From positions 126,840 to 190,839 of the forward strand of contig MFKT01000009.1 in the NCBI GenBank assembly GCA_001781125.1: a DNA stretch of 64,000 nt, read 5' to 3'. Positions 1 to 64,000 of the stretch are shown one piece after another (within the stretch, counting starts at the first letter, position 1; every line of letters starts with the position of its first letter). This stretch comes from Candidatus Kaiserbacteria bacterium RIFCSPHIGHO2_01_FULL_53_29. GTDB lineage: Bacteria; Patescibacteriota; Minisyncoccia; Phycocordibacterales; UBA2100. The notes under the pieces were generated by a model. The model worked only from the letters and a program-made list of their open reading frames with translations. It had not been told where the DNA came from and did no database searches. Made by a program: the position numbers and the translations under genes.

Positions 1-877
1 CAAACAAGTGCCACGCGGAATTGTCGAGCTCAGCGCGCGGCGGAAGCTTGATGCCGGGCACGTCCGCGAGAAGCCTGAAGTAGCGCTTCGCCGCAGCTCG
101 ACGCTTCGCGATGAACCCGTCGAGCTTCTTCATCTGACTCACCCCGAGCGCCGCCTGAATGTCCGTAATCCGGTAATTATTACCAAGTACCTGCATTTCC
201 TGGTGCCATGCTGCTTTTGTTCTGTCTTTCAGTTTTTTTGCATCCCTTGTGAGACCGTGCGTGCGGAACATCCGCAGAAACTCATAGTAATTTTTATTAT
301 TGGTTACGATGGCACCGCCCTCGCCAGTCGTAATGGATTTTACCGGATGGAAGCTGAACATCGTCATGTCAGCCTGTGAGCCCACCGGCTTGCCGCGATA
401 TGTCGCGCCGAGGCTTTGTGCACCGTCCTCGATGAGAACAAGTCGGTGTCTTTTTGCGAGTGCACGGAACCCCGCGAGGTCGGTCGGTCGTCCCGCGTAA
501 TCGACGGGTACGATGGCTTTCGTGCGCTTGGTTATCTTTTTTTCTGCATCCCGCACATCCATATTCGCGGAGACTTCATCGATATCTGCGAACACGGGTC
601 GAGCATTGAGATACAGCGCGGCATTCCCCGTCGCGACAAAGGTCAGTGCCGGCATAATGACCTCATCTCCTTTCCCGATCCCCGCAGCGGCGTATGCCGC
701 ATGGAGCGCAGCGGTGCCTGACGAAAAGGCGATGCAGTAGTGAGCGCGTGTATAGTTCGCGAGCGAGTCCTCGAACTTCTTGACCGCCGGCCCCTGCGTC
801 AAGAACGCGGAGTGCAGCACCTTGGAGACGGCCCGCACGTCATCCTCGCCGATAGACTGGCGAGAATATGGTATCAT
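1..877 (-). CDS. DegT/DnrJ/EryC1-family PLP-dependent sugar aminotransferase (PseC/LegC-like); 3' end truncated by window edge
   Basis: Reverse-complement translation from ATG at 877: MIPYSRQSIGEDDVRAVSKVLHS... is a typical DegT/ArnB/PseC N-terminus. The ORF stays open to position 1. Its ATG overlaps the stop of the upstream dehydratase gene by 4 bp (ATGA). Confidence 0.8.
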   Translation of the reverse strand, partial: MIPYSRQSIGEDDVRAVSKVLHSAFLTQGPAVKKFEDSLANYTRAHYCIAFSSGTAALHAAYAAAGIGKGDEVIMPALTFVATGNAALYLNARPVFADIDEVSANMDVRDAEKKITKRTKAIVPVDYAGRPTDLAGFRALAKRHRLVLIEDGAQSLGATYRGKPVGSQADMTMFSFHPVKSITTGEGGAIVTNNKNYYEFLRMFRTHGLTRDAKKLKDRTKAAWHQEMQVLGNNYRITDIQAALGVSQMKKLDGFIAKRRAAAKRYFRLLADVPGIKLPPRAELDNSAWHLF

Positions 878-1857
878 ATCTTCAGTATCTTTTTCACGTG
901 CGTGCGCGAGAGGAGGAATTGCGGTGCGTTACTCACATATATGACGTTCTCCGGGAACGTCTTTGCTTTGGAGTAGTACGGTTTTGCGGTCCATGGGTGG
1001 AATTCCGGCACAACAACGAACATATCGCCGAGATCTTTGGTGCGGGGCGCTTCGTGCTCCGTAATGAGCACTTCGTGTAATTTCTCGCCCGGCCGCATGC
1101 CGATGGTCTTGATAGTGCACGTGGGTGCAAGCTCGCGCATGACGTCTTCCACCCGGAGGCTCGACATCTTCGGAACAAAAATCTCGCCGCCCTCCATAGA
1201 GCCGAGGATCTTGGTGACTAATTTCATGATGTCTTCAATGTGGAGCCAAAAGCGAGTCATGCGTCCGTCCGTGAGTGTGAGCGTTCCCGTCTGTTTTTGC
1301 TTTTCTATGAGCTCAACGAGCGAACCGCGGCTGCCGATGACATTACCGTAGCGCACCACACTGATGCGCGTCTTCCCGGTCCGACCGCGGTAGGAATTGG
1401 CGGCGATCGCGAGACGTTCCGCACACATCTTGGTCGCACCGTAGAGGTTGATGGGCTGCACGGCTTTGTCAGAGGAGATGACAAGAACGCGTTCAACGTT
1501 CCGATCGTGCGCGGCATCTATCACGTTCTTTGTGCCCATGATATTCGTCTCGATTGCCTCGGAGGGATTGTATTCGAGTGCCGGTACTTGCTTGAGTGCC
1601 GCCGCATGAATAACGACATCTACCTGATTAAAGGCGCGTATGAGGCGCGTACGGTCGCGTATATCACCGATAAAAAAGTCCACTCTTTTGTCCTTGAATT
1701 CGTGCGCCATTTCGCTTTGTTTATATTCGTCGCGGCTGAAAACGATGACCCGCTTTACTTTGGGCATTGAAAGGAGGTGCCGCACCATAGCGCGTCCGAA
1801 CGTCCCCGTACCGCCCGTAATGAGGACGATTTTGCCATTCAAGTAGGGAGCCGACAT
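874..1857 (-). CDS. UDP-N-acetylglucosamine 4,6-dehydratase (PseB/FlaA1/CapD family, short-chain dehydrogenase fold)
   Basis: ORF 874..1938. The likely start is the internal M at 1857 (MSAPYLNGKIVLITGGTGTFG, a Rossmann GxxGxxG motif); YGATK supplies the catalytic YxxxK. The length and motifs match PseB/PglF-type inverting dehydratases. Confidence 0.8.
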   Translation of the reverse strand: MSAPYLNGKIVLITGGTGTFGRAMVRHLLSMPKVKRVIVFSRDEYKQSEMAHEFKDKRVDFFIGDIRDRTRLIRAFNQVDVVIHAAALKQVPALEYNPSEAIETNIMGTKNVIDAAHDRNVERVLVISSDKAVQPINLYGATKMCAERLAIAANSYRGRTGKTRISVVRYGNVIGSRGSLVELIEKQKQTGTLTLTDGRMTRFWLHIEDIMKLVTKILGSMEGGEIFVPKMSSLRVEDVMRELAPTCTIKTIGMRPGEKLHEVLITEHEAPRTKDLGDMFVVVPEFHPWTAKPYYSKAKTFPENVIYVSNAPQFLLSRTHVKKILKI

Positions 1858-1938
1858 GCGAGCCACTCTATCGCTTTGAAGCGCGTGGGTCAACACTCCG
1901 CAAGTCTCGAAACGATCGTTCCGGGACGGACAATACAT

Positions 1939-3105
1939 TTATGATCGTGCCGTGAGCTGTGTTTCGATGGAATAATCTTGATACTTCTTGATCAGATTAC
2001 CGTCACTGTCCCGAAGCAAGTTCCCACGCTCATCCGTCATAAAGATCGCTTTATCGGTAAATGAGTCCATAACACTGTCAAATTCTGTCCGCGACATCCC
2101 AGAGTACGCCAGAAAATCGGTGATAGAAATCTTCGGCAACTTACCATCATATTTTTCCACAAGCGCAACTCCCTCCTCCCTGGTGATGCGCCCATTGCGG
2201 ATATCCAGGCAAACATGATCGGTCGCTCTTCCAAACCCGAACTTCACAAATTTAAGATAGTCATGAACACCCACTGTCGCTTCGTCAAGATTCTCATAAT
2301 TGGTATACGTGCCCTCAACGGCTCCATCCTCTTTTACTGAAAATCCATACTGTTGCATGAGTTCAACCTGCGGACGAGCATCCCATTTGAAATAGTAACC
2401 AAGAAAAACGCCTGTTATGCCCGCCGCGAGCAGTTCCTCATCAGTCGGATATTTATATCCTATTAAATCCTGCTGGGTGATGCCCCCAACTCCGACCATG
2501 TCATCAACGCGTAATCCGAGAAGGCCGCCAAACTCTTCAAGCCAGCGGCGATCGAGCGTGTTTTTCATGCGAGCGGCTTTTGGCCCGCCGTACTCAAGTT
2601 GAGAATTTTCCCCCCATAGTATAAGGGGAATTTTGTATGCAACCGCCACACGTATCGGAAAGGTAAAGATACCTATGTGGTTAGGCCATTCGTTGTCGCC
2701 AACGCGACGAAACCCTTCGAGCACCATCTTTTTATAAACGTCCGGATTCTTCTTTAGTTCGAGCACGTTGCCAAACCGGCGGATATTCTCCAAATTCTTG
2801 CGTCCGAGCTCCGTGCGCATAGTCGGCTCAAAGTGCACCAAAAGCGGATTAAGTCCATATTGCCGGGCCATATACACCTGGTAGTGACTGTCCTTGCCTC
2901 CGCTTACGGGAATGATGCAGTCGTATTTCAAACCGTCCTTGTTGTTAAATCTCTCAACCAGTTTTTTAAACTCCTCCTCCCGAGCTTTCCAGTCGATGGC
3001 ATTTTTGAGACCCGCGGAGTGGCACGCATCGCACACACCATCTTTGTCAAAAGCAAGATCGGGCTTCGTGTTCGGCATTACGCAGCGCGTGCAATAGCGG
3101 AACAT
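1939..3105 (-). CDS. N-acetyl sugar amidotransferase (WbpG/PseA/WbuX family, PP-loop ATP pyrophosphatase)
   Basis: 388 aa with the PP-loop SGGKDS motif (IIPVSGGKDSHYQ). The family normally works with adjacent HisH/HisF paralogs to make acetamidino sugars, and both paralogs are directly downstream here. Confidence 0.8.
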   Translation of the reverse strand: MFRYCTRCVMPNTKPDLAFDKDGVCDACHSAGLKNAIDWKAREEEFKKLVERFNNKDGLKYDCIIPVSGGKDSHYQVYMARQYGLNPLLVHFEPTMRTELGRKNLENIRRFGNVLELKKNPDVYKKMVLEGFRRVGDNEWPNHIGIFTFPIRVAVAYKIPLILWGENSQLEYGGPKAARMKNTLDRRWLEEFGGLLGLRVDDMVGVGGITQQDLIGYKYPTDEELLAAGITGVFLGYYFKWDARPQVELMQQYGFSVKEDGAVEGTYTNYENLDEATVGVHDYLKFVKFGFGRATDHVCLDIRNGRITREEGVALVEKYDGKLPKISITDFLAYSGMSRTEFDSVMDSFTDKAIFMTDERGNLLRDSDGNLIKKYQDYSIETQLTARS

Positions 3106-3108
3106 ACG

Positions 3109-3801
3109 TTATGCAGTCTTTTCCAATAAATACATCTGGCTCACATTCACCCCAGCGGTCATTGCGTACTTCTTCTCTTTTATTACGCGTAGTCCGGGGA
3201 ACGAGTCCAGAAACATTTTGCAAAAGTCCGCCTTCCATAAGAGGTTTTTGTTTCCGCGGTATACCACCTCGGTGTGCGCGGGCGCATAATATTCAAACCC
3301 CCAGATATAACGGCGCGATACGCGATGCATCTCCCTCATGATGTCTTGTATATCAGCCGGCGAAATATGGATAAGCACACCGGAGGTGAATACAAGGTCA
3401 TATGACGCATCGTCAAACGGCAGAGCGAATCCGGATCCCTGCAAGACCCTCACTTCGGGGTGGATCTTCTTCGCCTGTGCAACGGCATGTTCATTGATAT
3501 CAATGCCGGTAAGGTCCGGGAAACCCATGCGTCTCAAAAGCTCAAGCTCGAGACCGATATTCGCTCCCACCTCAAGAACGTTCATCTTTTTCTCCACCCC
3601 GCCCAAAAATTCATCATTCATCGAAGTGCGGGTTACGCCATAATCTTTGAGATATACGCGATCGAACTCTTCGACTGACTGCGGATTGCGATCGGTGTAG
3701 AGCTTTCCCATTTCCCCCGCCCATTCAGAGAGTTGTGTCGTCTCTTTACCGTTTGTCATCCACCGAATACTACCCGATTCTAGCCGGAATTCCAGCATCA
3801 C
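3109..3801 (-). CDS. Class I SAM-dependent methyltransferase (pseudaminic-acid-biosynthesis-associated methylase type)
   Basis: 230 aa. [15 protein letters not shown] is a SAM-binding motif I, followed by [12 protein letters not shown] (motif II/III). The start may be the internal M at about 3759, which would remove the 32-bp overlap with the next gene. Confidence 0.65.
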
Positions 3802-4519
3802 TCAGCGCCTTTTTTATGATCTGTGGAGTTATCTGCGTATACTGGAAAATGCTGGCAGCAGAAACTGCAGATGCGCCTGCTTGTACTGCCCGAACACAAT
3901 CATCCGGAGTCCCCGCTCCACCAAGAGCTACCACCGGGATCCGGACGGCGCGGGTAACGTACGTGATCAACTCCGTATCATATCCCTCCATCATTCCGTC
4001 ACGGTCGATTGCATTCAAAAGAATCTCCCCCGCGCCACGTTTTTCCGCCTCTTGTGCCCATTCTCTTACTTCCTTCCCTGTTTCTTTGCGCCCCCCCTCG
4101 GAGAATATGTGGTATCGTGCATCTATCTTCCTGACATCGATCGAGACGACCATGCACTGACTCCCGTATCGTTTTGCAGCCGCATCAATAAGGCCGGGCT
4201 CTTCCAGTGCGGCGCTGTTGATGGCAACCTTATCCGCCCCAAGAGAAAGTAGTCGTTGAACATCTGCAATCGTCTTTACGCCCCCGCCGAGGGTCACGGG
4301 CATGAAGCACTCCTTGGTAACTTCCGCCACCAGCCGGCCTTCTATACCGTGCTCGCGCGCGTCAAGATCGAGAAAAATCAGTTCGTCAACATCGCGAGCG
4401 TTAAAGACCCTGACAGCGGCGATGTAGTTGCCGATGTTACGGTAATCTTGGAATTTTATACTTTTCACGAGTCGCTGATCTTTGACCGTAAGGCATGGAA
4501 TGACGCGTGTTTTAAGCAT
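3770..4519 (-). CDS. HisF-like imidazole-glycerol-phosphate-synthase cyclase subunit paralog (WbuZ type)
   Basis: 249 aa. [15 protein letters not shown]...LIFLDLDA...VSIDVR...[15 protein letters not shown] are HisF (beta/alpha)8-barrel signatures. It sits in a glycan cluster rather than a his operon. Confidence 0.85.
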
Positions 4520-4529
4520 ACGGAGTGCT

Positions 4530-5135
4530 TCACATGTTGATGAAATTCCTCAGAAGTTGTTGCCCGCTCTTTTGACTTTTCTCGGGATGAAATTGTACTC
4601 CGAAAATATTGTCCCTTTGCACGGCTGCGGCAAATTGCGCACCGTACTCGCATGTACCGATTATGTGCCTCATGTCCGTCGGCTCCACTACATAGGAATG
4701 CACGAAGTAGAAGTCGCGTCCATCGATATTCGCAAACAGAGGATGATCTCCGAATGTCACGTCATTCCACCCGATGTGTGGCAGGCGGTACATGGATTCA
4801 TCAACACGCAATCTACGCGTTGTCCCCGCAACCCAGCCGAGTCCTGCGGCACCTGTTCCCTCTTCTCCCCTGTCCGTGAGAAGCTGCATGCCCAGACAAA
4901 TCCCCAAAAATGGTTTCTTTGTTTTTTGTACTTCATGAGTAAGTGCCTTGATTACTCCACTTTTGCGCAGACCGTCCATGCCATCTTCAAAAGCACCCAC
5001 CCCGGGGAAAATAATATGCGTTGCGTGTGCAAAATCTTCTGGATTTTTGGTCAGGACACTTGAGGCACCCAAGAGCGCGAGCGTGTTCGCAACAGAGCGT
5101 ACATTGCCCACTCCGTAGTCGACAATTGCGATCAT
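4530..5135 (-). CDS. HisH-like class I glutamine amidotransferase paralog (WbuY type)
   Basis: 201 aa. IAIVDYGVGN opens the protein, GICLGMQLL carries the catalytic Cys, and FGVQFHPE carries the His/Glu. Confidence 0.85.
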   Translation of the reverse strand: MIAIVDYGVGNVRSVANTLALLGASSVLTKNPEDFAHATHIIFPGVGAFEDGMDGLRKSGVIKALTHEVQKTKKPFLGICLGMQLLTDRGEEGTGAAGLGWVAGTTRRLRVDESMYRLPHIGWNDVTFGDHPLFANIDGRDFYFVHSYVVEPTDMRHIIGTCEYGAQFAAAVQRDNIFGVQFHPEKSQKSGQQLLRNFINM

Positions 5136-5923
5136 ACGTTGATTCTCTTTTGATGATCCGCATCACGGAAGGCGTTTATCGCAACGACCTTGGGATGTTC
5201 GTCGAGGTAGCGCAACACTTTCGGCACGTTCACAATCGTGCCCTCAGCATAAAACTTATTATACAAGTGTTCGAGTAGTTCATAATCTTCGGCATAATCA
5301 AGTGTGAGACGGTACGGCCGGCGATACTCTGAGGGCGCTTCGATTATTGGCCCTATCGAAAATAGATTCCCTTCATTTTTCCAAATAAACGGCGTTACGT
5401 GTTCGCGCTGGTACTGTTCCCATGCCTCTTTGCACGAACGTTCAAGAGCAGCGGTGGTAAATACCTCAACATCCAGGCCGCGCGGAAATGTGCGTCCTCC
5501 CGTTGTGCAGTTAGTTATATAATCGTATGAGCCTTCTTTAAACTTCTCGATACAGAGTTCGGTTATCTTCGGGTCAATAAGCGGGCAGTCACTCGTTATG
5601 CGCACAATGGTGTCCACGCCGTACATGCGTGCCGCGCCAAGATAGCGCGAGAGAACGTCATCGGGTGAACCGCGAAATACTGCTATCTCACTCGCCCTGC
5701 ATACGTTCTCAACGACATCGTCGCTCACATCAGTTGATGTGGCCACTATTATTTTTTCGATTGCCGTTGCCATTCTCACGCGCTCGACGATGTGCCGGAG
5801 TACCGGTTTACCCGAAAGATCAAGAAGTACTTTCCCCGGCAACCGGGTCGAGCTCATTCGCGCTTGTATGATCGCCGCAATCATACCTGCCACTATAGCT
5901 TGTAAGAAAGCCCGAGGGAACAC
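5132..5923 (-). CDS. Acylneuraminate/pseudaminate cytidylyltransferase family (CMP-nonulosonic acid synthetase, PseF/NeuA-like)
   Basis: AIIQARMSSTRLPGKVL is the canonical CMP-sugar synthetase N-terminus. The probable start is an internal Met near 5884. Confidence 0.75.
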   Translation of the reverse strand: MFPRAFLQAIVAGMIAAIIQARMSSTRLPGKVLLDLSGKPVLRHIVERVRMATAIEKIIVATSTDVSDDVVENVCRASEIAVFRGSPDDVLSRYLGAARMYGVDTIVRITSDCPLIDPKITELCIEKFKEGSYDYITNCTTGGRTFPRGLDVEVFTTAALERSCKEAWEQYQREHVTPFIWKNEGNLFSIGPIIEAPSEYRRPYRLTLDYAEDYELLEHLYNKFYAEGTIVNVPKVLRYLDEHPKVVAINAFRDADHQKRINV

Positions 5924-5968
5924 CTATTCTATCGGGCGCCCCCTCTTCAGCCTCTCGACATGGCGCGA

Positions 5969-7420
5969 CTACGGCACATGATGCTTGATTTGAACATTGG
6001 GATTGTGCAACTCCTTCAAAATGAATTGGGCGATGGTTGTAGCGCTTTCCTCAGGTGTAACAGCGTTCTTCGGATCACGTGATTGGAATATATTTGAGCG
6101 TATGGATACCTGCTCGAACGCTTTTAGAAAAGCTGCCATGTTGCTTTCGTGCCGAGCAGGTGCCTGTACATTTGTTAGAGCGCGGGTACATTCATCAACG
6201 CTTCGAACACCATGGACCCCGGGACAATCCCGGTACCAGCACCATCCGAACACCAACGGCAGCTTATCCCGAAGAAGCGCTTCCCAGCCGGCCGTACCGG
6301 TGATGACCGCCACCGTCTTGCAGTGTTCGATGAGTTCATACGAGTTCGTCCCGATCGGAACGACGCGAACTCCGGAGATTCGCGCAAGTTGTTCGTAGTA
6401 TCCCCTCCAACGCACGCAATTATATTGCGACTTATTGCGAAGGAGCCATTGCGATGGGTGTTCCTTAACGTATATTTCCCATCCCCTCGGAAGCGCCGCC
6501 GAGAGCGTCTCAACGGCTAACAATTGATCATGGAACACGCCGCCCTGAGGGCTAGAAGTTCGTTCAGGCTGGAATTGCAGAGGAAAATACACGTAGGCCC
6601 TGGAAAAATCGGCCGCTTTCGTGACTCGCCCATATTCACTTGTAAGGTTACCTTTGGATTGACGCGCGAGGTATGTGAAAACGAGGCGGAACGTTGAACC
6701 GTTCGATACGGAACGTAGTAAAGCGCGAACACGGATTTTCCACAACGTTCGACCGCTTACGCGATCCTCCAGTTCCCTTTGAAACCATGGCTTCGATATA
6801 TTTCTCTTTGAGCCCCGGTTCTCTTCCCAATAATCACGCATCTCCTTACTCAGATCTCCGGGCATGACGCCACGGGAGAGGTTGTATGCAAGGGCTGCCT
6901 GCAGCGCACCGTTACTCTTCCTGAAATCGCGGTATGAAATAAGACGACCGTCGAAGACGGTCTCTTCGAACATCAGAGTCGGAATTTTATTTTCCTGCGC
7001 AAGTTCAAATAAAATATAATTGTACAGGCTATGCGGAACTATCGGAAAAAGAATCGCCTCAGGCTGTACTGTTTTTAAAACATGTCTCCAATATGCCAGC
7101 ATTGTGTAGTAGGTATGTTTCCGCTGATCTACTGCCGCGGGGTCAAAATGTTTGTTCATCATCGTAAGGATCATGGACTCGAGACGAAAGCTCTCCTCTA
7201 TTTCTTTTGCGGACAGCGGCGGGATATTCACATCTGCCAGTGCCGGAGCGGGTTTTCCGTCCCATGCGTCGTAGTGGTCGTGGTAGATCGAGCCCGTCGG
7301 ATTACAGTGCTCGGTTCTGTCGCCAACAAAGTATACGATCTTGAGACCGCCCTTTTCGAGCCCTTCGATAAGCGGGACCATCTCTTGCTCCGGGCGCGGC
7401 CATATGAGCATCGTCCTCAT
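5969..7420 (-). CDS. Capsule_synth (KpsS/KpsC-like) family protein; putative CMP-2-keto-3-deoxy-sugar (nonulosonate) transferase
   Basis: 483 aa. The C-terminal VAVITGTAGWEALLRDKLPLVFGWCWY resembles the conserved ...VITxNSTxGxEALLxGKPVxxxG motif of KpsS/KpsC beta-Kdo transferases. The gene lies inside the CMP-nonulosonate locus. The family call is tentative. Confidence 0.4.
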   Translation of the reverse strand: MRTMLIWPRPEQEMVPLIEGLEKGGLKIVYFVGDRTEHCNPTGSIYHDHYDAWDGKPAPALADVNIPPLSAKEIEESFRLESMILTMMNKHFDPAAVDQRKHTYYTMLAYWRHVLKTVQPEAILFPIVPHSLYNYILFELAQENKIPTLMFEETVFDGRLISYRDFRKSNGALQAALAYNLSRGVMPGDLSKEMRDYWEENRGSKRNISKPWFQRELEDRVSGRTLWKIRVRALLRSVSNGSTFRLVFTYLARQSKGNLTSEYGRVTKAADFSRAYVYFPLQFQPERTSSPQGGVFHDQLLAVETLSAALPRGWEIYVKEHPSQWLLRNKSQYNCVRWRGYYEQLARISGVRVVPIGTNSYELIEHCKTVAVITGTAGWEALLRDKLPLVFGWCWYRDCPGVHGVRSVDECTRALTNVQAPARHESNMAAFLKAFEQVSIRSNIFQSRDPKNAVTPEESATTIAQFILKELHNPNVQIKHHVP

Positions 7421-7421
7421 A

Positions 7422-8411
7422 TTAGGCGTAGTCGATAGCTTCCAAGAGCTGTTTCAAAAGTCTGGAATTGCTTTCTATGGTATTGAGCGGTTTCGCTTCA
7501 CCTTTCAAACACTTGAAGAAGTGGAATGAGTCGTCCACGTACATCTGCTCGGCCCAGGTCGTTGTGATATCGTTCTCGAAATCAACTTTCTCGCCCGACT
7601 CATCAAATTCCGTCCATTTTCCCGACCGCCGATCGTAATATTTCACGATCGCGGCTTTGTAATCCCACACGATGACACCATTCTCACTGATCAGTTTGGT
7701 CGCTCTGCCGTAAGGAGTCTGGAGCATGTCGGTATGGAGCACGATTTGCGGACCCGATTTGAATTCGAGAATGAAATCAATGATGTCGTACGTGTTTATC
7801 TCAAGACTCGATTTTTTCCCATACACACAATTCATTTTTTGGATGTCGCCAAAGATATCGACCAACCAATCAAGGTCGCATATGGCATCGAGGCCGCCGC
7901 CCATTTCCTTTTTGGACGGATAATAATCGATATAGGGCTCATAGGGGTGCCAATCGGGCAAATATTCGCCCACCTCGGCTATCCCCGAGAGGATCGGTCC
8001 AATCGCATTCTCTCGGACAAGCTCTTTTATCCTTTGAGTGGCCTTCAGGAACCTGACGTTGCAACTCACATTTGCGACTAAGTTTTTCTTCCCCACTTCT
8101 TTCTGCAGGGCGTCTAGACCTTTCGTGCTGTGCCAAACGGGATTTTCCACCATGAAATTCCAGCCCTTATTCACGGCGAGCTTCATATAATAATAATGCT
8201 CGGCCGGCGGTACACAGATGAAAAGGGCGTCGAACGACGAACCCTCAAAGGCTTCCTGGCTCGGGGCCGTTCGTATGCCAAACCTCCCCCCGACGTCTTT
8301 CCTTCGATCTGCCCTGATATCCCAGCCGGTAATATCGGTGTACCCGTACATCTGCGAATGAGCGATGCGACGCCGGCCCATCGAACCGTTTCCCACAACG
8401 CCAATTTTCAT
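7422..8411 (-). CDS. Gfo/Idh/MocA-family NAD(P)-dependent oxidoreductase
   Basis: MKIGVVGNGSMGRR is an N-terminal Rossmann motif; the protein is 329 aa with the typical GFO_IDH_MocA layout. Confidence 0.75.
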   Translation of the reverse strand: MKIGVVGNGSMGRRRIAHSQMYGYTDITGWDIRADRRKDVGGRFGIRTAPSQEAFEGSSFDALFICVPPAEHYYYMKLAVNKGWNFMVENPVWHSTKGLDALQKEVGKKNLVANVSCNVRFLKATQRIKELVRENAIGPILSGIAEVGEYLPDWHPYEPYIDYYPSKKEMGGGLDAICDLDWLVDIFGDIQKMNCVYGKKSSLEINTYDIIDFILEFKSGPQIVLHTDMLQTPYGRATKLISENGVIVWDYKAAIVKYYDRRSGKWTEFDESGEKVDFENDITTTWAEQMYVDDSFHFFKCLKGEAKPLNTIESNSRLLKQLLEAIDYA

Positions 8412-9232
8412 ACTGAAGGTTTCGTTAGTCCTAATTCCCGATACGCACCCACGACATCGTTGAATCGGAATGGATGGTCTTTCTTCTGCAACTGCAAATG
8501 CTCAATGATCTTTCGATTCCGATCAAGGTCGTCCGGGGTATCTATCGAAAGATAGACATCCGAGAAGTCCACGCCTTTCGATTCGATCGCGATGGCGGGA
8601 AACTTTTCTTCATGCTCGCGGATATACGGCGTCACGTGCTCTCTTTGGGATTCCGTGGTTGCATTGCGATAAGCATCTTGGAGAGACGCGAAATCAAAAA
8701 GCTCGAAATAAAGGCCGTAGGGAAAACCCGGCTTGAAGCTGTTGGACATCAATTTATAGTACGGATATGTGGAATCAAAAAAAGTGACCATGGCGTCGAC
8801 GATGTACGGGTCCATAAAGATATCGTCGGCGGTAATCCGTATGATGATATCGGAATCAACGGCGCCTAATGACCGCGCCGCTTCGTAAAACCGCTCAAGT
8901 ACGTTCTGTTCGCTGCCGCGGAAACATTTGACCGGATACTCCCGAGCGAACTCAAAAAGTACGTCATCGCTCTCATCTGTAGTAGTCGCCACAATAGTAT
9001 CGGTGATCTCCTTGGAGTGCCGAATATTTTCAAGAAGATGCCAGAGAGTCGGCTTTCCGGAGATCTCCATAAGAGTTTTCCCCGGCAATCTTGTGGAACC
9101 CATTCTGGCCTGAATGATCGCGATCTTCTTTTTCACCTCATGAGCATACACCATAAGAAAATCGCGGACTATCGTTGCCGATTCACTGCGATATCGTATA
9201 CACCTTATAGAAATATGAGCCGGTATTGGCAA
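8408..9232 (-). CDS. Second cytidylyltransferase (acylneuraminate cytidylyltransferase / SpsF-like)
   Basis: KIAIIQARMGSTRLPGKTL motif. The likely start is the internal MVYAHEVKKK at about 9154. It is a paralog of the CDS at 5132..5923. Confidence 0.7.
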   Translation of the reverse strand: MPIPAHISIRCIRYRSESATIVRDFLMVYAHEVKKKIAIIQARMGSTRLPGKTLMEISGKPTLWHLLENIRHSKEITDTIVATTTDESDDVLFEFAREYPVKCFRGSEQNVLERFYEAARSLGAVDSDIIIRITADDIFMDPYIVDAMVTFFDSTYPYYKLMSNSFKPGFPYGLYFELFDFASLQDAYRNATTESQREHVTPYIREHEEKFPAIAIESKGVDFSDVYLSIDTPDDLDRNRKIIEHLQLQKKDHPFRFNDVVGAYRELGLTKPSV

Positions 9233-11000
9233 GCAGTTCTTTGGGACTGCCTGTTTCCATCACCCTGCCCTCGGAAAGCACAATGAGCGTGTCGGAGTCC
9301 ATTATCGTAGAGAGTCGGTGTGCGATTGCAATGATGGTAATGTTCCCCTTTAATTCTTCGATGACGCGTTTTATATGCGCCTCGGACTCATTATCGAGCG
9401 AGCTCGTGGCCTCATCGAGAATGAGGAGCTCCGGCTTGCGTGCGAGCGTGCGGGCGATAACGATGCGTTGTCGTTCTCCCGCAGAGATCATTATGCCACG
9501 GTCACCAACTTGCGTATCGAGCCCCTGCGGACTCTTCCGGATGAATTCATCGATGCGAGCCGATCGCGCTGCTTCCCATATGTCCTCATCAGAAATAGAT
9601 TCGTCGTAGAAACGGATATTATTTCGTATTGTATCCTGAATGAGAAAAAGATCCTGCGAAACATAGCCCACCTTCCTGCGCCACTCTGAAAGTACGACAC
9701 CCCGCGTATCGATGCCATCGAGTAGTATGGCGCCCAGAGATGGTTCCAGGAGCCGGAGCATCAGATCGACGCATGTCGTCTTCCCCGCGCCCGATGGTCC
9801 GACTATTCCCACCATACTGCCCTTCGGGATAGAGAATGACACATCGCGTAATACCAGTCTTTCGGCTTGGTAGGAAAAAGAAACGTTATCGAATGAAAGA
9901 GTCTCTCTGAAGGAGAAGGGCAGTGACCCCGACGTCTCTTCCTTCCACTCCTGCGCGCTGTTCTCAAGATTAATGACGCGTTCAAGGTGTGGAACGAGCT
10001 CGCTTATGTATTGAACATTCATCTGCAGCTGCTGGATATAGGTGAAGATGCGGTGGATGAGGTACAAAATGGCGGGAAGCGCTGCAAGACTAATGAACGG
10101 CGTCTTGAAGGCGAGAGCGAGAATTGCGGCAATATACATGATACCGATCGGAGCCATTGCCTGCGCGGAGATCTGTTGCAACATCTGTATGCGTGTAGAG
10201 AGTCTTTTTATATTGCTGAATAGTCCAAATCCGCGCTCTATCGCAGAGATCTCCACACCAAGGGCTTTCACGGTCTTAAGTCCGCCGACATGTTCCGTCA
10301 CGTGATGTGCGGTGTCACGAAAAAGGGAGGCACGCTCGCGCGAGAATGCGTGTACGCGATTCGTGAAAGGACGTAGGCTGATAAATACAATGGCCCCAAG
10401 GCCGAACGTCGTCAGTGTAATTGGTGCGGAGATTGAAAATGCCACAACGAGATACATCACAAGACTGGTAGCAACCGTTATGGAAAAGCTTATCTTTGAC
10501 AGAAGAGCAGTTGCCGCAGGAGTGTCTATCATGAGCGCGGTCTCGAGATTACCCAGTTTTTGCCGAAGGAGGTACGGCCATGAGGCGCGGAGAACTTTTT
10601 TGAATAATGTGGAGCGGGTCGAGCGCTCGTACTCTGTCGTGATGCCGATCTGTATGTAACTTAAGCCTAATGAGACGAGTGCCTTCCCTATGAAGAGTAC
10701 GACGATGAACGTGAGCAGGAACTTGGGCACGAAGGGTACGTGTATCCACGTGAAGAATCCTTGGATCGCGAGTGAGAGCATATCCGTAGCGGGATTGTGA
10801 AGACCGAGCACGAATGTGAGAAGCGGGATGACGGCATTGATGCCAATGCCTTCCAGAATGCCACCCACGAATCCGAGCACTGTGAGGATGAGTATTTGGC
10901 GTTTGTAGGGGCCATATGCACGCCGACCGAGGTGCACGATCGCTCCCAGAAGTCTGAATATGTTGGCAGTATTCGATTCTTCCATAAACGCCATAAACAT
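9183..11000 (-). CDS. ABC transporter, fused permease/ATPase (MsbA/PglK/Wzk-like lipid-linked glycan exporter)
   Basis: A six-helix transmembrane domain is followed by Walker A (GPSGAGKTT), the ABC signature (LSAGERQRIVIARTL) and Walker B (LILDEATSSLD). The probable start is MFMAFMEE at about 11000. Confidence 0.85.
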   Translation of the reverse strand: MFMAFMEESNTANIFRLLGAIVHLGRRAYGPYKRQILILTVLGFVGGILEGIGINAVIPLLTFVLGLHNPATDMLSLAIQGFFTWIHVPFVPKFLLTFIVVLFIGKALVSLGLSYIQIGITTEYERSTRSTLFKKVLRASWPYLLRQKLGNLETALMIDTPAATALLSKISFSITVATSLVMYLVVAFSISAPITLTTFGLGAIVFISLRPFTNRVHAFSRERASLFRDTAHHVTEHVGGLKTVKALGVEISAIERGFGLFSNIKRLSTRIQMLQQISAQAMAPIGIMYIAAILALAFKTPFISLAALPAILYLIHRIFTYIQQLQMNVQYISELVPHLERVINLENSAQEWKEETSGSLPFSFRETLSFDNVSFSYQAERLVLRDVSFSIPKGSMVGIVGPSGAGKTTCVDLMLRLLEPSLGAILLDGIDTRGVVLSEWRRKVGYVSQDLFLIQDTIRNNIRFYDESISDEDIWEAARSARIDEFIRKSPQGLDTQVGDRGIMISAGERQRIVIARTLARKPELLILDEATSSLDNESEAHIKRVIEELKGNITIIAIAHRLSTIMDSDTLIVLSEGRVMETGSPKELLANTGSYFYKVYTISQ

Positions 11001-12109
11001 TAGATCGCTACGCGCTCCAGTATCGCCTGCGCTCGAGCATGCCACGTGTACTTTTCCACGATAGCACGTGCACGCGATATCTTTTCTCTTGCCTCTACCT
11101 CGTGTGAGAGCACATAGCTAATGGCTCGCGCACAACTTTCAGCGTCATCCGGAGTAAACCAAAATGCGCTCGAATCGTCCAGTATTTCCCGAATACTAGG
11201 TACATCAGAAGCGACTATCGGGACCCCGGCCGCCATGTATTCGAAAAGTTTCAGCGGCGATGCATGCTCTCGCGATATCGCATGTTTGCCACTGTTGGGT
11301 AGGACCAGCACGTCGGCGCTCTTGAGAAAGCCCGGTACGAGCTCAAATGGTTGATACGGGACGATATGGATGTTTTTCCCCTTGTAGCGCAAATTTTCAA
11401 GCTCTTCTTCTGCGGCGCCCATGAACACTATCTGAACATCCGGAGAGACGAATTGAGCTGCCTCGAGAAGCGTATCGGTGCCCTTCCACTCGTAAAAGTG
11501 CCCTGTGTAGAGGACTATTCTCTTGTGCGGGTCGATGCCGAATTTTCCCCACATCGAACGATGAGCGTTTGCACGAGCAAAGACTTCCGGATCTACTCCG
11601 TCATGCGCGACAAGGATTTTTTCCTTTTCGATCCCAAGATTTACGAGCGCATCGCGCACACCCGCGCTTATCGCGACCAAGCCGCGCACTCTCTGGAGCG
11701 CGCGGCGCATCAAAAACCCAGCATTCGGAAGCGTATGCATTTCGAGGAACAGATTTCTCTTGGGAAGCACGAGTGCTACGAGGTATTCGCGTGTATAAAT
11801 CACATCGTCGTTCGAAAATCCAAGTTTTCGGAGTGCATACATATACGACACCGTATCGAGCACATATCGCACTCGTTCGAGCGTCCGACTCTTCCCCAAA
11901 AAATCGCTTGAAGGAGGTCTCGCTATCGTGAAGAGGGGCTTGATACCATAGTACACAAAAGGGTCATCTTTCAAGCCATGTTTCCTCTTGGGAACGACAA
12001 GGCGTACGACGTGGCCGAGCGTCGCCCACTCCTCACACAACTTCATAATGGCGTAGCCATTGGCTCGTGCCGAGGGGATCCGATTGCTGACGACGTATGA
12101 AATATTCAT
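11000..12109 (-). CDS. Glycosyltransferase family 4 (GT4)
   Basis: 369 aa. The C-terminal EYMAAGVPIVASDV matches the GT-B GT4 ExFGxxxxEA-type motif. Confidence 0.8.
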   Translation of the reverse strand: MNISYVVSNRIPSARANGYAIMKLCEEWATLGHVVRLVVPKRKHGLKDDPFVYYGIKPLFTIARPPSSDFLGKSRTLERVRYVLDTVSYMYALRKLGFSNDDVIYTREYLVALVLPKRNLFLEMHTLPNAGFLMRRALQRVRGLVAISAGVRDALVNLGIEKEKILVAHDGVDPEVFARANAHRSMWGKFGIDPHKRIVLYTGHFYEWKGTDTLLEAAQFVSPDVQIVFMGAAEEELENLRYKGKNIHIVPYQPFELVPGFLKSADVLVLPNSGKHAISREHASPLKLFEYMAAGVPIVASDVPSIREILDDSSAFWFTPDDAESCARAISYVLSHEVEAREKISRARAIVEKYTWHARAQAILERVAI

Positions 12110-14529
12110 GTTTGTCTGCGTTCTCGCCGCACTATCTCCTTATAAATATCATACACTTCCTCACCGAAAGGTTTCTTGTGTTCGATCGCGTGTCGCGCCG
12201 AGCGCCCCATGCGTTCTGCGGCATCACGGTTTTGGTAGAGATACTCGATCTTCGCTTTGATCGCATCAGGGTCCCGTATCGGGACTACGAATCCTGTTTT
12301 CCCGTCCTCTACTAATCCTGCCGCATTCTCGGTTGTAATGACGGGTAATCCGGAGGCCATGGCTTCCATGACGACGTGCGGATTTCCCTCGGTGAGTGAC
12401 GGAAGGACGAAGGCGGAGGCGCGACGGTAGTATTCCTCGGGATGCTGCGTTTTGCCGATCCACTGTATTGTGGGGTTCGCGCGAATGCTTGCATCATAAC
12501 GTCGTTTCAATTCCGCGGGTATTGCTCCGTATCCCCCCACCAGCACAAGTTCCGCGCCCGGCAGGTCTAAACCACTCCATGCTTCCAATAGGTAATGAAG
12601 TCCCTTGAGAGGAGTCGTGTAGGCCATGTATAAAACCTGAAATGTGCCGGAGGCCGATCCCGGTGTGAACCGATCGATGTTGGTATCTGGGGCAGCAACA
12701 AAGATGCGTTCGGCCGGATACCCCATCTGCATGTAGGATCGTTTCAGGAACTCGGATATTGCGATAATGTAATCGAAAGCTGCGGCGGCGCCTTCTTTTC
12801 TCATCACGCCCGCATACTCCCCCACTGGAATTTTGAGTATAGTGCACTCCTCGTCGTTGAGCTGTTTGTTTAAAGAATAGTAAGCGGTTTCAGCCAAGCC
12901 GACGACAATACTCCCACCTTTTTTTGCGACCGCGATGGTCTTTTCGAATTGCGCCGGGTAGAACAAGACTACATCTGCAGGTTGAAGCCGGAAAGATGCA
13001 AAAAAATCGAACAGGTCATCCGTTTGATCGCGTGAAAGTCCGATTCCGGATATTTTCTCTATTGCTCGCAGGGGATATCGGACAAACGCAGGAAACGCCG
13101 ATGCAATGTTCTGAAAATAGAAACTCTTGTGGACTTGGCAGATGATCTGCCTGAGTACACCATTCTTTGCGAACACGTCTATGACAGGCTGGATATCGAT
13201 CGTTTTGAGATTTTCTTTCTCGCCCAGATTCGCGAATGTAACGACCGACACGGTACGCCGCCTGCGCTCGATGACCTCTCTGAACCATTCCAATTTGATC
13301 TTGCTCGTCTCCTGTACATCATAGGGGGCAGAAAATCTTCTGCTTGCGTTACCCATACGCGTGCGCTCGACCGGTTTCATCAAGTAGATCGACAAAATGG
13401 CTTCCGTAAGCGCCGGTATATTACCTACCGGCACAAGGATGCCGTTCTCTCCCTTGTGGACAGCGCTTTTGAGCGCTCCGTGATCGTACACGACGATGGG
13501 AAGGCCGGCAGACATAGCTTCAAGCAGCGCCAGATCGAGCCCGCACGAGCGCGAGAGGTGCGAGAGATTCGCATAGAGATCGAGCGATGCATGCAATCGA
13601 ACGAGTTGCGATTCCGAAAAATTGCGGAAGAAAAATATCTTATCTTCGACTCCCTCTTCGCATGCAATGGTCTTCCACTTTTCGAGGTCGCCCGGACCAC
13701 CGCATATCGCGGCACCGATCTTGTATCCCTGCTTGTGCAATATCCCGACCGCCCGAATAAGATGATCGTGCCCCTTGCGCCACTCAAACGCACCCACTTG
13801 GCCGACCAAAAAGAGATCCCTCGGCAGTCCGAGTGAGTCCCGCAATTCCTCTTTCGTTTCTTGAAGCTTCACCTGGTACGCCTCATGGTCGCACGTGTCA
13901 TGGAAAACTCTCACCATATCCCTCGGCAGATACGTAAGCGCCCCGACCGCACAGTTGTCCATGCCGATAACCAGATCCGCCAGATTCAAGAATGGCTGCC
14001 AGAATTTCTTTTGCCCTTCTGCGCCGAGGTTTTTATTCACGCCCATATCTTGTGCGTGGATCTCCGCATACGGTTCATATACGATCGGCACGCCTCGTCT
14101 TTTAGCAACACTCGCGACCATGAACGTCTTTACGAGCGTTGCCTGACATGTGATGATATCGGGCTGAAACGTGCTAATGACCCTATCTATCCACACTCCA
14201 TATGCGGCGTACAACACGAGTTCCGTTGAAAATCCCGGATATCCTCGCCAATAACTCCTGAAAAGACCGAGGTACAATGCCGGATTGCGCAGAAAATATC
14301 GCAAAAAAAAGAAACCTTTTTTTAATGTATTCGGTTTGCTTTTGTATTCAAAAAAATAGTCCGCGTTCGCGCCGAGGTCGTCGGCATTTTCGGGACGATA
14401 CACCCACGTGATTGCGACTTCATGACCCATTTTTTTCCATGTGCGCGCGTAGAGGAGGGAGACCTTCGGAATACCCGCAAACGGCGGCGGCATACTCTGT
14501 CCGGTTGAGCCTGAGATAAGGATTCGCAT
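12106..14529 (-). CDS. Tandem two-domain GT4 glycosyltransferase (807 aa)
   Basis: It contains two GT4-like C-terminal domains: EAMSAGLPIVVYDHGAL and VMEAMASGLPVITTENAAGLVEDGKTGFVV. Confidence 0.75.
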   Translation of the reverse strand: MRILISGSTGQSMPPPFAGIPKVSLLYARTWKKMGHEVAITWVYRPENADDLGANADYFFEYKSKPNTLKKGFFFLRYFLRNPALYLGLFRSYWRGYPGFSTELVLYAAYGVWIDRVISTFQPDIITCQATLVKTFMVASVAKRRGVPIVYEPYAEIHAQDMGVNKNLGAEGQKKFWQPFLNLADLVIGMDNCAVGALTYLPRDMVRVFHDTCDHEAYQVKLQETKEELRDSLGLPRDLFLVGQVGAFEWRKGHDHLIRAVGILHKQGYKIGAAICGGPGDLEKWKTIACEEGVEDKIFFFRNFSESQLVRLHASLDLYANLSHLSRSCGLDLALLEAMSAGLPIVVYDHGALKSAVHKGENGILVPVGNIPALTEAILSIYLMKPVERTRMGNASRRFSAPYDVQETSKIKLEWFREVIERRRRTVSVVTFANLGEKENLKTIDIQPVIDVFAKNGVLRQIICQVHKSFYFQNIASAFPAFVRYPLRAIEKISGIGLSRDQTDDLFDFFASFRLQPADVVLFYPAQFEKTIAVAKKGGSIVVGLAETAYYSLNKQLNDEECTILKIPVGEYAGVMRKEGAAAAFDYIIAISEFLKRSYMQMGYPAERIFVAAPDTNIDRFTPGSASGTFQVLYMAYTTPLKGLHYLLEAWSGLDLPGAELVLVGGYGAIPAELKRRYDASIRANPTIQWIGKTQHPEEYYRRASAFVLPSLTEGNPHVVMEAMASGLPVITTENAAGLVEDGKTGFVVPIRDPDAIKAKIEYLYQNRDAAERMGRSARHAIEHKKPFGEEVYDIYKEIVRRERRQT

Positions 14530-14575
14530 ACGTTCCCAAAAACAATACTATTTCCGCAACCGATTTCCTAGGCCA

Positions 14576-15382
14576 TCAATTCTTACTCTTCAAAAGAAAC
14601 CCGCTTATGAGAGGGGTCTCAACTTCAGTCGTTTGGTATAGAGAGCCCCACAGGGGGGGGAACGTTTTCTTGGTTCTCAAATATCCCGCAAATACAAAGT
14701 GTTCTCCTTTGAGTCGTCGGATGAGTCGGTCAACGAACCGTGAGAGTAGTCCCCGCGCCGTTAGGCGGTTACAGACTATCAGGATATTCCTGATACCTGA
14801 ATCGTGCATGTTCTGGAACATTTCCCGCAGCTCGTTATTCGTGAACTCAATGTCCACATGATTCATGAGGACAAGTTGTTTGTCTGCAGACACTCCCTGG
14901 AGGGCAGGCGACCAATCTTTGTTTTTCATATCGAAAAGGCGTATGGAATCGCACTCAGTAAATACTTTTTTGAGAGTATCGACAGAATTTGGGGAGAAAT
15001 CCGAGCACGTCATCTGTAGATCAGGATTGGCTTTTTTGATCTGGTACTCAAGTCCTGCGCCACCGACACCGACGGAAAAAAGTGACGATATGCCACACTC
15101 ATTGAGAATACGGGATATTTCTTCCGCGCGCAGAGGCATTGCACCATCCTGTCCGTCTTTTTTTATTTTCGATTCAGCTGCTTTGAGCCATTCCTCTCTG
15201 CTTTCAGCAATGGAAAAGTGCGGATGATTCATCCGCAGGGCATCCCACGACTCCGCAGAGTAAAGCTCGCCGTCCTTCAAAAAAGCCGTTGCAGCACCAA
15301 AGACAGAATAGTGACGAATGGTGAGGGGAAATGGCAGAGAATTTATATAGTGCAGTATTTTCTTTGCCGGCATATATCCCAT
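14576..15382 (-). CDS. Putative methyltransferase-like protein
   Basis: 268 aa with a SAM-motif-I-like VGVGGAGLEYQI; the similarity is weak. Confidence 0.45.
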   Translation of the reverse strand: MGYMPAKKILHYINSLPFPLTIRHYSVFGAATAFLKDGELYSAESWDALRMNHPHFSIAESREEWLKAAESKIKKDGQDGAMPLRAEEISRILNECGISSLFSVGVGGAGLEYQIKKANPDLQMTCSDFSPNSVDTLKKVFTECDSIRLFDMKNKDWSPALQGVSADKQLVLMNHVDIEFTNNELREMFQNMHDSGIRNILIVCNRLTARGLLSRFVDRLIRRLKGEHFVFAGYLRTKKTFPPLWGSLYQTTEVETPLISGFLLKSKN

Positions 15383-16218
15383 TATTTCTTTTCAAGCAGG
15401 ATCCAGCTGTGATTAGCGCCGGGGTGTGCGATGTTAATAAGCATCGGGGCGACGAGGTCGACTTTGAAATTGTAACCGTATTTTTCCGCACAATCCTGTA
15501 TGGTTTCTTTTCTAAAAAAAGATATCCCCGGGTACACCCACTCGTTGAAATCAAGCTCCGTTCCCTTGTAACCCACATCGCCGTATGTGTTGCCCTCGGT
15601 AAAATGCAACGAAACGAGGATCTTTGAACCGGGCCCGACACAGGTGTCGATGTTTTTCAGAAACAGAGGCCATTGCCAATGAGCGGCATGGCTGAAGATC
15701 GAATGGCCGATGACGTAGTCGAATTTAGTCTTGAATTCAGAACCGTCAAATTCTGTGTTGTGTGCTATGCGTGGGCTTTTTTGTGAAGCTGTTTCTTTTA
15801 TCTGCGGAATTTTCAAAGAGTCTTCAACAAGCCATTTGTTCGGCTCAATGCCGAAGTAATTACCCGCATCGAGGTATTGCATGATTGGATAGCCGGCAAT
15901 AAGCGCTCCGCAACCGAGCTCAAAAACAGTGTCACTCGGTTTGCACCCGTGATACATGAGTATTGCCAGCTGCGCGGTCCCTTCTTCCGGATTAGTGCCC
16001 ACGTAGCGCACTGCGTCCCTCTCCGGTACGACCATCTGTTTAAAACCACGCGCGCGTTTCAGGCTCTGCCGGGCGGCTGCCTCATCCCTGATCGCTAATC
16101 CTGATTTTCTCCAAATAAAAAACCACTGGATCCTCCGCTTTGGTAGCACAATAATTTTATACGCCCACGGCCATTTCTTTTCTAGAAAATTTCCCACCGT
16201 CTGTTTGAACATCGACAT
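15382..16218 (-). CDS. Class I SAM-dependent methyltransferase
   Basis: VFELGCGALIAGY is motif I, and DYVIGHSIFSH is a motif II-like acidic stretch. Confidence 0.6.
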   Translation of the reverse strand: MSMFKQTVGNFLEKKWPWAYKIIVLPKRRIQWFFIWRKSGLAIRDEAAARQSLKRARGFKQMVVPERDAVRYVGTNPEEGTAQLAILMYHGCKPSDTVFELGCGALIAGYPIMQYLDAGNYFGIEPNKWLVEDSLKIPQIKETASQKSPRIAHNTEFDGSEFKTKFDYVIGHSIFSHAAHWQWPLFLKNIDTCVGPGSKILVSLHFTEGNTYGDVGYKGTELDFNEWVYPGISFFRKETIQDCAEKYGYNFKVDLVAPMLINIAHPGANHSWILLEKK

Positions 16219-16294
16219 ATACTAGCCCGAATCTTTCTATTTTGAAAACGAACCGCGGGAAATTGGCCGTTTACCCCTAGCCGCAGCGAGAAGG

Positions 16295-16346
16295 CCCTGT
16301 GCCTTTTTAACGGTTTGAGTGATTCCTCCGTTAAAAAAGCACAGGG
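16295..16346. promoter_or_regulatory. Imperfect 19-bp inverted repeat (CCCTGTGCCTTTTTAACGG / CCGTTAAAAAAGCACAGGG) with a 14-nt spacer in a divergent promoter region
   Basis: Read directly from the sequence: 18 of 19 positions are complementary. It lies between the minus-strand methyltransferase/GT operon (start 16218) and the plus-strand fdtA-like gene (start 16394). Confidence 0.35.
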
Positions 16347-16393
16347 CTTCGAGTCCTTTTTGACAAAAAGTGGAAATGGGGTAAGATTTTCGC

Positions 16394-16813
16394 GTGGCAA
16401 ATCCCCTCTACAAAATACTGACATTCCCGCTTTCCGATACGAAAAACGGTTTGCTGACGATGTTTCAAGCTACAGGCCCTGCATCGAAAAAAGTGCCGTT
16501 CCCGATCCGCAGAGTCCTCGCGATCACCGGTATGAAAGGAAAAGATCACCGCGGAGCTCACGCGCATTTTAAAACGAAACAGATCCTTGTCGCGCTCAGG
16601 GGCGGATGCACGGTAGAACTCGATGATGGAAAAAGAAAATCGCACGTGCGACTCAATAAACAAAACGAAGGGTTGCTGCTTTTTCCGCACGTGTGGCACG
16701 TCATGCGCGATTTCAAGCCAAACACCACACTTTTGGTCATTGCCGACACTGCGTATGACGAAAAAGACTACATCCGTCGTTACGCTCAATTTTCGCGGGT
16801 CGTTAAAAAATAA
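16394..16813 (+). CDS. WxcM-like cupin, dTDP-4-keto-6-deoxyglucose 3,4-ketoisomerase (FdtA-like)
   Basis: 139 aa. RGAHAHFKTKQILVALRGGCTVELDDG ... LLVIADTAYDEKDYIRRY is a WxcM/FdtA cupin signature. Confidence 0.7.
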   Translation: MANPLYKILTFPLSDTKNGLLTMFQATGPASKKVPFPIRRVLAITGMKGKDHRGAHAHFKTKQILVALRGGCTVELDDGKRKSHVRLNKQNEGLLLFPHVWHVMRDFKPNTTLLVIADTAYDEKDYIRRYAQFSRVVKK

Positions 16814-16815
16814 AT

Positions 16816-17910
16816 ATGCAGATTCCCTTTCATGATTTTAAAAAAGAGTATAGGGCTTTAAAAACAGATATCGACACGGCATTACGACGCGTACTCGAGT
16901 CTGGCCAGTACATTCTGGGCCGTGAGGTTGAGAACTTTGAAAAGAATTTCGCGAAATATCTCGGTGTCAAACACATTGTCGGTGTGGGAAACGGTATGGA
17001 GGCCCTACAGATCGCCCTCATGGAGCTCGACGTCAAAGAGGGCGACGAGGTCATCACAACACCGCTTTCGGCGGTTGCCACCGCGCTTGCGATCAAGGCT
17101 GTCGGAGCGCTACCTGTATTCGTCGACGTCGATGAATATCATCACATCGACGCCTCGCGCATTGAAGAGAGGATCACCGCGCGTACCAAAGCCATTCTGC
17201 CCGTGCACCTCTTTGGCCAATCGGTAGACTTGGCAAAGATCGGGGATATAGCGAAAAAACATTCGCTTGCTATCGTCGAGGACTGCGCACAGGCGCATGG
17301 CTCTCTGTACGCCGGGCGTCATGTCGGATCATTCGGCATCGGCTGCTGGAGTTTCTATCCGACAAAAAATCTCGGGACCTACGGCGATGCGGGTGCCTTG
17401 AGCACGAACGATCCCAAAGTGGCACAAAAGTTGCACATGATCCGGAATTACGGACAGAAAAATCGATACGAACATTCGATAGTGGGTCTCAATAGCCGGC
17501 TCGACGAGCTGCATGCGGCGATATTGTCGGTCAAGCTGAAGAAACTCGATGCAAACAACACACAGCGCGGCAGACTCGCAGAGATATATCGGAAAGAACT
17601 GCAGGTAATCCCCGAAATTCGCCCTCCGCGTACGCGGGAGGCGGCCAACCACATTTTCCACTTGTTCGTTATCGAAGCAGAACGAAGGGATGAGCTCCAG
17701 GCGTATCTGCAAAGAAAAGGAATCACAACGCTCGTACACTATCCGCTTGCCATCCACAAACAGGAAGCATTTCCCGAATGCAATACGCTCCATCTGCCCG
17801 TCGTCGAGAAGCGTGTCACTACGTTACTTTCGCTCCCGTGCAACCCCCAACTCTCCGAAACGGCGGTGCGTTTCATTTGCGCAAAGATCCGGTCATTCTA
17901 CGGACGATAG
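16816..17910 (+). CDS. DegT-family dTDP-3-amino-3,6-dideoxy-sugar transaminase (FdtB/QdtB-like)
   Basis: 364 aa with a PLP-enzyme fold. TPLSAVATALAI and SFYPTKNLGTYGDAG carry the Lys of the DegT motif. It is translationally coupled to the FdtA-like gene. Confidence 0.8.
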   Translation: MQIPFHDFKKEYRALKTDIDTALRRVLESGQYILGREVENFEKNFAKYLGVKHIVGVGNGMEALQIALMELDVKEGDEVITTPLSAVATALAIKAVGALPVFVDVDEYHHIDASRIEERITARTKAILPVHLFGQSVDLAKIGDIAKKHSLAIVEDCAQAHGSLYAGRHVGSFGIGCWSFYPTKNLGTYGDAGALSTNDPKVAQKLHMIRNYGQKNRYEHSIVGLNSRLDELHAAILSVKLKKLDANNTQRGRLAEIYRKELQVIPEIRPPRTREAANHIFHLFVIEAERRDELQAYLQRKGITTLVHYPLAIHKQEAFPECNTLHLPVVEKRVTTLLSLPCNPQLSETAVRFICAKIRSFYGR

Positions 17911-18831
17911 ATATTCGCGCAGGCCTTCGTCAAAAGTATAGAGCGGCTTCCATCCGAGCCCGCATATCCGTGTGTTGTCCGTTTGATATCTCATATCCAT
18001 GCCTGAGCGGTGCGAGGGGGTAGTCGGGACTTTCTTCCCAGTGACGTGCTCCGCTTTCTCGATCAATTCTCGAACAGTAAAACCGTCCCTCGTACCCACA
18101 TTGTAGACACCTTCCCCTTCGTGAAGAACGAGATCGACAACAGGAGCGATATCTTTTACATACAGGTACTCCCGATATCCCGCGCCCTCGTTATGCAGCG
18201 GTATCGGATCCCCTGTTTTCAGACTCAACTTGATACGCGCAAGAATTTTCTCCGGCTCCTGTCGCGGCCCGAAAATGTTACAGGGACGTATCTCAACCGT
18301 ACGACCCTTGAGAATTGGGTAAGTATTCTCATACGTGATGCGCATGAGGGAGCCGGCTGCCTTTGAGCACGAATACGGACTGCGGGGTGCCAACATTTCA
18401 TCTTCACGCATTGGGTGATCGCACTCGCCATATATTTCGTCAGTGGAGACATACATTATTTTCTTGAGATGCGGCAGGTGGCGGGCCGCCTCAAACGCAT
18501 GGATGGTACCCCGCGTATTTTTCTCCAGCGTACGGCGGGGCTCGCGGATAGAATAATCCACATCAGTGATCGCGGCGGCATGGATGATGTAATCGGGCTT
18601 TTCGGCAACGATGGCATCGACGACATCGAGGTTCGCCATGTGGGCATTCAAGTGAACGAACGACCCGTCGATGATCTCCGGATTGCTCCCTTTTGAAAGG
18701 TTATCTATCACGACGACATTCCACCCCTTTCGCACAAAGTATTCCGTGACGTGGGAAAAAATAAAACTTAACCCCCCGGTAATCAAGATCCTCGGGCCTT
18801 TTCTTTCTACTCGCTTGCGCCATCCGAACAT
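17893..18831 (-). CDS. NAD-dependent NDP-sugar 4,6-dehydratase/epimerase (RmlB-like, extended SDR)
   Basis: ILITGGLSFIFSHV is an atypical glycine-rich loop; YSCSKAAGS supplies YxxxK. It is the candidate supplier of the dTDP-4-keto-6-deoxyglucose substrate for FdtA/FdtB. Confidence 0.65.
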   Translation of the reverse strand: MFGWRKRVERKGPRILITGGLSFIFSHVTEYFVRKGWNVVVIDNLSKGSNPEIIDGSFVHLNAHMANLDVVDAIVAEKPDYIIHAAAITDVDYSIREPRRTLEKNTRGTIHAFEAARHLPHLKKIMYVSTDEIYGECDHPMREDEMLAPRSPYSCSKAAGSLMRITYENTYPILKGRTVEIRPCNIFGPRQEPEKILARIKLSLKTGDPIPLHNEGAGYREYLYVKDIAPVVDLVLHEGEGVYNVGTRDGFTVRELIEKAEHVTGKKVPTTPSHRSGMDMRYQTDNTRICGLGWKPLYTFDEGLREYLSSVE

Positions 18832-18844
18832 AGATCAAAGAGTA

Positions 18845-19903
18845 TTAGTTTAGGCGCTGCTGTGCAAGTTCATAGGCAAGTACCTGCGCGAGTTTCGAAA
18901 GACTGTTATCTTCCACGCTCGCGCGCGCCTTCTGCCTCAGCGCATCTTTCTCTTGCGGAGGCAGTGCGAAGAGTACCTCGATGCGACCGGCGAGATCCTG
19001 TGGCGTCCCGTCAAAGACAAGACGAGGATCGGTAATATCGGCATAATCGCGGCTCGAGGCGACCGCGAGCGCCTCGCAGGCAGCGGCCTCAAAGATCGTT
19101 TTGTCATACATGCCGCTGTGGCTGCAATTTACAAACAGTTCGTGTGCGCTATACACCCCCGGTGTTCCGATATTCGGAATGCCTGGGTGAAAATGAACTA
19201 CCCTCTCGAGCTTTTTTTCTTGTACATTCCGAATTATCGAGTCGCGGTAGCTTGCATCGACCGGGAGCGCATCGCCATAGATATTGGTTTGGATGGTAAT
19301 TCCTTTCTGCTTCAAGATCCCTACTGCTTCAATGAGTATTTCAAGTCTCTTGGAGGGAGCGATCCTTCCAAGTGAAAGTATCGATCCTTTGCGCTCGACT
19401 CTTTCTATCGGCTTCCATGTGCCGGTATCAATTCCGACCGGCATCAGGATCGTTTTTTTATATTTCGCAGTATAGGAAAACCTTGATGTGCAGAATACTT
19501 TTGTACAGAGTGCCGCAGCGATGTCGGTGAGCAACGAACCCGAGTAGTGATTGCGCCACAAAAAGACTTTTTTGCCGAGTAACTTCCAGAGCAACCCGCC
19601 AAGCAAGACGTACTCCTGATTCATGTGCACGAGAACCGTGTCGTATTCGCGTCTCAATTTCCAGACATGCCGGTAAAAATTCAGAACGTAGTTCAGTTTT
19701 GAAGCTTGCTGTTCCTTGCCGAGCGAATACACCTGCACGTTCACGGGCAGATGATGCTCGCCCTGCTTTAAACAGACGACCGATATTTTTTCATAGCGCT
19801 TCGAGAATTCCCGGAGCCAACCATGAAAAAATCCGAGCACCGGATCAGCAATATCGACTGTCTGGGTGACGATGAGAAGACGGATACCCGATCGATGGTC
19901 CAT
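18845..19903 (-). CDS. GT4 glycosyltransferase
   Basis: 352 aa. Its N-terminal LLIVTQTVDIADPVLGFFHGWLREFSK is paralogous to the GT domain of the adjacent fusion protein. Confidence 0.7.
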   Translation of the reverse strand: MDHRSGIRLLIVTQTVDIADPVLGFFHGWLREFSKRYEKISVVCLKQGEHHLPVNVQVYSLGKEQQASKLNYVLNFYRHVWKLRREYDTVLVHMNQEYVLLGGLLWKLLGKKVFLWRNHYSGSLLTDIAAALCTKVFCTSRFSYTAKYKKTILMPVGIDTGTWKPIERVERKGSILSLGRIAPSKRLEILIEAVGILKQKGITIQTNIYGDALPVDASYRDSIIRNVQEKKLERVVHFHPGIPNIGTPGVYSAHELFVNCSHSGMYDKTIFEAAACEALAVASSRDYADITDPRLVFDGTPQDLAGRIEVLFALPPQEKDALRQKARASVEDNSLSKLAQVLAYELAQQRLN

Positions 19904-19908
19904 TGTGT

Positions 19909-21885
19909 TCAGCGCTGCTCGCCGCCGGGCCGCGCAAGCATTTCAAGCATCGCAGGCACAACAGACGAAAGCGAGTGTTCGCGACGCACATACGCGCTCA
20001 GCTGTGAGCGCTCCTGCTCGCGATCTTCGGCACTAAGCGCCCGCGCGCTCATGATCGCAGCGGAAACTGTTTCCTTCGTCAACTTCTCCATGAAGAATCG
20101 ATCATGTACAACGCCGCGCATTGATGGATCAGTGGTAATAACGATATTTCCTCCAGCCATCGCCTCAAGCAACGTCTTATTGAAGCCCCGAAGAGAACCT
20201 ATATGTATGAATATATCGTGCGCAGCATACACCTCCGGTGTACGGTCGTGTAGAATGCTTCCGCGGTATGTGACTGTGCCCCGACGTTCTAGTTCAGCAA
20301 ATTGTGTGCGAAGCTGTGATGCGTATTGATCGTTGCCCGGCCCCGGCCTACCATAGATGTCCAAGGTCGGCGGCTTATCCATCTCTGACAACGCGCCAAG
20401 TACAACGTCGAGATGTTTTGCCGGGGAAATACGTCCAAGAAAAAGCAAAGACCCGGATGCCCGATGTGGCTCATCGACCGCATACATATCAGTGTCGATG
20501 CCCATAGGAATTTTCCGCGCATGCGCGAATTTTGCGGCATATGAATCAGGGTTCGTGTAAAATAAGACATCTGACAGCGCGATTGCCGTACGGGTTCGCC
20601 AATTTGAAGACGCGTCGTTGTACCAGAAACCCACACGCTTCCCCAGCATACGCCAAAGAAATCCGGCTATGATCAGGTACTCCGGCGAGAGATGCACCAG
20701 TACCGTGTCGTAGTCACTGCGAGCTCCCCATGCGTACCGCAAAAAGCGGAGCGTATATAGAATACGCTTTACAACACGAAATCCACGCGCCGATTCTTTG
20801 CCAAGCGAATGCTCAATAACATTCCCGGGAAGTGAACCCGCGCCGTAGCCGAGACAGATCACGTGCACACGGTGCGCATGCCGGGCAAATTCTTCGAGCC
20901 AACGATGGAAAAATCCAAGCAAGGGGTCGGTGCGATCGATCGCCTCTGTGCACACAAGAATTTTCATCTCACCCCGCACAGAGCGTAACTTTTCGACTGC
21001 CAACTTTTTGATTGGATGATCAAGCACCTGCTTACCATACACATCCGCAAGAAGATCAAGATCTTTTCCCGATGATCGCAAAAGTTCGATATTCTTCTTT
21101 TCCATGGCATCAAGCACTGCTATACCTGATGTGTCTTTGATCTTCGTCTCGTATTCCCGACGCAAAGCAGCAACATCTTTAATAAAACAATGACCACCGG
21201 CACCGCGCCCGCTCTTGTGGACCGGACGCGCATACCGATTACATACCAATGGATCAGCTTCGATGGCGCGCTGAATCGCGTCCCAGTCAGATCCGTGCCG
21301 CTTCGCAAGTTCGTACATCAAGTTGAAAAATACGATCTGTGTATATCCACTACCGTTGTGCGTGTACTTTATAATCTCGGCCTCGGTACTCGAACAGGTA
21401 AGCGAAAATGGCGCCTTCGGGAGCAGTGTGTGAAGCTCTTCGGCTATCTTCTTTTGCGAGACAGAATCGTCTGTGAGACCGACAATATTTGAAAATGGGT
21501 GAGCCGCATCGTGCGCAGCCGTCACTTCACTTAGAAATTCCGGAGAATATACGACTACACGGTCAGGAAATTCTTTTTGGAATGTGCGTGTTGTTCCAGG
21601 GACGATCGTCGATTTAATAACTGCCGTTTTTCCACGGCCCACGAGCGATATCGCTTCGCGGACGATCCCTGCATTGAAACCATCGGGAGAGGTCGGCGTA
21701 GGAACCGCTATCAATACATAGTCACAATCCTTGATTTTCTCTTTATTCCCCCGATATGGCTCTTCGAGCGCGTAGCGCACAATGGGATGACCACGGCGCT
21801 CAAAATCATCGGCATAATTCTTGCCGATGAATCCTTGACCAATGAAGCCGATGAGGGGACTTTTACTCGTCATATGAAACTGCAT
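19909..21885 (-). CDS. Fusion: UDP-glucose/GDP-mannose 6-dehydrogenase-like N-terminal (NAD-binding + central domain) + GT4 glycosyltransferase
   Basis: The N-terminus has IGFIGQGFIGKNYA (Rossmann) and GGHCFIKDV (UGDH catalytic-Cys motif) but apparently lacks the C-terminal UDP-binding domain. From about aa 300, MKILVCTEAIDRTDPLLGFFHRWLEEF begins a GT4 domain with a C-terminal EAMAGGNIVITTD. Confidence 0.7.
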   Translation of the reverse strand: MQFHMTSKSPLIGFIGQGFIGKNYADDFERRGHPIVRYALEEPYRGNKEKIKDCDYVLIAVPTPTSPDGFNAGIVREAISLVGRGKTAVIKSTIVPGTTRTFQKEFPDRVVVYSPEFLSEVTAAHDAAHPFSNIVGLTDDSVSQKKIAEELHTLLPKAPFSLTCSSTEAEIIKYTHNGSGYTQIVFFNLMYELAKRHGSDWDAIQRAIEADPLVCNRYARPVHKSGRGAGGHCFIKDVAALRREYETKIKDTSGIAVLDAMEKKNIELLRSSGKDLDLLADVYGKQVLDHPIKKLAVEKLRSVRGEMKILVCTEAIDRTDPLLGFFHRWLEEFARHAHRVHVICLGYGAGSLPGNVIEHSLGKESARGFRVVKRILYTLRFLRYAWGARSDYDTVLVHLSPEYLIIAGFLWRMLGKRVGFWYNDASSNWRTRTAIALSDVLFYTNPDSYAAKFAHARKIPMGIDTDMYAVDEPHRASGSLLFLGRISPAKHLDVVLGALSEMDKPPTLDIYGRPGPGNDQYASQLRTQFAELERRGTVTYRGSILHDRTPEVYAAHDIFIHIGSLRGFNKTLLEAMAGGNIVITTDPSMRGVVHDRFFMEKLTKETVSAAIMSARALSAEDREQERSQLSAYVRREHSLSSVVPAMLEMLARPGGEQR

Positions 21886-21893
21886 TGTAGCGG

Positions 21894-22991
21894 CTATTTG
21901 CTATCCGCGCACGCAGCTATGTCAGCACAGTACGCCGCGATGTATTCGTCAAAATTTTTGTACTGATAGTTTTTGAGCTCGGCTGTTCGCGGGCCACTTT
22001 TGAACCATTCTAAAAGGGCGTTTGGAAATTCTTCAGGCTTGGCAATAATGGCTCCCGCCTCGCGGGCGATGCCGACATCGGTCGAGAGGACGGGTTTCCC
22101 TGCCGCAAGCGCTTCAATGATTACCATACCGTAGCCATCGTATTTGGACGGGAAGAGAACGAGGTCGGTAAGCGCATAATAGGGTGCGACATCTTTTCCA
22201 TCCTCAAAGAAAACACGGTCGGAGATTCCGAGATGGCGCGCGAGCCTCTCAAGGCTCCCGCGCTCGCTCCCCCCACCCACAACTATCAAACATGCAGATT
22301 GAGGTTTGACCTCACTGAAAGAACGGATCGCAAGCGCGACATTTTTCTCCGGCTCGAGACGCGACACCACGAGAAGTTTGTTCTTGTATGCGGAAAAGCG
22401 TTTCGCAAGCGCAAAGTCCTGCAGCCCAACGCGGATAGAATCGATATCGACAAAAATTGGCAGAACTGCGATCGGGGCCCGGACCGCATACCGCACCTCG
22501 ATACTTTTCTTTATGCGCTCCGAGACAACGCGTATGCGCGAGGCGCGCCGCAACACAAATCCGGCAAGGCGAACGCGGAGTCGGTTCAAGAGTGAAAGAC
22601 GCGCGTATTCAGGCGAGAGAAAATCCGTATGCACCTGTACGTGCAGAGGCACAGCTTTCATCAAGGAAATAAGCCATCCTATAAGCCCCGTCTCAAATGG
22701 ATCCTGCCCCGATACGACATCCGGTCGCGGCAATGTTCGCGCAATACGAAGCGCGTCCCATCCGAACAATAGTTTGGAGGCGGAGTTTGTTGGCATTACG
22801 CGCAGCGGGCCAGTCTCAATCTTCCGTGCACCATCAAAGCGCAGAGAAAATCCGATGATGTCCAGATTGCCGAATCGGGCGGCGTACGCTTCCTGCCGTT
22901 TGAATGCCGGAGAATCTCGGTGAAGAATACCCCTCTTTGATCGGTCAGAGCCGATTTGTAATATTCTCACCCCGTTAGAAGTCATGAGCAA
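21894..22991 (-). CDS. GT4 glycosyltransferase
   Basis: 365 aa with a GT-B fold; the C-terminal motif is EALAAGKPVLSTDVG. Confidence 0.75.
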   Translation of the reverse strand: MLMTSNGVRILQIGSDRSKRGILHRDSPAFKRQEAYAARFGNLDIIGFSLRFDGARKIETGPLRVMPTNSASKLLFGWDALRIARTLPRPDVVSGQDPFETGLIGWLISLMKAVPLHVQVHTDFLSPEYARLSLLNRLRVRLAGFVLRRASRIRVVSERIKKSIEVRYAVRAPIAVLPIFVDIDSIRVGLQDFALAKRFSAYKNKLLVVSRLEPEKNVALAIRSFSEVKPQSACLIVVGGGSERGSLERLARHLGISDRVFFEDGKDVAPYYALTDLVLFPSKYDGYGMVIIEALAAGKPVLSTDVGIAREAGAIIAKPEEFPNALLEWFKSGPRTAELKNYQYKNFDEYIAAYCADIAACADSK

Positions 22992-23066
22992 AAAAGAACT
23001 TTAGTCTGTTCTTAAGATACCGTCGACCTTGGACGTATACATACCAGCTTTGACTTTTAACGGGGC

Positions 23067-24074
23067 TCATACAGGAAGCAGCGATAGGAGTTCCTTGGCA
23101 ACCTCATCAAAGGTACGAACTTCGGTAAAGGCGGCAATCTTTTTCTTCAGACGTTCATACTCTTCTTTGTCCGCGAGCCGCTCGATCCCTTTTGTTATGT
23201 CATCCTCATCAAGCGGGTCGATGATCACGCCGTACCCGCCAAACCGTTCCGCATACCCCGAGTATTTTGTGAGTAAAAACGGTTTGCCACAGCGCAGAGC
23301 GTCGAGAACCATATTTGGTGCGACTTCGGATATCGAGGGAATGGCAACTGCATATGCGCTTCGGATCCGTTCGATGAGCATATCATGCGGGACACTACCC
23401 TCTTCGAGCTCGAATCGTACTCCTCGAGCCCGCGCTTTCGCGAACGCGCGTTTGAATCCGTCCGAATTCTTGAGTGCGATGTTCCTGCCGTAGAGCAATA
23501 CTTTGGTGTCTGCGCCCTGTGCGGGAAGCCGCTCGCCGATCACGTTCTCGACGACCGCCGCGCGGGATGCGTTCACACGATACGGCATGCGCCATATATC
23601 AAAGAGCCACCGCGTGTTGAACGCAAGAGTGGCCCGATCGAGCATAGAGCGCACCAGGTAAAAAGAAAGACGCTCTCTGAAGTTCAGCCTCGGAGGGCTG
23701 CGATAGAACAAAGGGAGCGGTATGAGTTCCTTTGTCCTCTCGATGTACGTTTCCCACACAAAGTCTCCGCCGATGCGGATAACCACCGGAATTCGGCGCA
23801 TCATGCCGACCAGCGCCGAGGGAACGCCGGCGCTGTACGTATCGAACGCGAAGATGGCGCGTGCACCCCGTGTCGCCCGGAAGAGTTTCCACACATAGAA
23901 AAGATGCCTGATGCCGGAAGGGTATTTCTTGAGCTCACTGAAAAGCAGGAGAGGTGCCTCGTGTCCCATGCGAATGAGTGCGCGCTCGACGCCTTGTGCG
24001 TAGAGTGCGGGACCACCCACTTCCGGTGGATAGATCCCCGTTGCAATGACGATGCGCATAGGCGCATCGTACAC
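23067..24074 (-). CDS. GT4 glycosyltransferase
   Basis: 335 aa. RIVIATGIYPPEVGGPALYAQ is an N-terminal GT4 motif. Confidence 0.75.
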   Translation of the reverse strand: MYDAPMRIVIATGIYPPEVGGPALYAQGVERALIRMGHEAPLLLFSELKKYPSGIRHLFYVWKLFRATRGARAIFAFDTYSAGVPSALVGMMRRIPVVIRIGGDFVWETYIERTKELIPLPLFYRSPPRLNFRERLSFYLVRSMLDRATLAFNTRWLFDIWRMPYRVNASRAAVVENVIGERLPAQGADTKVLLYGRNIALKNSDGFKRAFAKARARGVRFELEEGSVPHDMLIERIRSAYAVAIPSISEVAPNMVLDALRCGKPFLLTKYSGYAERFGGYGVIIDPLDEDDITKGIERLADKEEYERLKKKIAAFTEVRTFDEVAKELLSLLPV

Positions 24075-24113
24075 GAGATGCAGGGTGTATCAAGAGTCCG
24101 GAGGGCGGAAAAC

Positions 24114-25118
24114 CTATTGTTTTGGCTCCTTCAGATCGGCGAGAAAATCCCGATGTTCCAAAAACCATTTGGCAAAACGTGCAATGCCTTCTTCGATAGA
24201 AACCTGCGGCCTGAAGCCAAGTTCGCGGCGCGCTTTCGAACAGTCGGCGACCGTTTCCGGCACATCGCCCGCCTGGAGGGCTTTTAGTATCTTTTTTGCG
24301 CGCTTACCGAATTGCTTTTCTATAAGCCCGACAAAATGTTTGAGCGGGACGGTTTCGGATCCTCCGAGATTGTAGATCTCGCAGCGGCCTTTCGGCGCAC
24401 GTTCGATGGTACTGACAACGCCGCGAACGATGTCGTCGATGTAGGTGAAGCTCCGCTTCATGTTGCCCCGATTGTAGAGTTCGATGGGACGATCCTGAAG
24501 AATGCGGCGCGCGAATTTAAAGAGCGCCATATCGGGACGTCCCCATGGGCCGTACACGGTAAAGAAACGCAATCCGATCATCTCGGTTTTGAAGAGATGG
24601 TGGTACGCGCGCGCGAGGATCTCATTCCCGCGTTTGGTTGCGCCATAGATCGACACGGGAAGGTCGGTCCGGTCGCTTTCCTGAAAGGGTTGCTTCGAGT
24701 TCGCGCCATAGACCGAGCTGGAAGACGCGTACACGACGCGCGGCAGGCGGAATTGCCGCGCTATTTCAAATATGTTGAGCGTGCCCAGATAATTGGTGTC
24801 GGCATATATCCACGGGTTGACGAGCGAGTAGCGCACACCCGCCTGCGCTGCGAGGTGCACGATCTCGTCGGGATGCTCGGCTTTCATGACTCGCTTGAGC
24901 GCAGGATATGAAGCAACAGAGGCCTTTACAAAGTGGAACGCGGAGAACTTCCCAAGCATCGCGAGACGCCTTTTTTTCAAACGTACATCGTAGTATGACG
25001 TGACAGCATCATATCCCACGACCCTATATCCGCGATTAAGCAGCTCTTTTGCAACGTGAAAACCAATAAAGCCTGCCGCGCCTGTCACAAGCACCGTTCT
25101 CTTTTTTTTCGCACTCAT
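24114..25118 (-). CDS. UDP-glucuronate 4-epimerase-like NAD-dependent epimerase (CapI/WbnF/GLA family)
   Basis: VLVTGAAGFIGFHV, LVNPWIYADTNYLGTLNIFE and YGATKRGNE resemble UDP-GlcA 4-epimerases. Confidence 0.7.
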   Translation of the reverse strand: MSAKKKRTVLVTGAAGFIGFHVAKELLNRGYRVVGYDAVTSYYDVRLKKRRLAMLGKFSAFHFVKASVASYPALKRVMKAEHPDEIVHLAAQAGVRYSLVNPWIYADTNYLGTLNIFEIARQFRLPRVVYASSSSVYGANSKQPFQESDRTDLPVSIYGATKRGNEILARAYHHLFKTEMIGLRFFTVYGPWGRPDMALFKFARRILQDRPIELYNRGNMKRSFTYIDDIVRGVVSTIERAPKGRCEIYNLGGSETVPLKHFVGLIEKQFGKRAKKILKALQAGDVPETVADCSKARRELGFRPQVSIEEGIARFAKWFLEHRDFLADLKEPKQ

Positions 25119-25169
25119 GACTGAGAGCCTATCACAAAGCGCCGCTCGACAAAAAGGGGCTCATTGTCC

Positions 25170-26381
25170 TCATACGTTATGCCCCTGTTTCATGAGCGGT
25201 TCAAAAACCTTTTCTTTCATACCCTTTGCAATGCTGTTCCAGTCATATTTTTCTGCGACGAGTTTTCTTGCATTCGCGACAATGCGCGCAACGAGTGCAG
25301 GGTCATCCGTATACCGCATGACCGCATGCGCGACAGACTGTGGATCCTGAACTTCGCAAAAAAGTCCCGTTGCTCCGTCGGTGAGAAAATCTGGAATACC
25401 CCCGACGGGAGTCGCGACTACTGGAATTCCCGCGGCAAATGCTTCCACAAAAGCACTCCCGAATCCTTCGATGAGAGACGGTCGCACGAATATATCGGAG
25501 ATCTTAAAATACGCGGGCAGCTCGCTGTGGTCGATATGCCCCGCAAAGATCACCCGGTCGTCGACCTTTAGCCCGATCGCAATGTGATGGAGTTTCTCCC
25601 GATCTTCGCCGTTCCCCGCGATCAATAATTTCACATGCTTCGGTAAATAAACGAGAGCTTGGATAATGTCCTCGACACCTCGCGAGAGGACAAGGCGGCT
25701 GACAGTAACGACAAATACCTCGCCCATTCTTTTGTTGAACAGCATCTTTAATTCCGTGAGCTTCTCTTCGGGAATCGGAGCGGAGAACTTCGCGACATCC
25801 ACGCCGTTGGGGATGACGAAAACCTTGCCGGCGTAACCTGTTTCCCGTGTGATCTTCTCGATGAAGTGGGAAATGGTTTTGATAACGTTTGCTTTCAAAT
25901 AGATTTCTTTATAGAGCCACCACAGAGGATACAGTATGCGTCGTCGCGCTGTCATAGAGGATAGCGGCGTACCATCCTGAAGCTCTAAGAAGTATGGAGT
26001 ATTCGGATGGGCGTATTTGAAAAAAAGTGCAGCAAATCCTGCCTGATTGGCCATCAGAGCCCATGTCGCGTCGTATTTGTTTTGTCGGTACAGAAAAATT
26101 GCTTTGAGAAAAGCAGTGAACGGGAACAACAATTTTGCGAGACGACACTGCCACGGAAGTGAGCGGTCCGAGACCTTGGCGTTGTGTGCAGTAAAGCCGA
26201 TGCGGTGTACGGTCACATTCCCTACCCGCTCGACTTTCGGCAGATTGCGATCGAACCGCAGGGTGATCATGTCGAAGGAATATTCGTTCGGATCGAGACG
26301 ATCCGTCACATGCTTGATAGCGAGCTCCGCCCCGCCAATGTACGGAACATACGCGAGCGAAAAAATGAGGATCCGCTTCAT
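25170..26381 (-). CDS. GT4 glycosyltransferase
   Basis: 403 aa. ILIFSLAYVPYIGGAELAI at the N-terminus and VEAFAAGIPVVATPVGGIPDF near the C-terminus. Confidence 0.8.
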   Translation of the reverse strand: MKRILIFSLAYVPYIGGAELAIKHVTDRLDPNEYSFDMITLRFDRNLPKVERVGNVTVHRIGFTAHNAKVSDRSLPWQCRLAKLLFPFTAFLKAIFLYRQNKYDATWALMANQAGFAALFFKYAHPNTPYFLELQDGTPLSSMTARRRILYPLWWLYKEIYLKANVIKTISHFIEKITRETGYAGKVFVIPNGVDVAKFSAPIPEEKLTELKMLFNKRMGEVFVVTVSRLVLSRGVEDIIQALVYLPKHVKLLIAGNGEDREKLHHIAIGLKVDDRVIFAGHIDHSELPAYFKISDIFVRPSLIEGFGSAFVEAFAAGIPVVATPVGGIPDFLTDGATGLFCEVQDPQSVAHAVMRYTDDPALVARIVANARKLVAEKYDWNSIAKGMKEKVFEPLMKQGHNV

Positions 26382-27250
26382 TGCTTTTTCTGCGCTTTTA
26401 GCGATTCGATATATTCGCGCACGGTGTGTTCCGGCTTCCAGCCGAATTCTTTTTCGACACGGGAGGTATCAATGGTAGGCTCTGTGCGATTGCCTTTGCG
26501 CTCAGGCACCATCACAATATTGTCAGTAAACATTTTCGCGAGTTCAAGGATCGAATAGGACTCCGGACTTCCGATACCATAGTCGTCACCGCTTCCCTTT
26601 TCACCGACCATAAGAAGTGCGCGAGTAGTGTCTTCGACGTGCGTAAAATTCCGACGCTGCGTGCCCGGCGAGACAACTGTAATCGGTTCACCCCTCCGAT
26701 ACTGCTCTTTGAACCAGCCAATCACTGATGCATAAGGGCCCTCGGAGAGTTCGCGCGGTCCGTAATTGTTGAAAAAATACGTTATCGCAAAGGGGAGATT
26801 GAACCATGCGCCATAGTTGCGCACGAGTTCGGTATTGGTCGCTTTCATCCACGCATAGGGGCTTTGATCGCGTCCGAGACCATTATCGGCGAATTTGGTC
26901 GAAGAACCCGCATACAGGAGTCTGCACCCGCGTTTGCGCCAATACTCGAGGACGCTGAATGTCCCCGAGACATTGAGATCCCATACCGTTGCGATATCGT
27001 CGAAACTTTGCTCGACCCGCGAATATTCACCGAGGTGGAAAATGATGGTGGGATTTTCTTTTCCGAGCAATGATTCTATATTTTTTGTGTGTCCTTCGAC
27101 ATATTCCGCACCTTCGATGTGATTCCCCTTATTGCCCAGAAAATAATTGTCCAGTGATACGACGCGGTATTTCTTTAACAAAAGCTCAATAAGATTGGAA
27201 CCGATGAGTCCTGCCCCACCGGTAACAATGACCGTCTGTTTTTCCGCCAT
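26378..27250 (-). CDS. NAD-dependent epimerase/dehydratase (GalE-like short form)
   Basis: VIVTGGAGLIGSNLIELL, and YAWMKATNE supplies YxxxK. Confidence 0.7.
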   Translation of the reverse strand: MAEKQTVIVTGGAGLIGSNLIELLLKKYRVVSLDNYFLGNKGNHIEGAEYVEGHTKNIESLLGKENPTIIFHLGEYSRVEQSFDDIATVWDLNVSGTFSVLEYWRKRGCRLLYAGSSTKFADNGLGRDQSPYAWMKATNTELVRNYGAWFNLPFAITYFFNNYGPRELSEGPYASVIGWFKEQYRRGEPITVVSPGTQRRNFTHVEDTTRALLMVGEKGSGDDYGIGSPESYSILELAKMFTDNIVMVPERKGNRTEPTIDTSRVEKEFGWKPEHTVREYIESLKAQKKQ

Positions 27251-27264
27251 AGCGCAAGCTTACC

Positions 27265-28185
27265 TCACTCGGCTTTTTCTTCAATGATGTTCCAATCATT
27301 CTTGCCATATCGCTTCGCGGCAACGATGGATGCCGCTGCAAGCAGCGCGAGCCCTGCAGCAGCCGCCCACCAGAGGTAGGAACTATTCGAGGCCGGTGCG
27401 GCCGCAGCGGCAGTGTCTGCGGTTGCCACTTGTTCGGGATCGGCTTCGGAAACGGGAACATCGGGAAGCGTGTTCGCAACATACGTGGGATCTGCCGGCG
27501 CAGATTTTGCTGCGGACTTTTTCGTGGTCGTCTTGGTCTTTGTTTTTGCTATCGGTGCTGCCTTCGGTGGAGGTGGTGGAATCACGTTGATAGACATAGC
27601 AGTGCCGGGGCTGGGTGAGCGTGCGATAAACGATGCATCTCCCGGTGCACGATTGAGAGAATTGCCGTCACCTGCGGCCCCAAGGGAGCTTTGATATGAA
27701 ACTGAATTGATATCGGTGCTGCTCGCAGTATGGAGCGCGATCGTCTCGCCGTCATTCCCCAAACTAAACGTGCTGTCAAAAAGTTGACCGGAAAAGTTTG
27801 GCCAATCTGCCCTGAACTTTGCCGAATTGTCTGCAATCACCGCATACGTACTTGGTGCAATCGAATCCCCGCCCGAAACGGCAGCGATCTTGTGATTCGT
27901 CCCGTTCTCAAACATCTTCCAACCGGTTAATTTCACGGGAGCTGTGCCAGAGTTAAATATTTCGATCCACTCGCGGCCCGAATCCGAGCCGCTCGAAAGA
28001 TCGTACATTATTTCGGTAATCACGACCTGCCCCGACGGTACCGTCGGGGCTTGTGCAAACGCTGCGCCTGGCATGAGCCCGACAATCACGAGTGCGCCGT
28101 AGAAAAATATATTACTGCGCAGAGTCGTCTCCGCCGCGCAGTACCCGCTGGAGTTCCTCGTGCGAGATCTCACCGTTTTGACCAT
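27265..28185 (-). CDS. Membrane-anchored lamin-tail-domain (LTD) protein with Lys/Thr/Pro-rich linker
   Basis: Within ORF 27265..28776, the real start is probably M at about 28185 (MVKTVRSRTRNSSGY...IFFYGALVIVGLMPGAAFAQA, a signal peptide). VVITEIMYDLSSGSDSGREWIEIFNSGTAPVKLTGWK is an LTD signature. The C-terminus (YLWWAAAAGLALLAAASIVAAKRYGKN) is a TM anchor. The first 197 codons of the ORF read a different frame of the upstream gene's tail. Confidence 0.6.
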   Translation of the reverse strand: MVKTVRSRTRNSSGYCAAETTLRSNIFFYGALVIVGLMPGAAFAQAPTVPSGQVVITEIMYDLSSGSDSGREWIEIFNSGTAPVKLTGWKMFENGTNHKIAAVSGGDSIAPSTYAVIADNSAKFRADWPNFSGQLFDSTFSLGNDGETIALHTASSTDINSVSYQSSLGAAGDGNSLNRAPGDASFIARSPSPGTAMSINVIPPPPPKAAPIAKTKTKTTTKKSAAKSAPADPTYVANTLPDVPVSEADPEQVATADTAAAAAPASNSSYLWWAAAAGLALLAAASIVAAKRYGKNDWNIIEEKAE

Positions 28186-29926
28186 TGGGTACAGTATCGC
28201 GTACAATAGCCGGACGTGGCATAGGTGTAACGTGAGGCTGTGGATTTTGCTGCGCCCCTCCGAAGCCGTTGGCGAAGGGGGGCTTCGTCTCGCCGAAGCC
28301 TCCAGCGGAGGCGGATTTCGCTGCACGACGCTCGCGCAGAATATCGGCAGGTGAGCGGATCGGCGCCGCATGGGAGGAGTCCCCCGCCTGCGGACGAGCT
28401 TGTGCGATCGCAGCGCGAAGCGCATTGCGTTGATCGTCTTCGCGCGACAGGGGCGCGGCGCGCGGCGTAAAATCTCCTGGTGCGGGACGATCTTCGCGCG
28501 GCGCAGGCACACTGTCGCGGGAACGGGCCCGTTCAGGGCGCGGCGACGCGTCGGCACGCGGTCGCGAGCCGTAGGTGCTGCGCTCCCCCGGTTCTTTCGG
28601 TTTTTTCGGCGGCGGCTGGAAGTCGACTTGTTTCTTGTTGACCGAGGCTTCAACCTCAGCGCGCGTGCGTCCGTATTGTGCGCGCGAGCTGCGCACGCAG
28701 TCGTCCCGATACGAGATCGCGGGGGTATCAATAGGCGGAATGGTTTCCGCAGAAAAAGGCTTGGAACCCACACCATCGATCATGAGCGTGAGATAAACTT
28801 GACCGATGCCGAGGCCCACGAGGTCTTCCGGCGTAAATGTCGGCTCGAAGACCGTCTCCAACACTTCCGCATCAAAGGGCCCGACACGAAATACGATGAG
28901 GGTCCCGATGTTGCCAAAGACCGCGTCCCTCACTTCCTCCTCCATCTGTTCGATATATTGATTGGCGAGTGTGAGCGCAAGCTTGTATTTGCGCGACTCG
29001 GAGAGAATGTCGGCAAAGGCTTCGTTCATCATTGATTGGAATTCATCGACGTAGAAATAAAAACGCGGTAATTTTGCCATCCGCACACTCGGCTCGTCCG
29101 CGCGCGACATCGCCGCCAGATAGATCTTCACGACGAGCATGCTGCCGAGGAGAGAGGCATTGGTCTCACCCATGCGACCTTTCGAGAGATTGACGATAAA
29201 GATCTTTTTTTCATCCATCATCTTGCGCAGATCAAAAGATGATTTCCCCTGCCCCACAATATTGCGGATCAGAGGGTTGGCGGTGAACTGACCGATCTTG
29301 TTTTGGATCGCGGGGGTCGCCTCACGTGTGTAGGTATCGGTGAAGGCGGCAAATTCCTCCACCCAGAATCCGCGCACGATCGGGTCGGTTGTTTTTTCGA
29401 TGACGGCAGCACGGAAGGTCTTGTTGGTGAGCATGCGATTCACATCTAAGAGTGTCGAATCAGGATATTCGAGAAGTGCAAGCAGGGTGTTTTGCAAAAT
29501 GTATTCCATTCTCGCGCTCCATGCATCTACCCAAATGCGCTTCAAGGCGCCCATCAAGCCAGAGACCACGAGATGACGCTTGTCGTAACCTACATCTTCC
29601 ATCACATTGAAGCCGATCGGGTGATCGGTATCAAACGGCGCGAAGTAGACGACATCTTTGATGCGATCGTGCGGGACGAAATCGAGCAGTTTTTCGGCGG
29701 TAGCGCCGTGCGGATCGATAAATGCAATACCTTCGCCATTCTGAATATCCTGTATCGCCATGTTCTCGAGCATGGTGGATTTACCCATGCCAGTTTTGCC
29801 GATGACGTAGATGTGCTTGCCGCGGTCAATACCTCGAATACCGAACATCTCGCGCTTGCCACGCGTGTGTGTAGCCGCAAAATACGTGACCCGGGTGTCA
29901 TCGTTTTTATGCTGATCGGGGGGCAT
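28112..29926 (-). CDS. VirD4/TraG/TraD-like (DUF87-type) coupling ATPase with a ~170-aa disordered Pro/Arg/Ala-rich C-terminal tail
   Basis: YVIGKTGMGKST is Walker A, and FYFYVDEFQSMM is Walker B. The C-terminal 170 aa are low complexity. Confidence 0.6.
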   Translation of the reverse strand: MPPDQHKNDDTRVTYFAATHTRGKREMFGIRGIDRGKHIYVIGKTGMGKSTMLENMAIQDIQNGEGIAFIDPHGATAEKLLDFVPHDRIKDVVYFAPFDTDHPIGFNVMEDVGYDKRHLVVSGLMGALKRIWVDAWSARMEYILQNTLLALLEYPDSTLLDVNRMLTNKTFRAAVIEKTTDPIVRGFWVEEFAAFTDTYTREATPAIQNKIGQFTANPLIRNIVGQGKSSFDLRKMMDEKKIFIVNLSKGRMGETNASLLGSMLVVKIYLAAMSRADEPSVRMAKLPRFYFYVDEFQSMMNEAFADILSESRKYKLALTLANQYIEQMEEEVRDAVFGNIGTLIVFRVGPFDAEVLETVFEPTFTPEDLVGLGIGQVYLTLMIDGVGSKPFSAETIPPIDTPAISYRDDCVRSSRAQYGRTRAEVEASVNKKQVDFQPPPKKPKEPGERSTYGSRPRADASPRPERARSRDSVPAPREDRPAPGDFTPRAAPLSREDDQRNALRAAIAQARPQAGDSSHAAPIRSPADILRERRAAKSASAGGFGETKPPFANGFGGAQQNPQPHVTPMPRPAIVRDTVPNGQNGEISHEELQRVLRGGDDSAQ

Positions 29927-29950
29927 GTCGCAATTATACCGTATCCCGCT

Positions 29951-31510
29951 TTAACGCGTAGCATCCGCCGGCGCGTACAGATCATGTACGAACGAGAGAA
30001 GTTTGCGAACATCCCCTTCCGCATCGCGTGAACCGAGCACAATGACTGCGATCGTACGATCTTGTGCCCCCACCTTGACGGTAAACGCCCCCGCATAGGT
30101 CTCCGCCGCTTCGTTTGTTTGGCCGACTTTTCCTCCAATGAGTTTCGCCGGAGCATTTTTAATGATGTTGAAGTTGCGAACATTCTTGAATGCCGGTGGT
30201 CCGTATGCGCTGTTTGCAATGTCACCAGAGGTAATGCCGAAGATAAAGCGACGATTTTCATAGATATGGCGCAGGAGGGTAAAGAGATCTTCAGGAGTCG
30301 AATAGTCGCCCTTCGCGCCTGAAGGATCAGAGAAAACCGTATGCGAGAGATTGATCGCTTTTGCTTTCTCATTCATGTAGGTCACGAACTGACTGCGGCC
30401 GCGCACCGATGCAAAGGTCTCCGCTGCTTCGTTGGATGATTCCTGGAGAAGTAGGAAGAGCAGGTCATACGCGCGCACCTCTGTCCCCGCTTTAAGGCGC
30501 GGTATCGAGGTGTAGACGAGTCCCTCCTTCGGCACGGTAACCGATTTGTCGAGATTGATGTATTCGGTGACGATAAGCGCAGAGACCAATTTTGATATCG
30601 ATGCGATGGGTGCTGCGACCGACGCACCCTTGCTCGAAAGTACGGTGCCGTTTTTCACGTCTGCGACAAGATACCCGGCAGCAGAAACCGGCGGCGCTTT
30701 GAGCTGATAGGTGAACGAGTCGCCCTGTGCTTCGACGTTGTACACGATCACCGGCATTCCGACCACGGTGAGATCGTAGACTTTCTTTGCATCATCAGTG
30801 GAAAGTCGGATGCAGCCACCCGAATACGATGAAGATACTGCTGTCCCGTCCGCATACGTGGGCCAGCCGTGAATGAAAAAGTTGCCCTGAAAATCGAGAC
30901 TCCATGGCTGATTCACCTCGCCGAATGTCGAGAAATGATTTCTCTCTTTCGATTGGATCTGATAGACGCCGGCAGGCGTTTCCCACCACGAACCTACTTT
31001 GCCCTTCGCAAGAACGGGAACCTCTATTTGCAAGACACCCCCGACATATACCACAAGCTTCATACTGGAAAGATTTGCATCAATGAACGACGCCTTTTGC
31101 TCCACGAGATTGCGCTTTACGTTTCTATAGTAATCGGGGTCCGAGAGCGCGGGCAATGCGCCGTATGTAAGAATGGGCCCCGTCGTCGATGCGGCCGATG
31201 AGGGAATGGATATCGAATAGACTACCGGCGGTTTGTACATGACGTACGCGGCAAAGGCGAGTGCCCCGAGTGCAGCAGCCCCAAGCACTGCGGTAGAAAT
31301 CGAAATATGCCATCGCCAAAGATCCGAACCATGCTCCGCGTGAGCAGGCATCTCTACGGCGGGCAAAACGGAACCCGCAGGCGCGAGCTTGGGCACAAGC
31401 TCCGCCTCGCCCCATCCCTCGAGCACCAGACGATTCACAATGATGCTGTCCGACATTCCCGTGCGTCGCAAATATTCTATACGCGGACTTGGATCTTCTG
31501 TTCGTGACAT
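29951..31510 (-). CDS. Fusion: L,D-transpeptidase (YkuD) domain + serine-type D-Ala-D-Ala carboxypeptidase (peptidase S11/PBP5-like) domain, N-terminal TM anchor
   Basis: The YkuD catalytic motif is FFIHGWPTYADG...SGGCIRLS. The S11 domain has ASISKLVSAL (SxxK), SSNEAAE (SxN) and GGKVGQT (KTG-like). Confidence 0.75.
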   Translation of the reverse strand: MSRTEDPSPRIEYLRRTGMSDSIIVNRLVLEGWGEAELVPKLAPAGSVLPAVEMPAHAEHGSDLWRWHISISTAVLGAAALGALAFAAYVMYKPPVVYSISIPSSAASTTGPILTYGALPALSDPDYYRNVKRNLVEQKASFIDANLSSMKLVVYVGGVLQIEVPVLAKGKVGSWWETPAGVYQIQSKERNHFSTFGEVNQPWSLDFQGNFFIHGWPTYADGTAVSSSYSGGCIRLSTDDAKKVYDLTVVGMPVIVYNVEAQGDSFTYQLKAPPVSAAGYLVADVKNGTVLSSKGASVAAPIASISKLVSALIVTEYINLDKSVTVPKEGLVYTSIPRLKAGTEVRAYDLLFLLLQESSNEAAETFASVRGRSQFVTYMNEKAKAINLSHTVFSDPSGAKGDYSTPEDLFTLLRHIYENRRFIFGITSGDIANSAYGPPAFKNVRNFNIIKNAPAKLIGGKVGQTNEAAETYAGAFTVKVGAQDRTIAVIVLGSRDAEGDVRKLLSFVHDLYAPADATR

Positions 31511-31541
31511 AAAAAATGAAGAGAGGTATAAGAATTATAGC

Positions 31542-31583
31542 AAAAAAAGCACGCAGCCGACCCCCGTTGGATCGGCAGCGTGC
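31542..31583 (-). terminator. Rho-independent terminator (minus strand)
   Basis: On the minus strand, GCACGCTGCCGATCCAACGGGGGTCGGCTGCGTGC forms a 12-bp GC-rich stem with one mismatch, followed by TTTTTTT. It sits downstream of the 31596..31904 ORF and just upstream of the start of the L,D-transpeptidase gene. Confidence 0.45.
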
Positions 31584-31595
31584 AGTCGTACTCCG

Positions 31596-31904
31596 TTAGC
31601 TGTTATACACTTGAATCTGCGTCGTATTGGTTACGATGCATATCAAGCGACCGTGCTCGAGCGCGCAGGCAGATTCGGCCTCCATCGGAAGAACCGGAGA
31701 AGTCGTGTCTACCCAGAACGCGAAAGCTACAGCCGTTGCCAGCCCGAAAGTGCAGGACGGCAGAAAGAAGACCGCAATCGCTACGCCCCACTCGAACCTC
31801 AGGAAGCGATCACGCCTTCGATACGCAACTGCCGTGAACAAAGTTGCGATTACCACACTCAACGCAACACTACACACTGCGCATAGCAAGAAAGTCCGCA
31901 GCAT
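31596..31904 (-). CDS. Small hypothetical membrane protein
   Basis: 102 aa with two or three hydrophobic helices, followed by a terminator hairpin. There are no recognisable motifs. Confidence 0.3.
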   Translation of the reverse strand: MLRTFLLCAVCSVALSVVIATLFTAVAYRRRDRFLRFEWGVAIAVFFLPSCTFGLATAVAFAFWVDTTSPVLPMEAESACALEHGRLICIVTNTTQIQVYNS

Positions 31905-32028
31905 GCTTGGTTCCCCCTTTTCTTTTTGCCCCGTTCACTCGGGCTGCACTTGACGCCTTATATTTTGTGCCGCCCGCCGCGAGGATAACATATGCGGAGG
32001 AAAAGTCATCTGTGATATCCACCGCGCG

Positions 32029-33159
32029 TTACTGATATTGAATGTATATCGGTTGCGGCGTGAGCTTCAGAACCTGTGCGGGCGCGAATATGCCCTCCGA
32101 CGGCGGAAGGGTGTCGTTCTTGTAGAAAATCTTAAATCCGGTGAACTGCACCGGCTCCGCGGCGACGACGTTGGTGTAGGTGCCGATCTTTTTTGCTTGC
32201 GATCCCCAGCCGTCCATATCCATCACGATCTGCACTTCCGGCAGCGGCGTGATCTGTTTGTAGTGCGTCACCATATCTTGCGTAAAACGATGCACGACGA
32301 GGATTTTCGGCGTGAGATCATTGGCTCGCACAAGGCCCGCCAAATAATTTGCCGCGTAGTTGATATCCGCGGCATCGAACGAACCGATCACCGTGCCCGG
32401 TTTGGCGCCGGTTTTCATAGAAAACTCCGGGTCGATACCCAGATGCACGTTCTGCATCGCAAGATACTTTTCGTATTGTGGAAGCTCTTTCTGGAGCGTA
32501 CTCAAACCCACCTGAAAGTCGAGAAAGACGAGCCCGTGTATCTGAGCGGCCAGTTCGAGCGCCTTGTCGATCTGGCTGTCGGGCATGCGCAAACGGTACA
32601 TGCCGTCGGCTTGCGGCGCCTCCTGTGCGGTTACAACAATGTAGTGAATTGCCGGAATGACAGGAGTCGATGGGTCCGCCGCTGCCCACTGTGCACTTGC
32701 CGATGCGAGTTTTTGCAACATGACGTCGGTCGGATACTGACCCAATGCGCCCATGCCTTTGGAATAAAAATTTCCATAGTACGCAACGACACGATTGAAC
32801 GGAAGGATGGCGCCCGCGTTCGGATAGACGGTTTTCACCGGCCACCGTGGGCGCGGAGAGGTCGTTGAGGCCACAGTGTCGTCAAGAAACGCAGCGTACC
32901 AAGGGCTCGATGTCGCCACGGCCCCTAGCTCCAGTAATTTTTTGTTGTAGGCGGCGATATCAAGCGGGGGCGCAGACACGCGAGTATTCAGCGCGGACGC
33001 GGGTGTAGAGGTCGCCGTGCGGATAAAGCTGACTCTCGGCGCGGATGCGGCTGCTACCGCGACGAACCCGGCAACGAAAAGTCCGGTACCGATGAGCAGC
33101 GCAAAACTTCTATGCCGCTTCTTCATGCTGGGTCGAGGAGTGTGAAGTGCTTTCTGCAT
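32029..33159 (-). CDS. Hypothetical exported/membrane-anchored protein (possible TIM-barrel glycoside-hydrolase-like fold)
   Basis: 376 aa. An N-terminal basic region is followed by a hydrophobic anchor (FALLIGTGLFVAGFVAVAAASA). The function is unknown. Confidence 0.5.
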   Translation of the reverse strand: MQKALHTPRPSMKKRHRSFALLIGTGLFVAGFVAVAAASAPRVSFIRTATSTPASALNTRVSAPPLDIAAYNKKLLELGAVATSSPWYAAFLDDTVASTTSPRPRWPVKTVYPNAGAILPFNRVVAYYGNFYSKGMGALGQYPTDVMLQKLASASAQWAAADPSTPVIPAIHYIVVTAQEAPQADGMYRLRMPDSQIDKALELAAQIHGLVFLDFQVGLSTLQKELPQYEKYLAMQNVHLGIDPEFSMKTGAKPGTVIGSFDAADINYAANYLAGLVRANDLTPKILVVHRFTQDMVTHYKQITPLPEVQIVMDMDGWGSQAKKIGTYTNVVAAEPVQFTGFKIFYKNDTLPPSEGIFAPAQVLKLTPQPIYIQYQ

Positions 33160-33340
33160 ATGTTTGATTCTCTTGTAACTCCTTCGAGTGACCCTCGCGC
33201 CGGCGCACGACGATGCCGAGCGCGATTATAAAGATCCCCGTAAGAAAAAAGAATATATTGTCCCACGTGTTGGGAAAACCCAAGAAGGGCAAAATGGCGA
33301 CGAACGCGCCGGCGCACATGATGAGAGCGTCGAGTGACAT
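33110..33340 (-). CDS. Small hypothetical two-helix membrane protein
   Basis: 76 aa with two hydrophobic segments. It fits between rsmI and the downstream gene on the same strand. Confidence 0.3.
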   Translation of the reverse strand: MSLDALIMCAGAFVAILPFLGFPNTWDNIFFFLTGIFIIALGIVVRRREGHSKELQENQTYAESTSHSSTQHEEAA

Positions 33341-33355
33341 AGGGAGATTATAGCA

Positions 33356-34051
33356 CTAGTTTTTCGCTTCAATGATGACAACAAATTCCCCACGGACAGC
33401 TTTTTTCTTCTCCAATGTCTCCGCAATCTCGAGCGGCGCACCGACGAGCACTTCTTCATGAATCTTGGTGAGCTCGCGCGCGATCGTTACCCGTGCGTGC
33501 GGGGCTACCGCATTCAACTCTTTCAACAATTTCAGAATACGGTGCGGGGACTCGTAGAGAACGACGGGGTATTCCGCACCAGCGATTTTCTTGAGCGCCG
33601 TCTGGCGGCCCTTTTTGTGTGGAAGAAATCCGAGGAACGTGAATTGTTCCATGTTCGCGCCCGAAATGGAGAGCGCCGCGGTGAGGGCACTCGGGCCCGG
33701 GATTGCTTCAATTTTTGCCTCCGGGAGCGCTTCGCGGACTGCCGCGACAAGCCGCGCACCTGGGTCGGAGATGCCCGGCGTGCCTGCATCGGAAACGAGT
33801 GCCACGTGCTCGCCCGCTTCGAGCCGCGCGATTATTTCCGCCGCTTTCTTTGTCTCGGTCGCCGCATCCAATCGGAACACGGATTTACGAAGTCCGTAAT
33901 GCGTCAACAATTTCGAGATGACCCGCGTATCCTCGGCGTATATCACATTCGCCTCCTTGAGATTCCAAAGGCCTCGAAAGGTAATATCCCCCAAATTGCC
34001 GATGGGTGTTGCGATGACTGATAACTTTCCCTGTGCCATTTCCTGTTCCAT
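33356..34051 (-). CDS. rsmI: 16S rRNA (cytidine1402-2'-O)-methyltransferase
   Basis: LSVIATPIGNLGDITFRGLWNLKEANVIYAEDTR is the tetrapyrrole-methylase-fold RsmI N-terminus; the protein is 231 aa. Confidence 0.85.
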   Translation of the reverse strand: MEQEMAQGKLSVIATPIGNLGDITFRGLWNLKEANVIYAEDTRVISKLLTHYGLRKSVFRLDAATETKKAAEIIARLEAGEHVALVSDAGTPGISDPGARLVAAVREALPEAKIEAIPGPSALTAALSISGANMEQFTFLGFLPHKKGRQTALKKIAGAEYPVVLYESPHRILKLLKELNAVAPHARVTIARELTKIHEEVLVGAPLEIAETLEKKKAVRGEFVVIIEAKN

Positions 34052-34053
34052 AT

Positions 34054-34320
34054 CTATTCTAGTGTTCTCAAGAACTTAAGGATAGATTGACCGCGCTTTG
34101 TCAGCTTGTGACGCACAGAATTCCCTTCGTTCCGCTTGACGACGTGGCCAGCGATCGCTAGACGCCGAATGTGCTCTGAGCCTGTCTTCCCATTTATGTT
34201 AAGTGTTGAAGAAATCTCTTCGACTGACATTTCGGGCCTTTTCTGCAACAGATTCATAATCTGAATGCGGCGGTGATTTGAAAATCCTCGCACGATCCTC
34301 TCAAGTTGCCGGAAATTCAT
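34054..34320 (-). CDS. ArsR/SmtB-family winged-helix transcriptional regulator
   Basis: 88 aa with an HTH around MSVEEISSTLNINGKTGSEHIRRLAIAGHV. Confidence 0.7.
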   Translation of the reverse strand: MNFRQLERIVRGFSNHRRIQIMNLLQKRPEMSVEEISSTLNINGKTGSEHIRRLAIAGHVVKRNEGNSVRHKLTKRGQSILKFLRTLE

Positions 34321-34333
34321 AATATTATCTATT

Positions 34334-34355
34334 CTTAAATTCTTAAGAATTTAAG
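34334..34355. promoter_or_regulatory. Perfect 22-bp palindrome CTTAAATTCTTAAGAATTTAAG; candidate ArsR-family operator
   Basis: Read directly from the sequence. It lies 14 bp upstream of the ArsR-family gene start (34320) and just downstream of the murC stop. Confidence 0.4.
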
Positions 34356-34389
34356 CATACACCGATGCGAGATAAAAGTACACCTTCCG

Positions 34390-35727
34390 TTAATCGGTAA
34401 TTTGTTCGGCGATTTTATAAATATCGCCTGCGCCCATGGTGATGATGAGGTACCGGTCGTCGTAGCCGAGCAGTTTGCCGCGGATCTCGTCGAATGAATC
34501 AAGCGCCACTGAATCACCTCCATAGCGCTGGGTTACTTCTGCGACAACCTCATTCGTGACGGATGGATCCGGCTCTTCACGGGCAGCATAAATAGGCGCG
34601 ATGATGCTCTCATCTGCTGTGGCGAGTGCCCGCCCGAATTCTTGTAAGAGCGTACGCGTGCGGCTGTAGAGATGCGGGTGGAATGCGACGACGATTTTCT
34701 TGCTGCGCCCTCCGAAGCCTTTCTTTGCCCGTTCCGTAGCTTTAGCGGAGGCGGGGGCGAAGGACGGGTCGAGGAATTTCTCCCGCGCAGCTTGAATGGT
34801 TTTCGCGATGGCGGTCGGATGGTGCGCATAATCGTCATACACGAGAGCGCCGAGTGGCGTCTCGCCCTTGTATTCAAATCTTCGCCACGAGCCTTGAAAT
34901 CCAGTAAGCGCTTCATCGGCGCGAGCGCCGACGATATCGGGAAATGCCGTGAGTGCAGCGGCCTTGGCAGCTCGGGCATTCATGCGATTGAATTCGCCCA
35001 TCTGCGAGAGGGTGGGCACATCGAGATGCGTGTAATCGATGACTTTTGCACGCACATTTTTGAGGATAGGCGCGATGTTGGGATTCTTCGGATCGGTGAT
35101 GATGTGCCCGTGCGAAGACACTTTTTCTGCTGCTATGCGAAAGGTCTCCTGTAGCGCCGCAAGATCGGGAAAATAATCCGTGTGGTCGAGCTCGATATTC
35201 GTAATGACAAGAATCTCTGGTGAGAGCTTCAGTACGTGGTCGCGGTACTCGCATGCTTCAATGACAAAAAGGTCTGGGCGGCCCGCAAGAAAATTCGAAC
35301 CGAAATCGCGCACGATGGAGCCGATAATGGCCGTCGGCTCCTTCTTGGCCTGCGCAAGGATTACCGTAAGCATCCCCGTCGTGGTCGTCTTACCGTGCGT
35401 TCCTGCGACAGCAATGGTACGGGCAGGCGCTGAAACAACTCCGAGCGCCTCGAAATATGACATCCCCGGAATGTTCATCTCTTTTGCACGCATTCGCTCG
35501 ACGTTGGTCTCGGCCACCGCGTCAGAGTAGATGAGTAATTCCGTGCCTCGGGGAACATCATCATGCCCGATTGTCACCTCGATTCCCTTTTCTCGTAGCA
35601 TCAGCGTGACTGGCGATTCATCCCGATCCGACCCGCTCACCGACTTGCCTTGGTGGGCAAGAAGTTGCGCAAGCGCTGACATCCCGATGCCGCCGATGCC
35701 CACCATGTATATTGACTGGGGTATCAT
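34390..35727 (-). CDS. murC: UDP-N-acetylmuramate--L-alanine ligase
   Basis: Within ORF 34390..35982, the real start is the internal MIPQSIYMVGIGGIGMS at 35727. GTHGKTTTTGM is the Mur ligase P-loop. Confidence 0.85.
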   Translation of the reverse strand: MIPQSIYMVGIGGIGMSALAQLLAHQGKSVSGSDRDESPVTLMLREKGIEVTIGHDDVPRGTELLIYSDAVAETNVERMRAKEMNIPGMSYFEALGVVSAPARTIAVAGTHGKTTTTGMLTVILAQAKKEPTAIIGSIVRDFGSNFLAGRPDLFVIEACEYRDHVLKLSPEILVITNIELDHTDYFPDLAALQETFRIAAEKVSSHGHIITDPKNPNIAPILKNVRAKVIDYTHLDVPTLSQMGEFNRMNARAAKAAALTAFPDIVGARADEALTGFQGSWRRFEYKGETPLGALVYDDYAHHPTAIAKTIQAAREKFLDPSFAPASAKATERAKKGFGGRSKKIVVAFHPHLYSRTRTLLQEFGRALATADESIIAPIYAAREEPDPSVTNEVVAEVTQRYGGDSVALDSFDEIRGKLLGYDDRYLIITMGAGDIYKIAEQITD

Positions 35728-35846
35728 AAACCGCAGTATACAACTCCGCGCCTGAAAACTATGAATTTCACGGGGCCTGTGCAAGAGGCATGCGGTATCC
35801 CCCGATCGCGGTTTCGGAGCTGCACCAAGTGTGCTACAAATCAGCC

Positions 35847-36500
35847 ATGCTATGGGACGGTAATCCGCTTGAACGATTTTTCGGCCGATCCCAAAACGGA
35901 CCCATTGCGGATCTGCTCGCACAACAAGCCGAAATCGCATCACGCTGCAGCAAACTGCTCCGCGAAAGCAGCTGCAAATCACTCGATGAGATCATCGCGC
36001 TGGAACACGAAGGCGACGCTACGGAAGAAAAGATTCATGAGATCATCGACAGTTCGTTTATCCTGCGATTCGATAAGTCCGACATCGGGAGTTTGGCAAA
36101 CAGCCTCGACAACATTCTGAACGGCATGCGGCAGGTGGCCATGCACGTGGATATTTATACGCCGCACATTCCCAGGTTACGGCCGGAAGCGGAAGAATTA
36201 TTACAGATCATCGAGCAGATGACCGCACAGGTGCAAAAATGCACCGGGCTCTTGCACGAAAAACGGCTGCCGCACAAGCGCGTGCGCGAGCTTACACGTG
36301 AACTCATCAAAGCAGAGTCTCGAGCTGATGCGATTCTCCACAAAGGGGAAGCCGCGCTCGTGCGGGAGTACGGGATCGAGAGCGGGGGTGCGCTCACCTT
36401 TCTTGCGCACGATAAATTACTTCGCATGCTTGAACACATCACCGATGTCGCCAATCACTGCGGCACGCTCATTCTCTCGATAACGCGTAAAGAAGCATGA
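35847..36500 (+). CDS. DUF47 (PhoU-like, YkaA) phosphate-transport regulator
   Basis: Within ORF 35790..36500, the likely start is MLWDGNPLERFF at 35847. It is immediately upstream of, and overlaps, the PiT gene, the typical DUF47-PiT pairing. Confidence 0.7.
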   Translation: MLWDGNPLERFFGRSQNGPIADLLAQQAEIASRCSKLLRESSCKSLDEIIALEHEGDATEEKIHEIIDSSFILRFDKSDIGSLANSLDNILNGMRQVAMHVDIYTPHIPRLRPEAEELLQIIEQMTAQVQKCTGLLHEKRLPHKRVRELTRELIKAESRADAILHKGEAALVREYGIESGGALTFLAHDKLLRMLEHITDVANHCGTLILSITRKEA

Positions 36501-37492
36501 TCCTGATCGTTCTTCTGTGCATTGCACTCCTGCTCGTACTGGCCGCGGAATTCATCAACGGCTGGACGGATGCACCGAATGCGATCGCAACAGTGGTAGC
36601 AACCGGCGTTCTGCCTCTCAGTATCGCCGTACCGATGGCCGTACTTCTCAATATTGCCGGCGCCTTATCGGGAACAGCAGTCGCGGCGACCATCGGCAAG
36701 GGTATCGTCACCACCGAGTCGGTTACTATTCCTGCGATTGCAGCGGCGATGATAAGTATCATCGGGTGGGGCATTTTCGCCGCATATCGTGGACTTCCGA
36801 TCAGCAAATCACATGCACTCGTCGCCGGTCTTGCGGGTGCCGCGATCGCCGGTGGCGGATTCGACTCTCTCTTGTGGGCCGGATGGGAAAAAATCCTCAT
36901 CGGTATGGCGCTCTCTGTTATCGCCGGCTTCGGGATCGCGTTCCTCATTGGAAAGACTGTCATCGCTTTGGCCGCCTCCGCATCGCCCGCACGCGCGAAG
37001 ATCGGGTTCGACGTCGCGCACATCTTTACGGCCGGAACTATGGCATTCGCGCACGGTCTGAACGACGGACAGAAATTCATCGGAATATTCACCCTCGTTC
37101 TCGTTCTCAGCGGTCACGTTCAGGGATTCAATATCCCATGGTGGGTAATCATCTTATGTGGACTTACGATGGGCCTCGGTACATCGCTCGGCGGCTGGCG
37201 CATCATCGCGACCATCGGTAAGCGTATGGTCAAAATACAATCGTGGCAGGGTTTTGCTGCGACGAGCGCCGCGTCATCGACGATTATCGTCGCCTCAGTT
37301 TTCGGAGTGCCGCTTTCGACAACACACACCATCACGACCGCAATTGCCGGTGCCAGCTCGTCGCGTCGCGTTGGAGATGTAAAATGGGGTGTTCTCGGAA
37401 GCGTCGTGCGAGGATGGTTACTCACTTTTCCGATTTGCGGGGCTCTGGCGTTCGTTGCAGCGTTCTTGGCGAATCACGCGTTCCTCTCGTAG
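36497..37492 (+). CDS. pit: Inorganic phosphate transporter, PiT (PHO4) family
   Basis: 331 aa and multi-TM. GWTDAPNAIATVV and HGLNDGQKFIG are PHO4 signature repeats. Confidence 0.85.
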   Translation: MILIVLLCIALLLVLAAEFINGWTDAPNAIATVVATGVLPLSIAVPMAVLLNIAGALSGTAVAATIGKGIVTTESVTIPAIAAAMISIIGWGIFAAYRGLPISKSHALVAGLAGAAIAGGGFDSLLWAGWEKILIGMALSVIAGFGIAFLIGKTVIALAASASPARAKIGFDVAHIFTAGTMAFAHGLNDGQKFIGIFTLVLVLSGHVQGFNIPWWVIILCGLTMGLGTSLGGWRIIATIGKRMVKIQSWQGFAATSAASSTIIVASVFGVPLSTTHTITTAIAGASSSRRVGDVKWGVLGSVVRGWLLTFPICGALAFVAAFLANHAFLS

Positions 37493-37538
37493 AACCATTT
37501 ACCTATCATATCGCATCGAAACAAGATACAATGAATGA

Positions 37539-37802
37539 ATGCAGAAGACCGAGAAGAAACCAAAATTCGATTTTGAGGAGTTGAAGGCGGCGGCGACGAG
37601 CCTGAACGGAAAGACCCGGAAAAAAGTCTTTGAGGAATATTTCGAGCGCTTCGAGGAATTCCCCTCGTACCTCTTCGACAACACCAACGGCATCGATAGT
37701 CGCTTGCAAGAAACCATCCAGGATCTTAGGAACGACCCCGAGACGACCAAGCCGATGCTCAAAGGTATCGACGTCCTTATGCAGCGTCTCCCATCGCTTT
37801 GA
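37539..37802 (+). CDS. Small hypothetical protein
   Basis: 87 aa, charged. It has no recognisable motifs and overlaps the 3' end of the convergent gene by 26 bp. Confidence 0.25.
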   Translation: MQKTEKKPKFDFEELKAAATSLNGKTRKKVFEEYFERFEEFPSYLFDNTNGIDSRLQETIQDLRNDPETTKPMLKGIDVLMQRLPSL

Positions 37803-40299
37803 CGAGCGCCACGAATTGATCCCCCTTCTCCTCGAAATTCTTCCACAGTCCATAGCTCGGTGAAGCGCAGGAGAGAAGACACGCCGAGCCGTGCGGAGTA
37901 TTTTTGTACGCAAACTCGACCGCTTCTTTCATGTCCGAGGTTTCAAAAATATTCAAGCCTGTGCGATCTGCAAACATTCTTTTCCCGCTTTCCGGAAAGA
38001 GCACGATGTTTTTGACGTTGCGCGAACGAACTTCCTTTTCTAGTTCGGCGAAATCATACCCTCTGTCGTTTCCACCGAGAAATAGTGTCCCGACATCCGG
38101 TATCGCGCGAAGCGCAGCGATGGTGGACTCGGGCGTCGTCGATATTGCGTCGTCATAAAATAGGATTCCGTTGAACTCTCCGACCAGTTCGAGACGATGC
38201 GGAAGGCCTTTGAATGAACGTACTGCCTCTTCTATTTTTTTGTCGGGAACATCAAAGAGCCGGGCGACGGTAACGGCGGCCCTGACGTTATCGATATTGT
38301 GCTCGCCAAGCAAAGAAATTACTTTCGCATCAAACGGCAGATCGACAAACGGCATAGCTTTCGACCTTCCATCCTTGACCCATTTCTGCAATTCCGGAAC
38401 ACGTGGGTTATAGACAAATACATCTTCGCCTTCTTGGAATCGAATGATATTTTTCTTTGCCTCATAGTATCGCTCGACACCATCGTGATAATCCATGTGA
38501 TCGGGAAAGAGGTTCGTCACGACCGCAATGTGGGGCGAGAATTCGATGTCATCGAGCTGATAGCTCGAAAGTTCGAGAACTGAAATATCTTCTTCCGAAT
38601 GTTGCGACAAGAGATCGAGCATGGGAACTCCTATATTTCCCGCGAGATGCACTTTCAGTCCTGCATTTTTGAGAATGACATATATCAGGGATGCGGTCGT
38701 ACTTTTCCCCTTGCTTCCGGTAACGCCAATCGTCTTTCCCTTCCATTCTGAGAAAAAAATATTGGTCGCCGTTGTGTACTGTGCGCGAACTTTCTTTTTG
38801 GGGATACCCGGCGTCTTAAGAGCGATGTCGTAGCGATCCTGCTCGTCAAGATACTTCGTATCGGTCGCCTCGTCTGCAACACCGATGTCGAGATTCGGAT
38901 ACGTTTTGTGCAGATATGCTTCGCTCGCCAATCCTTCCTTTCCGTGGCCCAAAATAAGGGTATTTTTCATCCCGCAAAATCTAAAGCGCGTCGGCACTGT
39001 TAGAGCTTGCTGTGCATGCGTAGTCATTTTGATCAATGTCTCTCCATCCTCGATCCGCGGAAAAAAGGTTTGCACCACAGGAGAGTCCGCAAACGTATTA
39101 CGAATGAGGTACAGAGCAGCTTGTGCTTCATCAAAGGTACCGACGCAATCAAACGGCTTCATAGTTCCAAATCCGAGGATATCTTGGAAGAGGGGCTCGA
39201 GCTTCGGGTCGTTCAAGAGATCACGACCGAAGATATTGATAAGCTCCTTCCTCTCGATGAACGGCGCCAAAATCAAAAAGACGAACGCACACTTCGGACA
39301 TTCACAACACCATAGACCCTTCGGCCGCTTCGCCTCGTCAATTCTGAACGCCTTATTGCAGCTCGTGAAATGCTGGAAGTAGTTCGAGTGCCGCGCGAAC
39401 AGTTCGGCAATTCGTATTTCATAGAACGGTCGCAGAATTGAAAAATACGTTACCGAGCTCGTAACATATTCTCGAATGTAGTTCTGGAACAATGTTTCGA
39501 ATTCCGCAGATTTACTCCACTGATGATTTACGACCTCTCCGTTATGTTCGACGTTGCCGAAGTTGCTACTGTGCTCGTTGCCGACCACAACGTACTGGTA
39601 GTCGTAGAGTACCGCTGCAAGTGTTCCGAGAAATGCATAGATCGCGGAAATTGGAATATGGCCCGCAAAACTTCCCGGAAGTGGCTGGAATATTTTCTCG
39701 TCGAGAATGCGGAGGATTTTGAGCGATGTGATCCCGGCAACCTCGCACACTTCATCAACTATCTCGTGCGAGCGGTAGGTCTCGACAATAAATCCCGTGC
39801 AGAGATATTTTTGTTCTTTGAGCAACTCGATCGCAACGATTGAGTCTTTCCCGCCGCCGATACCGACGAGCACGCGGTTTTTTCGTACAAATTTAAACGG
39901 CGTCGGCGTCGGCACGTCGTCCGCGTACGGAAAGCGTATCCGCTCCCCCAAATCAAGATTGTTGCGGTACGCGAATTCTCCGAGGCCTTTGCGGTATATG
40001 GTGTTCCAAAAATCCGCTTGCGCCTTTGTAAGCTTTTGCTGCACGCGGATTTCCGGCGGACAATAGAGCTTGTAGTAGCTGATGCCAATCATCAGATGAA
40101 TATCATCTAACAATGCATCCAAAAGCGCGCTCGGCACATCAGTGAGATACGGTGCCGGTAGTACCACTACTTCACTGAACGAAATGGCCTTGCCATCTTC
40201 AAATCCCATTTCATAGTTACATACAATTTTCTTTCCTTCACGTGAAAATGTACGGGAAGTGAACCTGAAATAGGCCGCTTTTGGGTCCATGCGAGCCAT
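37777..40299 (-). CDS. murD: Fusion: N-terminal PP-loop (N-type ATP pyrophosphatase) domain + C-terminal UDP-N-acetylmuramoyl-L-alanine--glutamate ligase (MurD)
   Basis: The N-terminal ~420 aa have VLVGIGGGKDSIVAIELL (PP-loop SGGxDS-like) and a Cys cluster (WCCECPKC). The C-terminal ~420 aa are a MurD ligase: the Rossmann LILGHGKEGLASEAYL, the P-loop IGVTGSKGKSTTASL, and LELSSYQLDD. Confidence 0.75.
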   Translation of the reverse strand: MARMDPKAAYFRFTSRTFSREGKKIVCNYEMGFEDGKAISFSEVVVLPAPYLTDVPSALLDALLDDIHLMIGISYYKLYCPPEIRVQQKLTKAQADFWNTIYRKGLGEFAYRNNLDLGERIRFPYADDVPTPTPFKFVRKNRVLVGIGGGKDSIVAIELLKEQKYLCTGFIVETYRSHEIVDEVCEVAGITSLKILRILDEKIFQPLPGSFAGHIPISAIYAFLGTLAAVLYDYQYVVVGNEHSSNFGNVEHNGEVVNHQWSKSAEFETLFQNYIREYVTSSVTYFSILRPFYEIRIAELFARHSNYFQHFTSCNKAFRIDEAKRPKGLWCCECPKCAFVFLILAPFIERKELINIFGRDLLNDPKLEPLFQDILGFGTMKPFDCVGTFDEAQAALYLIRNTFADSPVVQTFFPRIEDGETLIKMTTHAQQALTVPTRFRFCGMKNTLILGHGKEGLASEAYLHKTYPNLDIGVADEATDTKYLDEQDRYDIALKTPGIPKKKVRAQYTTATNIFFSEWKGKTIGVTGSKGKSTTASLIYVILKNAGLKVHLAGNIGVPMLDLLSQHSEEDISVLELSSYQLDDIEFSPHIAVVTNLFPDHMDYHDGVERYYEAKKNIIRFQEGEDVFVYNPRVPELQKWVKDGRSKAMPFVDLPFDAKVISLLGEHNIDNVRAAVTVARLFDVPDKKIEEAVRSFKGLPHRLELVGEFNGILFYDDAISTTPESTIAALRAIPDVGTLFLGGNDRGYDFAELEKEVRSRNVKNIVLFPESGKRMFADRTGLNIFETSDMKEAVEFAYKNTPHGSACLLSCASPSYGLWKNFEEKGDQFVALVKAMGDAA

Positions 40300-40663
40300 T
40301 GTACTCCAGAGGCTGTGTTATCCACACCCATCAACACGAAAACCTCACGGGGGTCGGTGCAATAATGATAGTCGTACTGGTTTGACACCCTTGGCGTGCC
40401 ACCGAACCATGCAGCTTCATCGCTTCATGGGTCTGGAAGCGCCGCCGTAGTTGGGTCTCGACGGTGCGCAAAACATTTTTTATTTTTATCGGTAGAAGCA
40501 GTAGATGCATCGTATGACCCGGTAGTGAAATGTGCCTTAGGCTCAAACAAATTATGAAAACAAATTACGGAAGTTTCCAAAGTGCAACGATCGAGAGTTC
40601 GCTTATCACGCCGCGCCAAGCCGGCATGCCGCTTGGCGCAAAGGCACATTCTACTGACCGGGT

Positions 40664-43327
40664 ATGACACTCACCATAACAAAGCGCGACGGCATGAAGG
40701 AGGCCTTCAACGCCGACAAGATCAACCGCTCGATCGAACGTGCTTGCGAGGGCTTGCTCGATCCGATCGGGATGACGACACAGATCGCAACCGAAACAAA
40801 GCTCACGCTCTACGATGGCATCACGACCGAAGAAATGGATGCCGCGACGATCAACGCGGCCGTCCAGAACATCAAGGAAGACATCGAATACGACAAAGTC
40901 GCCGTCCGATTGCTTCTCAAAACCGTGTACCGGCGGGTCGTCGGCGAGTACAACCACGATGCAGCAGAGCTTGAGACAAAACACCGCGCACGGTTTCTGG
41001 AACACATCAAAAAACACGTTGCTGCAGGCCTGCTTGACGAACGCATGGGTACGCATTTTGATCTGGAGAAACTCGCCGCGGCACTCAAGATCGAGCGCGA
41101 CGAAGTTTTCACTTATGCAGGGCTCTCGTCACTCCTCGATCGCTACTCGATGCGCGATGAAAACCAGAAACGCATCGAATCGCCGCAATACTTCTTTATG
41201 CGTATCGCGATGGGTCTTTCCTACAACGAAAAGGATCCGACCGGGTGGGCGATCAAATTTTACGAAAAGATGTCGCGACACCTCTACATCGCCGGCGGCT
41301 CGACCAATATCGGAGCCGGAACGGCTCGACCCGCTTTGTCGAATTGTTTCCTGCTCGAAGTCCACGACGACATGGACCACATCGCGAAATCCGTCGCCGA
41401 CGTGATGAAGATATCGAAATCATCCGGCGGCATCGGTGTCTCGCTCACGAAGCTGCGCGCGGCGGGCTCTCCCCTCAAATCCTCCAACACGGTTTCGTCG
41501 GGTCCGACTCCTTTTGCAAAGATCATGGACACGGCCATCCGCGCGGTACAGCGCGGCGGCAAGAAGCTGGGTGCGCTCTGCTTCTACATGGAGAATTGGC
41601 ACTACGACTTCCCTGAATTCATCGACTGGAAGCACAACGCAGGAGACGACTACCTGCGCATGCGCACGGCCAATACCGCCGCGTTCATTTCGGACGAGTT
41701 CATGCGCCGTGTCGAGAAGGGAGAGGATTGGTACATGTTCGACCCCAAGGAGACCATGGATCTGAACGAGCTGTACGGGGCTGCGTTCAGCAAGCGTTAC
41801 CGCGAGTACGTGGAGATGGCTAAAAGCGGGAAGCTCCGCATGTTCAAAAAAGTGCCCGCGACCGAGCAGTGGCAAAACATCCTCACCGCCCTGCAATCCA
41901 CCTCGCACCCGTGGCTCACGTGGAAAGACCCCATCAACCTGCGCGCGCTCAACAACAACACCGGCACCATCCATATGTCCAATCTCTGCACCGAGATCTG
42001 CCTCCCGCAGGACAAAGACAACATCGCTGTGTGCAACCTCGCCTCGCTCAATCTCGCGGCACACATTCAGAACAAACAGATCAATTGGCGTGAACTCGAA
42101 GAAAGCGTGCGCCTCGCGGTGCGCCAGCTCGACAACCTCATCGATATCAACGTTCTGCCTATTCAAGAGGCGGCGCGCTCCGACAAGGAAAACCGTGCGG
42201 TGGGCCTCGGCGTCATGGGTTTTGCGGATGCATTAGAGCAGCTCTCCATGTCATACGAGAGCCCCCATGCGTGGGATTTCGCGGACCGCATCTTCGAATT
42301 CGTCAGTTACATCGCGATCGACGAGAGTGCGAACCTGGCGAGTGAACGCGGCTCCTACCATAATTTCGAAGGCTCGGGATGGTCCAAGGGAATGGTCCCG
42401 CTCGACACCATCGAGAGGATAGAGAAAGACCGCGGCGTCACCATCGATTTGCCGAAAATAACAAAACAGAAGCGGCTCGATTGGGCGCTGCTCCGGGAAA
42501 AAGTGAAGAGGGGTATGCGTAATGCGACTCTGATGGCGGTAGCACCAAACGCCAATATCGGCCTCGTCGCCGGTACAACTCCCGGCATTGATCCCAGGTT
42601 CGCGCAAGTATTCTCGCGCAACAAGATCTCGGGCAAGTACCTCGACCTCAACCACAACCTCGTGAAAGACCTCAAAAACATGGGGCTCTGGGATGAAGTG
42701 AAAGAGCAGATCATTGAGGATCAAGGCAACATCGCCCGTGTCGAGGGACTGCCGGCGTATCTGAAGGAGATCTACAAGACCGCGTTCACGACAAACCCGT
42801 ACGCGTACATCGAAGTGGCCGCGCGTGCGCAAAAATGGGTCGACCAAGCGCTCTCGCGCAACATGTACCTTGAGAGCCGCGATATGGAAGACATGAAAAA
42901 CGTCTACATGACGGCGTGGCGCAAGGGCCTGAAGACCACCTATTACCTGCATATGAAACCGCGCCATACGGCCGAGCAGTCAACGACGACTGTCAACAAA
43001 CAAGAGATGACCGGCAAACGCGGATTCGGCGCCATCAAAATGGCCGCCGCGGGTATCCCCGTGAATGCGACTCCCTCACCCCTCGAAATGAATACTCCCT
43101 CGCCGGTAAAGACCGAAGGATCCGTCGCCGTAATGGCTGAGGCGCCGCGCGGAGGATTCGCCGCCGTCGCCGCGCAGGCAGCGCAGGGCACAAGCGCGGA
43201 AGCTTCAGCGGCTCCGGAGGCTCCTGCACCAGCCTCGACCGAGCAGGCAAAGTCCGCCAAAACGTCCACGACCGACGCCCCCATGGACCCGGCCGACAAC
43301 CCGAACGTGTGCATCGCGTGCCAATGA
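40664..43327 (+). CDS. nrdA: Ribonucleoside-diphosphate reductase alpha subunit (class I) with N-terminal ATP-cone and C-terminal low-complexity extension
   Basis: ITKRDGMKEAFNADKINRSIERA is the ATP cone. NLCTEI is the active-site Cys/Glu motif. The C-terminal CIACQ is the Cys pair. About 90 aa of Ala/Pro-rich sequence sit before the C-terminus. Confidence 0.9.
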   Translation: MTLTITKRDGMKEAFNADKINRSIERACEGLLDPIGMTTQIATETKLTLYDGITTEEMDAATINAAVQNIKEDIEYDKVAVRLLLKTVYRRVVGEYNHDAAELETKHRARFLEHIKKHVAAGLLDERMGTHFDLEKLAAALKIERDEVFTYAGLSSLLDRYSMRDENQKRIESPQYFFMRIAMGLSYNEKDPTGWAIKFYEKMSRHLYIAGGSTNIGAGTARPALSNCFLLEVHDDMDHIAKSVADVMKISKSSGGIGVSLTKLRAAGSPLKSSNTVSSGPTPFAKIMDTAIRAVQRGGKKLGALCFYMENWHYDFPEFIDWKHNAGDDYLRMRTANTAAFISDEFMRRVEKGEDWYMFDPKETMDLNELYGAAFSKRYREYVEMAKSGKLRMFKKVPATEQWQNILTALQSTSHPWLTWKDPINLRALNNNTGTIHMSNLCTEICLPQDKDNIAVCNLASLNLAAHIQNKQINWRELEESVRLAVRQLDNLIDINVLPIQEAARSDKENRAVGLGVMGFADALEQLSMSYESPHAWDFADRIFEFVSYIAIDESANLASERGSYHNFEGSGWSKGMVPLDTIERIEKDRGVTIDLPKITKQKRLDWALLREKVKRGMRNATLMAVAPNANIGLVAGTTPGIDPRFAQVFSRNKISGKYLDLNHNLVKDLKNMGLWDEVKEQIIEDQGNIARVEGLPAYLKEIYKTAFTTNPYAYIEVAARAQKWVDQALSRNMYLESRDMEDMKNVYMTAWRKGLKTTYYLHMKPRHTAEQSTTTVNKQEMTGKRGFGAIKMAAAGIPVNATPSPLEMNTPSPVKTEGSVAVMAEAPRGGFAAVAAQAAQGTSAEASAAPEAPAPASTEQAKSAKTSTTDAPMDPADNPNVCIACQ

Positions 43328-43494
43328 TTATTATAGTTAGCTCCGATTAACCACCGACTTATGAAATCGGATGCAGTGCGAGGCGCGGGGAAAGCGGTGC
43401 GTGAGGCGTACAGAATGTACGATGAACGCGACGCTGGGGCCCCGCAACGACGCAATGCGCCGATTTCAGAAGTCCCGCTAAATAAAACAACTGT

Positions 43495-44490
43495 ATGCTA
43501 GTAGGTAAAGCATCTCCGGAGGACTACAACCTCCATCCGTCCCAGTACCCCTGGGCGACCGATCTGTACAATCAGGCGGTCCGCAACACGTGGTTCCCGC
43601 ACGAGATCGCGCTCAAAGAAGATCTCGACGATTGGGCGAAAATGACCGAAGACGAACGTCACGCGGTCGAATTCCTCGTCGCATTCTTCAATCCGGCGGA
43701 ATTGATCGTGAATCGTTCCATCGCTCTGGGAATTTATCCGTACCTCAAATCCGCCGAGTGCCATCTCTACCTCGCCAAACAAATGTGGGAGGAAGCCAAC
43801 CACTGTGTTGCGTTTGAATACGTCTTGCAGACCTTCCCGCTCGACCGCGAAAAGGTTTTTAGTCTGCACCAGCAGGTGCCTTCGATGAAAGAGAAAGAAG
43901 ACTTCATCAATAAATACATGAAGAGAATGACGGAAGACGAGCTCGATGTCTCGACACCGGACGGCAAAAAAGATTTCGTACGCAATCTTGTGGCTACCAA
44001 CATCGTGATGGAAGGCATATGGTTCTACTCCGGCTTCATGGTGGCATTGTCGTTTCGCCAGCGTAATCAACTACGCAACGTCGGCTCGCTTGTCACGTGG
44101 GTCTTGCGCGACGAATCGCTCCACCTCAAATTCGGCATCAATCTCATTCACGGCATCCTCGAAGAAAATCCGGAACTCCTGACGCAGGAATTCGCCGAGG
44201 AGATCCGCAATATCGTTATCGAGGGCGTCAACCTCGAGACGACCTTCAACCGTGACCTTTTCCCGCGCGGTATCTTGGGGCTCAACGCCGATTACGTAAA
44301 TCAATACGTGCAATATGTCGCCGACAGGCGCTTGATCGAGCTCGGGCTCGAGAAACACTACAACGCCACCAACCCCGCCAAATGGATGTCCACCGCGACC
44401 GACGTCTTCGAACTCGTCAATTTCTTCGAGGCGCAGAACACCAACTACGAGGTCAACTCCGGCGACAGCGAGAAAAAGAAAGCTTCTTAG
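43495..44490 (+). CDS. nrdB: Ribonucleoside-diphosphate reductase beta subunit (class Ia)
   Basis: EANHCVAFEY, NIVMEGIWFYSGF and LRDESLHL are di-iron/tyrosyl-radical R2 motifs. Confidence 0.9.
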   Translation: MLVGKASPEDYNLHPSQYPWATDLYNQAVRNTWFPHEIALKEDLDDWAKMTEDERHAVEFLVAFFNPAELIVNRSIALGIYPYLKSAECHLYLAKQMWEEANHCVAFEYVLQTFPLDREKVFSLHQQVPSMKEKEDFINKYMKRMTEDELDVSTPDGKKDFVRNLVATNIVMEGIWFYSGFMVALSFRQRNQLRNVGSLVTWVLRDESLHLKFGINLIHGILEENPELLTQEFAEEIRNIVIEGVNLETTFNRDLFPRGILGLNADYVNQYVQYVADRRLIELGLEKHYNATNPAKWMSTATDVFELVNFFEAQNTNYEVNSGDSEKKKAS

Positions 44491-45209
44491 GGACGCTTTC
44501 GCGGGAACAGTGGCGCGTACATGTCGTCCTTGAGAGGAATCAACAATTCCTTTTTGTTGACTTGAGCAACGAACTCAACAGAGGCATCCTCGATGATTGC
44601 GAGCGGCTGACGCTCGCTTCCCTCGCCCATCGCAAGTGTTGCGGCCGTCGCAAGAGAGTCGGCGACGTTGGTCTGTGTGAACTTCAGTTTTCTACCGAAA
44701 ATATCTTTTTTGCCCCGATAATCGCGTAACCCCCGAAGCCCCGCATACCCGAGTGCCACACCGACGACTCCCGCTCGTAGTGGCATTACGCGACTGTCGG
44801 TGATAACGATGCCGAGTTTCTTTATTTTGTATTTTTGCAAAAGACTACTACGAAGTTTCTGTGCGGTAGCGAATGAATCCTCCGGCAAGAGGATCAGTTT
44901 CCCGCTCGCCCCGCCACCGGCGGGGTCAACATTCGATTCATCGACTCCCGCATTCGCCAAGATCATTCCGTCTTTCTCCGTGAGCCACACATATTTCGTC
45001 TTGATCGCCCATTCGCTCTCCGCTTTAATTACTGCTGCCTTCTGCCTGGTGCCTTTTGCCTGACTTGTCCTTCCCTCTGCAAGCGCAACGATCTTCGACG
45101 TCACCGCTACGATCGAACCATCTTTCAGTTTCGGAATATGCCGCGTAACGAACGCAACAAGGTCCTCGTCCTCTTTAAAAAAACGGGTTTTGATCGGCCG
45201 TATATTCAT
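44487..45209 (-). CDS. F420-0:gamma-glutamyl ligase (CofE)-like family protein
   Basis: 240 aa. IVAVTSKIVALAEGR and LANAGVDESN resemble the CofE/F420-ligase fold. The function in this organism is unclear. Confidence 0.45.
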   Translation of the reverse strand: MNIRPIKTRFFKEDEDLVAFVTRHIPKLKDGSIVAVTSKIVALAEGRTSQAKGTRQKAAVIKAESEWAIKTKYVWLTEKDGMILANAGVDESNVDPAGGGASGKLILLPEDSFATAQKLRSSLLQKYKIKKLGIVITDSRVMPLRAGVVGVALGYAGLRGLRDYRGKKDIFGRKLKFTQTNVADSLATAATLAMGEGSERQPLAIIEDASVEFVAQVNKKELLIPLKDDMYAPLFPRKRP

Positions 45210-45244
45210 AATTGTGGGTATCTACAACTCTGCTCGAACCTATC

Positions 45245-45523
45245 TTAGCACCCACGCGGACTGACTCGCACGCACTTCCGCATGTGGGGGTGGAGGTTCC
45301 GGAGCTGCTTGCGGTGAGCTTTTGCTATTTTTAAACTGCACCGATACGCAAGGACGGTCGCGGTCTCTTGGATGACGTAAGGATGCACGATGAGCGTGAA
45401 GTCTGAGATTTCCTGCATGACTCGCATCGCATCTGCATGCTGCGAATCTACGTCCCGGTAGAACGCAACGAATACCGAGCTATCAACAATACAATGATTA
45501 GACTCCATATGCGATCTCATCAA
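45245..45523 (-). CDS. PIN-domain-like (VapC-type) toxin, apparently truncated
   Basis: CIVDSSVFVAFYRDVDSQHADAMRVMQEI...TLIVHPYVIQETATVLA resembles the N-terminal two-thirds of a PIN domain. At 92 aa it is too short for a full PIN, and the tail looks out of frame. Confidence 0.35.
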   Translation of the reverse strand: MMRSHMESNHCIVDSSVFVAFYRDVDSQHADAMRVMQEISDFTLIVHPYVIQETATVLAYRCSLKIAKAHRKQLRNLHPHMRKCVRVSPRGC

Positions 45524-45674
45524 TTCGCTCTGAGAGATCGCGAGCTCCTCCTGCTTTGCCCTTCACAATATGCTTTTTTGCCAGCGTATAGAATGTCGGA
45601 CGTGCGGAGCGCTTTGCTCCAAAGCGCGTGCGAGATGTGAAAGAAGCTACAAATTTCTTCGTTTGAGTTGTCAT
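45498..45674 (-). CDS. Putative antitoxin partner of the PIN-like gene
   Basis: An internal start, MTTQTKKFVASFTSRTRFGAKRS..., gives 58 aa. It overlaps the PIN-like ORF start, the usual toxin-antitoxin arrangement. Confidence 0.3.
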   Translation of the reverse strand: MTTQTKKFVASFTSRTRFGAKRSARPTFYTLAKKHIVKGKAGGARDLSERIDEIAYGV

Positions 45675-45789
45675 GTCATTAATATAGCATAGACCTGTAT
45701 TGCACTTCAAGCCCCATATCACGACTCTGGCGGGTCGAAAACGCACGACTTTTGTGGATTTTGCACTCCCGCTCCGCTATTCGTGAGAT

Positions 45790-46143
45790 AAAAATGGGTT
45801 GATTTTTCATGGCCCTGGAGATTCGGCTGGAGGCGGAGGAGTCGGCTCTGGCTGTGGCTCGCCGGAGCCTTCGGCAGACTGTGTCTCGCCAGAGGCGGAC
45901 TCCGTCCCGCCGACGGCGGAGGCGGCTGGCGGTTCAGGACTTGGCGCAGGAGAAGGTGTTGTACCGGAGCCTGAGGAGTCACCTCAGGCTCCGGCGGCTC
46001 CCGCCGTCTGCCCCGAGAGCAACGCCTTCAGCTGTTCCTCGTTGACACAGGTGTCGTTGATGCAAAGCTGCTCTTTGGCGCGGAACGTGCGGGCGAAGAC
46101 TTCCTGAATGCCGTTCCCGGCATCGGCGAGCCATTCCGCTAAA
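45790..46143 (-). pseudogene. Degenerate fragment homologous to the 3' end of the giant gene at 46728..62771 (no start codon, frameshifted)
   Basis: The minus-strand frame reads LAEWLADAGNGIQEVFARTFRAKEQLCINDTCVNEEQLKALLSGQTAGAAGA*. This aligns with GIFDSVYARIFTTDELVFKRGTGDELTVKKLCLEDVCVTREEFKALLDKNGTQ near the giant protein's C-terminus. Downstream it continues, frameshifted, into a P/E/A-rich stretch like the giant's tail. Nucleotides 46018-46143 also resemble 47138-47300. Confidence 0.5.
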
Positions 46144-46435
46144 GGCCCGTGCGATGTTTAGTTTTTGGATTGCGCGAGGTATGGAACACGCCAATCACCT
46201 CCACGAGATCATCGGTGATTGTGTAGATCAGCAGCATGGGCAATCCGGGTATCGGACGCTCATACGAGTCGGTCTCGCCATCGAAGCGTGCTGCGCGCGG
46301 AAAGACCTTGAGTGCCTTCACGGCCATATCTACCCGCGCCGCAATGTCCGGCGCATGCGAAGGTGACCGTTTGGCGACGAACGATAGGATGCTTGCCACA
46401 TCGCCGAGTGCTTCGGCGGTGTAGGCCACTTTCAT
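46139..46435 (-). CDS. RelE/ParE-family type II toxin
   Basis: 98 aa. MKVAYTAEALGDVASILSFVAKRSP...LIYTITDDLVEVIGVFHTSRNPK shows the typical ParE-fold layout. Confidence 0.6.
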   Translation of the reverse strand: MKVAYTAEALGDVASILSFVAKRSPSHAPDIAARVDMAVKALKVFPRAARFDGETDSYERPIPGLPMLLIYTITDDLVEVIGVFHTSRNPKTKHRTGL

Positions 46436-46662
46436 AGGGAAGGATTGTAGCTTCGAAAGAGAGCCCGTACTTTGGCCTCTGGTGCATGAACCCGTGGCTT
46501 CGCCAGCCGTCGCTTGATCTCGCGCCGCTGCACAGTGTTCAACTGTGACTGGCTGAGGTCAGAAACACGCACAAGCAACTCTTGCGCGATCACCTCCTGC
46601 GCCTCCTTGGGCAGCCCGGTTACCGCCAAAACAGCTTCTGCTAATCTTTCGCGTGTTGTCAT
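46432..46662 (-). CDS. Putative addiction-module antitoxin (ParD/Phd-like, 'addiction module component' type)
   Basis: 76 aa. MTTRERLAEAVLAVTGLPKEAQEVIAQELL. Its stop overlaps the toxin start by 4 bp. Confidence 0.5.
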   Translation of the reverse strand: MTTRERLAEAVLAVTGLPKEAQEVIAQELLVRVSDLSQSQLNTVQRREIKRRLAKPRVHAPEAKVRALFRSYNPSL

Positions 46663-46727
46663 ATGACCGTTAGTTTACCATAATCCTCACCGGGCGCGCA
46701 AAGCCCGATTTCATTAAATCTTGCGGA

Positions 46728-49700
46728 TCATGGCGTTTCCGTTGGTGCCGGAATTTGTTCTGGAGCGGGCTCCGGTGCCGGAGCGGGCGCGGGTTCTGGC
46801 GCGGGCTCCGGAGCGGGTTCTGGCGCGGGAGCTGGCGCGGGAGCTGGCTCCGGCGAAGGTGCGGGCTCGGGGGCGGGAGACGCTTCTTGCGGCGCGGCCT
46901 CGGCCGCGCCGCCTCCCGTATCTGCCGGAGCTTCTTCAACAGGGGCGTCTGCGGACGGCTCCTCGGCAGGCGAGTCCGGAGTCTCGCTTGGCGTGTCTCC
47001 CGCCGGTTCTTCCGCGGGCGGCGATTCAGGAGCAGGGGTTGGTTCTGGCACGGGTTCTGGCGCGGGAGCGGGAACGGGCGAACTTCCTCCCCCACTTGCT
47101 GCGGCAGCTGCCGATTGCGCACTCTGTGTGCCATTTTTGTCGAGCAGCGCCTTAAATTCCTCGCGCGTCACGCAGACATCTTCGAGGCAGAGCTTTTTGA
47201 CCGTGAGCTCATCGCCCGTTCCCCGCTTAAAGACGAGCTCGTCGGTCGTGAAGATGCGCGCATAGACGCTGTCGAAGATGCCGGCCACCGCGTAGATCGC
47301 GCTGTTGTACGCACGAACTACCATACCACCAAGACCCTCGAGCGCACTCTTCAGCCCATCCGATGCATCCGCGAATGCCGCGTACCACGGCGTCGTGGTC
47401 GCGAATTCTTCCCGCGGCGTCGTCGTCGCGTTCACTATTTCCGCCACGCTCGTTGTCGCGACAAGCGCGTCGAATTTCGCGTCGAGTTCTTGGATAGCGC
47501 CGATGGCAGGCGCGATTAGCTGTGTGTAGTCAAGCCCGAGGTAGCCGTTCTCAGGGTCAACGATAGAGATGGTATTGGGGAAATACTGCTGTACATTCTG
47601 CGCGAGAAAGCCAAGCTGAGTGGTGGAAGCCCCTATCATGTTGAAGGAGACTGGATTGAGTTGCAAAATTTTGGACAGCGAGCTGCCGAGAGAGGAGATG
47701 TTCTCCTTAAGCCGCTCGTCGGACACGTCGGTGATGGTGCCGGTGTACTCGATGTCTCCTGTGACGTCGAGCGCGACGGAGGGATCGGTCATGGCGATGC
47801 CGACGTTGCCTGCGTTGGTCACGATGAGGTGCGTCGTCGAAGAGCCGATGTAGAAGGAAGGAGACGTGTCTACGCCGCTCGGGAGGATGGAGAGGCGGCC
47901 CCATGGCGTCGAGGTGCCAATGCCGACGTTGCTCGAGAAGACGGCTCGACCGTCGACGGTGAGAGAAGGTGTGGAAGAAGCGGCTGTTGATGTCGCACTC
48001 TGGCCGATGCGGAGGCCGGTGCGGACGAACATTTCTTCCGCCATCGTGTATCCGGCATCAGAGACAGTGAGGTACGGGTAGTCGGCGCTGTTGCCGATGT
48101 GGAGGAGCGGCGAGGAGAATTGGTAGGTGCTGAGTGAGTCATTGAAGTCATCAATAAACGCCACGCGGTTGGGCGAGAGGGCGGCAAGAGCGGGAGTATC
48201 CTCTATACCGGAAATAGTGAGGCTGCTTCCTACTTGAGACCAAGTTGAGCCGTTAAATTCATAGACTGTGAGTAAATCGTGGTCTGAATGGAAGAACGCC
48301 ACGCGGTTCGGTGACATCGCCGCAAGCGCAGGAAAAGCCGCGTGATAGGCTGTAAGAGCCAGTGAGCTCCCGACTTTTGTCCATGTCGTGCCATTAAATT
48401 CGTATGTCGAAAGGCTATCAAGAGTTCGATCAGTGTACGCAATGCGGTTTGAATTAAGCGCTGCGATGGCGCCTTGAGAAAAACTTCCCGACGGTGTAAT
48501 GCTACTCCCGATAGATGACCATACGGATCCATTAAACTCATATGCTTGCACGACGCCAGTATCGTTATCAAGGAGAGCGATACGATTTGGGGCCAGTGCG
48601 GCAAGACTTGGAGTCTGACCTATACTACTCACTGTCAATCCACTACCTATTTGAGACCAACTAGAAACTCCGAATTCGTACACTCGGAGCGAGTCGTTAT
48701 TCGCGTCAAGATATGCGATGCGACTGGGAGAAAGCGCGGCAATCCCAACAACTTGATTACTGATCGTTATTGCAAGAGCGCTTCCCTGTTGAGTCCACGA
48801 GGCTCCGTCGAAAACATATTTTCTGAGTGAACCGCTACCGCTTACGAATGCCACAGAGTTGGGCGAAAGTGTCGCTATTGTAGGATAAACATGCGATAGA
48901 GATAGCGTGTTCCCCACCTGCGCCCACGTCTGTGCGAGTCCTGCTGATGAGATGGTCAATCTTCCTGTCGTCGAAGCATTGGAGCCGATGCCGAAATTTC
49001 CATTTGCCGAAAGATACATCGACGATGTGGCGGTGAGTGTGGTGCCGACGTACGAGAGCGTCTGCCCTGCGGTGCCGGATGGGAGTGAATCTCCGGCGAT
49101 GAGACACGAGCCAGAGATGGAGAAACATCCTCCCGCCAGATCAATGCCTCTTGCAAATGTGGAGGTCGCGGCAGTGCCGGTCACATTGAGGTATGGAGTA
49201 TCGAGTCCGTTGTAGATAGTGGAGGTGGCGGAGGCGTAGAAGTTGGCGGATGCGTTGATGGAGAAAAGCGAACCGGGAGTCGTCGTCCCGATACCGACGT
49301 TTCCAGCGTTGGTGACGATGAAGTGTGTCGTGGATGAACCGATGTAGAAAGAGGGGTCAGTGCCAACGCCGCTCGGGAGGATGGAGACCTTGCCCCATGG
49401 AGTGGAAGTCCCGACACCGACGTTGCTCGAGAAGACGGCTCGACCGTCGACGGTGAGGGATGGTGTGGAAGAAGCGGCTGTTGATGTCGCACTCTGGCCA
49501 ATGCGCAGACCGGTGCGGACGAACATCTCTTCCGCCATCGTGTATCCGGCATCAGAAACAGTGAGGTACGGATAGTCGATGCTGTTGCCAACGTGGAGGA
49601 GCGGCGAGGAGAATTGGTAGGTGCGGAGGGAGTCGTTGGTGACGTCAATGTATGCGACGCGGTTGGGCGAGAGCGTTGCTAGCGCAGGGATCGCGACGCC

Positions 49701-52700
49701 CGAGATCGAAAGGCTGCTTCCGACTTGGGACCACGAGGCGCCGTTCCACTCATACACCGTAAGTGAGTCGTTGGTCGCGTCGATTAAGGCGACGCGCGAA
49801 GGCGAGAGAGCGGTCAGCGCCGGGCTCGTGGCGGACGCGATCGTGAGGCCGCTGCCGATCTGCGACCAGGTTGAGCCGTTGAATTCATAGGTACGCAGGG
49901 ATGTATTGGCGTCGTCGAGGAACGCGATACGATTCGGTCCGAGCGCCGCCATGCCCGCGGCGGCCACGCCGCCTCCGATGGTCGTACTCGTCCCGACTTG
50001 ATTCCAAACAGAGCCGTTGAACTCGTACGTGCGCAATTGATCGTTCGTCGTTTCAATGAACGCTATGCGGTTCGGTGAGAGGCCGGCGAGTGCCGGAGGT
50101 GTCCCCGATGTGATAGTGAGACCGGTTCCGATCTGTGACCAGGTAGAGGTAGCGCTGAATTCATATACGCGCAGCTCATCGTTAGTGGCGTCAATAAAGG
50201 CGATGCGGTTCGGTGAGAGCTCCGCCATCGCTGCTGCCGCAGACGTGGTGATGCCCATACTGACACCAAGTTGCGACCAACTGACGCCGTTCCATTCGTA
50301 CGCCGCGAGGACGTTGTTGTTGTTCTCAAAGAGGGCAACACGATTCGGCGATAGCGCGGCCATGGCAGGACCGCCGGCGCCTGTCACCGTCTTTCCACTC
50401 CCCACCTGCGCCCACGTCTGCGCGAGTCCTGCTGAGGAGATGGTCAGCTTCCCTGTCGTCGAGGCGTTCGAGCCGATGCCGAAGTTGCCTGAGGCGGACA
50501 TATAGAGCGTCGAGGTGGCAGTGAGTGTGGTGCCATCCTCTTGATAGTAGGGCATGTATCCCGCAGTTCCGGAAACTACCGTCCCACCGGAGTTGATCAT
50601 CAAGCACGTGCCCGCCACAGAGAAACAGCCGCTGGAGATATTCACGCCGTTGGCGAACGTGGAAGAGGCTGAGGTACCGGTGAGGTTAAGGTATGGAGTG
50701 TTGAGACCGTTGTAGATGGTGGAGGTTGCGGAGGCGTAGAAGTTGGCGGAGCCGTTAACGGAGAAAAGCGAAGCAGGGGTTGAACTGCCGATGCCCACAT
50801 TCCCGGTCGACGTCATGATGAAGTGCGTTGCGGTCGAGGAGCCGATGAGGAAAGAGGGGTTCGTCCCGTTCCCCGGATCGATGGAGACCTTGCCCCACGG
50901 CGTCGACGTGCCAACACCGACGTTGCTCGAGAAGAGCGCCCGGCCGTCGACGGTGAGGGATGGAGTAGAAGATGCAGCTGTCGAGGTGGCGCTCTGGCCG
51001 ATGCGGAGAGTGGTCCGCACGGACATCTCCTCCGCCATCGTGTGACCGGCGTCGGAGACGGTGAGGTAGGGGTAGTCCGCGCTGTTGCCGATGTGGAGGA
51101 GGGGGGAGGAGAATTGGTACGTGCGAAGCTCGTCGTTGTTCACATCAATGTAGGCAACACGGTTTGTCGACATCCCAGCGAGTGCCGGGATCGCAACCGT
51201 CGAGATCGACAGGTTGCTGCCCACCTGGGTCCAGCCGGAACCATTGAATTCATACGTCTGCAATACGTCGTTCGTCGCGTCGATGAAGGCGACACGGTTT
51301 TGGGACAGGGTCGCGAGCGCGGGAGACGTTGCCGACGCAATAGTCAGTCCGCTTCCCTGCTGTATCCACGTGGAGCCGTCAAATTCATACACGCGCAAGG
51401 AAGTGGCATTGTCATCGATAAACGCGATACGGTTTGGCGATAGCGTCGTCATTGCGGCTGCGGTCATGCCCGTGAACGAGACTCCGGTTCCCACCTGCGA
51501 CCACGTCGAGCCATTGAGTTCGTAGACGCGAAGCGAATCGTTGGTCGCGTCGATGAACGCAACGCGATTTGGCGAAAGCGCAGTGAGCCACGGACTGCCC
51601 ACCGTAGAGATAGCAAGCTCCGTTCCCACTTGCGACCACGTCGACGTCGCGCTGAGTTCATACACGCGCAGCGCATCATTCGTCCCGTCAATGAATGCGA
51701 CGCGGTTCGGCGAGAGCGCAGCCACCGCTGCCGCGGCGGCAGTTGAAATGGAGTAGCTCGGTCCGACTTGCGCCCAGGCTGCGCCGTCGAACTCAAAGTT
51801 CTTGAGCACATTGTTGTTGTTTTCAAATACCGCGACTCTGTTCGGTGAAAGGACAGTGATCGTAGGACCGCCGGAGCCCGAGATCGCTTTACCACTTCCG
51901 ATCTGCTGCCACGTCTGAGCGAGTCCCGCTGAGGAGATCGTGAGCCGTCCCGTGGTGGAAGCGGTGACACCGATACCTACTTTTCCTGCTGTTGAAAGGT
52001 AGAGCGATGATGTGGCCGTGAGCGCGGTACCGGTGTTTTCGTAGAACGGGAAGTAGCCTTGAGTTCCTGAAGTGATCGTTCCGCTTCCCTCAGTAAGACA
52101 GCTGCCATTCAAGGCGAAACACCCGCCGGAGAGATCGATGCCGTTGGCGAAGGTGGAGCTCGCGCTCGAGCCCGTGATGTTGAGGTATGGCGTCTCGAGA
52201 CCGTTGTAAATAGTGGAGGTGGCGGAGGCGAAGAAGTTGGCGGAGCCGTTGATGGAAAAGAGCGAGCTCGGCGTCGTTGTGCCGATGCCGACGTTGCCCG
52301 TATTCGTGACTATGAGATGCGCAGCGGTTGTGGAGCCGATGAAGAGTGAAGGCTGTGTGTTGTTGCCACTCACATCTATGGAGAGCCTTCCCCACGGTGT
52401 CGACGTGCCGATACCGACGTTACTTGAGAAGACTGCGCGGCCGTCGACGGTGAGTGCGGGGGTGGAACTCGCCGCGGTCGAGGTTGCGCTCTGCCCGATG
52501 CGGAGTTCTGTACGAACATTGAGTGCTTCTGCACTTGTGAGTCCAGCATCGGAAACGGTGAGGTACGGGTAGTCACTGCTGTTGCCGATGTGGAGGAGTG
52601 GGGAGGAGAATTGGTAGGTGCGGAGGGAGTCATTCGTGACATCGATAAACGCGACGCGATTCGGTGAGAGGGCGGCGAGAGCGGGAATGGCTACCGTTGC

Positions 52701-55700
52701 GATGGAAAGACTGTTCCCAACCTGCGCCCAACTAGAGCCGTTCCACTCATACACTCTAAGCGAATCGTTGGTGGCGTCGATAAAGGCGACGCGGGTCGGC
52801 GAGAGAGCGGTGAGGGTGGGAACGCCTACGTCGGAGATGGCAAGACCAGTACCTATCTGCGACCACACCGTACCGTTCAGTTCGTACATCCGCAGCGACG
52901 CATTGCTATCGTCGATGAAGGCGACGCGATTCGGGGAGATGGTGGCAAGGGCGGGCGTACCGACCGAGGAGATGCTCGTACTCGCGATCTCCGACCATGT
53001 GGAGCCATTGAATTCGTACGTGCTCAACTTGTCGCTTGTGGAATCGATAAGGGCAATGCGGTTGGGAGAGAGGCCAGCGAGAGCGGGCGTGCCGACCGAT
53101 CCGATCGTGAGACCGCTCCCGACGGTCGACCAGGTAGACGTCGCGCTGAATTCGTATACGCGGAGGGTGTCGTTGGTGCCTTCGATAAATGCGACGCGAT
53201 TCGGAGAAAGTGCGGCGAGAGCAGCAGTCGCCGACGTGGTGATGGGATGACTCACGCCCAGTTGCGCCCATCCGGCGCCGTTCCATTCGTATGTCGCGAG
53301 TACGTTGTTATTGTTCTCGAACAGTGCTACTCGATTGGGAGAAAGGGCAGCGAGAGCGGGTGCGCCCGCACTAGAAACCGTAAGCCCACTCCCCACCTGC
53401 TCCCATGTCTGCGCGAGGCCGGCGGAGGAGACAGTGAGACGACCTGTCGTCGAGGCGTTGGAGCCGATGCCAAAGTTTCCGTTTGGTGAGAGATAGGTCG
53501 ACGAAGTGGCAGTCAGGGTAGTACCGACGTACGAGAGCGTCTGGCCTGCCGTGCCTGATGGGAGAGAATCTCCGGCGGTGAGACACGTACCACTAACCGA
53601 GAAACATCCTCCCGCAAGGTCGATGCCGCGGGCGAAGGTCGAAGTGGCGGACGTGCCGGTGATGTTGAGATATGGGGATTCGATTCCGCCGGTGAACGTG
53701 GTCGTCGCCGGAGAGCCGAACGTAAAGGCGCCGCTCGTCCCGCTGATTGCAGCGGCTGCGACGCTGGATGTTGCGGAGTACGTGGACGTGGCGAGGAAGA
53801 AGGAGCCGCCAGCGTTGCGGAAGGTCCACGAATTGTTGGTACCGTCGCCAAGCGCGAACTGCGGACCGGATGAATTTGAAGAGGTTAAAGTCCAATTCGG
53901 CGTCGTCGTACCAATGCCAACCTTACTGTTCCCGAGTACGGATAGAATTGAATTCGTCGAACTCGCAGTCGCAATGTTGAAGATGTTTGCGGTAGTGCCG
54001 ATCGTCGATGAGGACGAAAGGAAAGAGCCGGAGCCGGTGACGAGGAGCGAGTTGCCTACGGTGAGCCCGCCCCTAAAGTCGCCATCAGAAGCAAAGAGGT
54101 TGTTGCGGAGCGAGAGCGTGCCTGCCTCGATACCACCGGCTTCAAGTTGTTGAACGTATGCGCCGCCGAGGTCCCAGACCTCGAAGGAATTTGACGTGCC
54201 TGTATCCGCAAAATATGCATAGCGGCCTTGGACAAAGACTCCCCTTCCGGCATTGTTTAAGTTATACGTTGCAACCCTCACTGGCGCGGCAGGATTTGAC
54301 ACGTCCCATATTTGGAACCCGTTTGCGGCACTAATATTTGCTATATAAGCATATCGGCCTTGAACGAAGAGGCCCTCGGAACCACCCGGGATTGTGCTCA
54401 GCGAGATGCGAGTCGGCAATGCCGGATTTGAAACATCCCAGATCTCAAAATCGGTTGATTGGTTCGTAATGTATGCATAGCGACCCTGAATATATATCGC
54501 ACTGCAACAGGAATTTTTAGTATTGCTCGATACACGGAAGGGTGCAGCGGGGTTGGATACATCCCATATCTCGAACGTGCTTTGATTACTACCTGCCAGA
54601 TACGCGTATTTACCTTGCACTCGTATACTTCCGGTAACACCAGCGGTACTTGCAGAGACGCGCACAGGTGCCGCCGGATTTGAGACGTCCCAAATTTCAA
54701 ATCCGTCAGTAGCGACGTTATCAGATAGGTATGCATACCGTCCCTGAACGTAAATATTCCTCCCGGTTTGATTCAAGGTATTTTGCGAAACGCGTATCGG
54801 TGCTGAAGGATTGGAGACGTCCCAAATTTCAAATCCGTTAGTGGCAGTTAGATCCGCTATGTAAGCATAGTTGCCCTGAACCTGGATACTTACGCCGCTG
54901 CCATTGAGTGTATTGCTCGAAAGTCGGATCGGTGACTCCGGATTCGAAACATCCCAAATTTCAAATGCATTGGTAGTGCCTAGATCGACCAAGTAGGCAT
55001 AGCGGCCCTGCACATATATACCGAAGCCGTTTGTGTTAAGGGTTCCTTGTCCCACCCGCCGTGCCGTCGTTGTTCCCGCCATGACACTAAGTTGTGCGAT
55101 GGTTGATGAGGCAGTGCCCCCGATAATGACCTGGCCGGTGTTGTTGATGGAAAATAGATTCAGATTGGCGGTGTTGGAGAGCGTGGAGGATGCTATCTGA
55201 AAGAGCATCGAGTTGGTCTCGCCGTTGCTGGCCTGGATGGAAAACTTTGCGTACGGCGTGGTAGAGCCAATGCCGACACGGCTAGTGGTGTCTATATAAA
55301 GAGTCGATGTGGCCGTGAGGGTCGTGCCGACGTATGAGAGCGTCTGGCCTGCGGTGCCAGTTGGGAGTGAATCTCCGGCAGTGAGACACGAGCCAGAGAT
55401 GGAGAAACATCCGCCGGCGAGATCGATACCGCGGGCGAAGGTCGAGGTCGCGGCGGTGCCGGTGATGTTGAGGTATGGAGTATTGAGTCCGTTGTAGATA
55501 GTAGAGGTGGCACCGCTGTAGAACTGCGCGGCGCTTGCGACGGAGAAGAGAGAGCCGGGGGTGGTGGTGCCGACACCGAGGTAGCCGTTGGCATTGACGG
55601 TGAGGATGCCTTGGTTGGTGGAGCTTGCGATCTGGAAGAGGTTGCTGCCGGTGGTTCCGTTGACTACGAAGTTGCCGCCCGGAGTCGTGGTGCCGATGCC

Positions 55701-58700
55701 GACGTTGCCGGCGGAAGTGATGCTTAAACGAGCGTCTGACAAAGTGATGTTACTGGAATCCGCCGCATTGTTTGTTGCAAGATGTAGCGTGCCAAGTCCA
55801 CCAGGAGCGCGCCGTTCAAAAAAGATACCGCCTTTTCTGTTGGTGTCGGTCGTTACATCAGACACCTCAAACAACAATTGAGCAGTTACCCCCGTTGTTA
55901 CAGAACTAGTCTGAATGAGGATCGTACCATCAGAATTATCAGAAATATGTAATTTTTTGTTCGGAAGAGCAGTTCCGATGCCCACCTTTCCCGCTGTCGA
56001 GATGAAGAGCGAGGAGGTGGCGGTGAGCGTCGTGTCAACGTATGAGAGGGTCTGCCCTGCCGTGCCTGATGGGAGAGAATCTCCGGCGATGAGACACGAG
56101 CCAGAGATGGAGAAACATCCGCCGGCGAGGTCGATGCCCCGCGCGAAGGTGGAGGTCGCAGCAGTGCCGGTGATGTTGAGGTACGGTGATTCGATGCCGC
56201 CCGTGAACGTGGTCGTCGCCGGAGAGCCGAAAGTAAAGGCGCCGCTCGTCCCGCTGATTGCAGCGGCGGCGACAGTTGAGGTCGCAGAGTATGTAGAGGT
56301 CGCGAGGAAGAAACTGCCGCCTGCGTTCCTGAACGTCCACGCATTGTTCGTGCCGTCGGCAAGTGCGATCTGTGGGCCGGTTGACGAGGCCACCGTAAGT
56401 ACTGAGGACGGCGTGGTCGTGCCGATACCGACAGAGCGACCGGTCGTAAAGATGTTGGAGTTGGTAGTGGATGCGTATGTCCACACCTCGGGCGAGTTGG
56501 CGCGCTGCGTCCAGTTCTTGTTTTGATTGGCGGTGGAGCTGATAGGCGCTCGGTATATGACGTCGGACAAGCCCCCGCCACCCCCCAGTCCACCGAACAG
56601 AAATACGTTTTCTCCGATTACAGCAAGTGGTGAGTATCCTAGTACACCGGGGAGGCTCTTGCCAGTGTCATCCCAGTTAGTTGGATCGGATACGGGTGCA
56701 CGGTAGATGACTTTTGAACCCTGCCCACCGAACAAATAAATATAATCTCCCGCTATCAGCACCGATGAGGCCCCTAGATTACCTGGCAGCACTGCTCCCG
56801 TATTGCTCCAACTTAGGGGATTAGAGACGGGAGCGCGATAAATCACATTGGTAAAATCGGATCCATATCCACCGAGTAAATATACATAATCGCCGATAGT
56901 AACGACGCTTGAGTACGCGAGTCCCCCGGGAAGGGTCGCGCTGGTATTCGACCAGGCCGTTGGATTCGATACTGGAGCGCGGTAGATACTTGTAAGCCCG
57001 TTGGAACCTTGATCGCCTCCAAAGAAGTAAACGTAATTACCAATAGTTGCAATACTGCTTCCTTCAATCGAATCAGGTAATGTCGCACCAGTGTCGCTCC
57101 AACTGGTGGGATTGGAAACGGGGGCGCGGTAAATGACGTTGGTCACGGAGGTACCGTTAAAGCCGCCAAAAAGATAGACGTAATCTCCAATAACCGAGAT
57201 GTTTGAATGTGACAGATTCCCCGGAAGAGTTGCCCCCGTGTCACTCCAGCTTGTGGGGTTGGAGAGGGGGGCGCGGTAAATGACATTCGTATGCCCGTTC
57301 CCGGTTGTGCGACCACCGAAAAGATAAATGTAATCACCTATCACTGCCAACTTTGAGTACGCGAGAGTGGAGGGAAGCGTACTTCCCGTGTCCACCCAAC
57401 TTCCCGGATCGAATTGGTAGCGGACCTGGGAGACCATGGAAAGAGCTGTCCAGTTGGATGAGAGCGCGGTCGTGGAAGCGTATGCATTTCGGAATTCGAG
57501 CATGCCACCGTTCTCGCGAAGACCATAGCCTTGTGCGCCCGCGCCGTATGCACCGCCGAAGTTGAGGTAGCGACTGCCCCCGTCGAGGTGGATGTTGCCG
57601 TACACGGCGAGTGTCGTGGAAGCGTATGGCGTCGTCGTACCGATGCCGAGGCTCCCCGCACTCGTAAAGGTGAGCGTGGATGAAGAAGTGAGTGTGCTTC
57701 CGGCAGAGAAGTATGCGAGCTGATTTGCTGTGCCAGAGCCTCCGATACCGCCGAGGCCCGCTGCGGAGAGACAGGTACCACTGATGGAATAGCAGCCGCC
57801 GGCGAGATCGATGCCGCGTGCGAACGTCGAGGTCGCAGCAGTGCCGGTGATGTTGAGGTAGGTGGAGGAGAGTCCATTTGAAAATGTTGATGTTCCACTT
57901 CCCTGCACGATGAGATTGCCTGTTGTCGTTGCTCCTCCGTATATGGTGAGGCCCGTGGTCTGTGTGCCACCGCCGATCGTTGAGCTCGCCGTCGAGATGA
58001 GCCCGGCGAAGGTCGAGAGGCCCGAGACACCGAGCGTCGAGCTAATGGTCTGCGCGCCGGTGAGCGCGAGAGTGGAGCCGTCGAACGTGAGGTTGGACGA
58101 TGATGTCAGGCTATCGGCATCCGAGTAGTACGCGAGACGATTGGCCGCACCAGCACCATCGAGGCCGCCGAGTCCTGTGGCAGAAAGACATGAGCCAGAG
58201 ATGGAGAAACAGCCGCCCGCGAGATCAATGCCCCGCGCGAAGGTGGAGGTGGCGGCTGTGCCGGTGATGTTGAGGTATGGTGATTCGATTCCGCCGGTGA
58301 ACGTGGTCGTCGCCGGAGAGCCGAAGGTGAACGCGCCGGTGCTGGCACTGATAGCGGCTGCGGCGACGGTGGAGGTCGCTGAGTATGTAGAGGTCGCGAG
58401 GAAGAAGGAGCCGCCAGCGTTGCGGAAGGTCCACGAGTTGTTGGTGCCGTCGCCGAGTGCGAACTGCGGACCTGTCGAGGATGCGATGGTCAGCGAGAAG
58501 AACGGTGTCGTCGTGCCGATGCCCACTTGCCCTGTCGACTTCCATATGCCCGATGGTAGATATGTCGAACCCGAAGAATCGATGTGCAAGGCGGTCGTCG
58601 AGGCGCTCGTGACCGCTTCAAAGATGTTGCCGGAGCTCGGTCCCCAGACGGTGAGCTTGGAGTACGGCGTCGAAGTGCCGAGGCCGAGCTTGCCACCGCT

Positions 58701-61700
58701 GCTGAGCGAAGTGAGTCGCAAGAGACTGCTTCCGGAAGTCGTGTAGTTGAGAGTGATGGAGTCGAGGACGGGCGTGTCGGAGCCGCCGCTAAAGATGACG
58801 CGGTAGTAGAAGTTGCTGCCGGTCCACGCGAGCGTGGAGAGCGAGACAGAGTTGCTCCCGACCGAGAGCGTGGTCGAAGCATTTGTAGTGCCCGCGGCAC
58901 TCTTCCACGTGCTGTTGTCCTGTGAGAACTGCACGCTCGCCCATGTGCCTGAGGGCAGCGCGGAGAGGGTGTAGTCGAGGGAGTCTATTGAAGAGACCGT
59001 ACCGCCCTCCGAGGAGAGGAGGTTGGTGGAGGTGGTGGTGCCGACGGACTTGTATGCGCCTGCTTCCACGGACCTGGAATATTGATAGACCGTGTCGTTT
59101 CCGATACCAACGATGTACATTTTCGAGCCGTCCGTCTTGAAGGCCATTCCGTACGGCTGGCTTTCTTGCGCTGCCACGCTCTTGGAGTCTGAGTCGTACG
59201 TTGCCGTGGAAATATCCCATGCGGTTGACAATGTATATTGGTAGACGGAGTCGCCCGTTGTATTGCCGAGCACATACATTTTCGTACCGGCCGATGAGAA
59301 CTCTACTTTATAGGGTTCACCGGTTTGAGACGATACGCTCTTTGATACCGAGTCGTACGATGCGGTCGAGACGTCCCAGGCAGAGGAAAGAGAATACTGC
59401 CAGACGCGCCCCCCAGTAATACCGATGACGTACATTTTTGTGCCGTCCGTCTTGAATGTTACGCCCACGGGATAAGTCTCTTGAGCACTGACGCTTTTAG
59501 ATTTTGATGCGTACGTGGCTGTAGAGACGTCCCACGGCGTAGAGAGTGTGTATTGATACACCGTGTCGTTCACGACACCCACGAGGTACATCTTTGATCC
59601 GTCGGTGCTGAATGCCATGCCGTACGGATCAGACTCCTGCGAACTAGCGGAGACACTCTTGTTGGCGTAGGAAGCTGACGAAACGACCCAGGCGGAAGAA
59701 AGCGTGTATTGAAAAACCGTATCGTCCGATCCATTGGCGAACCTAAGCGCATACATCTTGGTGCCATCGTCGTTAAAATTGACGGCTACAGGAAAGTCAG
59801 ATATTTGTTCACTTAAACTTTTGGATACGCTGTCGTATGAGAATTCGCTCACGTTGTTAGTATTGAGGGAGAGCGTCACCTGCCCACCACTCACGGTGGT
59901 CTGTGTCGCCGAGTCGATCTTGCTCGAATCGGCGTACGAGTCGGAATTGGTACTCGAGCCTCCCCCGCCGGTGATGTCGAGGGGTGTGAGGCTTGAGCTG
60001 GTCGCTGCGAGAGAAAGGAGGGAGCCCGGAGTGGTGGAGCCGATACCGAGGCGTGTGCCGTCGAAGACGAATCCGGAATTTGATGAGAGCGTCGTCGAGT
60101 CAGAAAAGAATGCGACGCGACTCGCAGCTCCCGAGCCGCCGACGCCGCCGAGGCCCGTGGCGGACAAACAAGTACCACTAATAGAGAAACATCCTCCCGC
60201 GAGGTCAATGCCTCTTGCAAATGTGGAAGTGGCGGCTGTGCCCGTGATGTTGAGGTACGGACTCTGGATGCCGGAAGAGAACGTGCTCGTAGCAGAACCA
60301 TTGAGATAGATGGAGCCGGTGCCGACCTTGAGCCCGCCCGCGATCTCGACATTCCCAGCGAAGGTCGACGAGGCCGAAGTCCCCTGGACGATGAGCGCTT
60401 GCGTCGTCGTCGCGCCGCCGTACACCGTGAGCCCGGTGGTTTGTCCGCCGCCGCCGATAGTTGAACTTGCTGTTGAAATGAGCCCGGCGAGCGTGGAGAG
60501 ACCGGAGACACCGAGTGTCGAGCTGATCGTCTGCGCGCCGGTAAGCGCGAGCGTCGAGCCGTCGAACGTGAGGTTGGACGATGATGTCAGGCTATCGGCA
60601 TCCGAGTAGTACGCGAGACGATTGGCCGCACCTGCCCCATCGAGGCCGCCGAGTCCTGTGGCAGAAAGACACGCGCCCGAGATGGAGAAACATCCGCCCG
60701 CCAGATCGATGCCGCGGGCGAAGGTGGAGGTGGCGGCGGTGCCCGTGATGTTGAGATACGGACTCTGAATGCCTGCGGCAAATGTTGAAGTCGCACTCGT
60801 CGAAGTGGCGGTGATGTAGTTGACCGTCGGGCTCGTCGAAGCCGCAAGCGCGCCCGTGCCGCCGCTCGAGTAGAGCCAGCCTTGACCGAAAGTTGCTGCG
60901 CCCGTGCCGCCGCTTGCAACGCCGAGCGTTCCGGAGATAGTAGAGAGCGTCGTCGATGCGGTCCATGTCGGGATTCCATTGAGATACGCGAGAATGTATC
61001 CGGCAGTACCGGTCGTCGTCGTTGAAAGCGCGCCGGTGCCGTTGCCGTATGGAATTGCGCTTGCAGCGATGTTGGCCCATCCCGTGCCACCGTTTGCGAT
61101 CGGAAGAATTCCCGTCACGTCGCTCGCGAGGTCGACAAGCGCTGTCGTCACCGCTCCCGCGACCGCTTTCAAGAATCCGGTGACGTTGGAAAAGGTAAAC
61201 GAATTGGATGCGACGAGAGCCGAGGTCGAGGCGGTGCCTGTGACGCCGAGATTGGTGCTCGTCGCGTTGACAAGCGTGGTTGCACCGGTAACCCCGAGCG
61301 TGCCCGCGACGGAAAGATTCCCCGCGGAGTCGATGGTGGTCGTCGCTGTGCCGCCGAAGTAGGCGGTGCCGAAGTTAGAGAAATTGGTTGAAGACGCACC
61401 AGCAGAAAAGATCTGAAGTGCAGTCCATGTGTTGGCTGCGGAGAGGCTGGCGCCCGCGCCTCCAGCTGATATGCACGTGCCGTCTATCGCGAAGCAGCCG
61501 TCCGCAATATCGATGCCGTTGGCAAAGCTCGAGGTCGCGGTGCCTGACACCGTGAGCGCGTTCGTCGATGCCCCGGCGGAAAACGTTTGAAGGGCCGACC
61601 ACGTGTTGGCGTTCGTCGTGTCGAGTGTGATCGTGCCATCGCTCGTTATCGTGCCGCCTGCGAGACCAGTGCCCGCAGTGATGGATGAGATGCCGCTATT

Positions 61701-62771
61701 GCCACCGCCGCTACTTCGAATGATCGTGGTGGTCTGCGTCGTCGTGGCTACCGAAATGATCGGACGATTGGCGGAGCCTGTTATCACGACGTTCTCGCCC
61801 GCTTGGATCCCATTGACGACATTGGATGCAAATATCTTGCCGCTTCCGAGGTCTATATCCGCTCCGCGTGTCGATATCCCACCCAAGGCGGAAACTGCGT
61901 TATAAAATGTTGACGCGCCGTTGAATGTACTCGCACCACCAAAAGTGCTTTGGCCGCTCGCAGTAAATGACCCTACCCGAACGAGTTGCGCGAATGACGA
62001 AGGCCCGCTGACGATGAGTGATTCAGAGAGGCGAAGCGGGACATTCATAGCTATGGATCCGGGAAGAACGATGTCGGGGCGCGCAACAGTCGTTCCGCCA
62101 ATGGTCTGCAACGAAGAGGCGCTGCGGGTCGTGCCTACGGGAGTGGAGCTGTCGCGAGAGGGGGTCAGCGTATCACCACCTTGGGCAAGGTGCGCCGCCG
62201 CGGCCTGCCTCCGCACATTTTCAGAAATAGGAAGATGGAGTGTCTGTGCAACTGTGGCGGATATTTTGATAGTCCCGGCCCTGAGGTGTGTTACCGTGTT
62301 GCGCGCAAATTCCTCTAGTTGCTTCGGCTGCACAAACGCATATGCGCTACCCGCAAGAGCAAAAAGACCCGAGAGTATGACGACAGCGGCAACTCGCGGC
62401 ATTGGAAGATACAGGAGTGTGCGTACTTTTGTATCCACACCATCGAGAGCCGCGATCGGAGATACGCCGGGAGTCTGTGGGAGCGGCACTCCTGATGAAG
62501 GATCAGTATTCGCTTCTCTCGTGTGCTCCTGATACTCCCGAATACGCTCCTTCCGAAGCACTTCAGCACTCTCAACTTTCAGCGCACTCTGGCCCTGCAG
62601 AAATTCTTTCAAAGAAGATCCGTCGACATACCATGTTTTGCCGATCGGTTTTCCGCGAACCTTTCCGGTTCGGCAAAGACGAGTAACATGGTCGCGCGTA
62701 ACGCCGGCAGCGTCCGCCGCAGCTTGCGCCGAAATACATATCGAACCGTCAATGAAAATGTGATCGGTCAT
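46728..62771 (-). CDS. Giant (5347 aa) multi-repeat surface protein: N-terminal HTH + TM helix, fibre-like Gly/Thr/Ser-rich repeats, Kelch and LVIVD beta-propellers, four ~500-aa tandem super-repeats, C-terminal tail-spike-type intramolecular chaperone (peptidase S74) domain and PE/PA-rich tail
   Basis: A single uninterrupted 16,044-nt ORF. N-terminal HTH: TRDHVTRLCRTGKVRGKPIGKTWYVDGSSLKEFL. TM helix: VAAVVILSGLFALAGSAYAFV. The motif PYLNITGTAATSTFARGIDLAGGCFSISG occurs about ten times. Kelch-like blades: GDYVYLFGG...VIYRAPVSNP. LVIVD blades: GRYAYxAD...GFEIWDVSNPxxP. Repeated blades ALAALSPNRVAFIDxTNDSLRVYEFNGSxWSQVG. C-terminal ...TGTITDVSDERLKENISSLG...LNPVSF... is the endosialidase/tail-fibre chaperone signature. 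The final ~100 aa are Pro/Glu/Ala-rich. Confidence 0.85.
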   Translation of the reverse strand: MTDHIFIDGSICISAQAAADAAGVTRDHVTRLCRTGKVRGKPIGKTWYVDGSSLKEFLQGQSALKVESAEVLRKERIREYQEHTREANTDPSSGVPLPQTPGVSPIAALDGVDTKVRTLLYLPMPRVAAVVILSGLFALAGSAYAFVQPKQLEEFARNTVTHLRAGTIKISATVAQTLHLPISENVRRQAAAAHLAQGGDTLTPSRDSSTPVGTTRSASSLQTIGGTTVARPDIVLPGSIAMNVPLRLSESLIVSGPSSFAQLVRVGSFTASGQSTFGGASTFNGASTFYNAVSALGGISTRGADIDLGSGKIFASNVVNGIQAGENVVITGSANRPIISVATTTQTTTIIRSSGGGNSGISSITAGTGLAGGTITSDGTITLDTTNANTWSALQTFSAGASTNALTVSGTATSSFANGIDIADGCFAIDGTCISAGGAGASLSAANTWTALQIFSAGASSTNFSNFGTAYFGGTATTTIDSAGNLSVAGTLGVTGATTLVNATSTNLGVTGTASTSALVASNSFTFSNVTGFLKAVAGAVTTALVDLASDVTGILPIANGGTGWANIAASAIPYGNGTGALSTTTTGTAGYILAYLNGIPTWTASTTLSTISGTLGVASGGTGAATFGQGWLYSSGGTGALAASTSPTVNYITATSTSATSTFAAGIQSPYLNITGTAATSTFARGIDLAGGCFSISGACLSATGLGGLDGAGAANRLAYYSDADSLTSSSNLTFDGSTLALTGAQTISSTLGVSGLSTLAGLISTASSTIGGGGQTTGLTVYGGATTTQALIVQGTSASSTFAGNVEIAGGLKVGTGSIYLNGSATSTFSSGIQSPYLNITGTAATSTFARGIDLAGGCFSISGTCLSATGLGGVGGSGAASRVAFFSDSTTLSSNSGFVFDGTRLGIGSTTPGSLLSLAATSSSLTPLDITGGGGSSTNSDSYADSSKIDSATQTTVSGGQVTLSLNTNNVSEFSYDSVSKSLSEQISDFPVAVNFNDDGTKMYALRFANGSDDTVFQYTLSSAWVVSSASYANKSVSASSQESDPYGMAFSTDGSKMYLVGVVNDTVYQYTLSTPWDVSTATYASKSKSVSAQETYPVGVTFKTDGTKMYVIGITGGRVWQYSLSSAWDVSTASYDSVSKSVSSQTGEPYKVEFSSAGTKMYVLGNTTGDSVYQYTLSTAWDISTATYDSDSKSVAAQESQPYGMAFKTDGSKMYIVGIGNDTVYQYSRSVEAGAYKSVGTTTSTNLLSSEGGTVSSIDSLDYTLSALPSGTWASVQFSQDNSTWKSAAGTTNASTTLSVGSNSVSLSTLAWTGSNFYYRVIFSGGSDTPVLDSITLNYTTSGSSLLRLTSLSSGGKLGLGTSTPYSKLTVWGPSSGNIFEAVTSASTTALHIDSSGSTYLPSGIWKSTGQVGIGTTTPFFSLTIASSTGPQFALGDGTNNSWTFRNAGGSFFLATSTYSATSTVAAAAISASTGAFTFGSPATTTFTGGIESPYLNITGTAATSTFARGIDLAGGCFSISGSCLSATGLGGLDGAGAANRLAYYSDADSLTSSSNLTFDGSTLALTGAQTISSTLGVSGLSTFAGLISTASSTIGGGTQTTGLTIYGGATTTGNLIVQGSGTSTFSNGLSSTYLNITGTAATSTFARGIDLAGGCYSISGTCLSAAGLGGIGGSGTANQLAYFSAGSTLTSSSTLTFTSAGSLGIGTTTPYASTTLAVYGNIHLDGGSRYLNFGGAYGAGAQGYGLRENGGMLEFRNAYASTTALSSNWTALSMVSQVRYQFDPGSWVDTGSTLPSTLAYSKLAVIGDYIYLFGGRTTGNGHTNVIYRAPLSNPTSWSDTGATLPGNLSHSNISVIGDYVYLFGGFNGTSVTNVIYRAPVSNPTSWSDTGATLPDSIEGSSIATIGNYVYFFGGDQGSNGLTSIYRAPVSNPTAWSNTSATLPGGLAYSSVVTIGDYVYLLGGYGSDFTNVIYRAPVSNPLSWSNTGAVLPGNLGASSVLIAGDYIYLFGGQGSKVIYRAPVSDPTNWDDTGKSLPGVLGYSPLAVIGENVFLFGGLGGGGGLSDVIYRAPISSTANQNKNWTQRANSPEVWTYASTTNSNIFTTGRSVGIGTTTPSSVLTVASSTGPQIALADGTNNAWTFRNAGGSFFLATSTYSATSTVAAAAISGTSGAFTFGSPATTTFTGGIESPYLNITGTAATSTFARGIDLAGGCFSISGSCLIAGDSLPSGTAGQTLSYVDTTLTATSSLFISTAGKVGIGTALPNKKLHISDNSDGTILIQTSSVTTGVTAQLLFEVSDVTTDTNRKGGIFFERRAPGGLGTLHLATNNAADSSNITLSDARLSITSAGNVGIGTTTPGGNFVVNGTTGSNLFQIASSTNQGILTVNANGYLGVGTTTPGSLFSVASAAQFYSGATSTIYNGLNTPYLNITGTAATSTFARGIDLAGGCFSISGSCLTAGDSLPTGTAGQTLSYVGTTLTATSTLYIDTTSRVGIGSTTPYAKFSIQASNGETNSMLFQIASSTLSNTANLNLFSINNTGQVIIGGTASSTIAQLSVMAGTTTARRVGQGTLNTNGFGIYVQGRYAYLVDLGTTNAFEIWDVSNPESPIRLSSNTLNGSGVSIQVQGNYAYIADLTATNGFEIWDVSNPSAPIRVSQNTLNQTGRNIYVQGRYAYLSDNVATDGFEIWDVSNPAAPVRVSASTAGVTGSIRVQGKYAYLAGSNQSTFEIWDVSNPAAPFRVSSNTKNSCCSAIYIQGRYAYITNQSTDFEIWDVSNPALPTRISLSTIPGGSEGLFVQGRYAYIANISAANGFQIWDVSNPAAPVRVATYNLNNAGRGVFVQGRYAYFADTGTSNSFEVWDLGGAYVQQLEAGGIEAGTLSLRNNLFASDGDFRGGLTVGNSLLVTGSGSFLSSSSTIGTTANIFNIATASSTNSILSVLGNSKVGIGTTTPNWTLTSSNSSGPQFALGDGTNNSWTFRNAGGSFFLATSTYSATSSVAAAAISGTSGAFTFGSPATTTFTGGIESPYLNITGTSATSTFARGIDLAGGCFSVSGTCLTAGDSLPSGTAGQTLSYVGTTLTATSSTYLSPNGNFGIGSNASTTGRLTVSSAGLAQTWEQVGSGLTVSSAGAPALAALSPNRVALFENNNNVLATYEWNGAGWAQLGVSHPITTSATAALAALSPNRVAFIEGTNDTLRVYEFSATSTWSTVGSGLTIGSVGTPALAGLSPNRIALIDSTSDKLSTYEFNGSTWSEIASTSISSVGTPALATISPNRVAFIDDSNASLRMYELNGTVWSQIGTGLAISDVGVPTLTALSPTRVAFIDATNDSLRVYEWNGSSWAQVGNSLSIATVAIPALAALSPNRVAFIDVTNDSLRTYQFSSPLLHIGNSSDYPYLTVSDAGLTSAEALNVRTELRIGQSATSTAASSTPALTVDGRAVFSSNVGIGTSTPWGRLSIDVSGNNTQPSLFIGSTTAAHLIVTNTGNVGIGTTTPSSLFSINGSANFFASATSTIYNGLETPYLNITGSSASSTFANGIDLSGGCFALNGSCLTEGSGTITSGTQGYFPFYENTGTALTATSSLYLSTAGKVGIGVTASTTGRLTISSAGLAQTWQQIGSGKAISGSGGPTITVLSPNRVAVFENNNNVLKNFEFDGAAWAQVGPSYSISTAAAAAVAALSPNRVAFIDGTNDALRVYELSATSTWSQVGTELAISTVGSPWLTALSPNRVAFIDATNDSLRVYELNGSTWSQVGTGVSFTGMTAAAMTTLSPNRIAFIDDNATSLRVYEFDGSTWIQQGSGLTIASATSPALATLSQNRVAFIDATNDVLQTYEFNGSGWTQVGSNLSISTVAIPALAGMSTNRVAYIDVNNDELRTYQFSSPLLHIGNSADYPYLTVSDAGHTMAEEMSVRTTLRIGQSATSTAASSTPSLTVDGRALFSSNVGVGTSTPWGKVSIDPGNGTNPSFLIGSSTATHFIMTSTGNVGIGSSTPASLFSVNGSANFYASATSTIYNGLNTPYLNLTGTSASSTFANGVNISSGCFSVAGTCLMINSGGTVVSGTAGYMPYYQEDGTTLTATSTLYMSASGNFGIGSNASTTGKLTISSAGLAQTWAQVGSGKTVTGAGGPAMAALSPNRVALFENNNNVLAAYEWNGVSWSQLGVSMGITTSAAAAMAELSPNRIAFIDATNDELRVYEFSATSTWSQIGTGLTITSGTPPALAGLSPNRIAFIETTNDQLRTYEFNGSVWNQVGTSTTIGGGVAAAGMAALGPNRIAFLDDANTSLRTYEFNGSTWSQIGSGLTIASATSPALTALSPSRVALIDATNDSLTVYEWNGASWSQVGSSLSISGVAIPALATLSPNRVAYIDVTNDSLRTYQFSSPLLHVGNSIDYPYLTVSDAGYTMAEEMFVRTGLRIGQSATSTAASSTPSLTVDGRAVFSSNVGVGTSTPWGKVSILPSGVGTDPSFYIGSSTTHFIVTNAGNVGIGTTTPGSLFSINASANFYASATSTIYNGLDTPYLNVTGTAATSTFARGIDLAGGCFSISGSCLIAGDSLPSGTAGQTLSYVGTTLTATSSMYLSANGNFGIGSNASTTGRLTISSAGLAQTWAQVGNTLSLSHVYPTIATLSPNSVAFVSGSGSLRKYVFDGASWTQQGSALAITISNQVVGIAALSPSRIAYLDANNDSLRVYEFGVSSWSQIGSGLTVSSIGQTPSLAALAPNRIALLDNDTGVVQAYEFNGSVWSSIGSSITPSGSFSQGAIAALNSNRIAYTDRTLDSLSTYEFNGTTWTKVGSSLALTAYHAAFPALAAMSPNRVAFFHSDHDLLTVYEFNGSTWSQVGSSLTISGIEDTPALAALSPNRVAFIDDFNDSLSTYQFSSPLLHIGNSADYPYLTVSDAGYTMAEEMFVRTGLRIGQSATSTAASSTPSLTVDGRAVFSSNVGIGTSTPWGRLSILPSGVDTSPSFYIGSSTTHLIVTNAGNVGIAMTDPSVALDVTGDIEYTGTITDVSDERLKENISSLGSSLSKILQLNPVSFNMIGASTTQLGFLAQNVQQYFPNTISIVDPENGYLGLDYTQLIAPAIGAIQELDAKFDALVATTSVAEIVNATTTPREEFATTTPWYAAFADASDGLKSALEGLGGMVVRAYNSAIYAVAGIFDSVYARIFTTDELVFKRGTGDELTVKKLCLEDVCVTREEFKALLDKNGTQSAQSAAAAASGGGSSPVPAPAPEPVPEPTPAPESPPAEEPAGDTPSETPDSPAEEPSADAPVEEAPADTGGGAAEAAPQEASPAPEPAPSPEPAPAPAPAPEPAPEPAPEPAPAPAPEPAPEQIPAPTETP
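47400..53400. repeat. Four tandem ~1.5-kb near-identical intragenic repeats (each ~498 codons) within the giant gene
   Basis: The anchor peptide on the antisense ORF track (M.TPLGRME..PHGVEVP.PTLLEKTARPSTVR.GVEEAAVDVALWPMRRPVRTNISSAIVYPASETVRYG) recurs at 47866, 49360, ~50870 and ~52380, a period of 1494 nt. The corresponding sense-strand peptide is TVDGRAVFSSNVGIGTSTPWGRLSI. Confidence 0.6.
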
Positions 62772-63207
62772 TGTCCTAGAAGTGGCGTCGCCGTGCCGAC
62801 ATACCTATTAGATTAGCAAGGAAGCGTGGATTGCTAGGCAAAACAGTTCCAAAAAATGGGGACAACTATTCAGGCAGAAATGAGTGGGTCCACATGGATA
62901 TCCAGGTGTTGAAAACACGAGCGCACCATCCTACCTGGAAGTCTATCCGAGGGTGTCACTAACCGATGGGACGCCGTTCACCACAATTGGATAGCTGCAT
63001 GCCCGAACCGTGCTGTATGTTCAGAAATAGGGCTCGGGCAGATCTTGAAAAGAAGCACGCAGCCCCTAACAATGGTTTGGCTCTCTTTCCTAGCCGAGAT
63101 GCATCCGAGATACGCAAATAAGCCCTATCTCGGTCACCCTAGATAGCCTCGCGATCTCTTGTGATGGCCGCTATCACACAAGCAGCAATGCCGTCACCTC
63201 GACGTGT

Positions 63208-63561
63208 CTAAGATGTTAGCCCCTTCTGGACATCTTTGGGGTCATTTTTCTTTGAAGTTGCGGCCAAAACTACGTCTGCAAAGATCGAGACAGTGTTTTC
63301 GTGTGCAAAAATGACTGCTTTATCAAATGTATAGTCCTGCGATGCAGCAGCCGACAATACCACCCTAATGGGAGTCGCTATAATAAGCGTAATGAAATTA
63401 GCATGCTCGGGGAGAATGTCGAAGGCTCCTTCAGCATTTTTCGATGAAACCGCCTCCGCGGTGCCCTCCCAGAGTATTGCTTCCGGTGTCAATATCTTGA
63501 CTTGCAGTTGCGCATTAGGAGCGTGGGGCATGCAACAAGTAGGCTTAGAGGAGGCCGGCAC
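63208..63561 (-). CDS. atpC: F0F1 ATP synthase epsilon subunit
   Basis: LQVKILTPEAILWEGTAEAVSSKNAEGAFDILPEHANFITLI is the epsilon beta-sandwich signature. The start is probably an internal Met. Confidence 0.8.
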   Translation of the reverse strand: MPASSKPTCCMPHAPNAQLQVKILTPEAILWEGTAEAVSSKNAEGAFDILPEHANFITLIIATPIRVVLSAAASQDYTFDKAVIFAHENTVSIFADVVLAATSKKNDPKDVQKGLTS

Positions 63562-64000
63562 TCTTCAGGTCTCCTATGAAAAGTAATTTCTCAGGCGATA
63601 CGGAATCGAGGTCTCCGCGCAGGATCGCCTGCACATCACGTACGACATCCGCCAGGCGTACCGTCACACCACCGCGACCCGCTTCGAGCTCCGTCGCGTA
63701 GAGCGGCTGTGTCATGTAGTGAAGGATCCGCTCCGCACGCTGATACGTCTGTTGATTTTGTGCGGAGAGCTCTTCTTCTCCCACCACGGACACCACCCGC
63801 GCCAAACGATCGTATTGATTGAGCACCCCCATCGCTTCGATGACCGTCTGGTAGTGATCCTCACCGATGATCTGCGGATTGATCGCGTCCGACATAGAGC
63901 GGAACGGATCTATCGCGGGGTGCCAGCCACGCTGTGTAAAATCGCGGGAAAGGATGATGACCGCGTCCATGTGCGCGATTGCCGCGGTTACTGCAGGGTT
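63545..64000 (-). CDS. atpD: F0F1 ATP synthase beta subunit, C-terminal part (5' end beyond window)
   Basis: ...ILSRDFTQRGWHPAIDPFRSMSDAINPQIIGEDHYQ... is the conserved C-terminal region of F1 beta. The ORF is open to the window edge. Confidence 0.85.
   Translation of the reverse strand, partial: NPAVTAAIAHMDAVIILSRDFTQRGWHPAIDPFRSMSDAINPQIIGEDHYQTVIEAMGVLNQYDRLARVVSVVGEEELSAQNQQTYQRAERILHYMTQPLYATELEAGRGGVTVRLADVVRDVQAILRGDLDSVSPEKLLFIGDLKSAGLL

What the first reader, a model, noticed from the sequence alone, without database searches (positions are those of the whole stretch)
47400..53400. Four tandem 1.5-kb near-identical intragenic repeats; likely hotspot for recombination and length variation
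The antisense ORF track shows the same ~70-aa peptide four times with a 1494-nt period (47866, 49360, ~50870, ~52380). The sense-strand units are also near-identical (…LHIGNSxDYPYLTVSDAG…TVDGRAVFSSNVGIGTSTPWG…PYLNxTG…STTGRLTISSAGLAQTW…6x ALAALSPNRVAF blades…). Nucleotide-level conservation this high implies recent duplication or ongoing gene conversion. The copy number is therefore probably variable between cells or strains, and it is a classic source of short-read assembly error.
Basis: seen in the sequence. Interest (0 to 1): 0.6.

Follow-up and report, generated by a model that had tools for sequence, protein, structure and literature searches.

The report
Four old, diverged repeats in giant gene
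The four 1.5-kb repeats are real, but they are old copies only 62-71% identical in DNA. Each encodes a six-bladed propeller plus stalk inside a 5,347-residue surface-fibre gene of a Kaiserbacteria (CPR) bacterium, so this is ordinary domain duplication and not an unstable near-identical array.

Summary
The repeat is confirmed: four head-to-tail units with periods of 1494, 1500 and 1497 nt lie at window 47778-53672. They sit inside one 16,044-nt gene (46728-62771, minus strand, 5,347 aa). Each unit encodes a six-bladed beta-propeller and about 230 aa of stalk and connector.

"Near-identical" is wrong. Whole units are 62-71% identical in DNA and 60-74% in protein. The longest exact shared run is 41 nt. 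In the propellers, synonymous codons match no more often than chance.

Only one stalk block keeps raised identity: 91% over 252 nt between units 3 and 4. I read this as an old local gene-conversion tract.

The four units form one clade (99.8% bootstrap) against modules from relatives that carry a single copy. The duplication is therefore lineage-specific but ancient, and the copies are kept by purifying selection (dN/dS about 0.1-0.2).

A second assembly from another sample has the same four-unit structure (3 mismatches in 10.8 kb). Four fragmentary contigs do end at unit 3's conserved block, so the repeat does fragment weak assemblies.

The protein looks like a membrane-anchored fibre resembling a phage tail fibre, with four unrelated propeller types and a C-terminal Peptidase_S74 chaperone. 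Interest is low to moderate.

The parts
46728..62771 (-). Single giant gene, 5,347 aa. Modular surface-fibre protein of a Candidatus Kaiserbacteria bacterium.
   Evidence: Uninterrupted ORF. Domain hits along its whole length. Called as a 5347-residue product on independent contigs.
52188..53672 (-). Repeat unit U1 (aa 3034-3528): connector head, six-bladed propeller (aa 3124-3389; window 52605-53402), stalk.
50694..52187 (-). Repeat unit U2 (aa 3529-4026); propeller aa 3622-3888 (window 51108-51908).
49194..50693 (-). Repeat unit U3 (aa 4027-4526); propeller aa 4121-4388 (window 49608-50411). This is the unit modelled with AlphaFold2.
47778..49193 (-). Repeat unit U4 (aa 4527-4998). It is the most diverged unit and is truncated at its 3' end, where the S74 region begins. 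Propeller aa 4617-4886 (window 48114-48923).
49289..49776 (-). Conserved stalk block of U3. Paralogue of 47795-48284 in U4: 82.5-83% identity over 491 nt, with a core (49422-49673 vs 47928-48179) at 90.9% over 252 nt. Likely an old gene-conversion tract. Fragmentary contigs from other samples end here.
47795..48284 (-). Conserved stalk block of U4, partner of 49289-49776. Exact shared runs of 41, 38 and 32 nt.
47571..47723 (-). Peptidase_S74 intramolecular chaperone / auto-processing domain (aa 5017-5067), with Ser5017 and Lys5022.
   Evidence: Pfam 48.5 bits against a cutoff of 22. S and K invariant in the alignment. Matches to C-termini of PHROG tail-fibre families. Foldseek top hits are MyRF ICA and the endosialidase chaperone, from a low-confidence model.
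54168..55058 (-). LVIVD-repeat propeller (aa 2572-2868), a different propeller family in the same protein.
   Evidence: Pfam PF08309, E = 1.4e-35; internal repeats.
56535..57410 (-). Kelch-type propeller (aa 1788-2079).
   Evidence: Pfam Kelch families; internal repeats.
59070..59855 (-). Region of about five SGL/lactonase-like blades (aa 973-1234).
   Evidence: Weak Pfam SGL hit; internal repeats of 55-63%.
62328..62408 (-). The only predicted transmembrane segment (aa 122-148).
   Evidence: Kyte-Doolittle scan; this is the only window above 1.8.
62589..62732 (-). N-terminal HTH_17-like domain (aa 14-61), conserved at the N-terminus of homologous large proteins.
   Evidence: Pfam 25 bits, just under the cutoff of 27; BLASTP to N-termini of P0135/L013, L016, P0129, P0213 and P0134.
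46731..47099 (-). Pro/Ala/Glu-rich low-complexity C-terminal tail, with short tandem DNA repeats of period 12-36 nt at 46757-46848. It is a second site where short contigs end.
57979..58277 (-). Connector copy that forms the most similar DNA repeat pair in the gene (with 60460-60758): 90.3% over 299 nt, with a 77-nt exact run.

Best explanation
The interval is the 3' third of one 16-kb gene of a Candidatus Kaiserbacteria (Patescibacteria/CPR) bacterium from aquifer metagenomes.

The gene encodes a 5,347-aa modular surface protein. From the N-terminus it has a short HTH-like domain, one transmembrane helix and then about 5,000 extracellular residues. In that stretch a recurring Cys-x6-Cys connector and Gly/Ser/Thr-rich stalk segments alternate with beta-propellers of four unrelated families. 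It ends with a Peptidase_S74 intramolecular-chaperone domain of the kind that folds and then cuts itself off trimeric phage tail fibres.

The four 1.5-kb repeats are four copies of one module: a six-bladed propeller plus about 230 aa of stalk and connector. They arose by whole-module tandem duplication within this lineage, after the propeller itself had been built from one 45-aa blade. The duplication is old, because synonymous sites are saturated. All four copies have been kept by purifying selection, so they now differ by 29-38% in DNA. Only a 250-490 nt stalk block still shows raised DNA identity, strongest between the last two units, most simply explained by a past short gene-conversion event.

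Shown here: the architecture, the identities, the age, the common origin of the four units, and the same structure in a second sample. Inferred: the protein is a trimeric adhesive fibre, and the four propeller tiers give reach and multivalent binding to a partner-cell surface.
For: Repeat geometry.

Identities: DNA 62-71%, protein 60-74%. BLASTN self-hits of 68.9% over 3327 nt and 71.2% over 1638 nt. Longest exact runs 21-41 nt.

Age and selection: whole-unit dN 0.20-0.34 and dS 1.4-2.2. Same-codon use in the propellers is at the random expectation.

Local tract between U3 and U4: 92% DNA identity, dS 0.31, same-codon fraction 0.81 against 0.34 expected.

Fold: AlphaFold2 gives pLDDT above 90 for residues 90-365, with six four-stranded blades. 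Foldseek matches six-bladed NHL/Pizza6 and Kelch propellers at E about 1e-11.

Order of events: blades at the same position in different units are 61% identical, against 45% for other blade pairs.

Common origin: U1-U4 form one clade in 99.8% of NJ bootstraps against the modules of L013-L015 and L023-L027, each of which occurs once in its protein.

Same structure elsewhere: L008, from another sample, has 3 mismatches over 10,769 nt.

Fibre character: Pfam S74, invariant Ser/Lys, PHROG tail-fibre C-termini and MyRF ICA / 3gw6 fold hits. There is a single TM segment and 11 C-x6-C pairs.

Organism and cellular context.
Against: The stalk and connector parts of the unit model have pLDDT below 50, and the C-terminal model is poor (mean 49.9). 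The trimeric-fibre picture therefore rests on family membership, not on a structure.

No ligand or partner is known, and the propeller matches are generic (10-18% identity).

The raised identity of the stalk block could reflect constraint at the nucleotide level and not conversion.

A collapse of copies identical over more than a read or insert length cannot be excluded from the sequence alone.

Only two long contigs were compared base by base. The other six are only reported as having mostly the same neighbouring proteins.
Confidence: 0.75

Rival explanations
1. The units are young or are continuously homogenised by gene conversion, so unequal crossing-over changes unit number between cells or strains (a variable-number tandem-repeat adhesin).
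For: There is a local block of high identity between U3 and U4 (90.9% over 252 nt, exact runs of 41, 38 and 32 nt) with too many shared synonymous codons. Four fragmentary contigs end at that block. Elsewhere in the family, unit number ranges from 1 to 8, and one relative (P0199) has units 96-100% identical in protein.
Against: Whole units are 62-71% identical. dS is saturated and propeller codon matching is at chance level. Two independent assemblies are collinear. The divergent end of L010 is error-rich sequence, not another unit. By established knowledge, RecA-dependent recombination needs roughly 25 nt or more of perfect identity and falls steeply with divergence. On that basis only the U3/U4 block is a plausible, inefficient substrate.
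Confidence: 0.08
2. Assembly artefact. The four-unit array is a mis-assembly: a collapse of more copies, or a chimeric expansion, produced by a short-read assembler.
For: The contig comes from a k-mer assembler (names begin k141_). Other assemblies of the same population break inside the gene.
Against: Every unit is unique: the longest exact repeat inside the array is 41 nt, and 77 nt anywhere in the gene. That is shorter than the 141-nt k-mer implied by the k141_ contig names (my inference from the naming). The reading frame is intact over 16 kb. An independent sample gives the same sequence. Collapse would require extra copies identical to an existing unit, for which there is no sign.
Confidence: 0.05
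3. Module shuffling. The four propeller-stalk modules were acquired separately from other fibre genes through the conserved connectors, and did not duplicate in place.
For: The protein is a mosaic with 10 conserved connectors. The connector heads of U1 and U4 resemble each other and the connectors at aa 2197 and 2433 more than they resemble those of U2 and U3. Relatives combine the same module with other domains.
Against: U1-U4 form one clade at 99.8% bootstrap. The regular 1494-1500 nt period and the conservation of each blade's position across units fit in-place duplication.
Confidence: 0.04

Closest known systems
Phage tail fibres / endosialidases with a C-terminal intramolecular chaperone (Peptidase_S74, PF13884; e.g. 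K1F endosialidase 3GW6, T5 pb1 4UW8); eukaryotic MyRF ICA domain
   Same: There is a Pfam S74 match above threshold with the Ser...Lys pair spaced as S-x4-K. GNVGIGTTTP-type stalk motifs precede it. Tail-fibre C-terminal PHROG families match, and the fold hits are 7dc3 and 3gw6.
   Different: The gene is in a cellular genome, not a phage. The protein is anchored by an N-terminal transmembrane helix and carries seven propeller tiers. The S74 domain is followed by about 280 further residues, including a conserved Cys-containing segment and a Pro-rich tail. Cleavage and trimerisation were not tested.
Giant bacterial surface proteins built from repeated propellers (e.g. RCC1-type giant proteins of Oscillospiraceae; West-Roberts et al., bioRxiv 10.1101/2023.11.21.568195)
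   Same: It is a very long, extracellular, repeat-rich protein. The propellers arose by amplification and diversification within a gene, and the repeats cause assembly fragmentation.
   Different: At 5,347 aa it is far below the sizes above 30,000 aa described there. It has four different propeller families, not one. The host is a CPR bacterium. An S74 chaperone is present.
Variable-number tandem-repeat adhesins (Rib/alpha-C, SasG/Aap, Bap, Ebh). Recalled from my own knowledge, not tested here.
   Same: These are also in-frame tandem repeats of a whole folded module in a surface protein.
   Different: Those repeats are typically 90-100% identical in DNA, and their number differs between strains. 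Here the units are 62-71% identical and no variation was seen.
Beta-propellers amplified from single blades (Pereira & Lupas 2022, PMC9218822)
   Same: The 24 blades are still 45% identical to one another on average. The propeller is therefore a relatively young amplification of one 45-aa blade, nested inside the 498-aa unit repeat.
   Different: The repeat flagged here is one level higher: whole propeller plus stalk.
Other members of the same propeller-stalk family in Patescibacteria (L013, L023-L027, P0129, P0199)
   Same: They share the propeller and stalk block. P0129, P0135, L016 and others share the N-terminal HTH-like plus TM anchor. L024 also has S74.
   Different: 172 of 187 sampled members carry one copy. 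P0129 has two, at 71% identity. P0199 has eight, some of them identical. The window's gene has four old copies.

Membership tests
   61.8-70.7% over whole units; BLASTN 68.9-71.2%.
   Two long contigs from different samples are collinear, and 8 long contigs are reported as similar. No long reads or read depth were available.
   dS above 1 or saturated; propeller codon matching is at the random expectation. The only exception is the 75-codon block between U3 and U4.
Six-bladed beta-propeller | Six four-stranded blades closing a ring | tested here: met
   AF2 pLDDT above 90 for residues 90-365 with 24 strands in six groups. Foldseek to Pizza6/NHL/Kelch at E about 1e-11. Six sequence blades per unit.
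Peptidase_S74 / intramolecular chaperone auto-processing domain | Profile match above the curated threshold | tested here: met
   PF13884, 48.5 bits against a cutoff of 22, aa 5017-5067.
Peptidase_S74 / intramolecular chaperone auto-processing domain | Catalytic Ser at the cleavage site and Lys five residues downstream | tested here: met
   S5017 and K5022 (sequence SDERLK) are invariant among 12 aligned sequences.
Peptidase_S74 / intramolecular chaperone auto-processing domain | Fold of the chaperone domain | tested here: inconclusive
   The model has pLDDT of only 64-80 in this part. The top Foldseek hits are MyRF ICA 7dc3 (E = 3.6e-4) and 3gw6 (E = 0.4).
Peptidase_S74 / intramolecular chaperone auto-processing domain | Trimerisation of the upstream fibre and self-cleavage | not testable with these tools
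   Needs multimer modelling or biochemistry.
Phage tail fibre (as a virion component) | Encoded in a phage or prophage next to virion genes | tested here: not met
   The neighbours are RNR, Mur ligases, PHO4, F420 ligase and polysaccharide genes. The viral collection has only 26-27% relatives of the unit.

The most novel reading that the evidence does not exclude
The protein is a contact-sensing device, not a passive adhesin. In this reading a cytoplasmic HTH DNA-binding domain is tethered by one transmembrane helix to a 5,000-aa fibre that resembles a tail fibre and is folded by an S74 chaperone. Its seven propeller tiers, four of them the repeat, engage a host cell. Host contact or proteolysis would then alter or release the HTH domain and switch gene expression in an episymbiotic CPR bacterium. 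The conserved stalk blocks would in addition act as rare recombination joints that change the number of tiers.
Probability: 0.07. Interest if true: 0.7.

Novelty: new member of a known kind. Interest (0 to 1): 0.25.

Why it matters
For the finding as stated, the result is mainly corrective. The array is not a near-identical, unstable repeat, and its copy number in this assembly can be trusted as far as sequence alone allows. It should not be flagged as a likely mis-assembly or a hypervariable locus.

The gene as a whole is of moderate interest for CPR biology. It combines four unrelated propeller families with a phage-type S74 chaperone on one membrane-anchored fibre, which makes it a candidate host-attachment structure in a group whose attachment mechanisms are poorly known.

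The family survey shows that unit number ranges from 1 to 8 between lineages.

Tried and rejected
- Tandem Repeats Finder found only the short Pro-rich repeats, because its period limit is 500.
- tRNA and Rfam scans of the window were empty.
- BLASTP of the whole protein against itself returned only the identity hit, so I used chunked comparisons instead.
- Exact look-up of the 5,347-aa protein in the clustered collection failed. That collection appears to lack very long proteins, so lengths of cluster members could not be used to test copy number. The first homology search likewise returned only proteins shorter than 872 aa.
- The genome and metagenome scans found no contig of the same species with the array; the best matches were 52-57% identical.
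- PDB sequence searches with the C-terminal region and with the stalk gave nothing useful.
- NCBIfam gave only a sub-threshold PA5033-family hit.
- Literature searches for S74 or tail-fibre-like proteins in CPR bacteria found nothing specific.
- I checked whether the divergent end of contig L010 was an alternative unit junction. It is error-rich contig-end sequence and matches no other unit better.
- I tested whether the connectors are homogenised by conversion. Their dS is 0.4-2, so their conservation is mostly at the protein level.
- Promoter and terminator scans at both ends of the gene were uninformative.


Full report
**The observation**

The interval lies inside a single uninterrupted ORF at window 46728-62771 on the minus strand, encoding 5,347 aa. 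A repeat search finds four copies of a 300-nt segment at 47886, 49380, 50880 and 52377, spaced 1494, 1500 and 1497 nt (family D4).

In the protein, the anchors YLNxTG (aa 3034, 3529, 4027, 4527), SSAGLAQTW (3115, 3613, 4112, 4608) and LHxGNS (3393, 3892, 4392, 4890) each recur four times. A blade motif recurs 24 times, six per unit, with a 45-46 aa period. Four tandem units of about 1.5 kb with six blades each are therefore real.

I set the units at 52188-53672, 50694-52187, 49194-50693 and 47778-49193. The last unit is cut short where the C-terminal domain starts.

**How similar the units are**

In a codon-aware alignment of whole units, DNA identity is 61.8-70.7% and protein identity 59.6-73.7%. 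BLASTN agrees independently: 68.9% over 3327 nt and 71.2% over 1638 nt. A sliding window gives 40-75% identity through the propeller parts. It rises to 75-93% only in about 75-110 codons around QFSSPLLHIGNS...TVDGRAVFSSNVGIGTSTPWG. The longest exact run shared by any two units is 41 nt (U3/U4); for the other pairs it is 21-29 nt.

Its own refutation condition (much less than ~85% identity) is met.

The most similar DNA repeat in the gene lies outside the flagged interval. It is a pair of connector copies at 57979-58277 and 60460-60758, 90.3% identical over 299 nt, with a 77-nt exact run.

**Age and selection**

Whole-unit comparisons give dN of 0.20-0.34 and dS of 1.4-2.2. In the propellers, dS is 1.5 to not computable.

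As a saturation-proof check, I counted how often residues conserved between two units use the same codon. In the propellers the fraction is 0.31-0.49. The gene's own codon usage predicts 0.36-0.37. Synonymous sites there carry essentially no memory of common ancestry.

With dN/dS of about 0.1-0.2, all four copies have been maintained by purifying selection for a long time.

The stalk block is the exception. All pairs show some excess there (0.45-0.58 against 0.34 expected), and U3/U4 stand out at 0.81 (z = 8.2), with dS 0.31 and 92% DNA identity. The simplest reading is a past short gene-conversion event between the two 3'-most units. Nucleotide-level constraint is an alternative I cannot exclude.

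The ten connectors along the protein are 77-98% identical in protein but have dS of 0.4-2. They are conserved mainly at the protein level.

**Origin of the four units**

Blades at the same position in different units are more alike (61%) than different blades within or between units (45%). A finished six-bladed module was therefore duplicated as a whole.

In relatives found in species-representative genomes and JGI metagenomes, the propeller-plus-stalk module occurs once per protein. These include L013, L014, L015, L016 and L023-L027, among them proteins of 2,879 and 3,058 aa.

In a neighbour-joining tree of the module, U1-U4 form one clade in 99.8% of bootstraps. U4 is the deepest branch. U4 is about as far from U1-U3 (57-62%) as U1 is from the single-copy module of L023 (62%). 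This again points to an old, lineage-specific amplification.

A profile search of 1.84 billion representative proteins finds 6,083 relatives at E <= 1e-3. Among the 187 retrieved proteins that carry the propeller, 172 have one copy, 8 have two, and three have four, five or eight. P0129 has two copies that are 71% identical. P0199 has eight, of which three are 100% identical and two are 96% identical in protein. Arrays with units identical in protein therefore exist in this family, but not in this window.

**Stability and assembly**

The window is 100% identical to ENA contig ERZ4903055 k141_2557389, which is 124.6 kb long. A 111-kb contig from another sample (ERZ4903137) is collinear from 45894 to 56662 with three mismatches, none of them in the array. 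The look-ups report eight contigs of 50-200 kb at this locus with mostly the same neighbouring proteins.

All exact repeats in the array are 41 nt or shorter, and every unit is unique. A collapse or a chimeric path is therefore unlikely unless hidden copies identical to an existing unit exist. Only read depth or long reads can settle that.

Fragmentation is seen. Four short contigs or fragments from other samples end at about 49538 (P0001), 49666 (L010), 49779 (L004) and 49866 (L009). All of these lie at or next to U3's conserved block. L010's divergent last 100 nt are error-rich contig-end sequence and match no other unit better, so I saw no alternative junction.

A second cluster of contig ends lies in the Pro/Ala/Glu-rich tail, which has short tandem DNA repeats at 46757-46848.

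**What the gene encodes**

The neighbours are ordinary cellular genes: ribonucleotide reductase, Mur ligases, PHO4/PhoU and F420-ligase-like. Their exact protein sequences are deposited as Candidatus Kaiserbacteria, in Patescibacteria.

From the N-terminus, the giant protein has:
- an HTH_17-like domain at aa 14-61 (25 bits, just under the Pfam cutoff);
- the only hydrophobic segment, at aa 122-148;
- a Ser/Thr/Gly/Ala-rich region in which a connector (...YLNITGTAATSTFARGIDLAGGCFSISGxCL) recurs at ten YLNxTG sites, with C-x6-C Cys pairs at these connectors (11 pairs in all);
- between the connectors, an SGL/lactonase-like region of about five blades (aa 973-1234), a Kelch propeller (aa 1788-2079), an LVIVD propeller (aa 2572-2868), and the four copies of the unit's propeller;
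- Peptidase_S74 at aa 5017-5067 (48.5 bits against a cutoff of 22), with Ser5017 and Lys5022 invariant among homologues. The surrounding 160 residues match the C-termini of many PHROG tail-fibre families. A low-confidence model still picks out the MyRF ICA domain and the endosialidase chaperone.

AlphaFold2 models the unit's propeller with pLDDT above 90 as six four-stranded blades. The stalk is not modelled confidently as a monomer. The nearest solved folds are generic six-bladed NHL/Pizza6 and Kelch propellers at 10-18% identity, so no ligand can be inferred.

Differences between the units are somewhat concentrated in loops. Mean pairwise identity is 0.53 in loops and 0.62 in strands.

**Mechanism**

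Shown: a membrane-anchored, largely extracellular, modular protein with seven propeller tiers and an intact S74 motif.

Inferred from what the S74 family does in phage fibres and endosialidases (established knowledge): the C-terminal domain nucleates trimerisation of the stalk and then cleaves at Ser5017. This would leave a fibre anchored by its N-terminal helix.

The four repeated tiers would add about 2,000 residues of length and up to twelve copies of one binding domain per trimer. That suggests multivalent binding to a repetitive surface, such as a host cell wall or polysaccharide. It would fit the episymbiotic lifestyle of cultivated Patescibacteria (abstract of PMC11623550, listed). This functional part is inference; I put it at roughly even odds.

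**Comparison with known systems and verdict**

The gene works like a phage tail fibre with an intramolecular chaperone, and like other giant repeat-propeller surface proteins (bioRxiv 10.1101/2023.11.21.568195). The blade-level symmetry fits the amplification-from-single-blades picture (PMC9218822).

It does not qualify as a variable-number tandem-repeat adhesin, because the defining near-identity of units was tested and not met.

The flagged feature is an ordinary, ancient intragenic module duplication: a new member of a known kind. The gene as a whole is a moderately interesting candidate attachment fibre of a CPR bacterium. Its conserved cytoplasmic HTH-like N-terminus remains unexplained.

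Noticed in passing
window 62328-62732 (-), aa 14-148 of the giant protein; also L013, L015, L016, P0129, P0134, P0135, P0213: An HTH_17-like domain followed by a single transmembrane helix forms the N-terminus of the giant protein. It is conserved at residue 1 of several homologous large Patescibacteria proteins, and also occurs in small neighbouring genes of related loci. A DNA-binding-type fold tethered to a huge extracellular fibre has no explanation so far.
   Followed up: partly
window 46731-47099 (-), with DNA tandem repeats at 46757-46848: The Pro/Ala/Glu-rich low-complexity tail after the S74 domain has short tandem repeats of period 12-36 nt at 72-83% matches. Many short contigs from other samples end here (L002, L011, L012, L047-L051), so it is a second assembly break point in the gene.
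   Followed up: partly
window 57979-58277 and 60460-60758 (-): This is the most similar DNA repeat pair in the gene: 90.3% over 299 nt with a 77-nt exact run. The two copies are connectors 2,481 nt apart (aa 672-771 and 1499-1598, 92-97% identical in protein).
   Followed up: partly
protein P0199 (3,133 aa; representative library): This distant family member has eight propeller units with a period of about 411 aa. Three of them are 100% identical and two are 96% identical in protein. It is either a recent tandem amplification or an assembly artefact in another organism.
   Followed up: no
window 46139-46662 (-): A ParE-family toxin gene (98 aa) overlaps a 76-aa upstream gene, presumably the antitoxin, immediately downstream of the giant gene. 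In one deposited genome the ParE gene is called as only 62 aa (OGG91818.1).
   Followed up: no
window 874-25118: A large surface-glycan gene cluster. It includes a PseB-like dehydratase, a DegT aminotransferase, two CMP-sugar cytidylyltransferases, a HisF/HisH-like pair, a capsule-synthesis protein, an ABC exporter and at least six GT4 glycosyltransferases. This suggests synthesis of a nonulosonic-acid-containing polysaccharide or of glycans for protein glycosylation.
   Followed up: no
window 37777-40299 (-): An 840-aa Mur ligase carries N-terminal MurL_N and MurL-epimerase domains (precomputed Pfam hits). It sits next to a second Mur ligase and a fused YkuD L,D-transpeptidase / D-Ala-D-Ala carboxypeptidase gene (29951-31510).
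   Followed up: no
giant protein: 11 C-x6-C pairs between aa 426 and 4556 (e.g. 426/433, 694/701 ... 4549/4556), plus aa 5195/5200: The connectors carry C-x6-C Cys pairs (11 pairs in total). After the S74 domain there is a conserved LCxxxVCVT segment that is shared with homologues. These are probably disulfide-stapled loops, which is consistent with an extracellular location.
   Followed up: partly

What the first reader, a model, noticed from the sequence alone, without database searches (positions are those of the whole stretch)
48900..60800. About ten copies of an uncharacterised Cys-pair motif PYLNITGTAATSTFARGIDLAGGCFSISGSCL in the giant protein
The motif recurs with high fidelity; antisense echoes sit at about 49.1, 53.6, 55.4, 56.1, 58.2 and 60.2 kb. 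It always has two Cys spaced by seven residues (GGCFSISGSC), often followed by GDSLPSGTAGQTLSYVGTTLTATS. I cannot place it in a known domain family. The conserved Cys pair in an otherwise Cys-poor extracellular protein suggests a disulfide-stapled or metal-binding knuckle between fibre segments.
Basis: seen in the sequence. Interest (0 to 1): 0.55.

Follow-up and report, generated by a model that had tools for sequence, protein, structure and literature searches.

The report
Paired-cysteine repeat in giant fibre protein
The repeated two-cysteine motif is real: it is a strongly conserved but undescribed building block of giant, phage-tail-fibre-like surface proteins of ultrasmall (CPR/Patescibacteria) bacteria and of some phages, and it most likely acts as a disulfide staple at the end of each fibre segment.

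Summary
One 5347-aa ORF (window 46728-62771, minus strand) carries 11 copies of Y-L-N-I-T-G-T-A-A-T-S-T-F-A-R-G-I-D-L-A-G-G-C-F-S-I-S-G-S-C-L, against 0.01 expected by chance. These copies hold 22 of the protein's 28 Cys. The copies are about 84% identical in amino acids, but only about 56% of shared residues use the same codon. That points to purifying selection, not recent duplication.

No Pfam, NCBIfam, PHROG or PDB entry covers the motif. It is nevertheless widespread: 1281 representative proteins match, mostly 1000-6000 aa with several copies each. The consensus is ATSTFANGINLxxGCFAINGTC. In 555 instances the two Cys occur together in 494; the rest are almost all gaps, and none is a real single Cys. 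The spacing is 6 residues, or less often 7.

Genome hits are almost all Patescibacteria. At least 18 IMG/VR contigs also carry the motif in fibre-like proteins, one beside terminase, portal and head genes.

The host protein has an N-terminal HTH, a membrane anchor, "GNVGIGTTTP" capping-loop motifs, beta-propellers and a C-terminal S74 chaperone with SDERLK. The closest known relatives are S74 tail fibres and Bdellovibrio MAT fibres.

AlphaFold2 puts a short hairpin between the Cys. A disulfide is the best-supported role but is not shown. Intra- versus inter-chain bonding is open.

The parts
46728..62771 (-). Giant ORF, 5347 aa: membrane-anchored, tail-fibre-like surface protein that carries all 11 motif copies
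   Evidence: domain hits
61470..61562 (-). Cys module 1 (aa 404-434, divergent): NALTVSGTATSSFANGIDIADGCFAIDGTCI
60666..60758 (-). Cys module 2 (aa 672-702)
60165..60257 (-). Cys module 3 (aa 839-869)
58185..58277 (-). Cys module 4 (aa 1499-1529)
57768..57860 (-). Cys module 5 (aa 1638-1668; GCYSISGTC)
56091..56183 (-). Cys module 6 (aa 2197-2227)
55383..55475 (-). Cys module 7 (aa 2433-2463); centre of the unit modelled with AlphaFold2
53580..53672 (-). Cys module 8 (aa 3034-3064); starts the first of four ~500-aa super-repeats
52095..52187 (-). Cys module 9 (aa 3529-3559)
50601..50693 (-). Cys module 10 (aa 4027-4057)
49101..49193 (-). Cys module 11 (aa 4527-4557)
47571..47723 (-). Peptidase_S74 intramolecular chaperone domain (aa 5017-5067); catalytic motif S5017-D-E-R-L-K5022 at window 47706-47723
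   Evidence: PF13884, E 1.1e-12; SDxxxK motif as defined in PMC10769870
62589..62732 (-). N-terminal HTH_17-like domain (aa 14-61), presumably cytoplasmic
   Evidence: E 2.6e-5, just below the Pfam cut-off; the same domain sits at the N-terminus of 33 of 152 homologues
62328..62408 (-). Single strongly hydrophobic segment (aa ~122-148): the predicted membrane anchor
   Evidence: highest 19-residue Kyte-Doolittle window in the whole protein
51105..51920 (-). Six-bladed NHL/Pizza-like beta-propeller (aa 3618-3889) between Cys modules 9 and 10; one of four paralogous copies
   Evidence: pLDDT above 90; Foldseek E about 1e-11 to Pizza6 and NHL domains
56472..57554 (-). Kelch-type beta-propeller (aa ~1740-2100), approximate limits
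   Evidence: PF24681, E 1.9e-20
54072..55094 (-). LVIVD-repeat beta-propeller (aa ~2560-2900), approximate limits
   Evidence: PF08309, E 4.9e-32

Best explanation
The motif is the last, cysteine-bearing copy of a ~20-residue shaft repeat with the header A-T-S-T-F-x-x-G-[IL]. It occurs in a membrane-anchored, S74-type, tail-fibre-like giant surface protein of a Patescibacteria (CPR) bacterium. The two Cys flank a short beta-hairpin with an (N/S)-G turn. They most likely form a disulfide that staples the end of each shaft segment. Directly after it comes a Gly/Ser-rich hinge, from which the next module starts: a beta-helix with a capping loop, a beta-propeller, or another module. On this reading the protein is a trimeric stalk carrying beta-propeller 'beads', and the 11 staples stabilise it mechanically and keep segment ends folded outside the cell.

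Shown: the repeat, its anatomy, its strong selection, the both-or-neither Cys pairing, its spread in CPR proteins and phage fibre proteins, and the S74/capping-loop context.

Inferred: trimeric state (from the S74 domain and MAT-fibre homology), extracellular location (from the single N-terminal anchor), and the disulfide itself. The bond may be intrachain (favoured slightly) or interchain.
For: - Real and selected: 11 copies against 0.01 expected. Near-identical peptides with many synonymous differences.
- Family-wide: 1281 representative proteins at E<=1e-3 and 448 at E<=1e-10, mostly multi-copy giants.
- Conservation: in 555 instances from 146 proteins, both Cys columns are 89% Cys and nearly all the rest are gaps. 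G before Cys1 is 91% and the turn G is 78%.
- Pairing: 494 instances have C/C. Two rows carry Cys in only one column: one is cut by the end of a protein fragment and one looks misaligned. Anchored on the header, 363 have both Cys, 101 neither and 0 the first only.
- Spacing is 6 residues (320) or 7 (43), as expected of a closed loop of variable length.
- Homologues have an even number of Cys in 107 of 146 (p = 1.6e-8), and C-x6-C is by far the commonest nearest-neighbour Cys spacing.
- AlphaFold2 places a two-stranded hairpin between the Cys in three independent modules: strands 62-64/67-69, 34-35/38-39 and 531-533/536-538. pLDDT there is 82-85 in the unit model.
- Position: a median of 56 aa after a 'G[IV]G[TS]' capping-loop motif and 50 aa before the next. 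Half of all units follow one non-Cys copy of the same repeat at 19-20 aa spacing. A G/S-rich linker and variable modules follow.
- Fibre context: S74 domain with SDERLK. A PDB hit to Bdellovibrio MAT fibre Bd2439 over the capping loop, E 3e-4. MAT fibres are intertwined trimers (PMC10769870).
- The motif occurs in phage-contig fibre proteins.
- Fibre parts have pLDDT below 50 as a monomer, while the propeller in the same model is above 90. This fits a fold that depends on oligomerisation.
Against: - No coordinates were available, so no S-S distance could be measured.
- In the hairpin register read from DSSP (two-residue turn), Cys2 pairs with the residue two after Cys1. The Cys are therefore diagonal on one face rather than directly cross-strand. 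That geometry is poor for an intrachain disulfide unless the conserved Gly before Cys1 forms a bulge.
- No Dsb or VKOR gene lies in the window, though only 64 kb of the genome was seen.
- The environment of many CPR bacteria is anoxic.
- The trimeric state is inferred, not modelled.
- The unit model is only moderately confident (mean pLDDT 72).
Confidence: 0.5

Rival explanations
1. Interchain cystine clasp. In the trimer the three hairpins meet at the three-fold axis through their small-residue faces (Cys1, Ala/Ser, Cys2, Gly). Cys1 of one chain bonds Cys2 of the next. This gives a ring of three disulfides that locks the chains covalently and in register at the end of each segment, like the cystine knots at the ends of collagen triple helices.
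For: The DSSP hairpin register puts both Cys on the same face, next to small residues (A/S 76%, G), and opposite the hydrophobic face F/Y, I/V, V/L/I. This geometry suits a partner from another chain better than an intrachain bond. The modules sit exactly where the three chains must part to form separate propellers and then rejoin. Both-or-neither pairing fits this reading equally well.
Against: No multimer model was possible. The 6- or 7-residue spacing variants would shift one Cys to the opposite face in a regular hairpin. That is harder to reconcile with a fixed symmetric ring than with a simple closed loop. The collagen analogy is from general knowledge, not tested here.
Confidence: 0.25
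2. Metal-binding site. The six thiolates of a trimer (or two per chain plus water) coordinate a metal ion on the fibre axis, as the His-x-His motifs of T4 gp37 and gp12 do.
For: Metal ions on the three-fold axis are common in phage fibres (general knowledge), and ions lie along the axis of the Bd2133 tip. The Cys are invariant and lie on the same face.
Against: There are only two conserved ligands per unit, with no conserved His, Asp or Glu in the 74 profile columns. All-Cys axial sites have no precedent that I know of in fibres. Variable spacing is unusual for a metal site. The profile does not match any solved metal-binding protein.
Confidence: 0.08
3. No covalent or ligand role. The Cys are reduced, and serve as small, moderately hydrophobic residues packing the core of the hairpin or fibre. 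They are conserved only for size and shape.
For: CPR bacteria often live in anoxic groundwater and sediments (general knowledge). No oxidoreductase gene was seen in the window.
Against: If only size mattered, Ser, Ala or Val replacements at one of the two positions should occur. None was found: 494 C/C instances against no genuine single-Cys case, while neighbouring columns vary freely. Even Cys counts across homologues also argue for pairing.
Confidence: 0.12
4. Artefact of recent internal duplication or gene conversion: the motif looks conserved only because the copies are young.
For: The gene contains large internal repeats, including four ~1.5-kb super-repeats.
Against: The copies differ at about 44% of codons that encode the same residue. 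The same motif, with the same Cys, recurs in 1281 representative proteins that are less than 50% identical to each other, and in phage contigs.
Confidence: 0.02

Closest known systems
Bdellovibrio bacteriovorus MAT (mosaic adhesive trimer) fibre proteins, S74 subgroup (Caulton et al., Nat Microbiol 2024, PMC10769870; PDB 8OL4, 8OND, 8ONC)
   Same: Both are cell-encoded, phage-tail-fibre-like surface fibres. Both have an S74 chaperone/protease with an SDxxxK motif at the C-terminus. Both have recurring 'capping-loop' motifs: MAT V-G-G/N-pi-x-x-P-x-x-x-L, here N-V-G-I-G-T-T-T-P-x-x-L, 17 copies. The only significant PDB sequence match of this protein is to Bd2439 over that loop (E 3e-4). A weak match to Bd2133 covers the same element. 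Both belong to organisms that must attach to other cells.
   Different: The solved MAT fragments show no Cys-pair module. MAT proteins start with a signal peptide and a conserved ~130-aa beta-rich domain; this protein starts with an HTH_17-like domain and a membrane anchor. MAT fibres carry one adhesive tip; this protein has seven or more beta-propellers strung along 5000 residues. The lineage is Patescibacteria, not Bdellovibrionota.
Phage tail fibres and tailspikes with a C-terminal intramolecular chaperone (K1F endosialidase 3GW6, T5 pb1 4UW8; Pfam PF13884)
   Same: An S74 domain with a Ser-Lys dyad. Per-chain globular domains flanked by trimeric stalk, as in endosialidase (general knowledge). 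The Cys module itself occurs in fibre-like proteins on phage contigs beside terminase, portal and head genes, or matching tail-fibre PHROGs.
   Different: No match in 50,697 GenBank phage records. No PHROG or Pfam fibre repeat covers the motif. The gene is chromosomal, between ATP synthase, toxin-antitoxin and ribonucleotide reductase genes.
Disulfide-closed beta-hairpins with C-x6-C, for example thanatin CNRRTGKC (recalled from memory, not tested here)
   Same: Two Cys separated by six residues, with Gly at the sixth position of the loop. The peptide is extracellular. A hairpin is predicted between the Cys.
   Different: Thanatin is a free 21-residue peptide, whereas this is a module inside a fibre. 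The predicted register here places the Cys diagonally, not as a direct cross-strand pair.
Cystine knots at the ends of collagen triple helices (type III, FACIT) (general knowledge)
   Same: A pair of closely spaced Cys at the end of a trimeric rod segment, just before a flexible or non-rod region.
   Different: The fold and sequence are unrelated. Interchain bonding here is only a hypothesis.

Membership tests
S74 (intramolecular chaperone) tail-fibre/tailspike superfamily - host protein | C-terminal Peptidase_S74 domain | tested here: met
   PF13884, E 1.1e-12, 48.5 bits (cut-off 22), aa 5017-5067. PHROG tail-fibre families match the same region.
S74 (intramolecular chaperone) tail-fibre/tailspike superfamily - host protein | SDxxxK catalytic Ser-Lys motif | tested here: met
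   S5017-D-E-R-L-K5022. The motif definition is quoted in PMC10769870.
S74 (intramolecular chaperone) tail-fibre/tailspike superfamily - host protein | Trimerisation and self-cleavage | not testable with these tools
   Only monomer AlphaFold2 was available. Fibre parts have pLDDT below 50 as a monomer.
Bdellovibrio MAT fibre superfamily | Beta-helix capping-loop motif V-G-G/N-pi-x-x-P-x-x-x-L | tested here: met
   17 G[IVLF]G[TSVA]x2-3P motifs. phmmer hit to Bd2439 (8OL4) over this element, E 3e-4. Consensus taken.
Bdellovibrio MAT fibre superfamily | Signal peptide followed by a conserved ~130-aa beta-rich N-terminal domain | tested here: inconclusive
   The N-terminus here is an HTH_17-like domain plus a single hydrophobic anchor, not a signal peptide.
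Bdellovibrio MAT fibre superfamily | Presence of the Cys-pair module | tested here: not met
   Profiles A1 and A3 find no Cys-module match in any PDB chain, including MAT fragments. The paper does not mention cysteine; its 'disulphide' mentions concern the tip domains.
Described phage fibre repeat families (Pfam and PHROG fibre, collar, T4 gp34/37-type repeats) | Significant match of the motif to a curated model | tested here: not met
   There are no Pfam, NCBIfam or PHROG hits over the motif at E up to 10. tblastn against GenBank phages finds no match.
Zinc-knuckle / Cys-based metal site | Three or four conserved ligands (Cys/His/Asp/Glu) per site | tested here: not met
   Only two conserved Cys per unit. 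No conserved His, Asp or Glu in the 74 profile columns over 555 instances. A site shared between three chains could not be tested.
Disulfide-stapled beta-hairpin | Cys occur strictly as a pair | tested here: met
   494 C/C with no genuine single-Cys instance. Anchored on the header: 363 both, 101 neither, 0 first only. Even Cys counts in 107 of 146 homologues.
Disulfide-stapled beta-hairpin | Hairpin between the Cys, with the thiols within bonding distance | tested here: inconclusive
   A hairpin is predicted in three modules. The register inferred from DSSP places the Cys diagonally.
Disulfide-stapled beta-hairpin | Extracytoplasmic, oxidising location | not testable with these tools
   One N-terminal hydrophobic anchor implies an outside location. 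No Dsb or VKOR gene lies in the 64-kb window, and the rest of the genome was not seen.

The most novel reading that the evidence does not exclude
The module is an interchain cystine clasp. At each of the 11 sites the three chains of a >5000-residue trimeric fibre would be covalently ring-locked and held in register, just where they part to form separate beta-propellers. CPR cells and the phages that carry the same module would then share a previously unknown way of building very long, segmented, covalently registered fibres.
Probability: 0.25. Interest if true: 0.6.

Novelty: new variant of a known kind. Interest (0 to 1): 0.45.

Why it matters
Giant surface proteins are among the few candidates for how ultrasmall CPR/Patescibacteria attach to their host cells, and almost all are annotated 'hypothetical'. 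This work defines a sharply conserved, easily searched signature: ATSTFxxG[IL]x[LI]xxGC[FY]xxxGxC. It marks a large class of such proteins, with 1281 representative clusters. It ties them to S74/MAT-type trimeric fibres and to phage fibre proteins. The signature could seed a new domain model for annotation. It offers a compact target for structural work (~100 aa between two capping loops). It also gives a testable idea of how multi-thousand-residue fibres are stabilised. The sharing of the module between cells and phages bears on how CPR bacteria acquired their attachment machinery.

Tried and rejected
- The word-indexed protein search with the 75-aa and 121-aa profiles returned only 3 and 15 short fragments. 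The full HMMER scan was needed to see the family.
- PDB sequence searches with profiles A1 and A3 gave nothing significant for the motif.
- tblastn against GenBank phages found no match.
A degenerate DNA pattern was used instead; it gave 24 hits, of which 7 were chance matches by translation.
- Model coordinates are not exposed, so no S-S distance could be measured.
- Literature searches on CPR giant proteins, tail fibres and disulfide formation in CPR found nothing on this motif.
- The recent-duplication explanation was rejected on synonymous divergence. A single-chain zinc knuckle was rejected for lack of ligands. A prophage origin for the gene was rejected because the neighbours are housekeeping genes.

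Full report
**1. The observation**

The region lies inside a single ORF, window 46728-62771 on the minus strand, encoding 5347 aa.

A scan for Cys-x5-9-Cys finds 11 copies of the motif. The first Cys of each is at aa 426, 694, 861, 1521, 1660, 2219, 2455, 3056, 3551, 4049 and 4549. These copies hold 22 of the protein's 28 Cys.

The degenerate DNA pattern for G-C-[FY]-x3-G-x-C occurs 11 times in the 64-kb window. All 11 are on the minus strand inside this ORF. Shuffles give 0.01 expected.

Five further copies exist. One of them, divergent, lies at 61.47-61.56 kb, just beyond the stated range.

The sequence after the motif comes in three forms rather than one.

**2. The fidelity is selection, not youth**

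DNA repeat families that cover the motif are only 60-88% identical.

In the 31-aa core, the ten close copies average 84% amino-acid identity and 77% nucleotide identity. Only 56% of codons that encode the same residue are the same codon. The peptide is therefore being held constant while the DNA drifts.

**3. The host protein and its surroundings**

- Pfam finds an HTH_17-like domain at aa 14-61, Kelch repeats, LVIVD repeats and IFT80-type propeller repeats. It also finds a Peptidase_S74 intramolecular chaperone domain at aa 5017-5067.
- NCBIfam adds PA5033-family propeller matches.
- The only strongly hydrophobic stretch of the whole protein is aa ~122-148. The likely topology is therefore N-terminus inside and about 5200 residues outside.
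- The S74 catalytic motif is present as S5017-DERL-K5022.
- The composition is 49% Ser, Thr, Gly and Ala, and 0.5% Cys.
- AlphaFold2 was run on one ~540-aa super-repeat (aa 3520-4060). It gives a six-bladed propeller at pLDDT above 90, matching Pizza6 and NHL domains at Foldseek E about 1e-11. Both flanking fibre parts, including two Cys modules, fall below pLDDT 50.
- The neighbouring genes are cellular:
  - ATP synthase epsilon and beta;
  - ParE and PIN toxin genes;
  - ribonucleotide reductase and Mur ligases;
  - an L,D-transpeptidase;
  - a large sugar and glycosyltransferase cluster.
- The window comes from ENA metagenome contig ERZ4903055 k141_2557389.

**4. The motif as a family**

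No Pfam, NCBIfam or PHROG model covers the motif, even at E up to 10. No PDB chain matches it by sequence. GenBank phages give no match.

A full HMMER scan of 1.84 billion representative proteins finds 1281 proteins at E<=1e-3, 448 at E<=1e-10 and 51 at E<=1e-30. Most are 1000-6000 aa with several copies each. The best hit has 23 matched stretches.

Re-extracting instances from the top 152 proteins gives 555 aligned units in 146 proteins. The consensus is A-T-S-T-F-A-N-G-I-N-L-x-x-G-C-F-A-I-N-G-T-C-[VLI], followed by a Gly/Ser run.

The evidence on the Cys pair is as follows.
- Both Cys columns are 89% Cys, and nearly all the remainder are gaps.
- Jointly there are 494 C/C rows. One row is truncated and one looks misaligned. 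There is no genuine single-Cys instance.
- Anchoring on the header alone, 363 units have both Cys, 101 have neither and none has only the first. The 101 are the non-Cys copies of the same repeat.
- Six residues lie between the Cys in 320 cases and seven in 43.
- Homologues have an even Cys count in 107 of 146 (p = 1.6e-8). A spacing of i, i+7 dominates all nearest-neighbour Cys distances.

Source annotations are only 'hypothetical protein', or a name taken from a propeller domain.

**5. Anatomy of the unit**

The Cys unit is a modified last copy of a ~20-residue repeat. About half of all units follow one non-Cys copy of the same header at 19-20 residues.

In the window protein, 'ATSTFSSGIQSPYLNITG' is followed by 'ATSTFARGIDLAGGCFSISG-x-C'. 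The first Cys therefore takes the place of the Tyr of the preceding copy (direct reading).

The unit lies a median of 56 aa after a G[IVLF]G[TSVA] motif and 50 aa before the next. In the window protein the distances are 56 or 104 aa upstream, and 45-49 aa downstream for four of the copies.

After the second Cys comes a Gly/Ser-rich linker and then varied modules.

AlphaFold2 was run on a 121-aa unit with a 26-sequence alignment. Mean pLDDT is 72, and 78-87 over residues 21-70. The only regular secondary structure in the Cys region is a hairpin, strands 62-64 and 67-69, with the Cys at positions 61 and 68. The same hairpin appears at both modules of the second model.

From the DSSP strings I infer a two-residue (N/S)-G turn. 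This places F/Y, I/V and the residue after Cys2 on one face. Cys1, Ala/Ser, Cys2 and Gly lie on the other face, so the two Cys would be diagonal neighbours.

**6. Who carries it**

A scan of one genome per GTDB species returned 62 loci. Nearly all are titled Patescibacteria, Parcubacteria, Paceibacteria, Kaiser-, Adler-, Lloyd- or Magasanikbacteria, or 'Saccharibacteria'. A few contigs are labelled Planctomycetota, Verrucomicrobia, Gammaproteobacteria or Methanomassiliicoccaceae. One of these is a 190-kb contig labelled Verrucomicrobia that encodes a 549-aa protein with three modules. I did not check that label.

In IMG/VR, one locus came from the protein-based scan. A DNA pattern for GCF[AS][IV]NGxC gave 24 hits. 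By translation, 17 of these are true units with the ATSTF header and 7 are chance matches. The carrier proteins are about 490-1700 aa (open-frame lengths; some are cut by the locus end) with one to three modules.
- L072 also encodes a large terminase, a portal and a major head protein.
- The L066 carrier matches tail-fibre PHROGs.
- The L064 carrier matches a baseplate wedge / tail-fibre connector PHROG and lies beside HNH and endolysin-like genes.

The module is thus shared between CPR cell-surface giants and phage fibre proteins.

**7. Closest known systems**

A PDB sequence search with aa 4900-5130 gives one significant hit: Bdellovibrio Bd2439 (8OL4), E 3e-4. It aligns over 'NTGNVGIGTTT..L.V'. 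Profile A3 weakly touches Bd2133 (8OND) at the same kind of element.

These are MAT fibres, described by Caulton et al. 2024 (PMC10769870). They are intertwined trimeric beta-helices on the predator's surface, with or without S74. They have recurring 'capping loops' of consensus V-G-G/N-pi-x-x-P-x-x-x-L, and they resemble the K1F and T5 fibres.

The window protein has 17 such motifs. I therefore read it as a CPR counterpart of S74/MAT-type fibres. It differs in its N-terminus (HTH plus anchor), in having many propellers along the stalk, and in the Cys module, which the solved MAT fragments lack.

**8. Mechanism**

The strict pairing, the variable loop length, the hairpin, the even Cys counts and the outside location all point to a structural disulfide. 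I favour a staple at the end of each shaft segment, just before the hinge to the next module.

| Reading | Probability |
|---|---|
| Disulfide, within a chain or type left open (best explanation) | 0.50 |
| Interchain disulfide clasp | 0.25 |
| Cys reduced, packing role only | 0.12 |
| Metal site | 0.08 |
| Duplication artefact | 0.02 |

- Intrachain closure is tolerant of the 6- or 7-residue spacing. It has a precedent in C-x6-C hairpin peptides, recalled from memory.
- The predicted register and the small-residue face make an interchain ring around the three-fold axis a serious rival.
- A metal site is unlikely for want of ligands.
- A purely steric role is unlikely because neither Cys is ever replaced alone.
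- The duplication-artefact reading is refuted.

**9. Novelty and limits**

The host architecture is a member of a known kind: S74/MAT-like fibres. The Cys-pair repeat unit is an undescribed variant element of that kind. It is conserved across more than a thousand sequence clusters and has no curated model.

Three things remain unshown: the oxidation state of the Cys, the oligomeric state of the protein, and its biological target.

Noticed in passing
window 62328-62732 (aa 14-148 of the giant protein): The giant surface protein begins with an HTH_17-like (excisionase/MerR-type) domain, followed by its only hydrophobic anchor. The same N-terminal domain sits at residues 1-100 of 33 of 152 motif-bearing homologues, sometimes in two tandem copies. 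A cytoplasmic DNA-binding-type fold on a giant fibre is unexplained.
   Followed up: partly
window 47700-62000, 17 sites (e.g. aa 909, 1363, 2399, 2500, 3495, 4493, 4950): Recurring 'GN[VF]GIGTTTPxxxL' motifs correspond to the 'capping loops' of Bdellovibrio MAT fibre beta-helices. The only significant PDB sequence hit is Bd2439, 8OL4.
   Followed up: partly
window 874-27250: A large sugar-modification cluster. It contains a Polysacc_synt_2 dehydratase, a DegT aminotransferase, two CMP-sugar-type cytidylyltransferases, HisF/HisH-like genes, methyltransferases, several epimerases, many GT4 glycosyltransferases and an ABC exporter. It resembles nonulosonic-acid pathways and might glycosylate the Ser/Thr-rich fibre. 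This was not tested.
   Followed up: no
window 45245-46662: Toxin-antitoxin-like small genes lie directly downstream of the giant gene: a ParE toxin (46139-46435, minus strand) with a 76-aa upstream partner ORF (46432-46662), and a truncated-looking PIN domain ORF (45245-45523).
   Followed up: partly
all 11 modules, e.g. window 55458-55475 (Y-L-N-I-T-G): The unit contains an N-x-T sequon, YLN[IVL]TG. Across 555 homologous instances the Asn is 54% and the Thr 55% conserved. Whether it is glycosylated is unknown.
   Followed up: no
aa 2755-2756 (window ~54504-54509) and aa 5195/5200 (window ~47172-47189): The remaining extracellular Cys also come in pairs. One is a vicinal C-C in an LVIVD blade. 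The other is a C-x4-C in the region released after S74 cleavage.
   Followed up: no
L072:11227-13521, L085:2993-6436, L067:6070-8856: Phage-contig fibre proteins that carry the Cys module share a C-terminal ~110-aa tip domain with two conserved Cys ('..VQC.TNTGT...DGTN.M...EKRY..IG.P.S.P....C..'). It is probably a receptor-binding domain.
   Followed up: no
L019:2563-4209: A 549-aa protein with three Cys modules lies on a 190-kb contig whose record is titled Verrucomicrobia. This is either a mislabel or bin contamination, a prophage, or real spread beyond Patescibacteria.
   Followed up: partly
window 37777-40299 (minus strand): An 840-aa protein combines MurL_N and MurL_epimerase_C with Mur ligase domains, a MurL-type fusion, next to the ribonucleotide reductase genes.
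   Followed up: no
window 27265-28776 (minus strand): A 503-aa protein with a Lamin Tail Domain (PF00932, E 5e-17), upstream of an L,D-transpeptidase / D-Ala-D-Ala carboxypeptidase fusion at 29951-31510.
   Followed up: no

What the first reader, a model, noticed from the sequence alone, without database searches (positions are those of the whole stretch)
62330..62771. Excisionase/MerR-like helix-turn-helix at the N-terminus of the giant protein, followed by a single TM helix
The first 60 residues (…AADAAGVTRDHVTRLCRTGKVRGKPIGKTWYVDGSSLKEFLQ) look like an HTH_17/excisionase-type DNA-binding domain, which should be cytoplasmic. They are followed by about 60 charged residues and one TM helix (aa 126-147), then 5200 aa that must be extracellular. 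A membrane-tethered DNA-binding domain on a giant surface protein would be an odd topology. It could be a signalling device, a relic of a fused upstream gene, or a mis-called start.
Basis: partly seen in the sequence, partly recalled or inferred. Interest (0 to 1): 0.55.

Follow-up and report, generated by a model that had tools for sequence, protein, structure and literature searches.

The report
Membrane-tethered Xis/BldC-type HTH on giant fibre
The giant surface protein of this Kaiserbacteria (CPR) genome really does begin with a cytoplasmic excisionase/BldC-type DNA-binding domain followed by one membrane helix. This head is the conserved hallmark of a large, undescribed family of Parcubacteria surface proteins, not an annotation error.

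Summary
Residues 14-61 match Pfam HTH_17, just above the curated cut-off. AlphaFold models residues 1-88 with pLDDT above 90 as a winged helix plus a long helix, and the closest solved folds are Xis, RdfS, TraN and BldC. Residues about 126-147 are the only hydrophobic segment in 5347 aa.

The start at 62771 is sound. It is the first start codon of the ORF, the closest homolog also starts MTD, and M124 is Leu in that homolog. Ten independent assemblies carry identical DNA and the same called start.

The fusion is ancient. A profile search finds 3878 cluster representatives, 550 of them at E<=1e-10. Of the best hits of at least 300 aa, 87 of 88 have HTH, linker, one hydrophobic helix, then an ectodomain of variable length. 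In all 45 related genome loci the HTH is in frame with the long ORF.

Canonical relatives add two features. One is a family-specific upstream element built of 11-bp phased direct repeats. The other is a conserved upstream partner gene with two HTHs and one TM. The window gene has only a decayed element and no partner nearby.

The best reading is an N-in/C-out anchor whose cytoplasmic HTH probably binds DNA. DNA binding is inferred, not shown.

The parts
46728..62771 (-). Giant ORF, 5347 aa; a diverged 'type-1' member of the HTH-TM surface-protein family
   Evidence: The same 5347-aa product is called in independent assemblies.
62508..62771 (-). aa 1-88: conserved N-terminal module, a winged HTH (beta-hairpin, two helices, wing) plus a long helix 51-88
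   Evidence: AF2 pLDDT >90. Foldseek matches Xis, RdfS, TraN and BldC. The profile built on this region finds 3878 representatives.
62589..62732 (-). aa 14-61: Pfam HTH_17 (PF12728) match
   Evidence: 27.7 bits, gathering score 27.
62397..62507 (-). aa 89-125: Pro/Ser-rich linker, low confidence and poorly conserved
   Evidence: pLDDT ~50. Linker length varies from 2 to 179 aa across the family, median 74.
62331..62396 (-). aa 126-147: the single hydrophobic helix (signal-anchor), ending in GSAYA|FVQP. This corresponds to the family motif FGTYA-LVDP and fits the -3/-1 rule for signal peptidase I.
   Evidence: Cleavage was not tested.
62797..62865 (-). Decayed copy of the family-specific upstream element: TTGTCCCCA box (62865-62857) and TAGGTATGTCG half-site (62807-62797), ending 25 nt before the ATG
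   Evidence: Two weak but collinear nhmmer hits at the expected spacing. There is a 14/23 match to the core element and no significant 11-bp periodicity.
62772..63207 (.). 437-bp intergenic region between atpC and the giant gene
   Evidence: No Rfam match, no convincing ORF, no sigma-70 consensus on the gene strand.
47571..47723 (-). aa 5017-5067: Peptidase_S74 intramolecular chaperone domain (tail-fibre/endosialidase type), followed by a Pro-rich tail
   Evidence: 48.5 bits, gathering score 22. This supports a trimeric extracellular fibre whose only possible membrane anchor is the N-terminal helix.

Best explanation
Codons 1-147 encode a genuine, ancient N-terminal anchoring module. It consists of a cytoplasmic Xis/BldC-type winged HTH, a conserved helix, a flexible linker and one membrane helix. 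The helix acts as a signal-anchor (N-in, C-out) for a 5200-aa tail-fibre-like ectodomain. The module defines a large family of surface proteins in Kaiserbacteria and other Parcubacteria, with ectodomains from about 100 to more than 5000 aa.

Shown: the domain, the single hydrophobic helix, the start codon, and the conservation of the fused architecture.

Inferred: the HTH stays in the cytoplasm and binds DNA, most likely phased direct repeats, as BldC and Xis do by head-to-tail oligomerisation. That would link the surface fibre, or its co-translational export, to the chromosome or to transcription of the family's genes. Canonical relatives carry such repeats in a family-specific promoter element. 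They also sit next to a conserved partner protein with two HTHs and one TM.

The window gene is an orphan, diverged copy. It has a decayed element and no partner within 56 kb, so its HTH may act in trans at other loci or only as a cytoplasmic oligomerisation head.
For: Domain and fold.

Single hydrophobic segment.

Start codon.

Family size and architecture: there are 3878 representatives at E<=1e-3 and 550 at E<=1e-10. Of those of at least 300 aa, 87 of 88 have the HTH followed by a hydrophobic helix within 250 aa. The HTH is fused in frame in all 45 genome loci, which are Kaiserbacteria, Parcubacteria and Paceibacterota MAGs. The juxtamembrane and TM sequence is itself conserved (HVPxYxxTPxxEFxHK...FGTYAxVDPxYARFA), and the window protein keeps ...GSAYAFVQP.

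DNA link: an ~85-nt element upstream of canonical type-1 genes contains CTAGTAAAATA|CTAGATAAATC. Its lag-11 self-identity is 42.5% against 26% expected. A scan of metagenome contigs with the element alone found 37 sites. Of these, 29 had the family HTH within 420 nt, and 3 more had it behind an inserted GxxExxY gene.

Subfamily specificity: the element occurs only before type-1 genes (recognition helix TRDYIARLCR, with Arg at the position of BldC's base-contacting R30). It does not occur before type-2 genes (DYIGQLAR, with Gln there). BldC binds direct repeats head-to-tail (PMC5859096).

Partner gene: a type-2 gene lies directly upstream, on the same strand, in 43 of 45 genome loci.

Organism: Candidatus Kaiserbacteria.
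Against: No experiment or docking shows DNA binding.

The HTH_17 score is only marginally above Pfam's threshold for this protein.

Wing residues differ from BldC: K45/T46/W47 against H46/R47/R48.

The association of the element with type-1 genes could reflect shared ancestry plus a separate regulator or sigma factor, rather than binding by the encoded HTH.

In the window itself the element is degenerate (14/23, no periodicity). There is also no type-2 gene in the 64-kb window or in the ~9 kb beyond its end (10 kb upstream of atpC).

The positive-inside rule does not discriminate orientation across the family (2.15 against 1.91 K+R), so N-in rests on domain logic.

The related loci were retrieved with patterns typical of canonical type-1 genes, so the synteny statistics are biased towards them.
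Confidence: 0.6

Rival explanations
1. The HTH is a cytoplasmic protein-protein interaction or oligomerisation head and does not bind DNA. The precedent is RodZ, whose HTH binds MreB. The head could dock the fibre to a cytoplasmic partner, or to the heads of the two-HTH partner protein.
For: The HTH is almost identical across paralogs with unrelated ectodomains, which fits one common ligand. The net charge of the first 60 aa is modest, mean +1.65. The window gene lacks an intact element yet keeps the HTH. Wing residues differ from BldC.
Against: The BldC R30 and K33 equivalents are conserved in type 1. The closest folds are all DNA binders. A family-specific array of 11-bp direct repeats sits next to the genes.
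Confidence: 0.22
2. The hydrophobic helix is the h-region of an extended, cleavable signal peptide. Signal peptidase I cuts after A-Y-A145 (family: T-Y-A | LVDP). This frees the fibre and leaves a ~145-aa HTH-TM stub, which could later be released as a one-per-export cytoplasmic signal. This rival is compatible with DNA binding.
For: The family consensus HK-LIALTLAFTLTF-GTYA|LVDP has the n-h-c layout. It has a 12-residue h-region, a Gly in the c-region and small residues at -3 and -1. The window protein has R-VAAVVILSGLFALAG-SAYA|FVQP.
Against: The uncharged span is 18-21 residues, long enough for a stable TM. The C-terminal S74 domain is normally auto-cleaved, so cutting the N-terminus as well would leave the fibre with no evident cell attachment (inference). 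No signal-peptide predictor was available.
Confidence: 0.15
3. Annotation or assembly artefact. On this reading the true protein starts at or after the TM (for example at M124), and the HTH belongs to a separate small gene or is a recent, functionless fusion.
For: M124-PRVAAVV... would look like an ordinary signal peptide. There is no strong Shine-Dalgarno before M1.
Against: There is no stop codon between the HTH and the TM. Ten assemblies have identical sequence. M124 is Leu in P0001. The fusion is conserved in all 45 genome loci and in 87 of 88 long representatives. Relatives also lack a Shine-Dalgarno and start at the same MSDE motif.
Confidence: 0.03

Closest known systems
BldC / Xis / RdfS-type small winged-HTH proteins (MerR-like, Pfam HTH_17)
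   Same: Same fold and Pfam family. The BldC R30 and K33 equivalents are conserved. Canonical relatives sit next to phased direct repeats, which is the kind of site BldC and Xis oligomerise on head-to-tail (PMC5859096; PMC11963761).
   Different: Those proteins are free cytoplasmic proteins of 55-70 aa. Here the domain carries an extra conserved helix and is covalently tethered to the membrane and to a 5200-aa ectodomain. The wing residues differ. DNA binding is untested.
ToxR / CadC / TcpP membrane-bound one-component transcription factors
   Same: An N-terminal cytoplasmic DNA-binding domain, one TM and an extracytoplasmic C-terminal part. ToxR also binds direct repeats (established knowledge).
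   Different: ToxR-type proteins use an OmpR-type winged helix and have a small periplasmic sensor domain. Here the domain is an HTH_17, and the outside part is a giant tail-fibre-like structure with an S74 chaperone domain.
RodZ
   Same: A cytoplasmic HTH, one TM and an external domain. RodZ is the precedent for such an HTH binding a protein (MreB) rather than DNA (established knowledge).
   Different: RodZ has an XRE-type HTH and a DUF4115 domain. Neither is detected here.
TraN of pIP501 (two excisionase-like HTHs in one chain)
   Same: Second-best structural match. It resembles the tandem-HTH arrangement of the type-2 partner proteins and of 56 of the 150 best family representatives.
   Different: TraN is a soluble conjugation protein with no TM or ectodomain.
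Phage tail-fibre / endosialidase proteins with a C-terminal Peptidase_S74 chaperone
   Same: The C-terminal S74 domain and a repetitive beta-rich fibre. Some relatives carry Gp34_trimer.
   Different: Phage fibres have no N-terminal HTH or TM. This gene is chromosomal, lying between the ATP synthase operon and the ribonucleotide reductase genes.

Membership tests
Pfam HTH_17 (PF12728) / excisionase-type winged HTH | Sequence match at or above the curated gathering score | tested here: met
   27.7 bits against 27.0, E=3.4e-6, so the match is marginal. Relatives reach E=1e-16, and 17 of 39 match at E<1e-3.
Pfam HTH_17 (PF12728) / excisionase-type winged HTH | Fold with helix-turn-helix plus beta-hairpin wing, superposable on Xis/BldC | tested here: met
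   AF2 pLDDT >90 for aa 1-88. Matches: 4j2n TM 0.70 with rmsd 1.7 A, 6ama TM 0.73, 8dgl.
Pfam HTH_17 (PF12728) / excisionase-type winged HTH | Binds double-stranded DNA | not testable with these tools
   Only indirect evidence: conserved R31 and R34 and repeat arrays next to relatives.
BldC family (stand-alone MerR-like regulators) | A small free protein consisting only of the wHTH | tested here: not met
   The domain is fused to a helix, linker, TM and 5200 aa.
BldC family (stand-alone MerR-like regulators) | Target sites are direct repeats bound head-to-tail | tested here: inconclusive
   Canonical relatives have 11-bp phased repeats upstream (z=20 at lag 11). The window's own upstream region does not.
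ToxR-like membrane-bound transcription factors | OmpR/PhoB-type winged-helix DNA-binding domain (Trans_reg_C) | tested here: not met
   Pfam reports only HTH_17 in the N-terminal 342 aa.
ToxR-like membrane-bound transcription factors | Cytoplasmic N-terminal DNA-binding domain, single TM, external C-terminal domain | tested here: met
   One hydrophobic segment after the HTH. Orientation is inferred, and the positive-inside rule is uninformative.
RodZ | XRE-type HTH (HTH_25) and C-terminal DUF4115 | tested here: not met
   No such Pfam hits.
Classical MerR regulators | MerR-type HTH, coiled-coil dimerisation helix and C-terminal effector-binding region | tested here: not met
   A long helix follows the HTH. 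There is no MerR Pfam or NCBIfam match and no effector domain.
Sec signal peptide cleaved by signal peptidase I | n-h-c regions with small residues at -3 and -1 | tested here: inconclusive
   A-Y-A|F fits the rule and the motif is conserved in the family. The hydrophobic span of 18-21 aa also suits a stable TM. No predictor was available.
Parcubacteria HTH-TM surface-protein family (defined here, type 1) | N-terminal M[ST]D..F.DG...ISA..AA...TRD(Y/H).(A/T)RLCR.GK..G...GK.WYV, then the R..E.L..ER..EY helix, a linker and a TM ending G(T/S)YA.V.P | tested here: met
   Alignments. The profile scores 113 bits on the window ORF.
Parcubacteria HTH-TM surface-protein family (defined here, type 1) | Canonical context: a type-2 (2xHTH-TM) gene directly upstream and an intact CTAG-repeat element | tested here: not met
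   No type-2 gene within 56 kb. The element is decayed.

The most novel reading that the evidence does not exclude
The HTH-TM head could be an export-coupled, membrane-tethered autoregulatory device. The N-terminal BldC-like HTH emerges first from the ribosome. Together with the adjacent two-HTH membrane protein, it would oligomerise head-to-tail on the 11-bp phased repeats of the family promoter. That would tether the very long gene to the membrane for co-transcriptional, co-translational export and feed back on initiation. If the helix is cleaved at the conserved YA|LV site, the stub would become a one-per-exported-fibre cytoplasmic signal. This would be a CPR-specific way of coupling surface-fibre production to the chromosome.
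Probability: 0.25. Interest if true: 0.8.

Novelty: new variant of a known kind. Interest (0 to 1): 0.62.

Why it matters
CPR/Patescibacteria are thought to live by attaching to other cells, and their huge surface proteins are prime candidates for host contact. Almost nothing is known about how these proteins are anchored or regulated.

This finding shows that a whole class of these proteins shares a cytoplasmic DNA-binding-type head, a conserved membrane helix, a dedicated promoter element and a conserved partner gene. The class covers hundreds to thousands of sequence clusters. That gives a concrete, testable handle on their biogenesis and control: a ~90-aa domain and a ~23-bp repeat that can be synthesised.

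It also supplies an N-terminal signature for recognising such proteins in fragmented metagenomes, and it defines protein and DNA families that Pfam, NCBIfam and Rfam do not yet hold.

Tried and rejected
- **Word-indexed homolog search.** It was almost blind here: 1 hit with the N-terminal 200 aa and 11 short hits with a 31-sequence profile. The exhaustive representative search was needed.
- **P0001.** Its contig is not on record, so no DNA was available for the closest homolog.
- **The search for related loci.** It failed with the broad alignment and worked with seven close sequences. This biases the loci towards canonical type-1 genes.
- **PDB sequence search.** A search with the family profile gave nothing significant.
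- **Promoter and terminator scan.** No sigma-70 consensus promoter or terminator was found on the gene strand upstream of the ATG.
- **RNA searches.** No Rfam family or tRNA was found in the region or the window.
- **Positive-inside rule.** It did not resolve orientation.
- **TTATCCACA (DnaA-box-like) motif.** It is not enriched in the window: 10 found against 9.6 expected.
- **Window upstream region.** It has no significant 11-bp periodicity and only trivial repeats.
- **Palindrome or hairpin reading of CTAGTA-AAA-TACTAG.** Dropped, because the second arm varies without compensation; the conserved feature is the 11-bp direct repeat.
- **Literature.** Full-text searches found no description of this module.

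Full report
**1. What is in the sequence**

The minus-strand ORF 46728..62771 encodes 5347 aa. Its ATG at 62771 is the first possible start codon after the in-frame stop at 62807.

Pfam assigns HTH_17 (PF12728) to aa 14-61 with E=3.4e-6 and 27.7 bits, against a gathering score of 27. That is a marginal pass. NCBIfam gives nothing above threshold.

A hydropathy scan of all 5347 residues finds a single hydrophobic segment, at aa ~118-147.

The rest of the protein carries Kelch, LVIVD and beta-propeller repeats. Near the C-terminus, at aa 5017-5067, it has a Peptidase_S74 intramolecular-chaperone domain of the tail-fibre/endosialidase type, followed by a Pro-rich tail.

**2. Fold of the head**

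I modelled aa 1-160 with a shallow alignment of the window protein and 12 homologs.

- AlphaFold2 models aa 1-88 at pLDDT above 90. The elements are a beta-hairpin, helix 15-22, helix 26-35, a beta-hairpin wing at 40-50, and a long helix at 51-88.
- Residues 89-125 are low confidence.
- Residues 124-144 form the hydrophobic helix.

The closest solved structures by Foldseek are mycobacteriophage Pukovnik Xis (4j2n, target TM 0.70, rmsd 1.7 A over 47 residues), TraN of pIP501, the RdfS excisionase and BldC. E-values are weak because the domain is about 50 residues, but probabilities are 0.97-1.0.

A profile comparison with BldC aligns aa 8-65 with BldC 7-65 (pairwise E=1.9e-4, probability 47%). 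The alignment puts R31 opposite BldC R30, the base-contacting arginine, and R34 opposite K33, a phosphate contact. Wing residues differ.

**3. Is the start right?**

- M124, just before the hydrophobic helix, is the only internal ATG. It has no Shine-Dalgarno.
- The closest homolog, P0001, is 54% identical and is a 174-aa fragment. It begins with the same MTD and has Leu at the position of M124. It conserves both the HTH and the end of the helix...GSAYAFV.
- Ten contigs from different samples and assemblers (ENA, JGI, Logan) carry identical DNA. The identical stretch runs from 437 nt upstream to up to 1500 nt into the gene.
- All of those contigs have the gene called from the same ATG, and two of them have it called as a 5347-aa product.

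The fusion is therefore neither an assembly artefact nor a frameshift artefact.

Neighbouring proteins are identical to entries of Candidatus Kaiserbacteria MAGs.

**4. The fusion is ancient and widespread**

An exhaustive profile search with the first 173 residues against 1.84 billion cluster representatives found 3878 proteins at E<=1e-3 and 550 at E<=1e-10. Nearly all matches lie at the N-terminus of proteins from 75 to 5533 aa.

Among the best 150:

- 87 of the 88 that are at least 300 aa long have the HTH followed by a hydrophobic helix within 250 residues. The median linker is 74 aa.
- 56 carry two tandem HTH modules.

Named members come from Parcubacteria and Minisyncoccia.

The ectodomains are mostly dark to Pfam. 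Some contain Peptidase_S74, Gp34_trimer, surface Ig-like domains or inteins.

The helix and its flanks are themselves conserved: HVPxYxxTPxxEFxHK-LxALxLAxxLTFGTYAxVDPxYARFA. So the whole head, not only the HTH, is one module.

In all 45 related loci recovered from species-representative genomes (Kaiserbacteria, Parcubacteria, Paceibacterota and Nomurabacteria MAGs), the HTH is in frame with a long ORF. Most of these ORFs run off the contig after 600-2100 aa. None has the HTH as a separate upstream gene.

**5. Context found in relatives: a family-specific DNA element**

Upstream of the ATG of canonical relatives lies a strikingly conserved element of about 85 nt. Its consensus is TTATCCACA ... 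GATATCCGRAAT..CTAGTAAAATA|CTAGATAAATC-G(G/T)GCATCCG(A/C)AC. The ATG follows 1-83 nt later, without a Shine-Dalgarno.

- The element is an array of direct repeats phased at 11 bp. Self-identity at lag 11 is 42.5% against 26% expected. The z-score of 20 is inflated because the sequences are related.
- As an unbiased test I scanned metagenome contigs with the core element alone, which gave 37 sites.
- At 29 of them the family HTH is encoded within 420 nt downstream.
- At 3 more the family gene lies behind an inserted GxxExxY-type gene.
- Two sites are cut by contig ends, and 3 are unrelated.

The element is thus close to specific for this gene family.

**6. Context found in relatives: two subfamilies and a conserved gene pair**

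A six-frame profile scan of all loci separates two types.

- **Type 1.** One HTH (sometimes two) with recognition helix TRDY(I/V)ARLCR and wing GKNWYV, then a TM, then a long ectodomain. The window protein is a diverged type 1, with TRDHVTRLCR and GKTWYV.
- **Type 2.** Two tandem HTHs (SSKRAS..GYAQDYIGQLAR..GGLWYV) and one TM at about aa 240-270. Total length is 292-350 aa, and 70 of 73 complete copies have two HTHs.

In 43 of the 45 genome loci a type-2 gene lies directly upstream of the type-1 gene on the same strand. The gap is 144-923 nt and holds the element. In the two loci where the sequence reaches that far upstream, gatB precedes type 2.

The element occurs only before type-1 genes. 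Every type-2 gene has at least 8 mismatches to the 23-mer, which is background level. At the position of BldC's base-contacting Arg, type 1 has Arg and type 2 has Gln.

Type-2 proteins also match only HTH_17/excisionase models, and no curated family describes them.

**7. The window gene is an orphan copy**

- It follows the ATP synthase operon (atpA-G-D-C). No type-2 gene lies in the 64-kb window or in the ~9 kb beyond its end (10 kb upstream of atpC).
- Its upstream region keeps only remnants of the element. These are a TTGTCCCCA box (62865-62857) and a TAGGTATGTCG half-site (62807-62797), ending 25 nt before the ATG.
- The remnants appear as two weak nhmmer hits that are collinear with the model at the right spacing.
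- There is only a 14/23 match to the core and no significant 11-bp periodicity.
- No Rfam family, ORF or consensus promoter explains the remaining 437-bp spacer.

**8. How it most likely works**

*Shown.* A real Xis/BldC-type wHTH, a conserved helix, a variable linker and one hydrophobic helix, all translated as the N-terminus of the fibre. This architecture is conserved across a very large family.

*Inferred about topology.* The head folds in the cytoplasm and has no signal peptide in front of it. The helix therefore acts as a signal-anchor, N-in and C-out. S74 domains are normally auto-cleaved after trimerisation (established knowledge of endosialidase-type chaperones). That makes the N-terminal helix the only evident attachment of the fibre to the cell.

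*Inferred about function.* The HTH binds DNA. The reasons are as follows.

- The closest folds are all DNA binders.
- The key Arg and Lys positions of BldC are kept.
- BldC- and Xis-type domains oligomerise head-to-tail on direct repeats (PMC5859096, PMC11963761).
- Canonical family genes sit behind exactly such phased repeats.
- Tandem HTHs in one chain, or three heads brought together by a trimeric fibre, would suit that binding mode.

Whether the outcome is autoregulation, tethering of a very long gene to the membrane during coupled transcription, translation and export, or signalling from the cell surface cannot be decided here.

I put about 0.9 on the architecture and the start codon, and about 0.45 on DNA binding as the function. 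The overall figure I give is 0.6.

**9. Rivals**

- **(a) A RodZ-like protein-binding head.** This is supported by the near-identity of the HTH across paralogs with unrelated ectodomains, and by the window gene keeping the HTH while its element has decayed.
- **(b) An extended, cleavable signal peptide.** The family consensus HK-LIALTLAFTLTF-GTYA|LVDP and the window's SAYA|FVQP fit the n-h-c layout and the -3/-1 rule. The 18-21 uncharged residues also suit a stable TM, and I had no predictor to test this.
- **(c) A mis-called start or accidental fusion.** This is effectively excluded (sections 3 and 4).

**10. Comparison with what is known, and novelty**

The domain is a member of HTH_17. The protein is not a member of the BldC, MerR, ToxR or RodZ families, because defining features were tested and failed: it is not stand-alone, has no effector domain, has no OmpR-type domain, and has no XRE-type HTH or DUF4115.

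It works most like a ToxR- or RodZ-style membrane-tethered HTH. It differs in having an Xis/BldC-type domain and a giant tail-fibre-like ectodomain.

Full-text searches found no description of this module, its promoter element or the type-2/type-1 gene pair. The held library is incomplete, so this is absence of evidence only.

I rate it a new variant of a known kind. Interest is 0.62. The window instance itself is a degenerate orphan, but it exposes a large, coherent and experimentally tractable system in CPR bacteria.

Noticed in passing
L001-L045 and L047-L084 (e.g. L001 4523-5524 and 6001-; L084 957-1847 and 2123-2545): A conserved two-gene cassette in Kaiserbacteria and other Parcubacteria. 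A ~300-335-aa protein with two tandem HTH_17 domains and one TM lies directly upstream, on the same strand, of the HTH-TM fibre gene. This holds in 43 of 45 genome loci. gatB precedes it where the sequence reaches that far.
   Followed up: partly
Upstream of type-1 genes in L001-L082 (e.g. L016 5911-5997); decayed copy at window 62797-62865 (-): A family-specific element of about 85 nt made of 11-bp phased direct repeats. It starts with a perfect DnaA-box-like TTATCCACA and ends with CTAGTAAAATA|CTAGATAAATCG and GCATCCGAAC. A motif-only metagenome scan hit the family in 32 of 37 sites. It is not in Rfam and does not match the sigma-70 consensus.
   Followed up: partly
L002 5516-6004; L053, L054, L076: A GxxExxY-type (PD-(D/E)XK-like) gene of 144-162 aa is inserted exactly between the promoter element and the type-1 gene, and overlaps its ATG. 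It looks like a mobile insertion that hijacks the promoter. The family assignment is from memory of the N-terminal motif and was not scanned.
   Followed up: no
L006 5977-6003; L043; in general: Family genes lack a Shine-Dalgarno, and the ATG lies 1-83 nt after the element (1 nt in L006). This suggests very short leaders or leaderless mRNAs.
   Followed up: no
Family alignment of the TM region; window aa 119-149 (62325-62417): The juxtamembrane and TM sequence is conserved: HVPxYxxTPxxEFxHK...FGTYAxVDPxYARFA. This is unusual for a mere anchor. It could be a protease site or a specific intramembrane contact.
   Followed up: partly
Family members P0004-P0134: Four of 39 long family members contain intein splicing domains inside the surface protein, and one carries a NYN nuclease domain.
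   Followed up: no
Window 46728-47570 (-), aa 5068-5347: After the S74 chaperone domain the protein continues for about 280 aa and ends in a long PAPEPAPEP-type Pro-rich tail. S74 domains are usually C-terminal and cleaved off, so the role of this tail is unclear.
   Followed up: no
Window ~45500-46700 (L090 548-1071): A ParE-toxin gene with a small upstream ORF, a likely toxin-antitoxin pair, lies immediately downstream of the giant gene.
   Followed up: no
L084 2123-2545; L085 1198-1593: Complete short family members (131-140 aa) with the HTH and helix but no hydrophobic segment exist. So soluble versions of the head occur alongside the tethered ones.
   Followed up: no
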